NCBI GenBank assembly: GCA_005776735.1
Contig: SXOM01000024.1
Coordinates: 1-36,990, forward strand
Direction: 5' to 3'
Length of the DNA: 36,990 nt
Origin: Pseudomonadota bacterium
Lineage (GTDB): Bacteria; Myxococcota_A; UBA796; SXON01
Part shown: positions 1 to 36,990 of the stretch, piece by piece
Layout of the letters: each line of letters opens with the position of its first letter
Position numbering within the stretch: the stretch's first letter is position 1
Notes under the pieces: generated by a model
Told to the model about the DNA's origin: nothing
Database searches by the model: none
The model's input: only the letters and a program-made list of their open reading frames with translations
Position numbers and translations under genes: made by a program

Positions 1-1222
1 GCGGCCGCTCCGCCACGACGGGCGGGGGCGGCGCAGGCGCCGCCGGGAGCGGCGGCAGCTCGTCGCGCGTGAAGGCGGCCAGGTCGTCGTCGACTCCGCG
101 CCGCACCGTCACGTGCTCGGTGGACGCCCGGTGGGACGGCAGGTCGATCGAGAAGACCGCCTCTTCTTCTGCGTCGCTGAACTGCGCGCCGAAGGCGGCC
201 GCACCAGTGAGGGGGTCGCTCTCCACCGCCGCGCTGCCCGCCGCGGCGGGGGGCGCCGGCGGTGCCGGGCGTTCGACGGGCGCGGCGCGTTCGACGGGCG
301 GGGGGCGCACCGGGCCCCGGTCGGTGGGCTCCGGCTCCGGCGGCGCCATCGACAACGACGCCGCGGCCTCGTCGTGTTCGTCGGCCTCGCCGAGGGCGAG
401 CGCCTCGGCGTCGTCCAGCGGACCCTCGGCCTCGCCGAGCGCCAAGAGGTCGTCGGTGTCGACCCCCGCGTCGACGCTGACGGTGGGCGCGTTCTCCAGG
501 CCCCGACCGCGCGGGAGGGGCGCGGGCGACTCGGCCTGCAGCACGGTCCGCGACTGGTCCAGGCCGGCGCGCCGCGGCCGCTCGACCTCGTAGTCCGAGA
601 CCCGCGCCACCGGAGTGGCCGGGCGCGCCGGGGGCGGCAGCGGCGCCAGCGGGGGCGGCCGACGGCCGGCGATGCCCGGCGGCGGCGCGTCGGCGATGTT
701 GGCCGCGCCCTGGCTCGGGCCCGTGAGCCCGGCGAGGGCGGAGTCGGCGTCGTCCTGCTCTTCGCCGTGCACGGTGATGGAGTCGAGCGCCTGGCGGAGC
801 TCGCTCAGCGACGGGCGACGCGACTTCGGCTTGGACGGGCGGGCCTCGGGGGCGACCGTGATGACCGGGAGCACCGCGTAGCGGAACCCGCCGTCGACCA
901 CGACCTCCATCTCGTGCCACCGCTCGAGCTCCAGCCGTTCGAGCTGCGGCTCCTCGATGCGGTTGAGGAGGTGACCCTGGCGCGCGCGCCCGCCGTCCCA
1001 CACGAGGATGAAGCGGGTGCTGCGGAGCTGCGCGGTGGAGAGGCGCTCCTCGATGCCCACCGGGCGGGCCGGCGGGTCGATGAGCACGCCCGGGCGCGCG
1101 ACGCGCAAGATGCCCTTGCCGTCCATCGCTTCGAACCGGAGCGAGAACGGACCCTCGGCCACGTTCTGCCGGCGGATCCACAGGCGAAACCGCGGGGGAT
1201 GGGCTTGGGAGTCGACAGCCAT
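1..1222 (-). CDS. hypothetical protein, C-terminus cut by the window edge; compact N-terminal region followed by a long Pro/Ala/Asp/Glu-rich low-complexity tail
   Basis: Own translation of the minus strand from ATG (complement of cat 1220-1222) gives MAVDSQAHPPRFRLWIRRQNVAEGPFSLRFEAMDGKGILRVARPG... and stays open to position 1. Third codon positions are G/C-dominated. It is absent from the ORF track because no stop lies in the window. The + ORF 113..1360 is its Arg/Gly-rich shadow. No family recognised. Confidence 0.55.
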   Translation of the reverse strand, partial: MAVDSQAHPPRFRLWIRRQNVAEGPFSLRFEAMDGKGILRVARPGVLIDPPARPVGIEERLSTAQLRSTRFILVWDGGRARQGHLLNRIEEPQLERLELERWHEMEVVVDGGFRYAVLPVITVAPEARPSKPKSRRPSLSELRQALDSITVHGEEQDDADSALAGLTGPSQGAANIADAPPPGIAGRRPPPLAPLPPPARPATPVARVSDYEVERPRRAGLDQSRTVLQAESPAPLPRGRGLENAPTVSVDAGVDTDDLLALGEAEGPLDDAEALALGEADEHDEAAASLSMAPPEPEPTDRGPVRPPPVERAAPVERPAPPAPPAAAGSAAVESDPLTGAAAFGAQFSDAEEEAVFSIDLPSHRASTEHVTVRRGVDDDLAAFTRDELPPLPAAPAPPPPVVAERP

Positions 1223-1266
1223 GCAGGGCGCGAGTGTATCGCGCCCGTGCAGATCGTGGGCATCGC

Positions 1267-1295
1267 TTGCCGCGCGCCCCGGCCGGCACTACAGT
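1267..1295 (+). promoter_or_regulatory. candidate sigma70-like promoter for the small ORF (TTGCCG - 17 nt - TACAGT)
   Basis: TTGCCG at about 1267-1272 and TACAGT at about 1290-1295 with 17-nt spacing, 20 nt upstream of the GGGAGGGG Shine-Dalgarno-like run before ATG 1315. Pattern match only. Confidence 0.25.
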
Positions 1296-1314
1296 CCGGG
1301 CAACGGGAGGGGAA

Positions 1315-1506
1315 ATGGGCATCGGACGTTCGATCCTGCGCGGGCTCAAGGACAAGGTGATGAGCCGCTACGGGGAGAAGATCGTGTCGAACCTGGGCGA
1401 CACCTCGTCGGACGCCCCCAACAAGTTCAGCGAACCCAAGCGCAACCTCTACGACGAGCTGGACAAGGAAGGCCGCATCGAGAAGAAACCCGGCTCCGAC
1501 CGGTGA
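1315..1506 (+). CDS. small highly charged hypothetical protein (63 aa)
   Basis: In-frame ATG at 1315 within ORF 1234..1506, preceded by GGGAGGGG. Product: MGIGRSILRGLKDKVMSRYGEKIVSNLGDTSSDAPNKFSEPKRNLYDELDKEGRIEKKPGSDR. The composition is real-protein-like (K/E/D/S rich rather than R/P/G shadow type), with G/C at third positions. Confidence 0.55.
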   Translation: MGIGRSILRGLKDKVMSRYGEKIVSNLGDTSSDAPNKFSEPKRNLYDELDKEGRIEKKPGSDR

Positions 1507-1519
1507 ACGTCGGCCCCGG

Positions 1520-1545
1520 CGCCGCGATGCGCGGCGGCGGTTTCG
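1520..1545 (+). terminator. weak hairpin plus short T-run after the small ORF
   Basis: CGCCGCG-atg-CGCGGCG (about 1520-1536) followed by GCGGTTTCG. The loop is very short and the T-run is only 3 nt. Confidence 0.25.
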
Positions 1546-1615
1546 TACCCGTGCGGACCGGTGCGCGGCGCATCGCCCACCGCATCCTCCCCCTCCGGCG
1601 TTAGTCCGCCCACCC

Positions 1616-3064
1616 ATGTCGGTCGGTCGCACCGCGCTCTGGTTGGTTCCGCTGGCGCTGGTGGCGCGCGGCGCGGGCTTCGTCGTCCCCATCGTCATCG
1701 CGACGTGGTTCGGCGTCCGCCCGGAGACCGACGCGTTCTTCTTCGCGCTGAGCGTCCCGAGTTTTCTGCTGGTCCTGGCGAGCAACGCGATGGGCACGGT
1801 GGCGGTGCCCCCGCTCGCCGCGCTCGTCGTGCGAGAGCCGGCGCGCCTGGGGCCCGTCATCTCGGGCGCAGCGGCGGCGGCGGCGGGCCTCGCGCTCTCG
1901 GTGGGCATCACCTTCGCGTGGGTCGTGCCCACGTTGGTGCCGCGCCTCACCCAGTTCGACGTGGCGACCCAGGCCATCGCGGTCCGCCACACGTGGATGC
2001 TCCTGCCCTTCGTCGCGGGGGTCGCCGCCATCGCCGTGGTGCGCGCGGGGTGCGAGGTGGTGGGCGCGGTCCGGGCCGCGGCGCTCGCGCCGATCGCGCG
2101 CGCCGGGGTGATGCTCGTGGCGGTCGGCGCCGGGTTCGACCTGGGCGTCGACGCGTTGCCGCTCGGCATGTGCGCCGGGGCCGCCGCAGAGCTGCTGTGG
2201 TTGTCGGCCGTCCTCACGCACCGCGGGGTGCGGCTCGGCTGGCCGCGGTGGCCGGCCGAGCTCGGCGCGGCCACGGGGGCGGTGCTGCCGGTCCTCGCCG
2301 GCGAGGCGATGGTGGCGCTGAACCTCGTCGTCGACAAGGCCTTCGCCAGCCGGCTCGACGCGGGGAGCGTCACCCTCCTGGAGTACGCCGACCGAGCGCG
2401 GGTCATCCCGCAGACCCTCTTGGAGTCAAGCCTCCTGGTCGTCGCGTTCAACACCTGGGCGGCGGCCCGGGCCCGCGGCGACCGGCAGGCGCAGCGGGAG
2501 GGCGTGGCCCAGGCGCTCGGCTGGGTCTTCCTCCTCGCCCCGCCGGTCCTCGCGGGGATGGTCGTCGCGCGTGAGCCGATCGTCCGCACCTTGTTCCTGC
2601 ACGGCGCGTTCCCCGAGTCGGGCGTCCGCGCCTGCGCCGACACGCTCGGCGCCTTCGTTCCCGGCATCTTCGCGTCGCTGGTCGGCGCGCTCCTGGTCAA
2701 GGCCCACATCGTCGACGGCCGCTTCCGCCTGGTCCTCGCGCTCGGGGTCGCCTCGAGCGTCACCAACCTCGCGCTCAACGTGGTCCTCGCGCCGCGCCTG
2801 GGGCTCCCCGGCCTCGCGTTGTCCACCTCGCTCACCACCGTGATGATCAGCGTGGTGAGCTGGGCACTCTTGCGGGCGCCGGGAGAAGCGCCGCCGCGCC
2901 TGGCCCCGTCGGGACTCGCGGTCCTCGCGACCAGCGCGGTCGGGGCCGTGGCGCTCCTCGACCTCGGCGCCACCTCGCCGCTCGACCCGCGCCTCTTCGC
3001 CGCCGCGGTCCCCTTCGTCGCCCTCCTCGCGTTCGGTGCGTGGCGGGCACGGCGGCCGGCGTGA
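1616..3064 (+). CDS. MurJ/MviN-family (MOP superfamily) lipid-linked glycan flippase
   Basis: ORF 1616..3064 (ATG), a polytopic membrane protein. The N-terminus ...ARGAGFVVPIVIATWFGVRPETDAFFFALSVPSFL... fits the conserved MurJ/MviN N-terminal pattern (TDAFF.A..P). GTGA overlap with the next gene. Confidence 0.75.
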   Translation: MSVGRTALWLVPLALVARGAGFVVPIVIATWFGVRPETDAFFFALSVPSFLLVLASNAMGTVAVPPLAALVVREPARLGPVISGAAAAAAGLALSVGITFAWVVPTLVPRLTQFDVATQAIAVRHTWMLLPFVAGVAAIAVVRAGCEVVGAVRAAALAPIARAGVMLVAVGAGFDLGVDALPLGMCAGAAAELLWLSAVLTHRGVRLGWPRWPAELGAATGAVLPVLAGEAMVALNLVVDKAFASRLDAGSVTLLEYADRARVIPQTLLESSLLVVAFNTWAAARARGDRQAQREGVAQALGWVFLLAPPVLAGMVVAREPIVRTLFLHGAFPESGVRACADTLGAFVPGIFASLVGALLVKAHIVDGRFRLVLALGVASSVTNLALNVVLAPRLGLPGLALSTSLTTVMISVVSWALLRAPGEAPPRLAPSGLAVLATSAVGAVALLDLGATSPLDPRLFAAAVPFVALLAFGAWRARRPA

Positions 3065-4200
3065 ACAGGCTCGCCGTCGCCCTCCTGGCCGCGCTGCTGA
3101 TGGCGTGGCCCTACATCGCGCTCGACGTGCACCTGCCCCTGGGCGGCTGGGACCTCGACGCGCCGGTGGCCGACGTCCTCGCGCTCCTGCTCGTCCCCTG
3201 GGGCGCGTGGCGCCTGGTGCGCGGGCACCGGCCGGACGGCGCGGCCGGCTACCTGGTGCTCGTCGGCGCCGGCCTCGCCAGCGCATGGATCGCGTCCGAT
3301 CGGGTCGAGGCGCTGCACGAGTGGGCGCGCCGCCCCGTGTTCTACGGGTTGGCCTACGGGCTCGGGGTCACCGCCCTCGTCGCGGCCATCGACGCGCCGA
3401 TCGTCCGCCGCGCGCTCGCGGCCGCGGTGGCGGTGGCGGCGCTCATCTCGCTGGCCACCAGCGCCGGCCGCATCCTCGCCGGCGACACGTTGTGGTACTC
3501 GGCCATCGCCGGGCTGACCAACAACCACAAGACGGTGGCGGTGGCCCTCGCCCCCGCCCTCGCGTTCTTGTGGGGCAGCCCCGCGCCGGAGGCCGAGCGT
3601 CGGGTGCTGCGCGGGGTGGTCGTCCTCGGCGTGCTCGCGCTGCTGGCGAGCGCGTCGCGCACCGCGTGGATCAGCGCCGGGCTCGCGGCGACGTGGTGGA
3701 TCACGTGGCGGGGCCGCGCCTGGGCGGACCGACCGTGGCTGGTGCCCACCCTCGCGGTGCTCGGGTTCGTGGCCGCCACCTACGGACCGATCGCGACGCG
3801 CTCCATCCCCCAGATCGACGCGATGCGGTCGCGCTACAGCATCGACAAGCGGAGCTGGGCCCTCTTCGCGTCGAGCCCGCTGGTCGGGGCCTCGCCGGGG
3901 CAGTCCGTCCGCACCGAGCTCGTCCGGTTCCCCGAGTACCGGGTCAACGGGGTCGACGCCCACGGCGTCGTGCAGAAGGTCGGCGCCGAGTACGGGCTCT
4001 TGGGGCTCGCAGGCTACGGCGCGTTCGTGTGGGCGACGGGGCGCCGGTGCCGCCGTCGGCACCGGCCCGGCGACGGCACGTGGCCCGCCTTCGTCGCGCT
4101 CCACCTCAACCTGCTCCTGTCCACCGAGACGTTCACCCAGACGCACTGGGCGATGTGGGCGCTCCTCGTCGGGTCCACCCGCGACGACCGCCCGGAATGA
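3061..4200 (+). CDS. O-antigen ligase / Wzy_C-like polytopic membrane protein
   Basis: ORF 3040..4200. GTG 3061 is preferred because it forms a GTGA overlap with the upstream stop; GTG 3040 is equally possible. Many TM segments and a ...LLASASRTAWISAGLAATWW... loop typical of the O-antigen ligase family. Confidence 0.7.
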   Translation: MNRLAVALLAALLMAWPYIALDVHLPLGGWDLDAPVADVLALLLVPWGAWRLVRGHRPDGAAGYLVLVGAGLASAWIASDRVEALHEWARRPVFYGLAYGLGVTALVAAIDAPIVRRALAAAVAVAALISLATSAGRILAGDTLWYSAIAGLTNNHKTVAVALAPALAFLWGSPAPEAERRVLRGVVVLGVLALLASASRTAWISAGLAATWWITWRGRAWADRPWLVPTLAVLGFVAATYGPIATRSIPQIDAMRSRYSIDKRSWALFASSPLVGASPGQSVRTELVRFPEYRVNGVDAHGVVQKVGAEYGLLGLAGYGAFVWATGRRCRRRHRPGDGTWPAFVALHLNLLLSTETFTQTHWAMWALLVGSTRDDRPE

Positions 4201-5393
4201 CGATGCGCCTCCTCTTGGTGAACAGCTTTCTCCACGCCCGCGGCGGCGACACCACGCTCTTCTTCGCCGAGTGGCGCGGGTGGGAAGCACGCGGCGTGGA
4301 GATCGTGCCCTTCGCCATGCGGCACCCCGACAACGAGGTGTCGCCGTGGGCCGTGCACTTCCCGGCGTGGCGTTCGCCCCGGACGCCGGTGACCGGGCCC
4401 GGCGCGGCCGAGGCGCTGGCGCACGCGGTGTGGAACCGGGACGCCGCCCGGAGCCTCGCTCGGCTCGTCGCGCAGGTCCGGCCCGACGCGGCGCACGTCC
4501 ACCACGTGCATCGGCACCTCACGCCGTCGATCTTCCCGGTCCTGCGCCGGGCCGGCGTGCGTACCGCGTGGACGCTGCACGACCACGAGCTGGTGTGCCC
4601 GAACGGCCTGCGCTTCACCGCCGGTGCGCCCTGCTTCCGGTGCCAGGGCGGGCGCTACGCGGCGGCGGTCCGCCACCGCTGCAAGGACGGCGCGATCGGG
4701 CCCAGCGTGGCGGTCGCCATCGAGAAGGCCATCCATCGTGGGTTGCGACGCATGGCCGCGCCGGACGTCTACCTCGCGCCGAGCTGGCACCTCGCCGAGG
4801 GGCTCGTCGCCGACGGCGTTCCCGAGGCGAGCGTGCAGCACCTCCCCAACCTGGTCGAGGTCCTGGCCGAGCCCGGTCCGCTCGGCGCCAACGTGGTCTT
4901 CGCCGGGCGCCTCACTGCGGAGAAGGGCGTGGACGCGGTGGCGGCGGTGGCGCGCGCCTTGCCTGCGGTGCGGGTGGACGTGCTCGGCGAAGGGCCCGAG
5001 CGGGGGCGCCTGGCGGGGCTCGCCAACGTCGTCTGTCACGGCCAGCTCGGGCGCGCCGAGGTGCACGCCCGGCTCGCCACCGCCGGCGTGGTGCTGGTCC
5101 CCTCGCGCTGGCCCGAGAACCAGCCGTACGCGGTGCTCGAAGCCCAGCTCCTCGCCCGCCCGGTCGTCGCGCGCGCGGTGGGCGGCGTGCCGGAGTTGAT
5201 CGAGGACGGACGCACCGGCCGCCTCGTACAGACCGACCCCGAGCTGGTCCAGGCGACACGGCAGCTCCTCGGCGACCCGGCAAGGGCCGCCGCGCTTGGG
5301 GCCGCCGCGCAGGCGCAGGTGCGCACGACCCACGGCGCGCCGGCGTGGTTCGGCCGGATGGCGGCCGTCTTGGGCCTCGGCGGTGTCACCTGA
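4197..5393 (+). CDS. GT4-family (GT-B fold) glycosyltransferase
   Basis: In-frame ATG 4197 in ORF 3036..5393 (ATGA overlap). The sequence MTMRLLLVNSFLHARGGD... then ...VFAGRLTAEKGVD...LVPSRWPENQPYAVLEAQLLARPVVARAVGGVPELIEDGRTGRLV... is the classic GT4 C-terminal signature. Confidence 0.85.
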   Translation: MTMRLLLVNSFLHARGGDTTLFFAEWRGWEARGVEIVPFAMRHPDNEVSPWAVHFPAWRSPRTPVTGPGAAEALAHAVWNRDAARSLARLVAQVRPDAAHVHHVHRHLTPSIFPVLRRAGVRTAWTLHDHELVCPNGLRFTAGAPCFRCQGGRYAAAVRHRCKDGAIGPSVAVAIEKAIHRGLRRMAAPDVYLAPSWHLAEGLVADGVPEASVQHLPNLVEVLAEPGPLGANVVFAGRLTAEKGVDAVAAVARALPAVRVDVLGEGPERGRLAGLANVVCHGQLGRAEVHARLATAGVVLVPSRWPENQPYAVLEAQLLARPVVARAVGGVPELIEDGRTGRLVQTDPELVQATRQLLGDPARAAALGAAAQAQVRTTHGAPAWFGRMAAVLGLGGVT

Positions 5394-5413
5394 CGCCCCC
5401 CTCCGCCGGCCGC

Positions 5414-6271
5414 GTGGCGACGGTGCTCGCGGTCGCCATCGCCGCGGTCAGCACCGCGGGTACGCTGGTGCGCCTCGCCCCCGACGTGCATGCGTTGGCG
5501 CTCGCGTTCTGGCGCGTGCTGCTGGTCGGGGTGCTGCTCGCGCCCGGCCTGCGCCCGGTCGGGCGCCGCGAGCTACGGCTCAGCCTCGTCGGGGGGCTCT
5601 TCCTGGCGCTCCACTTCTGGACGTGGTTCTTGTCCCTGCGGGAGACTTCGGTGCTCCGCAGCACGCTGTTGGTCTGCCTGACGCCCATCTGGGCCTCGTG
5701 CCTGGAGTGGGCGTGGCTCGGCGCGCGCCCGTCCCTGCGCTTCGCCGTCGGCATCGCGGTGGCGGTGGCCGGCGTCGGGGTGCTGGTCGCGGGGGGCGAC
5801 GAGGCCCAGGGGAGCGCGCTCGGCGACGCCCTCGCGGTCGCCGGCGGCATGCTCGGCGCGGCCTACTTCACGATCGGACGGGTGGTGCGGCGTACGGTCC
5901 CGATCACCACCTACGGCCCCCTGTCGGGGCTCGCGACCGCGGGGTGGTTGGCCCTCTTCGCCGCGAGCCAGGGCGTGCCGCTGTGGGGGTTCCCGTCGTC
6001 GGCCTGGTGGGCCATCGGAGGCTTGGCGCTCGGCCCGCAACTGCTCGGCCACGTCGGGTTCAACTACGCGGTGGGCCGACTGCCGGCGGCGGTGGTGGCG
6101 GCGGTGGTGCTGCTCGAACCGGTCGGCGCCACCGGGGTCGCCGCCGTGGTGCTCCACGAGACGCCCGACGGACACGATGTGCTCGGGGCGGCCATCACGC
6201 TCTTCGGCGTGCTCGTGGCGGTGTGGCCGTCGCAACCGAAGGTCGAGGGCGCGGCGCCGCGACCGGCCTGA
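5414..6271 (+). CDS. EamA/DMT-family transporter
   Basis: In-frame GTG 5414 in ORF 4271..6271. About 10 hydrophobic helices in two similar halves (…LALAFWRVLLVGVLLAP… / …LLGHVGFNYAVGRLPAAVVAAVVLLEPV…). The start codon is uncertain. Confidence 0.7.
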   Translation: MATVLAVAIAAVSTAGTLVRLAPDVHALALAFWRVLLVGVLLAPGLRPVGRRELRLSLVGGLFLALHFWTWFLSLRETSVLRSTLLVCLTPIWASCLEWAWLGARPSLRFAVGIAVAVAGVGVLVAGGDEAQGSALGDALAVAGGMLGAAYFTIGRVVRRTVPITTYGPLSGLATAGWLALFAASQGVPLWGFPSSAWWAIGGLALGPQLLGHVGFNYAVGRLPAAVVAAVVLLEPVGATGVAAVVLHETPDGHDVLGAAITLFGVLVAVWPSQPKVEGAAPRPA

Positions 6272-6300
6272 CGGCGGCAGGGTCCGGCGCGCCGCGCGAC

Positions 6301-6324
6301 GAAACAGCATAGCGGTTGCCCGAA
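6301..6324 (+). promoter_or_regulatory. speculative ECF-type promoter (GAAAC - 15 nt - CGAA) upstream of the sigma gene
   Basis: GAAAC at 6301-6305 and CGAAC at 6321-6325. Resembles AAC...CGT/CGA ECF promoters, but it is a single pattern match. Confidence 0.15.
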
Positions 6325-6354
6325 CTTCGCCCTCACGTGTCCAGCCCCACGACG

Positions 6355-6831
6355 ATGCCCGACATCCAGGAGCTCTACCGCCGCTACGGCGGCCTGGTGC
6401 TCCGCCGTGTCCGACGCTTCTACGCGTCGGAGGAGGCCAACGACGTGGTTCACGAAGTCTTCTGCCGAGCGATCGAGAAGCAGGACACCTTCCGCGGGGA
6501 GTCCTCGGCGGGCACGTGGTTGTTCCGCCTCACCACCCGGTACTGCCTCAATCGCCTCCGCGATCAGAAGCGCCGGCGCGAGCTGTTGGACGCGCAGGGC
6601 GACCTCGGCTGGTGGGCCCCCTCCACCGACACCGCCAACCAGGAGCGTGTGGCGATGACCCGCGAATTGTGGGCGGAGCTCGACGAGGAGCTCGCGCTGG
6701 TCGGCATCTACTACCACGTCGACGGCATGAGCCAGGCCGAGATCGCGGAGGTGCTCGCGGTCTCGCGGCGCACGGTGGGCAACCGGCTGGAGGCGCTCGA
6801 GACCCTCCTGCGCGCCCGGGTGCAACGATGA
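6355..6831 (+). CDS. ECF-type RNA polymerase sigma-70 family factor
   Basis: ORF 6316..6831 (TTG). ATG 6355 is preferred; GTG 6337 is possible. Region 2 is ...EANDVVHEVFCRAIEKQDTF...WLFRLTTRYCLNRLRD... and the region 4 HTH is ...MSQAEIAEVLAVSRRTVGNRLEAL... Confidence 0.9.
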   Translation: MPDIQELYRRYGGLVLRRVRRFYASEEANDVVHEVFCRAIEKQDTFRGESSAGTWLFRLTTRYCLNRLRDQKRRRELLDAQGDLGWWAPSTDTANQERVAMTRELWAELDEELALVGIYYHVDGMSQAEIAEVLAVSRRTVGNRLEALETLLRARVQR

Positions 6832-7598
6832 GCCCCCTCACCCGCGACGGCCACCTCAGCGACCTGGGCATGGAGCTGTACGCCCTCGGCGAGCTCGTTC
6901 CCGCCGCGCACTCCGAAGCCGAGGCCCACTTGCAGGCGTGCGGCGCGTGCCAGGGCCGACGCGCGGCGATGGACACGATCGAGCTGCCGACGGCCCCCGA
7001 GGCCGCCGCGCCGGCGCAGCCGCCCCGCCTCGCGGTCGTGCCCGGCGGGGGCGCCCCGAAGCCGGCGCCGGCCCCCGAAGCGGGGCGGCGCACGCGGTGG
7101 TGGCCGGCGGTGGTGGGCACGCTGGCGCTCGCGGCGGGGGCATTGTCGATGCTCTTGCAGCCGAAGCCCGGCGCCGAGTACCAGCTCCGCGGCGAGGGGC
7201 TCACCCTCGAGGTCTACCGGGACAGCGAAGCCGGCGTAGAGGCCCTGGGGGTCGGTGCCACCGTACAGGCCGGCGACCACCTCGGGTTCCGGCTGGCGAG
7301 CGCGGAGCCCGGGCACGTGCTGGTCTTCGGCGTCGACGCCCGCGGGGTCGCCTGGCCGGCGTGGCCCCCCGGGGAGGCCGCCCACGCGGTCGCGGTCGAG
7401 GCGGGTCCGGCGCGCGCGCTCGATGCGGCCGTGATGCTCGACGATGCGACCGGCGACGAGCGGGTGCTGGCGGTGCGCTGTCCCGACGGCTTCGATTTCG
7501 CCGCGGTGGCTGCGCACGTGGGCACCGAAGGGCCGCCGTCGGGGCTCGATCCCGCGTGCGCGTGGGTCGAGGTGCGGCTGCCGCGGGCGGCCCCGTGA
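6828..7598 (+). CDS. zinc-finger (HxxxCxxC) anti-sigma factor with one TM segment and a periplasmic beta-rich, DUF4384-like domain
   Basis: ATG 6828 in ORF 6177..7598 (ATGA overlap with the sigma stop). Features in order: AHLQACGAC motif, Pro/Ala linker, TM segment WWPAVVGTLALAAGALSMLL, then ...GDHLGFRLASAEPGHVLVFGVDARGVAWPAWP... Confidence 0.75.
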   Translation: MSPLTRDGHLSDLGMELYALGELVPAAHSEAEAHLQACGACQGRRAAMDTIELPTAPEAAAPAQPPRLAVVPGGGAPKPAPAPEAGRRTRWWPAVVGTLALAAGALSMLLQPKPGAEYQLRGEGLTLEVYRDSEAGVEALGVGATVQAGDHLGFRLASAEPGHVLVFGVDARGVAWPAWPPGEAAHAVAVEAGPARALDAAVMLDDATGDERVLAVRCPDGFDFAAVAAHVGTEGPPSGLDPACAWVEVRLPRAAP

Positions 7599-9088
7599 TC
7601 CTGTGGGCGGCGCTGGCCGTCGCCGCGCCCCGCTACGCCCTGGTGATCGGCGCCAACCGCGGCGACGCCTCCGAAGCGCCGCTGCGCTGGGCCGAAGAAG
7701 ACGCCCTGCGGATGGCGGCCACGCTCACCACGCTCGGCGGGGTCGATCCCGGCGACCTCGTCGCGCTGCGCGGCGCCGACGCCAACGGCGTGCGCGCGGC
7801 CCTCACCCGCCTCGGCGCGCGGGTGCGCGCCGAGGGCGCCGCCGAGGCCGAGCTGGTCGTGTACTACTCCGGGCACGCCGACGCGGAAGACCTCCACCTC
7901 GCCGGGTCCCGACTCCCGCTTTCGGAGCTGAAGGCGGCGGTGGGGGCGACCGCCGCGCGCACCCGGGTCATCGTGATCGACGCGTGCCGCGCCGGCTCGT
8001 TGACCCGCAAGGGGGCCCGCCCCGCGGCGCCCTTCACCATCGTCGCCGAGGATCGGCTCTCCACCGACGGCCTGGCCATCGTCACCTCCGCGGCGGCCGG
8101 CGAGGACGCGCAGGAGTCCGAGAGCTTGCGAGGCGGGGTCTTCACCCACCACCTGCTCGCCGGGCTGGAGGGCGCCGCCGACCAGAGCGGCGACGCGCGG
8201 GTCACGCTCACCGAGGCGTACCAGTACAGCTACGCCCGCACCGTCGCGACCACCAGCGGCGCGCCGACGCTGCAGCACCCGAGCTTCTCGTGGGACCTGC
8301 GCGGCCAGAGCGACCTGGTGCTCACCCGCCTCGACGACACCGCGCGCGGGGCGTGGCTCCAGGTCGACACCGCGGGAGAGTACCTGGTCCTCGATGCGCA
8401 CGGGACCGCCCTGGTGCGCGAAGCGGCCCTGGCGGCGCAGGGGCGGCTGGCGCTTCCTGCGGGGCGATACCGCGTGCGGCTGCGCACGCCGGCCCGCCTG
8501 TCGGAAGCCGACATCACCACCACCGCGGGGCAGGTGGTCGAGCTGCGGGCCGCGGACCTGGTGGCGGTGCCGCTCGGCCAGGCGGCGCGGCGCGGCGGCC
8601 CCGCGCGCCCCGCCGTCGCCCTCGAACTGAGCGGCGACGTGCGTGCACCGCTTCTGGATGCGTGGTCGCCCGCGCCCGGCGGTAACGTGGGCGCCCGGGT
8701 CGACCTCCCCGCCCTCACGCTCCGGGTGCGCGCCACCTTCGATCAGGCGAGCGCCGAGGGCGACACCCTCGAGGGCACCATGACCGCGTGGGGCGCCGAA
8801 GCGGGCGCGCTGAAGCTGGCCGACCTGGGCCGATTCTCGATAGGGGCCGGGGTGATGCTGGGCGGCGGGGTGATCACGCAGTCGTTCGTCACCGACGGGA
8901 TCGCGCCCGCACGGGAGGCGACGGCCCTGCGGGCCGGCCCCGTCCTGCACGCCGAGTGGTCGCCCGTGGACCGATTCTTCGTCACCCTGGAGGGGGGGCT
9001 CGACACCGTGGTGCTCCCCACCGAGTCCACACCGACGGGGCGCGTCGTGCCCCACGCCAGCCTCGGGGTGGGCGTGTGGGTACGGTGA
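7595..9088 (+). CDS. secreted caspase-family (peptidase C14) protein with a PEGA-like middle region and a C-terminal beta-barrel-like segment
   Basis: GTG 7595 in ORF 6938..9088 (GTGA overlap); GTG 7562 would add a charged n-region. Caspase signature: RYALVIGANRGD, catalytic His in VVYYSGHAD, catalytic Cys in VIVIDACRAGS, then GGVFTHHLLAGLEG..D..VTLTEAYQY. This is followed by LPAGRYRVRL and about 170 aa of alternating-hydrophobic strands ending LGVGVWVR. Confidence 0.85.
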   Translation: MILWAALAVAAPRYALVIGANRGDASEAPLRWAEEDALRMAATLTTLGGVDPGDLVALRGADANGVRAALTRLGARVRAEGAAEAELVVYYSGHADAEDLHLAGSRLPLSELKAAVGATAARTRVIVIDACRAGSLTRKGARPAAPFTIVAEDRLSTDGLAIVTSAAAGEDAQESESLRGGVFTHHLLAGLEGAADQSGDARVTLTEAYQYSYARTVATTSGAPTLQHPSFSWDLRGQSDLVLTRLDDTARGAWLQVDTAGEYLVLDAHGTALVREAALAAQGRLALPAGRYRVRLRTPARLSEADITTTAGQVVELRAADLVAVPLGQAARRGGPARPAVALELSGDVRAPLLDAWSPAPGGNVGARVDLPALTLRVRATFDQASAEGDTLEGTMTAWGAEAGALKLADLGRFSIGAGVMLGGGVITQSFVTDGIAPAREATALRAGPVLHAEWSPVDRFFVTLEGGLDTVVLPTESTPTGRVVPHASLGVGVWVR

Positions 9089-9696
9089 TCCCGCTCTGGC
9101 TCCTGCTCGGGTGCGGCGACGTCCTCGTCGACGGCGACTACCCGGGGGAGCCACTGTTGACGGTGACTGGCCAGATCCTGGTCGAAGCGACGATCTCCGA
9201 GGACGTGTCGCCCTCGGTGGCGCTGTTCTGGACCCAGGCGGGCTCGGCGACCCGCACCGAGACCTCGGTCGAGGTCACCACGCGCTTCCCCGCGTACTTC
9301 GAGCTCAACGCGTATCAACCCCCGGTCGACGCCGACTTCTTCACCGACCCGCAGGGGCTCCACCTCGCCCTCGGCGTGCTCTTGCTCTACGACGACACGG
9401 CCCAGGACGGCACGCTCGACGTCGACACCGACACGGTCATCGGCGCCGCCGCGGACGATGCCCACGTCGTGTGGTTCCCGGACCCCCCCGAGGCCCAACC
9501 CGACACGCCCGAGGACCGGTACCTGGTCGCTCACGGGGTCCCCGAGTGCCAGGGGCCCCCCGACACCGCCGACGAGGCGCCCCCCACCGAGTCGCAAGGG
9601 ATCGTCGACCTCCTCGTCGCGGATCCGTGCACCCTCCTGCCCGACTGGAACTGCAACGGCGACCTGGAGGAGTGGGGCGACCTCTGCGGCGACTGA
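9085..9696 (+). CDS. acidic lipoprotein, hypothetical
   Basis: GTG 9085 in ORF 8788..9696 (GTGA overlap; GTG 9076 possible). Lipobox LLLGC. Asp/Thr-rich, with a Cys-containing C-terminus (CTLLPDWNCNGDLEEWGDLCGD). Confidence 0.6.
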   Translation: MIPLWLLLGCGDVLVDGDYPGEPLLTVTGQILVEATISEDVSPSVALFWTQAGSATRTETSVEVTTRFPAYFELNAYQPPVDADFFTDPQGLHLALGVLLLYDDTAQDGTLDVDTDTVIGAAADDAHVVWFPDPPEAQPDTPEDRYLVAHGVPECQGPPDTADEAPPTESQGIVDLLVADPCTLLPDWNCNGDLEEWGDLCGD

Positions 9697-9714
9697 CGCC
9701 TACATCGGCGTCAG
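9693..9714. terminator. hairpin spanning the stop codons of two convergent genes
   Basis: CTGACGCC-tacatc-GGCGTCAG (8-bp stem). It contains TGA 9694-9696 of the + gene and the complement of TAG 9700-9702 of the - gene. The genes are only 3 nt apart. Confidence 0.35.
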
Positions 9715-10173
9715 CACCCCTTCCAGCCAGGCCGCCACGGAGTTCCCGGACAGGTCGGTCACCGTGGCGGTGACGCGCGCGTTGCGGCCGTCGAGGTCCT
9801 CGAGCTCGAACCCATCGAAGCGCTGGTGCAGGTCGCTCCCCACCCAACGGCCGGCGTTGTCGCCGACGTTGGCGCACACCAGGCGCAGCTCGTAGGTGGT
9901 GTCGCCGAGCACGAGGTCCTCGTCGAGGTCGTACGCCTCCAGGCGGACGCTGGCGCCGTCGCCCAGCCCCTCCAGGCCGCCGACCCCGACCCGGTAGGGC
10001 GAGTAGGGCGACCCCCCTTGGGGCGGCCTGCCGTACGGGAGCGCGTCGCCGTCCACGAAGTCGTCCGCGCCGGCGGGCACGATCGTCGCCTCGTCCGCGC
10101 CCACCGCCTCACACGGCGTGGGCGCGGGGCCCGCAGCGCAGCCCCACCAGAGCAGGCCGAGCACCCTAGGCAC
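9700..10173 (-). CDS. small lipoprotein-like protein, paralogous to the product of 32300..32782
   Basis: ORF 9700..10173. Leader MPRVLGLLWWGC (atypical lipobox). Shares the order Cys..Cys / G.QGG..Y / ..VTD..G.. with the 32300 protein. Overlaps the upstream DUF2330 stop by 8 nt. Confidence 0.6.
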   Translation of the reverse strand: MPRVLGLLWWGCAAGPAPTPCEAVGADEATIVPAGADDFVDGDALPYGRPPQGGSPYSPYRVGVGGLEGLGDGASVRLEAYDLDEDLVLGDTTYELRLVCANVGDNAGRWVGSDLHQRFDGFELEDLDGRNARVTATVTDLSGNSVAAWLEGVLTPM

Positions 10174-11713
10174 GGCGCCGGCGTGCGGCGGCGGCCAGGA
10201 CCAGCACCGCGGGGGCCAGGAGCGCAGAAGCTTCTCCCGAGCACCCGGCGTTGAACGCGTCGGCGTCGGCCTGGACGTCGTGTTCGAACAACACCTCGCC
10301 CTCGCCGGACGCGCTGAGGTCGGTGATGCGCACCGCCGCGGGCGTGCCGAGCTCCTCTCGGACCGCGGTCACGTCCTCGCCGCCGTCGGGCACCACGATC
10401 TCGCGACCGTCGCCGAGGATCAGCGTGCGCGAGACCACGTTGCCGCTGAACGCGTTGGTGCGCTCCTGGCTGGTGGCGGACCGGGTCGCGAGCACCGTCT
10501 GCTCCACGGCGTCGTTGAACACGAACACCGGGTCGGCGGTCATCTCGGCGGGGTCCATCGTCGTGAACAGCCGCGTGCCCCACGCGGCGCCGTCGATTCG
10601 TGCCTGCTGTTCGGCCATGACCTCGAGGATCTCGGTCTCGAACCGGTCGGTGGCGACGACCGCGTCCCAGTCCTCGACCTCGACCTCGTAGCAGCCCGGA
10701 CACTGCAAGAACGTGGCCCCGTCGACCCCGTCCGGCGGCGGCACGAGCTCCAAGAGCAGGTTGGTGAGCTGGGTGCTGCCCGGCATGCCCGAGTACACGA
10801 TGGTCTCGAGCCAGGACACCGGGTCGGCCTCGCGCAGGGCGTCGGGGGAGAACCGGTCGGTCCAGTCGAGGAGGCCCGAGAAGTCGGTGGCAGGCCCCGC
10901 GTAGTCAGTGGCGAACGCCAGACCGCCGGCCTCGTCGACCGCGGCGGACACGACCTCGCGGTAGTTGTCGGCGCCTTCGTACCAGTTGATCGCCGCTTCG
11001 TTGATGTCGACGTGCAGGTAGTTGTCGGGGACGGCGCGCGAGGGACCGAAGACGAAGACCTCGATCGGCATGTCGGCCACCGCCGCCACCGCCGTGAGCT
11101 GGATGGGGATGCTGGCGGCCTCGGCCGCGTAGGACATCACGATCGGGGCGATGTCGCCGGCGTCCTTGTCGCTGAGGAGCTTGAGCGCCACGAAGTACTG
11201 GCCCGCGGCGACGTAGGGTTGCAGCACCGCGTCGAGCCCGTCGGGCAGGCTGTAGCCGTTGTCCTCGAGCCAGATCACCAGGACGTCGGCGTTCTCGGCC
11301 TGCAGCACCACGCTCAGGTACGGACCGACCGCCTCCTCGGACACGACGGTGACGCCACCACCGTCCTCGCGGGGCGCCATGTCGGCCGACATTGCCATCT
11401 CGGCGGCGCACCCGATGCTGCCGGGCCGGTCGACCCCGAGCTGGAACACCGGGGTGGTCTGGTTGGCGAGGGTCGTGAACATCGCGTCGTTGGACACCTC
11501 GACCGTGGGCTCGCCCGGCACCGGCACCACCCACGCGAACTCGTCCGCTTCGCCTTCGAAGGCAATCTGGACCTCGGTGGTGACCCGCCCCTGGTCGTAG
11601 AAGAAGAAGATCCGCTCCGCCGCCTGATCGACCGGCTGGATGGCGTTGCAGAACATGCCCCCGCACGCAGCGGCGGGGTCGGACGCGAAGAGGACGAGGT
11701 GGAGGAAGGTCAT
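10166..11713 (-). CDS. DUF2330-family protein with a MYXO-CTERM-type C-terminal sorting tail (paralogue A)
   Basis: ATG 11713 inside ORF 10166..11746, with GGAG upstream. MTFLHLVLFASDPAAACGGMFC... carries the N-terminal CGG(M/F)F hallmark I associate with DUF2330. The C-terminus is NAGCSGEASALLAPAVLVLAAAARRRRA (Gly-Cys, hydrophobic span, Arg cluster). Confidence 0.8.
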   Translation of the reverse strand: MTFLHLVLFASDPAAACGGMFCNAIQPVDQAAERIFFFYDQGRVTTEVQIAFEGEADEFAWVVPVPGEPTVEVSNDAMFTTLANQTTPVFQLGVDRPGSIGCAAEMAMSADMAPREDGGGVTVVSEEAVGPYLSVVLQAENADVLVIWLEDNGYSLPDGLDAVLQPYVAAGQYFVALKLLSDKDAGDIAPIVMSYAAEAASIPIQLTAVAAVADMPIEVFVFGPSRAVPDNYLHVDINEAAINWYEGADNYREVVSAAVDEAGGLAFATDYAGPATDFSGLLDWTDRFSPDALREADPVSWLETIVYSGMPGSTQLTNLLLELVPPPDGVDGATFLQCPGCYEVEVEDWDAVVATDRFETEILEVMAEQQARIDGAAWGTRLFTTMDPAEMTADPVFVFNDAVEQTVLATRSATSQERTNAFSGNVVSRTLILGDGREIVVPDGGEDVTAVREELGTPAAVRITDLSASGEGEVLFEHDVQADADAFNAGCSGEASALLAPAVLVLAAAARRRRA

Positions 11714-11830
11714 GGTGCGCTCCGAACGAAGGTGTACCCCGGACACCCGAGCAAAGGCGGGGCCAACCGCGAAAAGTATGTTCAGACCGACATGACCACA
11801 CCGCGCGCGCCCACGATCACGACACGGACG

Positions 11831-13393
11831 TCACCGACGCCGTCGCCGCAAGAGCCCGGCCCCGAGCACCACCCACGGCGCCACAAGTCCGGCCGATTCG
11901 TCACACCCGTTGTTGAACGCCGTCACCTCGGCGGCGGCCGCGTCGCGGTGATCGAACACCACCTCGCCCAGCCCGTTGGCCCCCATGTCCACGATGCGGA
12001 TGGCGGCGGGGGTGCCGAGGCGCTCCCGCGCCGCCGCCGAGTCGTCGAGGCCGTCGAGCACGATCTGGCGGCCGTCGGCCAGCGAGAGGGTGCGCCGCGT
12101 GTTCTGGCTGGCAAACAGGTTCTCGCGCTCGGTGCTTGTCGCGGCGTGCACCGCGCTGACGTCGGCAGGCACGTCGCCGTTGAGCACGAAGACCGGGTCG
12201 GCGGTCATCTCCCCCGGGTCCATCGTCGTGAACAGGCGGGTGGCGTAGTCGCTCCGATCGATGCGCTCCTGCTGGGCGCGGTGCACCGCCAACAACTCCT
12301 CGTCCACGCGGGCGGCGGCGGCCGCGGGGTCCCACCCCTCCACCTCGACCGTGTAGCAGCTCGGGCACGAGAGGAACTCGGCGGTCCCCACCCCCTCCGG
12401 CGGCGGCACGAGCTCCACCAGCAGCGCGTCGCCCTGGGTGCTTCGTGGCAGGCCCCCGTACAGCACCGCCTCGAGGAACGCGACGGGATCGAGCGTGGCG
12501 AGATGGTCCTCGTCGACCCAGCCTTCGTCGTAGACCACGAAGGTGAAGTCGGACGACGGGGCGGCCCAGTCGGTCACGAACGCGAGGCCGCCGGCCTCGT
12601 CGACGGCCGCGCTGACGACCTCCCGGTAGTTGTCGGCCCCTTCGTACCAGTTGAACGCCGCCTCGTTGAGCTCGACGGACAGGTAGTTGTCCGGCACCGC
12701 GCGCGCTTCGCCGAACACGAAGACCTCGATCGGCATGTCGTCGACCGCGGCCACCGCCGTGAGCTGGATGGGGATGCTCGCCGCGGAGGCGGCGTACGTC
12801 ATCGCGATCGGCGCGATGTCACCGGCGTCCTTGTCGCTCTGCAGCTTGAGCGCGACGAAGTACTGCTGGCTGGCGACGTACGGCTCCAGCGTGGCGTCGA
12901 GCCCGTCGGGGAGGTCGTAGCCGTTGTCCTGGAGCCATCCGACGAGCACCTGGGCGTCGGTGGCCAACAGGACGACCATGTCGTACGGGCCGACCGCTTC
13001 GCGCGACACGACGCTGATCGCACCGCCGTCGTCGTAGGAGTTCGCGGAGGCCGTGTCCTTGCTGAAGTCCGCTGGTGCTGCGAACAGACACCCGCCCGAC
13101 GCCCCGCGGTCGACGGTGAGCTGCAGCGTCGGCGTGGTCTGGTTGGCCACGAGCGTGAACATCGCGTCGTTGGAGAGTGTGACCGTGGGCTCGCCCGGCA
13201 CGGGAACGACCCACGCGAACTCGTCGCTCTCGCCCTCGTAGGTGATCTGCACCTCGGTCGTGACCCGCCCCTCGTGCACGAAGAAGAAGATGCGCTCCGC
13301 CGCCTGGTCGACCGGCGCGACCGCGTCGCAGAACATCCCCCCGCAGGCGACGGCCGCGGGTGCTCCCGCGAGGATCATCATCGAGAACAGCAT
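11831..13393 (-). CDS. DUF2330-family protein with a MYXO-CTERM-type tail (paralogue B)
   Basis: ORF 11831..13393 (ATG). MLFSMMILAGAPAAVACGGMFCDAVAPVDQAAERIFFF... is collinear with paralogue A. The C-terminus is NNGCDESAGLVAPWVVLGAGLLRRRRR. Confidence 0.8.
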   Translation of the reverse strand: MLFSMMILAGAPAAVACGGMFCDAVAPVDQAAERIFFFVHEGRVTTEVQITYEGESDEFAWVVPVPGEPTVTLSNDAMFTLVANQTTPTLQLTVDRGASGGCLFAAPADFSKDTASANSYDDGGAISVVSREAVGPYDMVVLLATDAQVLVGWLQDNGYDLPDGLDATLEPYVASQQYFVALKLQSDKDAGDIAPIAMTYAASAASIPIQLTAVAAVDDMPIEVFVFGEARAVPDNYLSVELNEAAFNWYEGADNYREVVSAAVDEAGGLAFVTDWAAPSSDFTFVVYDEGWVDEDHLATLDPVAFLEAVLYGGLPRSTQGDALLVELVPPPEGVGTAEFLSCPSCYTVEVEGWDPAAAAARVDEELLAVHRAQQERIDRSDYATRLFTTMDPGEMTADPVFVLNGDVPADVSAVHAATSTERENLFASQNTRRTLSLADGRQIVLDGLDDSAAARERLGTPAAIRIVDMGANGLGEVVFDHRDAAAAEVTAFNNGCDESAGLVAPWVVLGAGLLRRRRR

Positions 13394-13453
13394 GGAAACG
13401 CCCCTGCGGGCAGTGTAGCATCGGATTCGCCGGGCACGACGCGGCGCCCCGGG

Positions 13454-13497
13454 CCGAACCGCGAGGGGCTTGCTGCACCGGCTCAGGTCGGTGAGCG
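13454..13497 (-). repeat. solitary copy of the 44-nt module shared with the large repeat elements
   Basis: CCGAACCGCGAGGGGCTTGCTGCACCGGCTCAGGTCGGTGAGCG matches, with few mismatches, the complement of 18449-18492 and 33963-34007. The strand given is the one inferred for the RNA-like polarity of the family. Confidence 0.6.
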
Positions 13498-13517
13498 AGG
13501 CGGCGTCACACGGGTCG

Positions 13518-14582
13518 CTAGAAGTAGACGTTCAGCCCCATGTTCGCCTGCACCGCGCCGGCCGAGCTCGGGTCGGACGCGGGCTTGTTCACGTAGCCGA
13601 TGAACCGTGCGTCCAGGTCGAGCGACACGTTCTTCCCGAGCCCGAACTGCAGGCCGACCCCGCCGTGCGGGCCCCACAGGGCCTCCTCGGTGTCCAGGTC
13701 GCCGCCGGGCAACGGCTGGTCGAGGTTGCGGTCGGTCATCGTGACGCCGGCGAGCACGTAGGGGCTCACCCGCGACCACGGGAACGCATAGAGCTCGACA
13801 CTCGCCTGAAGCGGCTGCTGGATGCGGGCGGTCTCCTGGGACCACGTGGCGTCGTGGTAGGTCCACGCCACCTCCAGTCCCACGGCCTCGATCGGGCGGT
13901 ACCCGACGCTCAATCCGAGCCCCGCGTCGCCATACCCGGCGCCGCCGTGGAAGTCCGACAGGTAGCTGCCACCGTGGAAACCGAGGGAGAACTTCCCGGC
14001 ACGGTCGACCGACCGGTCCGGGCCGGAGGACTTTCCGCCACCGCCGCCCCCCCGCGAAGGCGCCGCCACCGGGCCGTACACGAACACGCCGTGGTACCAG
14101 TGGTGCGGGTGCCCGGGGCGCCAGGTCGAGTACCAGTGGTGCGGGCGACGATGGTCCACCCAGGCGGCGTGATGCCGGGCCCGCGAGGCCGCCTGGTGCC
14201 GTGCGGCGTAGCCGGGCGCCCGGGACGCGGTCGCGTGCCGCACCGCGGGAGCGTGGCGACGATCTGCGCTCGCCGCCGCATGGGGACGCGCGGCCTCGTG
14301 GCGGGAGCCGGACTCCTTCGAGGCGGACCCGCGGCGCTCGCCGTCGCCCTCGCCACGACGCTCGGCGCGCGCGCCGTCGGCCGATTCGCGCTGGCCTTCA
14401 CCGTCGGCACGTTCTCCGCCGCGCTCTCCGCCGCGCTCCCCGCCCCGACCGCCGCCACGGCGAGACTTCGCGACCGCATCGGCGTCGCCGACGACCGCGT
14501 CGTCGACGGCGACCTCGATCGCAGCGGCCTCCTCGGCGTGGGCGGCGTGCAGGGCGAGGGTCAGGGTCAGGCTGGCGAACAT
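13518..14582 (-). CDS. outer-membrane beta-barrel (porin/OmpA-like barrel family) protein with an Arg/Gly/Glu- and His/Trp-rich N-terminal region
   Basis: ORF 13518..14582. Signal peptide MFASLTLTLALHAAHA. The C-terminal ~190 aa have alternating strands (GKFSLGFHGG.., GLGLSVGYRP, GLEVAWTYHD, VSPYVLAGVTM, GVGLQFGLG) and end in the GLNVYF aromatic terminus typical of OMPs. Confidence 0.75.
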   Translation of the reverse strand: MFASLTLTLALHAAHAEEAAAIEVAVDDAVVGDADAVAKSRRGGGRGGERGGERGGERADGEGQRESADGARAERRGEGDGERRGSASKESGSRHEAARPHAAASADRRHAPAVRHATASRAPGYAARHQAASRARHHAAWVDHRRPHHWYSTWRPGHPHHWYHGVFVYGPVAAPSRGGGGGGKSSGPDRSVDRAGKFSLGFHGGSYLSDFHGGAGYGDAGLGLSVGYRPIEAVGLEVAWTYHDATWSQETARIQQPLQASVELYAFPWSRVSPYVLAGVTMTDRNLDQPLPGGDLDTEEALWGPHGGVGLQFGLGKNVSLDLDARFIGYVNKPASDPSSAGAVQANMGLNVYF

Positions 14583-14645
14583 GTACGCTCCGCTCGGTCT
14601 GCCTGTGGAACGCCCGACCCCGCGCCGGTATTCGACGTCGGGTCG

Positions 14646-15983
14646 TCAGCGCCCGAAGGCGCCGCGGATCTCGGTGAGGAGCCGCACCTCGAGCACGAAG
14701 ACCTCGTCGCGCCCGCTCACCCGCGCGCGGACGAGCTTGCCGTCGGACTCGGGGCGGGCGAGGTCGAGCTGCCACCGCGCGCCGTCGCGCAGTTGCACGC
14801 GCACCTGCGCTCCGCTCGGCGTGAACGTGGCGTCGGGTGCGATGCCGAGCGCACGGAGGCCGGCGAGCTGGGCGACCGCCGCGGCGAAGGCCTTCTGGTC
14901 TACCTCGACGTTGGCGGGTTGGGTCACCACCCACCGCAGGGCTTCGGGGTTCCACGTCGCCGCGATGGTGAGGCTGCCCTCGGTCCACGCCGCGCTGTCG
15001 ACCGCCTGGGCGTCGAAGCCGGCGAGGGACAGGTCGCGCAGCGCCGCCACGTCGAGCAAGAGCGCGGTGCGCACCTTCGGCGAGACGCGGAAGACCTCGG
15101 GCCGATCGTCGACCCGAACCCAGGCGGCGCGGGCATCGACGCGGGAGCCGAGCGTGATGCGGTGCGTACGCCCGTCGCCGCCCTCCAGGACCACCCCCGC
15201 CGCGGGGGCGTCGAGGCCCGCCTCGTAGCTGGGCGCGTGGATCTCGGCCGCGCGGAGCTTCGCGAGCACGTTCACCATCAGCTCCACGCCCTGATCGTCC
15301 ACCGGGAACGCCGCGCCCTCGAGGCTCCACGCGCCGGGCCGCGCCGCGCCGTCGGGGCCGGTGCGGGCCGCGCCGCGGGTGAACCGGAGCGTCGCGCCGG
15401 GGCGCTCGATGGTGAACGCCCGCACCGCGTCGCGGTCGAGCGTGACCAGGGTACGGTCGCGCCAGTCCCCAGCCGCCCGCTCGAAGCGAGAGCGCGCGCC
15501 CACGGCGGCGCGGTACACCGTCTCCGAGCCGGGGAGGCGCACGAACGCGCTGTCGGGGCCGGCGCTCTTGCCGACGATGACCGACACCGCAGGCTCGGCC
15601 GCATCGGTGTAGAGGTCGGCCCGGAGCGCGTGCTGGTCGTCGACCCCGTAGGTTTCGAGGTTGCCCTCGTCGACCTGCGTGTCCATCGGCACGCCCGCGG
15701 CGAGCGCCCGGACGAACGCCCCGACCACCTGCTCGTCGGCGGCGTACTGGAGCGGCGAGACCAGGCGCCACGGGGCGTCCTTGCCCTCGCGCTCGAGCGT
15801 GAGCTGGTTGATCTGGTCGCCGATCACGATGCGGATCACGTCGTCGACGGCCACGACCGGCAACGACGGGAGGCCGCGTTCTTCGACCTCCGCGACGGGG
15901 CGGCGGTCGAGGCCGACGAGCGCCGCGAGGACCACGGCGACGAACAGGAGCACGAGGCTCTTGGAGGTGAACCACGCGCTCAC
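14646..15983 (-). CDS. DUF4340-like protein (usual partner of GldG-type ABC auxiliary proteins), N-terminal TM anchor
   Basis: GTG 15983 in ORF 14646..17636 (GTGA overlap with the upstream stop). VSAWFTSKSLVLLFVAVVLAALV anchor. The call rests on position after a GldG-like gene plus general sequence character, so family assignment is moderate. Confidence 0.55.
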   Translation of the reverse strand: MSAWFTSKSLVLLFVAVVLAALVGLDRRPVAEVEERGLPSLPVVAVDDVIRIVIGDQINQLTLEREGKDAPWRLVSPLQYAADEQVVGAFVRALAAGVPMDTQVDEGNLETYGVDDQHALRADLYTDAAEPAVSVIVGKSAGPDSAFVRLPGSETVYRAAVGARSRFERAAGDWRDRTLVTLDRDAVRAFTIERPGATLRFTRGAARTGPDGAARPGAWSLEGAAFPVDDQGVELMVNVLAKLRAAEIHAPSYEAGLDAPAAGVVLEGGDGRTHRITLGSRVDARAAWVRVDDRPEVFRVSPKVRTALLLDVAALRDLSLAGFDAQAVDSAAWTEGSLTIAATWNPEALRWVVTQPANVEVDQKAFAAAVAQLAGLRALGIAPDATFTPSGAQVRVQLRDGARWQLDLARPESDGKLVRARVSGRDEVFVLEVRLLTEIRGAFGR

Positions 15984-17581
15984 GACGCCCTCCGGGCGGC
16001 GCGGCGCCGCAACCACGCCTGCCGGGCGGCGCCGCCGGCCAACAAGACGGCGGGCCCCAGGAGCAGGTTGAACGCCCGCCACGCCCCACGCTCGGCGGGG
16101 GTGGTGGCGCGGAGGCTCGCGACCGTCGCGTTCTTGCTGCGGATGCCGATGAGGGCCTCGTCCTGGATGAGCCAGTCGGCCAGGTTCAGCACGAAGGTCG
16201 GGTTGTTGGCGACGAGGTCGGCGCTGGCCGCGACGAAGAGCCGCGTGGGCGCCCCTTCGACCACCAACGGCACGTCGTCCCCGAGGCCGTCCTGCTCGTC
16301 GGGGACGTCGTCGTCGGGCGGAGGGGCGGGCCGCGTCTCGTAGAAGCTGCGCCATGCGCCCTGCAACGCCACCGCCAACGCGAACGGCCCGCGCTTCTCG
16401 CCCTCGAGCACCCCCTCGAACTGGGCCGGGTCGAGCGAAGGCACCGCGCCGACCGCGCCCGACGAGGGCGAAGTACGCGCCAGGACCTCGGCGCGGACCC
16501 CCTCGGGCAGCGGCTCGGCCAGCTCGATCGACGACGCAAACGGCGCCACGAGGTTCTCGATCCCCGCGGTGAGCACGCTGTCGTCGCTCAGATCGGTGGC
16601 CTTCACGATGAGCGGGAAGTTGATCTCCCGGCTCCCGGTCTTGGCCCCGACCCGCACCGGGAAGCGCATGGCGCCGTTCTGCACCCGGTCGAGCACCACG
16701 TCGCGGTTGGCCTTCACGCCGTACGCGCCGAGGAGCGGCTCGAGCCCGCTGTTGACGCGCTCGGTGCGGAGCGTACGCATGTCGGGGCGGGTGTGGGTGA
16801 GGAAGAACGCGGCGGCGCCGCCCCGCATCACAAACTGGTCGATCTGGTAGAGCGCGCGCTCCGGCAGGGCCTCCTGGGGGCCGATGATCATCAGCGCGTC
16901 GACCTCCTCGGCGAGCTGGCCTTCGCCCCCGAGCTCGACCGGCACCAGCCACGCTTTGCGCCCCAAGCCCTCGACGAGCGCGCGCATCGGCCCCTCCGGC
17001 TTGGCGAGGTCTGGTTCGCCGTGGCCGATGGAGTAGGCGATGACCTTGCGGTCCTCGGCCTTCTGCGCGAGCCGGTGGATCGCCGACACCACGTCGTACT
17101 CCAGCGTGGCGAGGTTGGTGAGCGCCGGCAGGACCTCGACGCGGTCGCCGTACAGGACCGCCGCGCCCATCCACACCGAGCGCAGCTCGGCGCGGTCCTC
17201 CTTGCGGACGGTGTACTGGAGCGGCGCGAGCCCGAACTTCGCCGCCTCTTCCGCCACCGCGGGGTCGGCGCCGGGATCGGCGAAGCGGACCTGCATCTTG
17301 CCGCCCGCGTAGGCGACGAGCTCGCCGAGCTTGTCCTTCACCGCCTGCTCGTGGTTGTGGTACGGCGCTTCGAGCCCGGGCGTGAAGTACACGCGGACCG
17401 TGAGCGGCCGCTCGAGGCGGCCGACGATGCCCTTGGACGCCTCGTCCAGGCTGTGCAGGCGGTCCCGACTCAGGTCCAACCGGAAGAAGTGCTGATCGAC
17501 GAGGAGGTTGAACAGGACCACGATGACGACCGTGAGCGCCATCTGGAGCGTGGCGTTCCCGAGGAGGCGGCGCGGGGTCAC
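15980..17581 (-). CDS. GldG-like ABC-transporter auxiliary component (ABC_transp_aux family)
   Basis: GTG 17581 in ORF 15980..18238 (GTGA overlap). N-terminal TM segment, then FFRLDLSRDRLHSLDEASKGIVGRLERPLTVRVYF..., ...VIAYSIGHGEPDL..., and a C-terminal TM segment plus an Arg-rich tail. Confidence 0.75.
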   Translation of the reverse strand: MTPRRLLGNATLQMALTVVIVVLFNLLVDQHFFRLDLSRDRLHSLDEASKGIVGRLERPLTVRVYFTPGLEAPYHNHEQAVKDKLGELVAYAGGKMQVRFADPGADPAVAEEAAKFGLAPLQYTVRKEDRAELRSVWMGAAVLYGDRVEVLPALTNLATLEYDVVSAIHRLAQKAEDRKVIAYSIGHGEPDLAKPEGPMRALVEGLGRKAWLVPVELGGEGQLAEEVDALMIIGPQEALPERALYQIDQFVMRGGAAAFFLTHTRPDMRTLRTERVNSGLEPLLGAYGVKANRDVVLDRVQNGAMRFPVRVGAKTGSREINFPLIVKATDLSDDSVLTAGIENLVAPFASSIELAEPLPEGVRAEVLARTSPSSGAVGAVPSLDPAQFEGVLEGEKRGPFALAVALQGAWRSFYETRPAPPPDDDVPDEQDGLGDDVPLVVEGAPTRLFVAASADLVANNPTFVLNLADWLIQDEALIGIRSKNATVASLRATTPAERGAWRAFNLLLGPAVLLAGGAARQAWLRRRAARRAS

Positions 17582-18348
17582 GCCCACCTCCGCCGCTCGA
17601 GCGCGTAGACCGCGGTGTGGAGCCCGATCGCGGCAAAGCTGGCGTAGAAGACCAGGTCGCGCGTGTCGAGGACGCCCCGCGCGAGGTTGTCGAAGTGGTG
17701 CTCCAACGACATGAACTGCGCCAGCGGTTGCAGCGCGAGCGGCACCCGATCCAGGAACATGCCCACGACGAACGGGAACAACGACACGACCAGGGCGCCC
17801 AGGAACGCCACGATCTGCGATTGGGTGAGCGCCGACACGCCGGTGCCCACGCCGGCGATGGCCGCGCCGAGCAGGAGGAGGCCCAGGTAGCCGCACGCGA
17901 CCGCGCCGAGGTCGAGGGTGCCTTCGTTCACCAGGCGCACGAGGAACGGCACGTCGGCGTCCGAGGCCGGCACCCCCAGGATCGCGATGGTGACGGGGTA
18001 CGCGAGGGTGCTGAGCACGCCCACGCTGATGAGCCCGACCGCCGCGAGGTACTTGCCGAGCACCAGCTCTTCTTCGCGGACGGGCAAGGTGGCGAGCAGC
18101 TCGATGCTGCCGGTACGGTACTCCTCGGCGAAGAGCCGCATCGTGACGGCGGGAACGAGGACGACCAGGAACAGGGCGCTCCAGAAGAACACCCCGCGCA
18201 TGGAGACCACGCCGGTCGCGAAAAGATCGTCGAACCACAGGGCGAATCCGCCGACGAGCACGACGTAGATCGGCACGATGACGTAGGCCAACGAGGAGTC
18301 GAAATACGCGCCGAGCTCACGGCGCGCGATGGCGAGGACGTTTCCCAC
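17578..18348 (-). CDS. ABC-2 type transporter permease (GldF-like)
   Basis: GTG 18348 in ORF 17578..20061. VGNVLAIARRELGAYFDSSLAYVIVPIYVVLVGGF... resembles the ABC-2/GldF N-terminus, followed by six hydrophobic segments. No ATPase gene is adjacent. Confidence 0.75.
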   Translation of the reverse strand: MGNVLAIARRELGAYFDSSLAYVIVPIYVVLVGGFALWFDDLFATGVVSMRGVFFWSALFLVVLVPAVTMRLFAEEYRTGSIELLATLPVREEELVLGKYLAAVGLISVGVLSTLAYPVTIAILGVPASDADVPFLVRLVNEGTLDLGAVACGYLGLLLLGAAIAGVGTGVSALTQSQIVAFLGALVVSLFPFVVGMFLDRVPLALQPLAQFMSLEHHFDNLARGVLDTRDLVFYASFAAIGLHTAVYALERRRWA

Positions 18349-18425
18349 GGTCCCCGCCGCTAACGTCGTGGGCGCCGCGCCGCGACCGTCCGCGTCGAGC
18401 GGCCGACCGTCCGCGCGGCGCAACA

Positions 18426-18727
18426 CCTCTCGAAGTTCGGCGTTGCCGCGCTCACCGACCTGAGCCGGTGCAGCAAGTCCCGCGCGGTTCGGCGTCCCCG
18501 TTGTGCCAGCCGCCGCCGCCGTCGTGCGGTTCGGTGACGCGGCGGGTGACGGGTCGGGTGGAATTGGCCGAGCGGAGCACAGGTTCGCTTGCGAACCTGT
18601 GGCGGAGCGAGCGCCAATTTCACCCGGCCCGGCAGGACCCGGGGGTGACTTCGTCCTGCAAACGCTCGTCGGAGAACGAGGCCCCGAGAGACGCCGACCC
18701 GCGCCCCGGGGCGCCGCGTCCTGCCCG
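18426..18727 (+). repeat. copy A of a ~300-nt GC-rich dispersed element; candidate structured RNA (polarity + here)
   Basis: Aligns by eye over its whole length with the reverse complement of 33722-34027. It has nested hairpins at 18555-18568/18613-18626, 18579-18587/18592-18600 and 18632-18638/18653-18659. It fills the divergent intergenic region between the genes starting at 18348 (-) and 18766 (+). Confidence 0.65.
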
Positions 18728-18765
18728 GCGCGCCGGCGCGCCCCCCGCCGCGCTACCTTCGCGGG

Positions 18766-20175
18766 GTGAAGGCCCGCCACCCGCTCGACCCGACGCCGCC
18801 GAAGCTGCTCTACCTGCTCGCGCTCATGTGGCACATGGCGTGGGCCGCCACCGTCCCCTCCCCCAGCGACTGGGACCCCGCCTACTACTTGTCGGTCGCA
18901 CGCCACATCGCGGCCGGGCACGGCGCCGTCTCCGACGCGGTCTGGAACCTCGGGTGGCTCCCGGACTCCCTCCGCCACCCGGCCGACCTGCACTGGATGC
19001 CGCTCCCGAGCCGCGTGCTCGTCCCGTTCGTGGCGCTCGCGGCGGACGACTGGGCCGCCGCACAGCTCGCCGCCGTGCTCCTCGCCGCCGGCTGGGCACC
19101 GCTGGCGTGGGCGTGGGCCGAACGCCTGGAGGCGCCCCTGCCCGCCCGCTGGGTCGCGGGAGCGTTGGGCGCCCTGGCCGGCGGCTACGTCCGCACCATC
19201 ACCACCCCCGATTCCATCGCGCTCTACGGCCTCCTGGGCGGCGCCGCGCTCCTCGCCGCCTCCCGCCGCTCGGCGGCCGCGCTGCCGCTGGTCGCGCTGG
19301 TCGCGCTGACCCGCGGCGACGGCTTCCTGCTCGGACTGGCGTGTGCGCTCGCCTGGCCGCGCCCACGCGAAGCGCTCACCATCGCGAGCGCCGGCATCTT
19401 CGCGACGTTGGCGTGGTACCTGCGCGGCTGGCTGCTCGCCGGTGAAGGGTGGCTCGCGCTCCGCGAGCGCGCCGCGACGAGCACCTCGCTCGGGCAGGTC
19501 CTGTCGGTGGCGCCGGTCCCGGCGCCGAGCTGGGTCGAACGCGGGCAGTTCCTCGTGGGCGAAGTGCCGACCATCCTCACGGTGGCGCTCATCGTCGGCG
19601 GGGGCGTGCTCGTGTGGCCGGCGGCGTGGGCGCTGGTGCAGCGCCGCGGCGACCGCGGCCTGTGGCCGGTCGCCGCCTACGCGGTCGGCTTCCCGGTGGT
19701 GATCCACCTGCTCGCCCCGGCCATCGCCGCGGAAGGCTCGGTCTACCGCAGCGGGGCGGCGCTCTTCACGCCGCTGGCGGCGCTGGCGGCGGTGGGCGCC
19801 GCCACCGTGACGCGGCGGTACCACCCGGCCTTCCTGCCGGGGCTGCTGCTCGCCGCCGCGCTCGTGTCGGGGGTGCTCATCGGGCGCCAGTACCAGCGTG
19901 TGCTCACCCAGCTCGGCGCCGACTGCGACGCGCTCGCGGAGGTACCGGCGGGCGCGGCGGTGCTGTCGTACGACCCGATCGGGGTCGAAGCCCGCTGCGG
20001 CCACCCGGGCGTGATCATGGCGCGCGGGGCCCCGCTCGACGGGCTCGTGGAGCGGTACCACCTTCAGTGGGCGCTGGTGGCGCCCCCCGACTACGACAAC
20101 GGCACGGTGCGGGCCCAGGACTGGACCCTGGCGGGCTGGGAGCCGGTCAACGACCGCGTGTACCGCCGCCGCTGA
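18766..20175 (+). CDS. GT-C fold polytopic membrane glycosyltransferase (ArnT/PMT-like)
   Basis: ORF 18766..20175 (GTG). Many TM helices. The first-loop motif ...PSPSDWDPAYYLSVARHIAAGHG... is typical of the GT39/GT83-like families. The C-terminal soluble domain is not recognised. Confidence 0.55.
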   Translation: MKARHPLDPTPPKLLYLLALMWHMAWAATVPSPSDWDPAYYLSVARHIAAGHGAVSDAVWNLGWLPDSLRHPADLHWMPLPSRVLVPFVALAADDWAAAQLAAVLLAAGWAPLAWAWAERLEAPLPARWVAGALGALAGGYVRTITTPDSIALYGLLGGAALLAASRRSAAALPLVALVALTRGDGFLLGLACALAWPRPREALTIASAGIFATLAWYLRGWLLAGEGWLALRERAATSTSLGQVLSVAPVPAPSWVERGQFLVGEVPTILTVALIVGGGVLVWPAAWALVQRRGDRGLWPVAAYAVGFPVVIHLLAPAIAAEGSVYRSGAALFTPLAALAAVGAATVTRRYHPAFLPGLLLAAALVSGVLIGRQYQRVLTQLGADCDALAEVPAGAAVLSYDPIGVEARCGHPGVIMARGAPLDGLVERYHLQWALVAPPDYDNGTVRAQDWTLAGWEPVNDRVYRRR

Positions 20176-20201
20176 GGCGCCGTCGACCCGCGCGCGCGGC
20201 G

Positions 20202-20230
20202 CCGTCCCGCCTCGGCGCGCTTCGGGACGG
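20202..20230. terminator. hairpin between convergent genes
   Basis: CCGTCCCG - 13 nt - CGGGACGG between the stop at 20175 (+) and the stop at 20260 (-). No T-tract. Confidence 0.3.
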
Positions 20231-20259
20231 GCCGCAGGCGCCGCCCGGTCCGGTGGCCT

Positions 20260-21897
20260 TCAGGACTCGGATGCGGGGGCTTCGTCGAGCTCTTCCCGCC
20301 ACCGCCGGCTCCGGCCCACCTCGGCGGTATAGGCGATCACCTCGGCTTCGCGCCGCGCGTCGGACCAGCCGAGCAGGACCTGCATCCGGCGGGCCACGAT
20401 CGGCGCGGCGGTGAGGCCCTGGTGAAAGTCGCGGAAGTAGAGCTGCGTACGCCGGATGAGCACGTCGCCGACGGTGCGGGCGTGCTCGCGACGCACCGCG
20501 TGGTCGACCTGGGCCAGGCGCTCGGGGCGGTCGGGCACGAGCGGCTCGCCGAGCGTCGGGTCGGCGGCGACGAGCTGGGCGACGTCGACCGCGCGCGTGC
20601 CGTAGGTCGCGACCAGGTTGGCGACGACCACGTCGTCCATCGGCGCGGCGGCGCGGACCAACGTCTCGACGCGGGATGCGTCGTCGTCTTCGGGCCAGCC
20701 GACCGCGCCGGGCAGGGCGTGGCGGGCCGTGTACGCCTCGGAGAGCGGCTTCTGGAGCGCGCCGGTGAGCCGCAACATCGCCACCGCGCGGTCGACCACC
20801 TCGGCCCCCATCTTGCGGTAGGTGGTGAGCTTGCCGCCGGCGATGGTGATGAGCCCGTCGGCGTCGACGAGGATCTCGTGTTCGCGGCTCACGCTCGACG
20901 CGGTGCCGCCCCCGGAGATGAGGGGCCGCAAGCCCGCCCAGGTGGCGACGATGTCGGCGGTGCCGAGGCGCGCGCCGGGGAAGTACCGGCCCATGCACGC
21001 CAGGAGGTAGTGCACGTCGGCCGCGGTGCACGCGACGTCGGCGGGGTCGCCTTCGTAGTCGGTGTCGGTGGTGCCGATGTAGCTGCGATCGCCCCACGGG
21101 ATCGCGAAGAGTACGCGGCGGTCGTCGGGGTGACTGCACACGACCGCGTGGCGGAGGGGCAGCCGCTCGCGATCGACCACCAGGTGCACGCCCTTGGTGG
21201 TGCGGAGGACCGGCGGCTTGTCGGTGCCCGCCGAGCGTACCCGGTCGGTCCACGGGCCGGTCGCGTTGACGACCGCGTGGGCCTCGAGGTCGACCTCCTC
21301 GCCGGTGTGGACGTCGCGAACGCGCGCGCCCACCACGCGGCCGTTCGTGTCGCGCAGCAGCGACTCGACCCGCGTCCACGTGTGGAGCTCGGCGCCGCGC
21401 GCTTCGGCGTCGAGCGCCGTCTCCAGCGTCAGGCGGGCGTCGTCGGTCGCGCAGTCGTAGTACAACGGGGCGCCGCGCAGACCGTCGCGGGCGAGGCTCG
21501 GCTCTTCCTCCGCGGCCTGGCGTGCGGTGAGGTTCTTGTGGATCTTCGGGGAGCGGAACAGGGACAACCCGTCGTAGAGCCACATGCCGATGTTCAGGGT
21601 GAACGGGCCGAACTTCGCCTGCTTGTACACCGGGAACAGGAAACCGAGGGGGTTGACGAGGTGCGGCGCGATCTCCATCAGGACCCGACGTTCGCTCACC
21701 GCTTCGAAGACCAGCGAGAACTCGCCCTGTTCGAGGTACCGGAGTCCCCCGTGGACCAGCTTGGAGCTGCGCGAGCTCGTGCCGCTGGCGAGGTCGGCCT
21801 GCTCGACCAGGGCCACCTTGAGGCCGCGCATCGCCGCGTCGCGCGCCGCACCGGCCCCGACGATCCCGCCGCCGATGATGAGGATGTCGTAGGCCAT
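20260..21897 (-). CDS. glpD: FAD-dependent glycerol-3-phosphate dehydrogenase
   Basis: ATG 21897 in ORF 20260..22245. MAYDILIIGGGIVGAGAARDAAMRGLKVALVEQADLASGTSSRSSKLVHGGLRYLEQGEF... is collinear with E. coli GlpD as I recall it. Confidence 0.92.
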   Translation of the reverse strand: MAYDILIIGGGIVGAGAARDAAMRGLKVALVEQADLASGTSSRSSKLVHGGLRYLEQGEFSLVFEAVSERRVLMEIAPHLVNPLGFLFPVYKQAKFGPFTLNIGMWLYDGLSLFRSPKIHKNLTARQAAEEEPSLARDGLRGAPLYYDCATDDARLTLETALDAEARGAELHTWTRVESLLRDTNGRVVGARVRDVHTGEEVDLEAHAVVNATGPWTDRVRSAGTDKPPVLRTTKGVHLVVDRERLPLRHAVVCSHPDDRRVLFAIPWGDRSYIGTTDTDYEGDPADVACTAADVHYLLACMGRYFPGARLGTADIVATWAGLRPLISGGGTASSVSREHEILVDADGLITIAGGKLTTYRKMGAEVVDRAVAMLRLTGALQKPLSEAYTARHALPGAVGWPEDDDASRVETLVRAAAPMDDVVVANLVATYGTRAVDVAQLVAADPTLGEPLVPDRPERLAQVDHAVRREHARTVGDVLIRRTQLYFRDFHQGLTAAPIVARRMQVLLGWSDARREAEVIAYTAEVGRSRRWREELDEAPASES

Positions 21898-21952
21898 GAT
21901 GGAGTCTCCGGCGCCCGCGCCGGATAACGCGGGAGGCAGACCCGAGTGCCCC

Positions 21953-22384
21953 ATGTTCCTGTTCTTCCTGGCCGCGTGCGAGGCCGTCTCCGACACCGCG
22001 GACACCGACACCGCCGAGGTCGCCGAGGCGCCCGCGGTCGACTGGTTGGCCCCCGCCGAGGGGGCCGACGTGCTCCCCGAGGTCGACTGCTCGCTGGTGG
22101 TCACCGACTTCACCTTCGTCGATCTCGCCAAGCACGGCGAAGGGGAGGCTTCCGGCTTCCTTCGTGTGCGCGTCGACGACGTGGACGCGGGCGACTTCGA
22201 CAGCACCACGTTCACGTTGAGCGCGCTCGCCACCGGTGCGCACACGCTCTCGGCCCAGCTCTACTACGAGGACGGCGACGCCGTGCAGGTGGCCGACGGC
22301 CTGCTGTGCGACGAGGACGCCGAGGGCTGCGCGCCGGTCACCGCCAGCGTGGCCGTGACCGTGGTGGTGACCGCGGGCGGGTGA
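21953..22384 (+). CDS. small lipoprotein, hypothetical (beta-sandwich-like)
   Basis: ATG 21953 in ORF 21896..22384, with GGGAGG upstream. Lipobox FLAAC followed by an Asp/Thr-rich linker (SDTADTDTAEVAE). Confidence 0.6.
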   Translation: MFLFFLAACEAVSDTADTDTAEVAEAPAVDWLAPAEGADVLPEVDCSLVVTDFTFVDLAKHGEGEASGFLRVRVDDVDAGDFDSTTFTLSALATGAHTLSAQLYYEDGDAVQVADGLLCDEDAEGCAPVTASVAVTVVVTAGG

Positions 22385-22580
22385 TCGGCGTCGGCCTCAA
22401 GCTGCGGCCCGATCGACCGAAGCAGGGGGCATGCCACCGGTCACCCTCCTGCGCACCCCCGCCGCCGAGCCGCCCCCGCTCGCACCCGCCAACCGCCCGT
22501 TCCCGCCGGGCCCGCCCGCCGGGCGCCCGACCACGCCGCGCGCGGCGTTGTGGGTGCTCCTGCGCGCGATGCACTGACCC

Positions 22581-24488
22581 TCAGGACTCGGCGAGCACCA
22601 CGAGCTTGTCGCCCTCGTCGAACCGCACCTTCTGGCGCTTGTCGGGGTTGACCACCACCCCGTAGTGCGCGGAAGCGTCGCGCTCCTGCGCCGCCCGCTT
22701 GTAGCCCAGCGCCACCTGGCCGCGGCGGCGCGCCGCTTCGGTGACCGTGTAGAAGTCGACCTCGACGCCGAGGCGCACGTAGTCGCGGGCCGGCTTGACG
22801 TAGAGCTCGCTGCCGTCTGCGTCGAAGAGATCCTCGAAGACCGGCACCAGCTCCTTGTTCTCGGCGAGCTGCGCCAGGAGCAAGCTCACGAGCCGCTCGC
22901 TGACGATGAAGTCGTCGGCGCGCGTGACCTCGGCCAGCTCCCGGTTGCGGGCGTCGAGCATCTCGCTCACGATGGCGAAGTCCTTGTGCGCCTTCTCGGC
23001 CATGTCGCGCAGGTGCAAGAGCGTGATGAGGACGCGGGAGTCGGACTTCTGGGGATCGACCCCCTCGGCGCACAGGACCAGGATGTGGTCGTAGTCCGCC
23101 ACCCCCAGGGCCTCGAGCTGCGCGCGCGAGGTGGGCTCGCCCTGGTGCCACCGGAGCTCCTGGTTGGTCAACAAGCTGCGGAGGCTGGGCGCATCCGCTT
23201 CGTCTTCGTCGATCGGGGCGACCACCGTGACCAACGACCCCGGCGCGACGTAGGCGTCGAGGCCCTCCACGATGCGGGGCGCGCGCCAGTTCCACCCGAG
23301 CAGCAGCGTGCGCTCGGGCGCGGGGAGCGACGCGGGCGCGGCGACGATGGCGCCCTCGTCGACGGGCGGGGCATCGGGGCCGAGCACGATGGTGTCGTCG
23401 TCTTCGGAGACCGCGACGATCCGGTCGCCCACGCCGACGAGCGTGCCCATCGGCGGGTTGAGCAGCACCGTGCCGTCGGCGCGGCGCAGGCCGAGCACGA
23501 CGCTGTCGGCGTAGGCCGACAGCGTGTCGCCGAACGTGCGCCCGGCGAGGCGGGGCTCCTCCTTGAAGTAGATCTCGGCGCCACCGAAGTCCAAGAGCTC
23601 GGTGTGCACGACGGACAGGCCCGACTGCCGGCACGTCTGCACCGTGATGCGGCTGATGAGGTCGCCAGCGAGGACGATGTGCGCCTCGTCGCGCCCGACC
23701 AGGCGCGCGGCTTCGAGGTTCTCGGGCTCCTGCACCACGGCGACGATGTGGTACGGCTCCTTCCGCCGGCCCGGCCCGTTGGTGATCGCGAGGATGGTCT
23801 TGATGACGTCGGCGTCGGGGTCGTCGCCCTCGGGGGAGAGCACGAGGACCGCCTTGGTGGTCTGCACCCGCACCATGTCGAGGTCGGCGAGGTCCATCGG
23901 CGAGCCGGACCGGCACACGATGCGCGTGGTGCGCCGCTCGGGGAGCCGCTCGCGCAGCGCGTCCTCCATCTCGACCTTGTCGGCGGTCGCGAGGATGACC
24001 ACGCACGCCGACTCCTGGTTGGCCGCGGCTTCGATGAGCTCGGACACCACCGTGAACACCTGCGGCGACCACCCGAGGATCAGGGTGTGGCCCGACTCGA
24101 CCACCTTGGACCGGCCCTTGCGCAGCTCGTCCAGGCGCGCTTCGACACCGGCGTTGATGACGCCGATGAGCGTGGACACCACGAAGATGCCGAAGAGCGT
24201 GACCACGAGGCCCACGGCCCGGTACAGCCACCCCGCGCCGTCGCCGCCGACCGCGCCCGCGTCCATCGTGCGCATCAGGCCGTACCAGACCGCGTCGGGG
24301 AGCGACATGCCGTCGTCGCCGTCGGCGTTGAGGCCGGTCGCGACGAGCAAGCCCGCCACCAGCCCGATGACCACGGCGCTGGCGAGGCCCAAGAGCCCGA
24401 TCATCGCCGGCGTGCCCCGCGCCATCAGGTTGTCGAAGGCGTAGCGCGCGCGCTCGCCGAAGGTGGGCTCGTCGGGATCCATGCTCAC
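22581..24488 (-). CDS. CASTOR/POLLUX-related putative cation channel with two RCK/TrkA-N-like domains
   Basis: ORF 22581..24488. It has TM helices and a pore-loop-like ...WYGLMRTMDAGAVGG... (compare the A-D-A/S-G filter of CASTOR/POLLUX). Two Rossmann-like modules follow: GHTLILGWSPQVFTVVSELIEA and RTLLLGWNWRAPRIVEGLDAYV. ATGA overlap with the deoB stop. Confidence 0.72.
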   Translation of the reverse strand: MSMDPDEPTFGERARYAFDNLMARGTPAMIGLLGLASAVVIGLVAGLLVATGLNADGDDGMSLPDAVWYGLMRTMDAGAVGGDGAGWLYRAVGLVVTLFGIFVVSTLIGVINAGVEARLDELRKGRSKVVESGHTLILGWSPQVFTVVSELIEAAANQESACVVILATADKVEMEDALRERLPERRTTRIVCRSGSPMDLADLDMVRVQTTKAVLVLSPEGDDPDADVIKTILAITNGPGRRKEPYHIVAVVQEPENLEAARLVGRDEAHIVLAGDLISRITVQTCRQSGLSVVHTELLDFGGAEIYFKEEPRLAGRTFGDTLSAYADSVVLGLRRADGTVLLNPPMGTLVGVGDRIVAVSEDDDTIVLGPDAPPVDEGAIVAAPASLPAPERTLLLGWNWRAPRIVEGLDAYVAPGSLVTVVAPIDEDEADAPSLRSLLTNQELRWHQGEPTSRAQLEALGVADYDHILVLCAEGVDPQKSDSRVLITLLHLRDMAEKAHKDFAIVSEMLDARNRELAEVTRADDFIVSERLVSLLLAQLAENKELVPVFEDLFDADGSELYVKPARDYVRLGVEVDFYTVTEAARRRGQVALGYKRAAQERDASAHYGVVVNPDKRQKVRFDEGDKLVVLAES

Positions 24489-25639
24489 CTCAGGGAAGCT
24501 GCGAAAGACGTTCCTTCATCGACCGGTACGCCGAGCCACTCGCCGGCGGTGGCGCCCACGTCGGCCAACGAGGTGCGCGTGCCGAGCTCGACGCGGCCGA
24601 GGCCCTGGCGCCACGCGAGCACCGGGACATACTCGCGCGTGTGGTCGCTGCCCGGGGCGGTGGGGTCGTTGCCGTGGTCGGCACAGACCAGCAACAGATC
24701 ATCGGGCCCGAGCGCGGCGAGCACCTCGGGGAGCAGGGCATCGAACGCCTCGATCGCGCGGGCGTAGCCCTCGGGGTCGCGCCGGTGGCCGTACAACATG
24801 TCGAAGTCGACGAAGTTGGCGAAGACCAGCCCGCCCGCGCCACGGCGGAGCTCGGCAAGGAGCGCCTGCCCGATGGCGGTGTTGTTCCCGGCCTTGATCG
24901 CCCGGTCGAACCCGCGGTCCCCGTAGATGCTCGCGATCTTGCCGATGCTCGTGGTCGGGACGCCGGCGCGGACGAGGTGATCCATCAGCGTGTCGCGCGG
25001 GGGCTGCAACGCGATGTCCTTGCGGTTCTCGGTGCGGACGTAGGCACCGGAGCTCCCGACGAACGGCCGCGCGATGACCCGCGCGATGCCCCACCGGCTC
25101 ACGACCTCGAACGCCCGTTGGCACCACTGGTAGAGCTGCGGCAGGGGCACCACCGCCTCGTGAGCCGCGACCTGGAAGACGCTGTCGGCGCTGGTGTAGA
25201 CGATGGGCCGGCCCGTGCGCACGTGCTCGTCGCCGAGGCGCTGGATGATCTCGGTGCCGCTGGCGGCTTCGTTCCCGAGCCAGCCCACGCCGGCCGCGGC
25301 TTCGAACTCCGCCATCAGCTCGGGAGGGAACCCCCCGTAGTAGGTGGTGAAGGCCTCCTGCACCGTGCAACCGGCGATCTCCCAGTGGCCGGCGATCGTG
25401 TCCTTGCCGGCGCCCGCGGTGGCCGCCCGCCCGAACGCCCCCGCGACCCGCGCCGGCTCCGGCACACCCGCGACCGGGCGGATCGACGCGAGGCCGAGCG
25501 CCGCGAGGTGGGGAATCGTGAGCCGGTGGCGCTCGGCGATGTGGCCGAGGGTGTCGGCGCCAGCGTCCCCGTAGCGATCGGCGTCGGGCATCGCGCCGAC
25601 CCCGAGCGAGTCGGCGACGACGAGCGCCACCGTCGGCAT
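24485..25639 (-). CDS. deoB: phosphopentomutase
   Basis: ATG 25639 (residue 84 of ORF 24485..25888). [36 protein letters not shown]... then ...SGKDTIAGHWEIAG..., YTSADSVFQVAAHE, ARVIARPF, FANFVDFDMLYGHRRD and CADHGNDPT..GSDHTREYVPVL are collinear with E. coli DeoB. Confidence 0.92.
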   Translation of the reverse strand: MPTVALVVADSLGVGAMPDADRYGDAGADTLGHIAERHRLTIPHLAALGLASIRPVAGVPEPARVAGAFGRAATAGAGKDTIAGHWEIAGCTVQEAFTTYYGGFPPELMAEFEAAAGVGWLGNEAASGTEIIQRLGDEHVRTGRPIVYTSADSVFQVAAHEAVVPLPQLYQWCQRAFEVVSRWGIARVIARPFVGSSGAYVRTENRKDIALQPPRDTLMDHLVRAGVPTTSIGKIASIYGDRGFDRAIKAGNNTAIGQALLAELRRGAGGLVFANFVDFDMLYGHRRDPEGYARAIEAFDALLPEVLAALGPDDLLLVCADHGNDPTAPGSDHTREYVPVLAWRQGLGRVELGTRTSLADVGATAGEWLGVPVDEGTSFAASLR

Positions 25640-26517
25640 CAGTACCCGCCCTTGCTCGTGCCGCCGGTGACGATGACCACCGACGCGCTCGCGCCGAGCC
25701 GGTTCGCGCCCGCACCGATCATGGCCGCCGCGTCGGCCGCGTTGCGGACCCCGCCGGAGGCCTTGACCCCCATCTCGGGGCCGACGACCTGGCGCATCAG
25801 CCGGATGTCCTCGACCGTGGCGCCGCCGCCGGAGAACCCGGTGCTCGTCTTCACGAACTGCGCCCCCGCCGCCTTGCTGAGCGCGCACGCCGCGACCTTC
25901 TGCTCACGGTTGAGCAGGTGGGTCTCGAGGATGACCTTGACCGGGCGTCCCCCCGCGGCGTCGACCACGCCGCGGATGTCGTCGAAGACCGCCGTGTGGT
26001 CGCCGCTCTTGAGCAGGCCCAGGTTGATGACCATGTCGATCTCGTCGGCCCCGTTGGCGATGGCCTCGCGCGTTTCGGCGGCCTTGGCGCGCGTGGTGGC
26101 CGCGCCCAGCGGGAAGCCCACCACGCAGATCGTCATGACGCCCGCGCCCTGCAGCAGGCCCTTGCAGAGCGGCACCCAGGTGGTGTTCACACACACACTG
26201 GCGAAGCGGAACTTGCGTGCCTCTTCGCACAACTTCACGTGGTCGGCCCGCGTGGCGTCGGCCTTGAGCAGCGTGTGGTCGATCTTCCGGGCGACGTCGC
26301 CCGGGGACGACTCGGGGCTCTGCCCGTCGGTGCCGAGCCGATCGGCCCCGCCGAGCGCGGCGTCGAGACCCGACTGGTCCTGCCAGGTGCCCCGCACCTC
26401 GGCCAGCGGCGGCACGATCTTCATGGTCTGGGCGGCGGACATCTCGGCCCGCACACGTTCGGCGATCCGCTCGATCAGGGTTTCCATCTCGGTGGGCATT
26501 CCCGCCGCATAACCCAC
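25639..26517 (-). CDS. deoC: deoxyribose-phosphate aldolase with a ~75-aa N-terminal extension
   Basis: ORF 25639..26517 (GTG; ATG 26499 is a good alternative start). The core is ...[38 protein letters not shown]...GFPLGA...[10 protein letters not shown]...KVILET..L...FVKTSTGF...GVKASGGVR... The stop overlaps the deoB start by 1 nt. Confidence 0.9.
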
Positions 26518-26533
26518 GGCGCTACATTGCCGG

Positions 26534-26929
26534 GTGTCCCACGACCCCTACGGTTTCGAGTCCGCGACGCCGCCCGCCGCCCCGCCGGCTTCGGCCGGCT
26601 CCGGCATGGTGGCGGGGGTGAACGTCGCGATCTGGGGCGGGATCGGGCTGGTCTACTGCCTGGGCTGTACCGGCATCTTCGTCCCCACGTACGAGCCCGA
26701 CGCGGGCGATGGGCTCACCGACATGCTCGGGGTGTGGACCATCCTGATGGTACCGGCCTACCCGATGTTCGGCGTGGCCTTCGCCACGCTCGCCCTCCAC
26801 GCGGTCACGCGACGGTGGTGGTCCAGCGCCGGGCCGAACATCATCATCGGCGGGTGTGCGGGGCTGGCGGTGTGGGTGGCCGTGCTCTTCGCGGTGGTGT
26901 GCGCGGGGCTGGACACCCGGCCCGACTGA
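26534..26929 (+). CDS. small membrane protein, hypothetical (3-4 TM)
   Basis: ORF 26534..26929 (GTG; ATG 26606 possible). Hydrophobic segments [43 protein letters not shown] and [22 protein letters not shown] third positions. Confidence 0.5.
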
Positions 26930-26984
26930 GCGCGCCGCTCCGCTGGCACCCGCTTTGCTACGTTGACGGCGAGGCCCGAACGCC

Positions 26985-27965
26985 GTGCGCGCACTTCCGC
27001 TCCTGTACCTGACGACGTTGGTGGCTTGCGACACCGAAGACACGGGAGACACCTCCGATCCCGGCGTGGTGTGGTCGGTGGAGCACGACGACGACGCCCG
27101 CGCGTGGTCGGGCGTGTGGGGGACCGGACCCGACGACGTCTGGATCGTGGGTGGCGATGCCGACGGGGGCGCCACCCGCCACTACGACGGCAGCGCGTGG
27201 TCGGACGTGCCCGTGCCCAGCGGCACCGGCCTCTTGGTGTGGGTGTACGGGTTCGCCTCCGACGACGTGTACGCGGTGGGCCGCGCCGGCGCGTTGGTGC
27301 ACTGGGACGGCGCCGCCTGGGCCGCGCTCGAGTCCGGCACCGACCGGGACCTGTGGGGGGTGTGGGGCGCCAGCAGCACCGACCTGTGGCTCGTCGGCGG
27401 CGAGGTCACCGGGACGTGGCCGCTCTCCCTGCACTGGGACGGCGCCGCCGCCACCGAGGTCCCCATCGAGGCCGACCAGAACCTGCATGGCGGCGTGGCC
27501 CTCTTCAAGGTGTGGGGGATCGGCGACGACAGCTGGGCGGTCGGCGACCTGGGGCTGGTCCTGCGCTGGGACGGCACACGCTGGATCGAGAACTTCGGCG
27601 GCGAGAAGGCCAACGACGACTTCGTCTCGTTGTGGGGCGAAGCGGCCGACGACGTGGTCGCCGTCGGCGGGCGCGGCAACGGGCGCATCGCGCGGTGGGA
27701 CGGGAGCGGCTGGACCACGACGATGCCGGACGCGCTGACCGGCCTCAACGCGGTGTACGTGCAGGACGGCCTGGCCTTCGTCGGCGGCATCTACGGCTAC
27801 ACGGGCACCCTCGATCTGGCCGACGGCGCCCTGGTCGGCGACCCGGTCGCCGTCACCGACGACGTGCACGCCATCTGGGCCGACGGGGCCGACGCGGTCT
27901 GGGCCGTGGGCGGCGTCTTCACCGCGCCGTACCGCGGGTTCCTCCTCCGCCGGGGTGCTCCGTGA
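26985..27965 (+). CDS. beta-propeller repeat lipoprotein
   Basis: ORF 26985..27965 (GTG). Lipobox LVAC. Six to seven repeats of the type L.GVWG....D.W.VG..G...HWDG..W. Confidence 0.65.
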   Translation: MRALPLLYLTTLVACDTEDTGDTSDPGVVWSVEHDDDARAWSGVWGTGPDDVWIVGGDADGGATRHYDGSAWSDVPVPSGTGLLVWVYGFASDDVYAVGRAGALVHWDGAAWAALESGTDRDLWGVWGASSTDLWLVGGEVTGTWPLSLHWDGAAATEVPIEADQNLHGGVALFKVWGIGDDSWAVGDLGLVLRWDGTRWIENFGGEKANDDFVSLWGEAADDVVAVGGRGNGRIARWDGSGWTTTMPDALTGLNAVYVQDGLAFVGGIYGYTGTLDLADGALVGDPVAVTDDVHAIWADGADAVWAVGGVFTAPYRGFLLRRGAP

Positions 27966-30334
27966 GCCGCGCCGGCCTGCTCCTGGCCCTGGCCGCCTGC
28001 GACAGCGAGGTGGTGCCCGACGGACACGGCGCGATCGCCGAGGGCGTGATGGGGGTGCTCGGCGAGCCGATGCCGTCCGCCACGGCCACGCAGTTGGCCA
28101 CATTCGAGCGTGGCAAGGAGGTCGCCACCCGCCGGTTCGACAGCTCGACCGGGCTCGGCCCCGGGTTCAACGTCGCGTTCTGCGCGAGCTGCCACGAGAA
28201 GCCGACCCCCGGGGGCTCGGCCGGCCTGTACCGCAACTTCTTCCTCGCCGGGCGCGAGCTCGACGACGGCAGCTTCTTCTTCGGCACGTCGGCGGGGAAC
28301 GGGTCGGGGGTCGTGCGCATGAACTACCAGGGGCCGCTCTACGATGCGCGCCCCGATCTCCCCGACACCGACAACGTCATCGCGCAGCGCAACGGCATCC
28401 CCATCTATGGGATGGGCCTGTTGGCCGAGCTCGACGACGAGGAGATCCTGAGCCGGGCCGACCCCGACGACGCCGACGGCGACGGCATCTCCGGGCGCGC
28501 CAACTACGACCGCGGGTTCGTGGGGCGCTTCGGGATGAAGGCGCAGACCGCATCGATCGAGGCGTTCATCCGCGGCCCGCTCAACAACCACGCCGGCGTG
28601 ACCACCGACCCCCTGAGCGAAGCCCAACGCGCCGAGCTGCCCATCGACTCGAGCCGCCCCACGGCGGTCGGGCGGTGGATGCCCCCGGGCCGCCCGCGCT
28701 GGGTGGTGCCCGACCCCTTCGCCGGCCTCGGCCACGTCGCGCAGGCCGCCGCCCCCGACGGCCCGCTGGTCGACACCGACGACATCCCCGACCCCGAGCT
28801 CTCCACCGCCGACCTCTTCGACCTCGTCAGCTTCGCGATGCTGCTCGCGGTGCCCGAGATCGAGGAGCCCGCGGGGGACGCCCTCCGCGGCCGGGACGCC
28901 TTCGACGAGGTGGGCTGTGGCGGGTGCCACACGCCCCGCCTGGACGGGCCGCGCGGCCCGGTGCCGGTGTACTCCGACCTGCTGCTGCACAACATGGGCG
29001 CCGACCTCGAGGACGGGATCGTGATGGGGTTCGCCGACGCCGACGAGTTCCGCACCATGCCGCTCTGGGGCGTGGCCGCCTCGGGCCCCTACCTGCACGA
29101 CGGGCGCGCCCCCAGCCTGCACGACGCCATCGTGCTCCACGGCGGCGAGGCCACGGCGTCCCGCGACGCCTACACGGCGCTCTCCCCCGCCGCACAGGCC
29201 GAGCTGATCGAGTTCCTCCGCTCGCTGGGCGGGCGCAGCCAGACCTCGACGGGCATGTTGCCCCCCGACGCTGTGGTGCCCGCGGTGGGGGAGTGGGGCG
29301 GGCCGCTGGCCGAGCTCAGCGAGGCGGACACGCTCACGTTCGCCGCCGCACGCGAACGGTTCGACCACGAGTTCTCGCTCGACGAAGGCGTCGGCAACCC
29401 GCGCTACAACGGAGACTCCTGCCGGGCCTGCCACTTCGACCCGGTGATCGGCGGCTCGGGGCCGCGCGATCTGAACGTGATGCGGCACGGGATCGTCGCC
29501 GGCGACGCCTTCATCGTGCCCACGCTCGGCACGACGGTGCTGCACCGCGAGCTCGCGCTGCGCGACGTCGGCATCGACGCCCAGGCCGAGATCAACGTGT
29601 ACGAGTCCCGCAACAGCCCCCCGCTCTTCGGCCTCGGCCTCGTCGAGGCCGTCCCCGACACGACGATCGAAGCGCTGGCCGACCCGGATGACACCGTGAC
29701 CCCCGACGGGATCACCGGGCGCGTGGGCCGGGTCGACGGCGGCCGCCTCGGCCGCTTCGGCTGGAAGGCCGACGTCCCCACCCTGGACGAGTTCGTGCGC
29801 GACGCCGTCGGCACCGAGCTCGGCATGACCCTCCCCTACCAGGAGGGGCTGAGTTTCGGGCGTCTCTACGACAACGACGACGTCGCCGACCCCGAGCTCA
29901 CCGACGTCGACAGCGCGTTCCTCGCGCACTTCATCCGAACCCTGGGCCCGCCGCCGCGCCCGCCCGGGGTCGACGAAGCGGCCGAAGCGCGCGGTGAGGC
30001 CGGCTTCATCGAGGTCGGCTGCGCCCTCTGCCACGTGCCCGTGCTCGAGAGCGACCTCGGCCCGGTGCCGCTCTACAGCGATCTCCTCCTGCACGAGCTG
30101 CTCGACGAAGGCGCCGTGGGCATCGAGTCGGGCAGCGCCTCGATGACCGAGTTCCGCACGCCGCCGCTGTGGGGCATCGCCGAGACCGGGCCCTACTTCC
30201 ACGACGGGGCGAGCGAGACCCTCGCCGACGCGATCGACCGCCACGCCGGCGAAGCAACCGCCTCTCGCGACGCGTGGCGCCTGCTCGACGCCGACGCCCA
30301 GGCCGACCTCCTCACCTTCCTGGAGTCGCGATGA
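27962..30334 (+). CDS. lipoprotein made of two tandem DUF1111 (di-haem, CCP/MauG-like oxidoreductase) modules; four CxxCH sites
   Basis: GTG 27962 in ORF 26963..30334 (GTGA overlap). Lipobox LAAC. Module 1 carries GLGPGFNVAFCASCH, GRFGMKAQ, GCGGCHTP, YSDLLLHNMG and FRTMPLWG..GPYLHDG..HGGEA. Module 2 carries the same order: SCRACH, GRFGWKAD, GCALCHVP, YSDLLLHELL and FRTPPLWG..GPYFHDG..HAGEA. Confidence 0.8.
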   Translation: MSRAGLLLALAACDSEVVPDGHGAIAEGVMGVLGEPMPSATATQLATFERGKEVATRRFDSSTGLGPGFNVAFCASCHEKPTPGGSAGLYRNFFLAGRELDDGSFFFGTSAGNGSGVVRMNYQGPLYDARPDLPDTDNVIAQRNGIPIYGMGLLAELDDEEILSRADPDDADGDGISGRANYDRGFVGRFGMKAQTASIEAFIRGPLNNHAGVTTDPLSEAQRAELPIDSSRPTAVGRWMPPGRPRWVVPDPFAGLGHVAQAAAPDGPLVDTDDIPDPELSTADLFDLVSFAMLLAVPEIEEPAGDALRGRDAFDEVGCGGCHTPRLDGPRGPVPVYSDLLLHNMGADLEDGIVMGFADADEFRTMPLWGVAASGPYLHDGRAPSLHDAIVLHGGEATASRDAYTALSPAAQAELIEFLRSLGGRSQTSTGMLPPDAVVPAVGEWGGPLAELSEADTLTFAAARERFDHEFSLDEGVGNPRYNGDSCRACHFDPVIGGSGPRDLNVMRHGIVAGDAFIVPTLGTTVLHRELALRDVGIDAQAEINVYESRNSPPLFGLGLVEAVPDTTIEALADPDDTVTPDGITGRVGRVDGGRLGRFGWKADVPTLDEFVRDAVGTELGMTLPYQEGLSFGRLYDNDDVADPELTDVDSAFLAHFIRTLGPPPRPPGVDEAAEARGEAGFIEVGCALCHVPVLESDLGPVPLYSDLLLHELLDEGAVGIESGSASMTEFRTPPLWGIAETGPYFHDGASETLADAIDRHAGEATASRDAWRLLDADAQADLLTFLESR

Positions 30335-31671
30335 CCCTCTGCTGGTTGGTCCTCGCCGCCTGCGACTCCGAAGACACCGGCGACACGGCCGGGCCGGACA
30401 GCGCCGACACCGCCGACTCTGGCGACGGCACGGTCACCGACCCGCTGTCGATGCCGGCCACCCCCACGCTCGACGCCGGCGACTTTCCCACCTCGGACAC
30501 CTGCGCCGAGTGCCATCCCGATCACGTCGCAGAGTGGGCGGTCTCCACGCACGCCTACGCGATCGTCGACCCCGTCTTCCAGGCCCTGGTCGGGCTGCGG
30601 CAGGGGCACGCCGACGGCCGCGAGGACCGCGTGTGCACGCAGTGCCACAGCGCCATCGGCGTACGCTCGGGCGAGATCGGCCCCGGCTTCTCGTTCTCGG
30701 CGCTGAGCCCGGTGGTGCAGGAGGGGGTCACCTGCGTCGCCTGCCACACCGTGACCGACGTCCAACGGCCCTACAACAGCGGCCACGTGCTCGACCCCGG
30801 GGCGCCGATGCAGGGGCCCATCGCCGACGCCGCGTCGACCACCGCACACCTGTCGGCCTACAGCGATCTCTTCGACGACGCCGAGCTCTGCGGGGGATGT
30901 CACGACGTGACCGAGCCGACCGGCCTCGAGCTCGAGCGGCCCTACGCCGAGTGGTTGCAGTCCCCGTCCCAGGCCGAGGGCACCCCCTGCCAGGGGTGCC
31001 ACATGACGTCGACCCGGGGGCCGGCCGCGACGGGCGGCCCCGAGCGCGACCGTCACGACCACCGCTTCGTCGGCCTCGACAACCCCACCGGCGACCCCGA
31101 GCTGCAAGCGCGCGTGGAGGCCCTGCTCACCGACATCGCTGCCGTCGACCTGATCGTGCCCGCGTCGAGCCCTGTGGGCGAGCGGTTGGTGGTCACCGCC
31201 GACGTGCACAACCTCATCGACGGCCACAACCTGCCCACCGGCTCGACGTTCATTCGGGAGCTGTGGGTCGAGCTCCTGGTTGCCGACGACGCAGGCACGA
31301 TCGTCTACGCGTCGGGCACGCTCGGGGTGGAGGGCGACCTGCGCGGCTACTGGTCCCCGAGCGACCCGTACGGCGACCCCGACCTGGTCACCTTCGGGTC
31401 GGCGTTCGTCGACGCCTGGGGCGAGCCCACCCTGTTCCCGTGGCTCGCGTCCGAACACTGGAGCGCGGCCATTCCGCCGCAGTACCACCGCGCGGTGAGC
31501 TGGATGGTGCCCACCGACACGCTCGCCGAGGGCACCTACACCGTGTCCGCGCGGCTGCGCCTGCGACCGTTCCCGCCGTTCCTGCTCCGCGCGCTCGGCC
31601 AGAACGCGGCCGCCGACGCCCAGCCCATCTACGACCTCGCGAGCGCCGACGCCGTGGTGGAGCTGCGGTGA
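30331..31671 (+). CDS. pentahaem c-type cytochrome lipoprotein with a non-haem C-terminal beta-rich domain
   Basis: ATG 30331 in ORF 30169..31671 (ATGA overlap). Lipobox LAAC. Five CxxCH sites: CAECH, CTQCH, CVACH, CGGCH and CQGCH. The first motif is followed by ..W..S.HA, as in multihaem families. Confidence 0.85.
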   Translation: MTLCWLVLAACDSEDTGDTAGPDSADTADSGDGTVTDPLSMPATPTLDAGDFPTSDTCAECHPDHVAEWAVSTHAYAIVDPVFQALVGLRQGHADGREDRVCTQCHSAIGVRSGEIGPGFSFSALSPVVQEGVTCVACHTVTDVQRPYNSGHVLDPGAPMQGPIADAASTTAHLSAYSDLFDDAELCGGCHDVTEPTGLELERPYAEWLQSPSQAEGTPCQGCHMTSTRGPAATGGPERDRHDHRFVGLDNPTGDPELQARVEALLTDIAAVDLIVPASSPVGERLVVTADVHNLIDGHNLPTGSTFIRELWVELLVADDAGTIVYASGTLGVEGDLRGYWSPSDPYGDPDLVTFGSAFVDAWGEPTLFPWLASEHWSAAIPPQYHRAVSWMVPTDTLAEGTYTVSARLRLRPFPPFLLRALGQNAAADAQPIYDLASADAVVELR

Positions 31672-32303
31672 TCACCCTGGCGCTCTTGGGCTGTGCCGCC
31701 CCGCTCGGTCCCGCGCCGGGGGTGGCCACCGCCGATGGCTGCGTGCTCGCCGTCCACGTCGCCCGCGACGAGGAGGTGCCCGAAACCACCGCGTCGGAGC
31801 TGCTCGCGGCCCTGGTGGCCGCCGGCCCCACCCTGGACCTGCGGCTGGTCCCCGACGCGGGCACGGCGCGCACCTTCGACCTCGGCGACCCGCTCGCCGG
31901 CGACGCTCCCGACGCCCTGGCCGACGCCGTGACCGCCATCGCCACGCCCGTCCGGGACGGGGTCGAGCTGGTCGTGGTGCCCACGCTCGCGGCCCCCCAC
32001 ACGGTCGCCGCCCGCACGCTCGGGACCCTCCGCGGCGTGGCGCTGTCGCCCTGGGCACCCCCGCTGCCCGCCGGCCTGCGCGACCTGCCCCCGTGGACCC
32101 CGTCGGTCTTCGCGGCCGCCGCCGAGCTGCACGGCCGCCCCGACGCCGGCCGGGTGCTCGCCCACGAGCTCGGTCACGCCCTCGGGCTCGCGCACGATCC
32201 ACGTCCCGACAACCTGATGTACGGTGGGGGCGACGGCGCCGCCCTCGACGCGGTACAACGACAAACCGTCCGCACCACCGCCTGCCCCGAGCCACCCGCA
32301 TGA
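31668..32303 (+). CDS. small metzincin-type zinc metalloprotease lipoprotein
   Basis: GTG 31668 in ORF 30510..32303 (GTGA overlap). Lipobox LLGC. VLAHELGHALGLAHDPRPDNLMYGGG gives the HExxHxxGxxH(D) motif plus a Met-turn candidate. Confidence 0.8.
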   Translation: MITLALLGCAAPLGPAPGVATADGCVLAVHVARDEEVPETTASELLAALVAAGPTLDLRLVPDAGTARTFDLGDPLAGDAPDALADAVTAIATPVRDGVELVVVPTLAAPHTVAARTLGTLRGVALSPWAPPLPAGLRDLPPWTPSVFAAAAELHGRPDAGRVLAHELGHALGLAHDPRPDNLMYGGGDGAALDAVQRQTVRTTACPEPPA

Positions 32304-32782
32304 TCACGCTCCTCCTGCTCCTCGGTTGCGAAGACGTCGAGGCCGCGTGCGCCGCGGCCGCGGTGGCCGGCCCGACGCTCACGCTGGGCACGGGCGAGTC
32401 GGCCTGGGAGGCCCTCGAGGCGGATCAGTCCGTCGGCTGGGACTACGGGACCCAGGGCGGCATGCACGTCTACGGCAGCCTCCAGGCCACCCACCTCGTG
32501 CAGCCGGCTTCGAACAACCTCGCCGATCCGGCCACCCCCCTGGTCGACTTCGTGCTCCTCGACGGCGACGTGGAGATCGCCGGCTTCCGCGAGCTGCCGC
32601 ACCACTTCACCGAGGGCCTGGACGGCTCGTTCCAGGTGCTCGGCGACCGCCTGGTGCTGTACGAAGAGGACGAAGGGTACCTGGACGGGCTCGCCGTCGT
32701 GATGCGCGCGCAGGTGACCGACCGGTGCGGCACCCCCGTGCAGGCCGAGCTGCCGCTGGTCCTGTCGGCGTCCGACGACTGA
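32300..32782 (+). CDS. small lipoprotein, paralogous to the product of 9700..10173
   Basis: ATG 32300 in ORF 32093..32782 (ATGA overlap). Lipobox LLLGC, a second Cys 7 residues later, then WDYGTQGGMHVYG and ...RAQVTDRCGTPVQAEL... Confidence 0.6.
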   Translation: MITLLLLLGCEDVEAACAAAAVAGPTLTLGTGESAWEALEADQSVGWDYGTQGGMHVYGSLQATHLVQPASNNLADPATPLVDFVLLDGDVEIAGFRELPHHFTEGLDGSFQVLGDRLVLYEEDEGYLDGLAVVMRAQVTDRCGTPVQAELPLVLSASDD

Positions 32783-32794
32783 CCCACCCCTCGG

Positions 32795-32890
32795 GGCGCC
32801 GCGACGCGACCGTCCCGAAGGCGGCAACCTCGCCCCGCGGCGCGCGGCGCCGGGCGGCCCCGGCCGCCTTCGGGACGGTCGCGCGGCGCC
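32795..32890 (+). terminator. long imperfect inverted repeat (about 28 bp of stem, 3-nt bulge, 37-nt loop) just after the operon
   Basis: The left arm is GGCGCCGCGACGCGACCGTCCCGAAGGCGGC (32795-32825). The right arm is GCCGCCTTCGGGACGGTCGCGCGGCGCC (32863-32890). It starts 13 nt after the stop at 32782. No T-tract. Confidence 0.45.
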
Positions 32891-32926
32891 GCCCACAAGC
32901 CCGGGATTCGGTGCTATCCTCGGCAG

Positions 32927-33706
32927 GTGCCCAAGACCCACCTCGGCCTGATGCTGGTGCTGTGCGCGGCGTGTGCGGACGTGGAGGCCGAGGTTGCGCC
33001 TCCCACGATCGAATCGCAGTCGCTCCTGGCGCTCCAACACTTCTACGAAGACGATGCGGGCGAGCAGATCGCGGTCCTGCGCGAGCTGGTCGACGCCGAG
33101 GTGAGCGACACGCCGCACGGCTTCTACTTCGACGCCCTCTCGGCCGAGGACGTGGAGATGTTCGAGCACTCCGACGCCGCGATCTGGGAACACACCACCG
33201 GCTGCGGCGTGCTCGCGAAGATGGCCGGCGAGCTGTCCCAGTACGCGGCGGTCGTCCCCGAGGAGGACCAGAGCTTCCCCGACCCGGGCTACGAGACGTG
33301 GACCCGCGAGATCACCGGGGGTAACGCCGATGCGTTCCTGGACGGCGACGGCCTCGACACCTGGAACGAGGTGGTGAAGGCGGAGATCGGCTTCGCCGTG
33401 GATTACGGGATGCACAAGGACTATCGCTGGCACGACGGGGTGTTGGCGCAGCTGAGCCTGGTCCCCGAGGGCGTGATGCCGGCGGACGCGTTCAGCACCG
33501 AGCTGGTCGTCGGGTTCACCATCGAGCTGTGGTACGAGCTGGACGGCACGATGATCTGGTACAACGCGTCGTGGACCGAGATCGAGAGCCCGATCGACGA
33601 GGACAACGTCGAGATCGAGGGGTGGCTCGACCTGCTCATCGACGGCACCCTGGACTACTACTGGGGCACCCAGGAGCACGCGACCGGCATTCCGCGGCCG
33701 GAGTGA
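32927..33706 (+). CDS. acidic secreted/lipoprotein-like protein, hypothetical
   Basis: ORF 32927..33706 (GTG). Leader MPKTHLGLMLVLCAACAD. Asp/Glu/Trp-rich. No family recognised. Confidence 0.6.
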   Translation: MPKTHLGLMLVLCAACADVEAEVAPPTIESQSLLALQHFYEDDAGEQIAVLRELVDAEVSDTPHGFYFDALSAEDVEMFEHSDAAIWEHTTGCGVLAKMAGELSQYAAVVPEEDQSFPDPGYETWTREITGGNADAFLDGDGLDTWNEVVKAEIGFAVDYGMHKDYRWHDGVLAQLSLVPEGVMPADAFSTELVVGFTIELWYELDGTMIWYNASWTEIESPIDEDNVEIEGWLDLLIDGTLDYYWGTQEHATGIPRPE

Positions 33707-33721
33707 ACTTCGAGCGGGGCC

Positions 33722-34027
33722 GGGCAAGACGCGGCGACCCGGGGCGCGGGTCGGCGTCCTCGGGTGGGGGCAGACGCACGGCGCGACGTTCTGCAGAACG
33801 AAGTCACCGCCGGGTCCTGCCGGGCCGGGCGAAATTGGCGCTCGCTCCGCCGCGGATTCGCAAGCGAACCCGCGCTACGCTCGGCCAATTCCACCCGACC
33901 CGTCACCCGCCGCGTCACCGAACCGGCCAACGCGGGGAGGCGTCTGGCACAACGGGGGGACGCCGAACCGCGAGGGTCTGGCTGCACCGGCCCAAGGTCG
34001 GTGGGCGTGGTGATGTCGAACTTCGAG
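33722..34027 (-). repeat. copy B of the ~300-nt dispersed element; candidate structured RNA (polarity - here)
   Basis: Reverse-complement match to 18426-18727. The equivalent hairpins are at 33826-33839/33884-33897, 33852-33860/33865-33873 and 33793-33799/33814-33820. It lies between two convergent genes. Confidence 0.65.
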
Positions 34028-34056
34028 CAGTATTTTGGTGAGCGTGGCGACGGCGG
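33980..34056. repeat. direct repeat unit 1 (77 nt), the distal end of copy B
   Basis: GGCTGCACCGGCCCAAGGTCGGTGGGCGTGGTGATGTCGAACTTCGAGCAGTATTTTGGTGAGCGTGGCGACGGCGG. Confidence 0.7.
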
Positions 34057-34092
34057 TGAACCGGCCGACGGCGGGGATGCGACAGGAGGGGG

Positions 34093-34166
34093 GGCTGCAC
34101 CGGCCCAAGGTCGGTGGGCGTGGTGATGTCGAACTTCGAGCGGTTTGGTGAGCGTGGCGACGGCGG
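34093..34166. repeat. direct repeat unit 2 (74 nt), a near-identical duplicate of 33980-34056
   Basis: Same sequence as unit 1 except GAGCGGTTTGG in place of GAGCAGTATTTTGG. A 36-nt spacer separates the units. It ends 13 nt before the stop codon (34180-34182) of the minus-strand FG-GAP gene. Confidence 0.7.
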
Positions 34167-34179
34167 GGGCGGGGGCGGG

Positions 34180-35790
34180 TCAGAGGGTCGAGAACGCCGC
34201 CGAGAGGAGGAAGATCGCCCCGGGGGCGCCCGGCGTGCCGGCGGCGGCGGTGTCGGGCCACGCCTGGTCCGCGCCCACGAGCAGGTCGAGCACCCCGTCG
34301 CCGTCGAGGTCGGCCGCGCGGGCGAGGCCCTGCTGGCCGCCGGGGAGCGCGCCGACCCAACGGGCGGCGGCGTGGTCGGGGTTCTGCACGCCCCAGAGCG
34401 GGCCGGGAAACAGGTAGGTGGCGCCGGCCTGATCGGGGCCGGCGCCCAGGCCGGCCGTCCCCTCCAGCGGCGCGCTGACGAACACGTCGTCGCGGGCGTC
34501 GCCGTCCACGTCGACCTCGCCCGACCACGCCGAACCGAAGGTGGTGGTCAGCGTGTCGCCCAGGCCGCCGATGAGCCGTACGTCGGCGTCGTTGGGGTAG
34601 TGGGTTCCGGCGATCGGCCCGCGGAAGAGCAAGAACTCCCCCGCCCCCGCGCCGAGGAACGCACCCAGGTCGTCATAGCCGTCGCCGTCCACGTCACCGG
34701 CGCGCCCGCCGCTCTGGATGCGCGCCGTGCCGATGAGCGACACGATGCGCAGGTCGGCGTCGTCGATCGTCGACACGCCGGCGAGGTCGCCGGTGAAGCC
34801 GAAGAGGCCCCCGTTGGAGGTGTCGGGGCCGCCGTCGGCACCGAGCTCGTCGGGGCGGTAGCCGGGCGCGTCGAGCAACGCGTCCGCGAGGCCGTCGCCG
34901 TCGAGGTCGGGCGCCCCACCGAAGTCCGAGAGCCCGAGCGCGTCGCCGGACGCGGCGCCGTGGATCGTGGCGACCGCGAGCGCAGCCGCGTCGCCGGGCG
35001 CCGGCGTGCCGACGAACAGGAAGACCGCGCCGCGGTCGGCGTCGAAGCCCGCGTACCCCGGCGAAGCGAGGAGCCACTCGCCCCGACCGTCGCCCTCGCG
35101 ATCGCCAAGCGCCCGCACACCGCCGAACCGCTGCGGAACGGCGCTCGGATCCGGGGGGCCGCCCGGACCGCCGGACCCTTCGTCGGTCACCGTGAGGGCC
35201 ACCGCGGCGGCGGGCGCGGTGGCGTCGCGCAGATCGTCCAGGAGCCACACCTGGGCCGGGCCGTCGGTCGCCGCCACGGCGAGCTCGGCGTCGCCGTCGC
35301 CGTCGAGGTCGCCAGGGGTCCCCACCCGCAGGCCGGCCCCGTCGTCGGCCGCGAACCAGCCGCGCGCCTGGGTGGTGGGGTCGGCGGTGGTCGGCAGGGC
35401 CGTGACGAGCACGCGGCCCGACGCGGCACCTTCGCCCGCTTCGCCGAGCACCAGCTCCGCGAGCCCGTCGCCATCGAGGTCGGCGAGGACCACGTCGCGC
35501 CCGAGCGCGGCGCCCTCGGCCCCCGCGGCCCACCGGGCGCCGACGGTCAGCAGCGTGTCGCGCCGGGCCGGGCAGCCCCGACCGTCGCAGTCGCTGTCGA
35601 GGTCGTCGAGGCAGGACTCGGGGGCGGCGGGGTACACGTCGGGGTCGCCGTCGTCGCAATCGTCGCCCCCCACCTCGAACGCGTCGTGCCCGTCGTGGTC
35701 ACGGTCGTAGGCCAACGCACGATCTTCGTCGGTGACGATGCAGCCGGCGGCCAGGGAGAGCGTGAGGGGGAGGAGCTGGGCGCCGCGCAT
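34180..35790 (-). CDS. FG-GAP/VCBS (integrin-alpha-like) repeat lipoprotein with an N-terminal MopE-like Cys/Asp-rich putative metal-binding motif
   Basis: ORF 34180..35790 (ATG). Leader ...LSLAAGC. DRDHDGHDAFEVGGDDCDDGDPDVYPAAPESCLDDLDSDCDG. Multiple D.DGDG.(A/D)(D/E)L..G repeats (ADLDGDGLAELVLG, GDLDGDGDAELAVA, PDLDGDGLADALL, GDVDGDGYDDLG, VDVDGDARDDVFV, ADLDGDGVLDLLVG). Confidence 0.78.
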   Translation of the reverse strand: MRGAQLLPLTLSLAAGCIVTDEDRALAYDRDHDGHDAFEVGGDDCDDGDPDVYPAAPESCLDDLDSDCDGRGCPARRDTLLTVGARWAAGAEGAALGRDVVLADLDGDGLAELVLGEAGEGAASGRVLVTALPTTADPTTQARGWFAADDGAGLRVGTPGDLDGDGDAELAVAATDGPAQVWLLDDLRDATAPAAAVALTVTDEGSGGPGGPPDPSAVPQRFGGVRALGDREGDGRGEWLLASPGYAGFDADRGAVFLFVGTPAPGDAAALAVATIHGAASGDALGLSDFGGAPDLDGDGLADALLDAPGYRPDELGADGGPDTSNGGLFGFTGDLAGVSTIDDADLRIVSLIGTARIQSGGRAGDVDGDGYDDLGAFLGAGAGEFLLFRGPIAGTHYPNDADVRLIGGLGDTLTTTFGSAWSGEVDVDGDARDDVFVSAPLEGTAGLGAGPDQAGATYLFPGPLWGVQNPDHAAARWVGALPGGQQGLARAADLDGDGVLDLLVGADQAWPDTAAAGTPGAPGAIFLLSAAFSTL

Positions 35791-35804
35791 GGCACTCCGG
35801 AGGG

Positions 35805-35827
35805 GATCGTACCGCCCCTACGATATC
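35805..35827. promoter_or_regulatory. AT-richer palindrome in the divergent promoter region (candidate operator)
   Basis: GATCGTA-ccgcccc-TACGATATC, with ATCGTA/TACGAT as perfect 6-bp inverted arms 7 nt apart. It lies between the gene starts at 35790 (-) and 35867 (+). Confidence 0.2.
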
Positions 35828-35866
35828 GGGCGGGCGCGCGGGCCACATCTGCTACGCTGGCCGCGG

Positions 35867-36990
35867 ATGGACCGGACCCTGCTCCAGCGCGCCCAGCACG
35901 TCTTCGAGGCGGTGTGTGAGCTCGGCCCCGACGCGCAGCCCGCCGCGGTGCGCGCGGCGTGCGGCGACGACGCCGCGTTGCGCGCCGTCGTCGAGGACTT
36001 GCTGTCCCACGACGTCGCCGACACGGGCGAAGGCCTCGTGGGGGAAGCGGTCGCCGACGCACAGCGCCGGATCGTGGCCGGGCCGACGCCGCTCGAGCCG
36101 GGGGTGGTGGTGGAGCGGTTCGTGGTCGAACGGATGTTGGGACGGGGGGGCACGGCGCAGGTGTGGCAGGTTCGCCACCAACAGCTCGGCACTGCCTACG
36201 CCCTGAAGGTGCTCACGTGGGACACCCCGGCCGTACACCGGCGGGTCATGCGCGAAGCCCGGAGCCAGGCGCGCCTGGACCACCCGAACCTCGTCCCGGT
36301 GCTCGACCTGGTGCCGGTCAACGGCACCCCCGCGCTCTTGATGCCGTTGGTCCGGGGGCCCACCCTCGAGGCGGTGCTGGCGGAAGCCCGGCCGAGCGTG
36401 CACGAGGCGGTCGGCCTGGTCCGGGCCATCGCCGAGGCCGTCGCCTACGCACACGCCCAGGGCCTGTGCCACCGCGATCTGAAGCCCGCCAACGTGCTCC
36501 TGGAGCGGTCCGGGGGGCGGGTGGTGCCCCGCGTGGTCGACTTCGGCCTGGTCCGCGACACCCGCGAGTCGACGCTCACGCTGCCCGGCGTGGTGCTCGG
36601 CACCCCGAGCTACGCCGCGCCCGAGCAGCTCGCGGCCCAACGTTCGGACCACCGCGCGGACCTGTGGGCGCTCGGCGTGCTGCTGTACGAGCTGCTCGTG
36701 GGCCGGCGGCCGTTCCCCGGGCCGTCGCTGGAGCGGGTGCTCGCGGCGCAGGAGCGGGGGCCAGACCTGGAGGGGGTACCGGTCGCGCTCCGCGACCTCG
36801 TCCGCACGCTGCTCGTCGTCGATCCGGACGCACGCCTGGGCGACGCCGCAGAGCTCGTGCGGCGCCTCCCCGAGGTGCCGCCCCTCGGGGCGGAGGGGCC
36901 CCTGGGCCGGGTCCTCGCCGCGTGGGAAGCCGACGACCCGCAGGCGGCGACGGGCCCGCGTGAGGGGGTCTCCGCGGCGGCCGTCGCGCC
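35867..36990 (+). CDS. Ser/Thr protein kinase (Hanks type), C-terminus beyond the window
   Basis: Own translation from ATG 35867: MDRTLLQRAQHVFEAVCELGPD... then ERMLGRGGTAQVWQV..YALKVL.., GLCHRDLKPANVLL, VVDFGLV, GTPSYAAPEQ and DLWALGVLLYELLVGRRPF. It is open to the window end and not in the ORF track because there is no stop. Confidence 0.9.
   Translation, partial: MDRTLLQRAQHVFEAVCELGPDAQPAAVRAACGDDAALRAVVEDLLSHDVADTGEGLVGEAVADAQRRIVAGPTPLEPGVVVERFVVERMLGRGGTAQVWQVRHQQLGTAYALKVLTWDTPAVHRRVMREARSQARLDHPNLVPVLDLVPVNGTPALLMPLVRGPTLEAVLAEARPSVHEAVGLVRAIAEAVAYAHAQGLCHRDLKPANVLLERSGGRVVPRVVDFGLVRDTRESTLTLPGVVLGTPSYAAPEQLAAQRSDHRADLWALGVLLYELLVGRRPFPGPSLERVLAAQERGPDLEGVPVALRDLVRTLLVVDPDARLGDAAELVRRLPEVPPLGAEGPLGRVLAAWEADDPQAATGPREGVSAAAVA

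Follow-up and report, generated by a model that had tools for sequence, protein, structure and literature searches.

The closest described counterparts of the repeat reported here are the REP, BIME and REPIN sequences, which are mobilised by RAYT, an HUH Y1 transposase, and are favoured IS110-family targets, REPs being the targets of IS621, ISPpu9 and ISPpu10. A REP measures ~20–40 nt and a REPIN, made of two inverted REPs, ~100 nt. Several further groups, namely ERIC, Correia/NEMIS, pneumococcal BOX/RUP, Bacillus bcr1 and the stem-loop families of PMC2267715, are short, non-coding, multi-copy and insertion-polymorphic; they are co-transcribed with their neighbours, and stable RNA folds, in some cases backed by compensatory changes, are predicted for them. 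Classical MITEs, which derive from DDE-transposase elements, carry terminal inverted repeats and target-site duplications. The PATEs of the IS200/IS605 group and the TnpB omega-RNA have a strand-specific single-strand biology with neither inverted ends nor duplication, PATEs being marked by subterminal hairpins and a short conserved target motif 5' of the left end and the omega-RNA being a 150–250-nt structured segment that ends at the 3' boundary of its element. The IS110 bridge RNA lies inside the IS, next to the DEDD recombinase, and has two guide loops, one for the target and one for the donor.

The repeat described here occurs in a window of 36,990 nt (the whole stretch of DNA that was analysed; G+C 73.6%) from an uncultured Myxococcota-like lineage; relatives of the window proteins carry the labels Myxococcales, Deltaproteobacteria or Myxococcota MAGs. 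It represents a new family of mobile intergenic repeats with a structured fold, high in copy number and previously undescribed, yet of a familiar bacterial kind. We consider it probable, though far from secure, that the element belongs to a young, lineage-restricted set of non-autonomous foldback-type interspersed repeats, comparable to MITEs and REPINs.

The comparison with each known system is only partial. The repeat resembles REP/BIME/REPIN sequences in its intergenic location (mostly at gene 3' ends and in convergent spacers), its palindromic hairpins, its mosaic and tandem modules, its association with an IS110-family element as target and its lack of both terminal inverted repeats and target duplication. 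However, with 265–370 nt and a multi-helix closed fold it is ten times too long and therefore fails the REP definition, as judged by unit size and fold. It shares the general properties listed above for the ERIC, Correia, BOX and bcr1 type, including a co-transcription that is presumed here, and differs from them in being larger and in combining a near-invariant core with a hypervariable segment. Like a classical MITE it is short, non-coding, multi-copy and polymorphic for presence and absence, but it has neither terminal inverted repeats nor duplications and so fails that definition as well. The likeness to PATEs and omega-RNAs lies in the strand-specific biology, in a subterminal hairpin (GACGCCGACCC..GGGTCGCCGCGTC) ~10 nt from the sharp 3' end and in a structured segment that runs up to this end; the differences are that no conserved 4–5-nt target motif was found next to the 5' end, whose boundary varies, that no tnpA or tnpB lies nearby, and that Rfam returned no omega-RNA or HEARO-type match. 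With the IS110 bridge RNA and the ssr9 RNA of ISPpu9 the repeat has in common that it is non-coding, structured, a few hundred nt long and found beside an IS110-family recombinase gene as well as alone; unlike the bridge RNA it is the target of the IS, and the internal loops of its hairpin are too small to serve as guide loops. A retron non-coding RNA was rejected because the window contains no reverse transcriptase (RT) and the copies are followed by mutually unrelated genes.

Copies of the repeat in the window

The repeat had been predicted from two inverted copies, A and B, and a blastn search of the window with copy B indeed recovered copy A at 85.3% identity over 313 nt (E = 3e-86; match 18429–18729). 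A repeat search of the window resolved the shared inverted arms of A and B into 18520–18660/33792–33932 (141 nt, 91%), 18690–18729/33719–33758 (40 nt, 95%) and 18461–18499/33956–33994 (39 nt, 90%). While the repeat is real, the extent first given for copy A, 18426–18727, is too short, since the empty sites of relatives place it at ~18375–18729 (Table 1). The 5' limit is approximate and the 3' end is sharp, at ..GCGTCCTGCCCGGC. The surrounding 417-nt divergent spacer, with gene starts at 18348 and 18766, agrees with the ENA gene calls (ERZ27257034 k141_911911), and Pfam confirmed the ABC-2 permease and FG-GAP gene labels. The 'GT-C' label given to the other gene flanking copy A was not confirmed, as Pfam returned nothing for its 469-aa product even at E <= 5. 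This gene encodes a membrane protein, and its GTG start lies 36 nt beyond the end of copy A.

The near-palindrome TCGAAnTTCGA of most copies is represented in the 5' module of copy A by CTCGAAGTTCGGC; this module also has a local hairpin, CACCGACC..CGGTG, in competition with helix P1. The + strand gene that ends at 33706 has its stop 13 nt from the 3' end of copy B, and the solo 5' module upstream of copy B begins ~14 nt past the stop of the FG-GAP gene (34180). A 13-nt word beside copy B, CCGCTCGAAGTTC, was considered as a target-site duplication and rejected, being a fragment of this neighbouring 5' module. The mini copy consists of part of the 5' module with P1 and P2, fused directly to the 3' end.

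Table 1. Copies of the repeat in the window, parts of copy A and helices of the family fold. Stems 1–3 are those of the original prediction.
Feature	Position	Strand	Sequence	Remarks
Copy A, entire insert (5' module and structured unit)	18375–18729	+		Empty sites in L033, L029, L034; family alignment; nhmmer
Copy A, 5' module, degenerate	18395–18463	+	CTCGAAGTTCGGC; CACCGACC..CGGTG	Second sequence is a local hairpin
Copy A, 5' arms of long-range closing helices	18464–18496	+		P1 18464–18474, P2 18477–18481, P3 18483–18496; RNAalifold and compensatory changes
Copy A, P4/P5	18498–18545	+	CCGUUGUG/CGCGGCGG	G-U-rich helix around weak hairpin; viable on + strand only
Copy A, core hairpin P6–P8	18547–18634	+		Stem 1 (extended) and stem 2 with CUUG loop
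Copy A, P9	18635–18656	+	GGAC..GG / CY..GUYY	Sole part of stem 3 kept in the family
Copy A, hypervariable segment	18657–18689	+		Different short hairpin in each copy
Copy A, 3' arms, forming the sharp 3' end	18690–18729	+		P3 18690–18703, P2 18708–18712, P1 18716–18729
Copy B, full element between convergent genes	33719–34057	-		Repeat search, blastn
Solo 5' module, tandem partial copy just upstream of copy B	34094–34166	-		Repeat match 98%, blastn, nhmmer
Core-less mini copy between two co-directional genes	13429–13511	-		Repeat match 94%, blastn, nhmmer
Family P1			GCCGGUGCAGC with GC..UGCCCGGC	5' side of the body to the very 3' end
Family P2			GACCC / GGGUC	Long-range
Family P3			CGCGG.UCGGCGUC / GACGCCGA.CCGCG	Long-range
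Family P4/P5			CCGUUGUG / CGCGGCGG	G-U-rich, with weak hairpin
Family P6–P8				Stems 1 (extended) and 2; ~35 bp, CUUG loop, two fixed G-U pairs, two small internal loops
Family P9			GGAC/GUYY	Part of stem 3
Family variable segment			Different per copy	Short hairpin

Full, solo and deleted members of the family

The copy collection proposed with the original prediction was productive. A metagenome scan returned 15 further loci (L006–L020), nearly all in one metagenome, which are true members with flanks that all differ; the scan was anchored on two core blocks, so that 27 core positions are fixed by the collecting pattern and their invariance is in part ascertainment. A protein look-up added one extra copy with its own distinct flanks (L043), from the same ENA sample as the window. 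Many of the 15 copies sit at contig ends, and with so many contigs ending within a copy the family breaks metagenome assemblies.

The full element measures ~340–370 nt, of which ~265–285 nt form the structured body. The 5' module (~75–130 nt) holds the near-palindrome TCGAAGTTCGA and the local hairpin CACCG..CGGTG, is also found alone, sometimes in tandem, and has a fuzzy outer boundary that lies 3 to ~60 nt upstream of GCTCGAAG, varying by copy. About half of the copies have lost its -10-like AAAATA box. The 3' end is sharp (..CGCCGCGTCTTGCCCGGC; ..GCGTCTTGCCCGGCC) and usually lies 7–20 nt from the stop codon of the convergent gene. Derivatives with an internal deletion, which have lost the central hairpin and kept the ends, occur in at least three cases (the window, L016 and L006).

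Insertions in full, solo or deleted form are found at many unrelated intergenic sites with no common sequence, mostly ~0–20 nt from stop codons. About three quarters of the element sides with a readable neighbour gene abut a gene 3' end, usually at 0–20 nt from its stop codon, and copies occupy convergent, divergent (copy A and L013) and co-directional (L009 and the mini copy) spacers. No terminal inverted repeats were found at the outer ends, the sole inverted match, GGCCGG(T)GCA / TGCCCGGCC, being between the internal P1 arms (an internal site against the 3' end). Nor did target-site duplications rise above background, the longest word shared by a copy's own flanks averaging 7.5 nt versus 7.3 nt between the flanks of different copies.

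The family was also sought in larger collections. A scan of 185,579 species-representative genomes with an invariant 20-mer gave eight matches, all chance; the 30-nt match in Micromonospora extends no further. Scans of plasmids and phages and of viral contigs found no family copy; an 18-mer scan of viral contigs with GGTGGAATTGGCCGAGCG gave four matches, which were rejected as chance hits in coding DNA. As anticipated, no known RNA family was recognised: Rfam 15 gave nothing at the gathering threshold in the window or in 12 other copy-bearing loci, and an E-value threshold gave only chance-level matches for copy A (E >= 2.3). Coding potential was rejected on the grounds that indels are not multiples of three and substitutions show no three-periodicity. 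Among the fetched metagenome loci, no ORF lies between the two repeat ends except in the inserted IS110-family element, which has its own ends, and no autonomous partner came to light there. The window itself holds no transposase or RT, as the original prediction had stated, though the family behaves as mobile DNA; its insertion polymorphism, tandem partial modules and internal deletions lend no support to an ordinary RNA gene.

Insertion polymorphism at copies A and B

At the locus of copy A, genes for a DUF4340 protein, an ABC-auxiliary protein and the ABC-2 permease on one strand and the 469-aa gene on the other are kept in synteny among relatives. Orthologues of the 469-aa gene at 80%, 74% and 73% identity have syntenic spacers of 86, 35 and 94 nt, respectively, without the element, compared to 417 nt in the window. 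The window, L033 and L029 share a GCTACCTT box immediately ahead of the start codon; in the window the insert is upstream of this box. At the locus of copy B, the 259-aa gene has an orthologue at 86% identity (L045), followed by a 15-nt convergent spacer without the element, and another at 95% (L048), followed by the element in the same orientation. Searches of ~190 kb of relatives with nhmmer (L029–L042) and of ~240 kb of relatives, including L045–L051, with a covariance model of the core found no copy.

As the elements are missing at the syntenic sites of relatives at 86% protein identity or below, both window copies are recent insertions rather than conserved leaders: copy A is a lineage-specific insertion, and copy B likewise inserted. 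Consequently the gene-linked 5' leader first envisaged at copy A has fallen. A riboswitch-like cis-regulatory leader of the 469-aa membrane-protein gene would suit the strong structure of copy A and its position 36 nt before the GTG start, but five relatives carry the orthologue without the element, with spacers of 35–94 nt, most other copies of the family face gene 3' ends in unrelated contexts, and the conserved box stands between element and start codon. We consider this explanation refuted by the empty orthologous sites, with next to no probability left to it.

The absence of copies in relatives further implies that the family is young and limited to a narrow clade. Taken with the insertion polymorphism, the unrelated contexts, the modular and deleted derivatives and the preference for gene 3' ends, this points to a bacterial non-autonomous stem-loop repeat.

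A predicted closed fold with compensatory changes

An RNAalifold consensus built on 13 full copies of the main family predicts a closed fold in which three long-range helices, P1–P3 (~28 bp), pair both ends and enclose the core hairpin and smaller hairpins (Table 1). All three stems drawn in the original prediction were found in copy A as stated, stem 1 at 18555–18568/18613–18626 (14 bp, one of them G-U), stem 2 at 18579–18587/18592–18600 with its CUUG loop and stem 3 at 18632–18638/18653–18659. Stem 1 extends to ~19–23 bp, and the core hairpin P6–P8 as a whole is nearly invariant in the family, with internal loops of 2–3 nt that could form tandem G-A pairs. Stem 3 as drawn occurs in only ~4 of the 13 members, namely those with the GCA/UGC extension. 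Between copies A and B, stem 2 shows the two expected double changes from A-U to G-C (ACAGG/CCTGT versus GCGGG/TCCGC), and each of the three stems has one change from a Watson–Crick pair to G-U.

These observations extend to the further copies, in which substitutions keep the helices, and the antisense strand folds worse. Pairing is retained in 98.6% of cells across the 13 copies, and compensatory double changes affect seven pairs, in P1, P2, P3, P5 and stem 2 (including alignment columns 75/359, 88/342, 89/341 and 106/321), although few independent substitution events lie behind these counts and those of polarity below. None of 500 column shuffles reached the observed value on any of five measures, and sliding the 3' partners by 1–3 columns reduced pairing to 36–47%. 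In L014, a 3+3-nt insertion lengthens both arms of stem 2. A second subfamily (L006 and L014) has unrelated arm sequences that nevertheless still pair, giving a 260-nt rod with the same tip.

Two possible roles of the variable segment were discarded. It is not an intrinsic terminator, as its T run belongs to the stem, and it does not resemble a guide to nearby DNA, having no 11-mer match outside the segment itself.

Strand polarity of the fold

Several features of the alignment distinguish the two strands. First, among 83 pairs in 13 sequences, the sense strand has 16 pair columns with G-U (104 cells) and none with A-C, and all 16 unpaired cells in pair columns are transversion mismatches. Second, pyrimidine and purine transitions are equally frequent in unpaired columns (24 versus 24), hence strand-biased mutation does not explain the asymmetry between G-U and A-C. 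Third, the consensus energy of the structured unit is -121.9 kcal/mol for sense versus -105.3 kcal/mol for antisense, sense folds better than antisense in 11 of the 13 copies, and single-sequence z-scores are -3.3/-3.1 for sense compared to -1.4/-1.0 for antisense. Lastly, P4 and P9 are present on the sense strand only.

These observations bear on whether the element could be a plain DNA palindrome or foldback free of strand-specific selection, its arms being held complementary by paired protein sites or by gene conversion and its G-U excess being due to chance or to a prediction artefact. The latter concern is pertinent because the fold was modelled on the sense strand, a choice that favours G-U, but the helices that are strand-neutral (P1–P3, P6 and P8) still include at least six G-U columns and no A-C column, and G>A is as frequent as C>T in unpaired columns. 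The 104 G-U cells without one A-C and the sense-only helices P4 and P9 also speak against it. On the other hand the Watson–Crick compensations fit DNA and RNA alike, the antisense strand still scores 40–50 bits with the covariance model, and subfamily 2 shows little difference in folding between the strands (z = -4.5 versus -3.2). On this evidence we regard a plain palindrome as quite unlikely.

The polarity shows that one single strand matters, which is compatible with RNA or with ssDNA. The proposal of selection on an RNA structure with a defined polarity has thus fared well for the fold and its strand (seven double changes, 0/500 shuffles, 16 G-U columns versus 0 A-C) and less so for RNA rather than ssDNA as the molecule. 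With this distinction, the conclusion on structure and polarity is supported, at modest statistical depth.

Propagation and possible functions of the fold

Given a family that is young and selfish, its fold and polarity are most simply kept by selection for propagation. Only copies with a correctly folding sense strand would be copied, through a single-stranded sense intermediate that could be either ssDNA, as in HUH-type peel-and-paste transposition, or a transcript. An enzyme with its gene in another part of the genome would have to recognise this intermediate, the likely sites being the invariant hairpin and the GGTGAC motifs that recur in the element. Strand-asymmetric conservation without inverted ends or duplications points to such a single-stranded intermediate and a separate mobilising enzyme. 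A tblastn search for Y1/RAYT enzymes with RayT and IS608 TnpA queries, a weak test, gave no match in ~440 kb of loci. After insertion, a copy would be transcribed passively as part of 3' untranslated regions, and there it may also terminate transcription or stabilise the transcript against 3' exonucleases. The case also cautions that clean compensatory changes between two copies can stem from a selfish repeat and not from a regulatory RNA.

Conservation is far stronger in the core than in the flanks, and one internal segment is hypervariable. A simple neutral burst would not predict this combination, which could reflect an RNA function at the level of the host. A domesticated structured RNA, serving as 3'-UTR terminator or stabiliser or as small RNA genes, would have its fold kept for the cell, with mobility as only the means of spread. 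Such a role fits the strand-specific G-U pattern and better sense folding, the near-invariant core common to two subfamilies with unrelated arms, the CUUG tetraloop and the small internal loops with their possible tandem G-A pairs; convergent spacers, moreover, are filled from stop to stop with no other terminator visible, and copy B is retained beside the orthologue of the 95% relative. Nevertheless, a consensus scan found neither a sigma-70-like promoter nor an intrinsic terminator in either window copy, the AAAATA box is gone from about half of the copies, core-less derivatives persist and no Rfam family matches. Relatives at <=86% protein identity are without the family, so that no conserved host function can depend on it. 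A host function is the main rival of the propagation model, possible and in our judgement doubtful.

We consider it unlikely, though worth stating, that the fold is the functional RNA of the mobile element itself. The family would then be a new kind of non-coding RNA, structured and mobile, that might serve an enzyme encoded elsewhere as scaffold or guide, or be the template for copying mediated by RNA. In this RNA the invariant 35-bp hairpin would form the core to which protein binds, and specificity would reside in the hypervariable hairpin. If the fold were indeed an RNA needed for the element's own mobility, the interest of the family would rise from its present moderate-to-low level.

An IS110-family element inserted in the repeat

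In three loci (L016, L043 and L044) the repeat is broken after ..CCCGGCCCGGCAG by DNA of lower G+C, and 85 nt into this DNA begins a gene for an IS110-family DEDD recombinase (PF01548, E = 2.9e-9). The opposite junction is seen in L013, where ..CGGCCACCTCATAGA meets AGGACCCGG.., and together they define an insertion site GGCAG/GACCC (slash marking the junction), equivalent to 18632–18641 in copy A (..CCCGGCAG/GACCCGG..). The IS has a subterminal inverted repeat, ATGAGGTGGCCG, and is bordered on either side by AG, which is complementary to the CT core of IS621. Rfam found no match in the right end of the IS. Every other copy of the repeat is continuous across GGCAGGACCC. Because these copies are uninterrupted at the site and the IS has its own ends, the repeat is a target and not a part of the IS, specifically, as read from the junctions, the target of an IS110-family element at one fixed site.

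We also considered that the repeat might be an accessory of this IS, i.e. a solo module similar to a bridge RNA and mobilised in trans by an IS110/IS1111 recombinase, as with the solo ssr9 of ISPpu9. A precedent is ISPpu9, for which circles consisting only of the small-RNA module have been reported (bioRxiv 10.1101/2025.01.17.633520), and in L016 and L043 the recombinase gene lies 85 nt from the core. However, the terminal features of the IS, its lower G+C and the precise junction lie inside the repeat, for which reason a reading of the element as the left and right ends of an IS110-family member was rejected outright. In addition, the internal loops of the hairpin measure 2–3 nt compared to 8–10 nt for bridge RNA guide loops, and the repeat's own insertion sites have no sequence in common. 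An accessory module is thus largely refuted and very improbable.

The IS inserts immediately 3' of the long GC-rich hairpin, an arrangement that exemplifies in nature the 'target plus stem-loop' logic put forward recently for bridge recombinases.

An IS110-family element occupies one site in the repeat

At least some copies of the structured intergenic repeat are themselves targets of a mobile element, as an IS110-family insertion occupies the identical position within the repeat, GGCAG|GACCC, in three metagenome contigs, and its right-end junction is seen in a fourth (Table). Immediately 5' of this position is the long GC-rich hairpin of the repeat. The element carries a DEDD_Tnp_IS110 N-terminus and subterminal inverted repeats (ATGAGGTGGCCG), is flanked by AG on both sides and has a lower G+C content than its host. 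In L043 and L044 the recombinase ORF is interrupted after about 100 codons by DNA that opens with a tandem GGAAAGTCTGGCGGGT repeat and in which a further ORF begins on the other strand; a second mobile element seems to have inserted within the first.

Table. Coordinates of features described in this section
Feature	Locus	Positions	Strand
IS110-family insertion in repeat	L016	12022-12393	
	L043	9925-10437	
	L044	1-528	
Right-end junction of the element	L013	7954-8084	-
Interrupted recombinase ORF	L043	10290-10437	
	L044	380-528	
GGTGAC hexamers (two; third)	window	18533-18550; 18643-18650	
GCTACCTT box	window	18746-18765	
	L033	4240-4272	
	L029	9600-9630	
469-aa gene	window	18766-20175	
Second palindromic repeat	window	32794-32894; 20192-20246	
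	L012	376-389	
RNase P RNA, class A	L008	2496-2932	
DUF2330 paralogues	window	10166-13393	
Direct repeats within DHOR coding region	window	28771-30208	

Short motifs in and beside the repeat

Every copy contains the hexamer GGTGAC three times at equivalent positions: two lie 12 nt apart at the core hairpin's base and the third is inside the loop of P9. The count is also three in subfamily 2, where some of the positions differ. The hexamer may be a protein-binding motif.

Downstream of window copy A, a -10-like box (TAnnnT; GCTACCTT) lies directly ahead of the GTG codon that starts the 469-aa gene. The box is conserved in the window and in the repeat-free syntenic loci L033 and L029; in the window, insertion of the repeat separates it from its former upstream sequence. 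No Pfam family matches the gene, labelled GT-C in the original prediction, even with the threshold relaxed to E <= 5, and its clear set of orthologues (64-80% identity) is found only in uncultured relatives.

Neighbouring genes and other repeats

A GC-rich palindromic repeat unrelated to the main family (..CCGTCCCGAAGGCGGC...GCCGCCTTCGGGACGG..) has arms of 32 nt with 91% complementarity in its copy at 32794-32894, and stop codons directly precede both window copies. L008 carries a gene for bacterial RNase P RNA (235 bits), oriented like the main-family repeat and its tandem 5' modules, which follow it about 360 nt downstream. The window also contains two tandem DUF2330 paralogues, with direct repeats spaced 1665 nt apart (70-82% identity); the core-less mini copy directly precedes the second of them. 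Within the coding region for the di-haem oxidoreductase (DHOR), direct repeats recur at a spacing of about 1100 nt (79-84% identity), a pattern suggestive of tandem duplication, either of a domain or of a gene.

Follow-up and report, generated by a model that had tools for sequence, protein, structure and literature searches.

A conserved operon for predicted envelope lipoproteins, joining a β-propeller to a tandem di-haem DUF1111 protein in uncultured marine Myxococcota-like bacteria

The window (the whole 36,990-nt stretch of DNA analyzed) carries five plus-strand genes between positions 26985 and 32782, herein g1 through g5; all five open reading frames of the original prediction were found where it had placed them (Table 1). 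As it had also noted, every junction is a 4-nt stop-start overlap, reading GTGA, ATGA, GTGA, and ATGA from g1/g2 through g4/g5, and a terminator consensus scan returned no terminator-like site on the plus strand inside the unit. A long hairpin closes the unit, starting 11 nt past the stop codon of g5; its presence had been foreseen, with the distance given as 13 nt. The hairpin arms (32 nt each) are 91% complementary, and the fold has a minimum free energy of −91.4 kcal/mol (z = −5.1 relative to shuffled sequences, 0 of 200 of which fold as well). The consensus scan did not call this hairpin because it has no T-run; it is probably a transcript end or stabilizer. We conclude that g1 through g5 form a single operon, whose products are predicted envelope lipoproteins.

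The five leaders end, as quoted in the original prediction, in LVAC, LAAC, LAAC, LLGC, and LLGC (g1 through g5). The lipobox Cys is maintained in orthologues: C15 (alignment A1) and C13 (alignment A4) are each at least 90% conserved, and C11 (alignment A2) is invariant. In this window the leaders of g3, g4, and g5 do not look like typical signal peptides of lipoproteins: only 8 to 10 residues precede the Cys, and none of them is Lys or Arg.

Table 1. Positions of the g1 through g5 genes, the g2 modules, and the closing hairpin in the window
Feature	Positions	Strand	Description
g1	26985-27965	+	326 aa; predicted lipoprotein, seven-bladed β-propeller; partner found most consistently with the tandem DHOR
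g2	27962-30334	+	790 aa; predicted lipoprotein, tandem di-haem oxidoreductase (two DHOR/DUF1111 modules with four haem c sites)
g2 module A	28022-29251	+	residues ~21-430; CASCH 28181-28195, CGGCH 28916-28930
g2 module B	29252-30331	+	residues ~431-790; CRACH 29420-29434, CALCH 30020-30034
g3	30331-31671	+	446 aa; predicted lipoprotein, penta-haem cytochrome c of c552/5ZE8 type, C-terminal Ig-like domain
g4	31668-32303	+	211 aa; small predicted lipoprotein, matrixin-like metzincin; HELGHALGLAH 32163-32195; Met-turn M184 32217-32219
g5	32300-32782	+	160 aa; small predicted lipoprotein without assigned family; translationally coupled here
GC-rich long hairpin	32794-32894	+	closes the unit; arms 32794-32825 / 32863-32894

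The AlphaFold2 model of g1 (pLDDT 93, pTM 0.88) comprises 28 strands (7 x 4), and its best Foldseek matches are seven-bladed WD40, Ycf48, and designer propellers (TM ~0.7). The protein has no family match in Pfam or NCBIfam and no CxxCH motif. It has more than 1,500 relatives; among the best 120, all those with a source name are called “hypothetical protein.” Six residues without a structural role (H66, K175, D212, R230, H295, and D300) are invariant.

The product of g2 matches PF06537 (DHOR/DUF1111; E = 5.8e-59; 200.3 bits, cut-off 22) in three stretches spanning both halves of the chain, and the halves are 35% identical to one another (E = 1e-52). Each module has a two-domain di-haem fold with an N- and a C-terminal CxxCH and a conserved PLWG...GPYxHDG region. 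The four motifs (residues 74, 319, 487, and 687; pairs C74/C319 and C487/C687) show conservation of 98% or more across 118 tandem homologues and are invariant in alignment A4. Among solved structures, the AlphaFold2 model (pLDDT 86.8, pTM 0.88) comes closest to HZS-gamma, MbnH, MauG, and bacterial cytochrome c peroxidases (CCPs), at target-normalised TM values of 0.45 to 0.5 (Foldseek). Bacterial di-haem CCPs, MauG, and MbnH share with g2 the two-domain di-haem fold and the paired CxxCH of each module; g2 differs in fusing two modules in one chain and in reaching the cut-off of no NCBIfam model. Its best matches there are weak and of the MauG-like and MbnH families (TIGR03981, 45.6 versus a cut-off of 340; MbnH, 38.5 versus 363), TTQ_mauG (25.9 versus 443.9) and CytoC_perox (32.9 versus 150) also score below cut-off, and a Pfam match to PF03150 is absent. 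The g2 protein consists of two diverged CCP/MauG-fold di-haem modules with four haems. From its fold alone, g2 may be a peroxidase. Sequence similarity between DHOR and CCP/MauG is marginal (E = 3e-9 at best), and DHOR cannot be aligned over the distal-ligand segment, in which CCP (Met) and MauG (Tyr) differ. A different chemistry is therefore conceivable, for instance that of a RoxA-like oxygenase, or protein oxidation. Literature and structure searches returned no biochemically or structurally characterized DHOR protein.

The original prediction regarded a tandem DUF1111 protein as unusual, a view that calls for qualification. At least 118 clusters of 740 to 830 aa align full-length with the g2 tandem at 55 to 72% identity, and the fused form is common in the lineage of this window. 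Planctomycetota carry an adjacent-gene version, in which the DHOR pair is split into two separate genes (loci L033 through L037), the first collinear with module A of g2; a true Matrixin (99 bits) comes next.

The five CxxCH motifs of g3 (residues 58, 102, 135, 187, and 220) are all invariant in seven orthologues; with the four of g2 they make up the nine haem sites of the original prediction, each present exactly as described. A g3 family profile matches cytochrome c552 (PDB 5ze8_A; E = 3.4e-18) in three stretches, with residues 296 through 352 aligning to residues 297 through 352 of its C-terminal domain. The order of the five CxxCH is the same in both proteins, and both carry an Ig-like domain at the C terminus with an H-x-x-P-T-G loop, seen in g3 as an invariant HNLPTG. 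Judged by these sequence features, g3 belongs in one family with the penta-haem cytochrome c552 of Thermochromatium tepidum (PDB 5ZE8); it differs from c552 in being a predicted lipoprotein and in being encoded within a DHOR operon. Cytochrome c552, a low-potential penta-haem cytochrome, has a function of its own still to be assigned (bioRxiv 10.1101/2023.11.21.568154). In Pfam, g3 matches Cytochrome_C554 and C7. The family profile also matches the multihaem selenoprotein MccSep (PDB 9wt9; E = 1e-6), and g3 weakly matches the NCBIfam ExtKL model (42.7 bits versus a cut-off of 250); MccSep/ExtKL, a polysulfide reductase, has the same penta-haem plus Ig-like architecture. Its Sec325, however, is Ser305 in g3, and its haem-ligating Cys239 sits in an insertion that g3 lacks (bioRxiv 10.1101/2025.11.18.688581), so g3 is not an MccSep-type enzyme.

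In g4, the zinc site and Met-turn of the original prediction (HELGHALGLAHD...NLMY) are present exactly. No substitution of H166, H170, G173, H176, or M184 occurs in 35 relatives, 34 of which match Matrixin (PF00413). The protein itself scores 25.2 bits against Peptidase_M10 (PF00413; cut-off 24), with only its active-site helix aligning to Pfam, and its profile matches the active-site helices of fragilysin and MMPs in the PDB. It shares with matrixins and fragilysin-type bacterial metzincins (MEROPS M10) the HExxHxxGxxH followed by a Met-turn, and differs from them in being very small and fast-evolving (only four relatives at E < 1e-10 among 1.8 billion representatives). We therefore class g4 as a divergent matrixin-like metzincin; conservation of the catalytic Glu (E167) in at least 90% of the relatives is no more than suggestive of proteolytic activity. 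With g4, the domain calls of the original prediction (propeller, two DUF1111/DHOR modules, pentahaem cytochrome, and metzincin) all hold. The remaining gene, g5, has no family match in Pfam or NCBIfam. Among ~60 related loci it has homologues in only two (L006, after g4, and L013, before g1), which makes it accessory, and 80 metagenome loci have none; it is a lineage-specific extra, not a conserved module member.

Comparison of gene order in other genomes, a check that the original prediction had called for, shows that the linkage of g1 through g4 recurs. In species-representative genomes g1 adjoins g2 in 22 of 27 fused-tandem loci, and in metagenomes the gene immediately upstream of close g3 orthologues is g2 in 20 of the 26 loci with room for it; g4 is downstream of g3 in most orthologous loci. 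Both g1-g2-g3-g4 and g2-g3-g4-g1 orders occur, so the linkage survived rearrangement. Three more g1-anchored loci all read g1-g2-g3 followed by a gene of 124 to 288 aa without a Pfam match; a gene of g4 size (226 to 288 aa) comes next to g3 or, in one of the loci, after one intervening gene. Could unrelated lipoprotein genes have come together by chance in a lipoprotein-rich, high-GC genome? Neither g5 nor the flanking genes g0 and g6 are conserved with the cluster, as such a juxtaposition would allow, but g1 through g4 stay linked in dozens of loci at 45 to 70% identity and in two gene orders. For these four genes chance is refuted by the recurring linkage, and we give it next to no probability. 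The proposed five-gene unit is thus a real functional unit with conserved synteny, of which four genes are conserved and g5 is not. Gene order and motifs, the loss of either of which the original prediction had named as counting against it, are both conserved, and the motifs did not arise by chance. The evolutionary core is the propeller g1 with the tandem DHOR g2; g3 is missing from most g1-g2 loci, and g3 and g4 were added in one subclade, which contains this window. Relatives are labelled mostly as Myxococcota, with some bins assigned to Planctomycetota classes, Alphaproteobacteria, and others; the operon is conserved in uncultured marine Myxococcota-like bacteria.

We tentatively favor, as possible though short of probable, a peroxidase-type haem redox complex of the envelope that is tethered to a membrane and has an electron-donor cytochrome of its own. 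In bacterial CCPs, which are homodimeric, the electron donor is a separate protein, either a c-type cytochrome or a cupredoxin. We infer a mechanism in which the complex would be tethered to the membrane on its periplasmic side and the multihaem g3 would hand respiratory-chain electrons to the four-haem g2, a covalent pseudo-dimer comparable to the CCP homodimer. The peroxidatic haems of g2 would reduce H2O2 or a similar oxidant. This reduction may be coupled to the oxidation of a bound substrate, which the propeller g1, as obligate partner, would dock or present. The metzincin g4 might mature or turn over a component, a role that is a guess. Given its absence from most g1-g2 loci, g3 is not a universal electron donor, and the surrounding genes encode neither a quinol dehydrogenase nor any other connection to the respiratory chain. 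The peroxide, metal, or protein oxidation function proposed originally is plausible.

A rival to this reading is protein maturation as carried out by MauG and MbnH: the tandem DHOR would use H2O2 or O2 to modify oxidatively a residue on g1 or another partner, yielding a protein-derived cofactor or metal site, while the metzincin trimmed the substrate and g3 reset the haems. Known MauG-family enzymes are encoded beside their protein substrates, and the heavy subunit of MADH is itself a seven-bladed propeller. The solved folds nearest to the g2 model include MbnH (6e1c) and MauG in complex with preMADH, the weak best NCBIfam matches point to the same families, and g1 is the most conserved neighbor, with invariant residues that have no structural role. 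All of these NCBIfam scores are nevertheless far under their cut-offs, a small Cys-rich or Trp-bearing MauA-like substrate is absent, and a four-haem double enzyme with a dedicated penta-haem cytochrome looks suited to sustained electron flow, not to a one-off reaction. We consider maturation somewhat unlikely.

A metal-handling system is, by analogy, a little less likely again. It would oxidize or take up ferrous iron, or oxidize another metal, in the manner of EfeUOB and of the imelysin-DUF1111-imelysin-DUF1513 operon of Proteobacteria, which has been linked to iron (bioRxiv 10.1101/072470; PMC3143127), with fitness data tying it to iron uptake. In that operon DUF1111 occurs with a DUF1513 β-propeller and the genes share fitness phenotypes (bioRxiv 10.1101/072470), so that a DHOR beside a β-propeller is already a known theme. 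We confirmed the classical order Peptidase_M75, DHOR, Peptidase_M75, DUF1513 in loci L063 and L067, and imelysin adjoins single-module DHOR in 15 loci. Both systems have a PF06537 di-haem center, a secreted β-propeller, a partner named as a metallopeptidase, and an envelope location; on the metal reading the metzincin-fold g4 would replace the metal-binding imelysin (M75) and g1 would replace DUF1513. The operon described here differs in its fused four-haem DHOR, in having a metzincin instead of an M75 imelysin, in the added penta-haem cytochrome, and in that all components are predicted lipoproteins. Its propeller is unrelated in sequence to DUF1513 (no PF07433 match for g1; hhalign probability 0.1% for the g1 family). 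In the closest relatives (L001/L012, L003, and the P0126 locus) the cluster has a TonB-dependent receptor as its neighbor, but this adjacency is not general among tandem-DHOR loci. No imelysin, permease, or TonB-dependent receptor match was found in g1 through g6 or ten other scanned window ORFs, whereas Peptidase_M75 was detected in the L063 and L067 control loci. Retention of the catalytic Glu in at least 90% of members also suggests that g4 is an active protease and not a metal carrier.

Searches found no published characterization of this operon and, in keeping with the original prediction, no described pathway that matches its gene combination. All of the parts fall into known protein families, and the whole varies a theme, DUF1111 plus propeller, that is already known. 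Hydrazine synthase of anammox bacteria likewise combines a CCP-like di-haem subunit (5c2v_C, the top Foldseek match of g2) with β-propeller subunits and a dedicated multihaem electron donor. Its propeller subunits bear haem, however, whereas g1 has no haem domains, and none of the relatives is labelled as a known anammox lineage; the likeness is an architectural resemblance only. Identity of g2 with the gamma subunit was rejected, as g2 scores 37.9 bits against the NCBIfam hydrazine_gamma cut-off of 625 and g1 has no CxxCH.

It is quite improbable, in our estimate, that the g1-g2 pair fed by g3 is an unrecognized catalytic complex of uncultured marine Myxococcota with chemistry new to the CCP/MauG superfamily. 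If it were, the enzyme would be something other than an ordinary scavenger of peroxide. It might oxidize a small substrate, inorganic or organic, on a platform of propeller and haem like that of hydrazine synthase, or it might make a new protein-derived cofactor in the propeller.

The original prediction placed five translationally coupled lipoprotein genes on the plus strand, and the ORFs (g1 through g5; 26985-32782) are present in the window (G+C ~73%) exactly as described. They form one unit. Successive junctions read GTGA, ATGA, GTGA, and ATGA, as predicted; no terminator-like site was found when the plus strand was scanned within the unit; and a hairpin follows it (−91.4 kcal/mol; z = −5.1 versus shuffles), at 11 nt past the g5 stop rather than the predicted 13. 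All five products carry a short hydrophobic leader with a terminal Cys. The leaders of g3, g4, and g5 have only 8 to 10 residues ahead of the Cys and no basic n-region, so that for these three lipoprotein status rests mainly on the conservation of the Cys in orthologues.

Features of the window discussed in the text
Feature	Position	Strand	Length	Description
Paralogous pair, first	10166-11746	-	~520 aa	adjacent to second
Paralogous pair, second	11831-13393	-	~520 aa	adjacent to first
g0	26534-26929	+	131 aa	hydrophobic ORF, coding-like GC3 0.95, 55 nt upstream of g1
g1	26985-27965	+	326 aa	propeller
g2	27962-30334	+	790 aa	tandem DHOR
g3	30331-31671	+	446 aa	c552-type cytochrome
g4	31668-32303	+	211 aa	metzincin
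g5	32300-32782	+	160 aa	
Hairpin	32794-32894		32-nt arms	past g5
g6	32927-33706	+	259 aa	acidic lipoprotein-like ORF past hairpin, leader MLVLCAAC
Lipoprotein	34180-35790	-	536 aa	FG-GAP repeats, MopE-type putative metal-binding motif

The upstream ORF g0 may be co-transcribed with g1; it matches no family, and none of the related loci has a homologue. The downstream ORF g6 matches no Pfam or NCBIfam family, and neither ORF recurs beside the cluster in related loci. The other window neighbors were rejected as functional context, being unrelated and not conserved with the cluster; they include deoB/deoC-like genes (named by inspecting translations only) and, by Pfam, a Castor/Pollux-type channel, DUF2330, and an FG-GAP lipoprotein. 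The paralogous pair on the minus strand shares a similar N terminus (...ACGGMFC...PVDQAAERIFFF), and its first member matches DUF2330 (E = 1e-38). A protein with the MopE motif also occurs near the cluster in the related locus L002, which may be coincidence.

g2 matches the di-haem DHOR family (DUF1111; PF06537) with 200 bits over stretches spanning both halves. The halves, modules A and B, share 35% identity (E = 1e-52) and are thus genuine tandem duplicates. All four CxxCH sites, together with the PLWG...GPYxHDG...HxGEA regions of both halves, are kept in 118 full-length homologues. The AlphaFold2 model (pLDDT 86.8, pTM 0.88) has a predicted CCP/MauG-type fold; it resembles hydrazine synthase gamma, MbnH, MauG, and bacterial cytochrome c peroxidases (CCPs), with TM scores of 0.45 to 0.5 per module. 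A MauG- or MbnH-like system that modifies proteins, with the propeller as its substrate, would be compatible with this likeness, and we consider it somewhat unlikely. A sequence search of the PDB, which holds no solved DHOR structure, returned CCPs only (E = 3e-9 or weaker). Tandem DUF1111 had been taken as a departure from the norm; in this lineage it proves common. Two apparent gene fusions were rejected as Rosetta-stone evidence: P0050 (1247 aa) reads through and retains an internal lipoprotein leader, and P0068 (1120 aa) has a wrong-frame, Arg-rich upstream extension.

g1 matches no family in Pfam or NCBIfam. Its relatives number more than 1500 and, among the best 120, all those with a source name are called "hypothetical protein". 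A confident AlphaFold2 model built from a 40-sequence alignment (pLDDT 93, pTM 0.88) has 28 strands arranged as seven blades of four; Foldseek returned only generic seven-bladed propellers (WD40, Ycf48, and designed) with TM ~0.7 and ~10 to 14% identity. In two loci from bins labelled Phycisphaerae (L004, 3968-6670; L009, 7414-9855), a g1-type propeller lies upstream of a tandem DHOR inside a far larger ORF of ~800 to 900 aa, a size taken from crude gene calls, so that this propeller may also exist as one domain within a larger protein.

The other five of the nine predicted haem c sites lie in g3, and all are kept in seven orthologues; the HNLPTG motif of the C-terminal domain is invariant. 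A g3-family profile matches PDB entry 5ze8_A (E = 3.4e-18), the Thermochromatium tepidum penta-haem cytochrome c552, and the match includes the C-terminal domain. The multihaem selenoprotein MccSep (ExtKL) is matched more weakly. We rejected g3 as an enzyme of this kind: Ser305 aligns with the catalytic Sec325 of MccSep, and the insertion holding the haem-ligating Cys239 (bioRxiv 10.1101/2025.11.18.688581) is missing. g3 is therefore a c552-type multihaem protein; c552 itself has no assigned function (bioRxiv 10.1101/2023.11.21.568154). In five loci (L100, L104, L105, L107, and L108; L105 has two, at 5876-7279 on the plus and 9630-11030 on the minus strand), close g3-type cytochromes have no DHOR beside them and are thus not exclusive to the g1 through g4 operon.

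g4 carries the predicted metzincin site, HELGHALGLAHD followed by NLMY. The gene is fast-evolving. A word-indexed search found three relatives; when 1.8 billion representatives were searched exhaustively, 80 reached E < 1e-3 and only 4 of them E < 1e-10. When 35 relatives are aligned, H166, H170, G173, H176, and M184 never vary, and E167 is kept in at least 90%. Of these relatives 34 give a Matrixin match, and in the PDB the g4 profile picks up fragilysin and MMPs at their active-site helix and Met-turn. The site is intact, and g4 is a small and divergent metzincin that is probably active. g5 has no match in Pfam or NCBIfam.

Related loci were sampled in three independent ways, anchored on g2, g3, or g1. 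In the g2-anchored sample, with one genome per GTDB species, the DHOR modules are fused in 27 loci and encoded by separate adjacent genes in 6 from Planctomycetota; all are MAGs, labelled mostly Myxococcota, Polyangia, or Nannocystaceae. Of the 27 fused loci, 22 have g1 beside g2; g3 and g4 are present in 5, among those most similar to the window. The g3-anchored metagenome scan yielded 28 loci with orthologues of at least 36% identity, 27 besides the window's own sequence (L083). Here g2 lies directly upstream of g3 in 20 of the 26 metagenome loci with room, g4 is downstream of g3 in most, and g1 stands before g2 or after g4; the order is g1-g2-g3-g4 in ten loci and g2-g3-g4-g1 in five. In all three g1-anchored look-ups, which used precomputed gene calls, g1 is accompanied by a DHOR, a Cytochrome_C554-type gene, and then a gene of 124 to 288 aa without a Pfam match; a gene of g4 size (226 to 288 aa) is adjacent in two and one gene further in the third.

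The linkage of g1 through g4 is thus conserved. Chance juxtaposition, in which these genes would be neighbors by accident, is excluded for the four, since their linkage recurs across the sampled loci in two gene orders. Of the five genes, g5 occurs only in L006 and L013, at different positions; with g0 and g6 never recurring, the conserved module has four genes, a g1-g2 core and a g3-g4 extension. In the six Planctomycetota loci (L026 and L033 through L037) the adjacent DHOR genes are collinear with A and B, suggesting either a heterodimeric ancestor that fused later or a fusion that later split. An HExxH lipoprotein lies downstream of the split pair in L026, L033, L035, and L036; its match to the g4 profile is weak, and in L035 the protein is a full-length Matrixin (99 bits). 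The DHOR-metzincin association crosses phyla.

In Alphaproteobacteria, single-module DHOR genes sit beside imelysins, a neighborhood that the original prediction named as usual: the operon imelysin, DHOR, imelysin, DUF1513 was confirmed in L063 and L067, and imelysin adjoins DHOR in 15 loci. Fitness data link the genes of this operon to one another and point to iron uptake; DUF1513 is a β-propeller (bioRxiv 10.1101/072470; PMC3143127). That a DHOR pairs with a secreted propeller and a member of a metallopeptidase-named family is thus already established as a theme. The present cluster differs in that its propeller has no detectable DUF1513 homology (hhalign probability 0.1%, ruling g1 out as a homologue), a metzincin replaces the M75 imelysin metalloprotein, and a penta-haem cytochrome is added. 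By analogy, the cluster could serve metal handling through iron oxidation or uptake, which we judge unlikely; no iron-transport family was found among six cluster products and ten other scanned window ORFs. Adjacency to TonB-dependent receptors was rejected as a general iron clue, being confined to the closest relatives (L001/L012, L003, and the P0126 locus) and not general among tandem-DHOR loci.

In another set of loci (L039, L040, L042, L047, L049, L052, L053, L061, L062, and L066; mostly Gemmatimonadota and Longimicrobiales MAGs, L061 being labelled Rhodothermales), single-module DHOR genes are often only a few kb away from genes for TonB-dependent receptors, which form SusC/SusD-like pairs in the two loci checked. 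This neighborhood is a third genomic context of DHOR, beside the imelysin operon and the present cluster.

Bacterial CCPs are homodimers that receive electrons from a separate cytochrome. The fused tandem, or the paralogous gene pair, would be a heterodimer-like version of this dimer. Our tentative reading, which is possible though short of probable, is a complex tethered to the membrane on its periplasmic side, in which g3 would relay electrons to four-haem g2, g2 would reduce peroxide or a related oxidant, and the propeller g1 would dock or present the substrate.

The cluster is a conserved, uncharacterised variant of a DHOR-centred envelope operon. Every part can be assigned to a recognisable family and, given that tandem DHOR is common in the lineage and g5 falls outside the conserved set, it is not categorically new. 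DHOR is a large, widespread envelope haem family without a biochemically defined activity; literature on DUF1111, PF06537/DHOR, and COG3488 yielded no functional or biochemical characterisation of any member, only context papers and DHOR domains fused to glycoside hydrolases. The "DHOR plus β-propeller" theme arose with non-homologous propellers, which suggests a mechanistic role for the propeller. Within a few genes the module brings together candidate partners for the enzyme: a cytochrome as the probable electron donor, a propeller as the constant companion, and a protease. Its linkage is kept across dozens of uncultured lineages, making it tractable for heterologous reconstitution, and reconstituting so well-defined a module could give the DHOR family its reaction.
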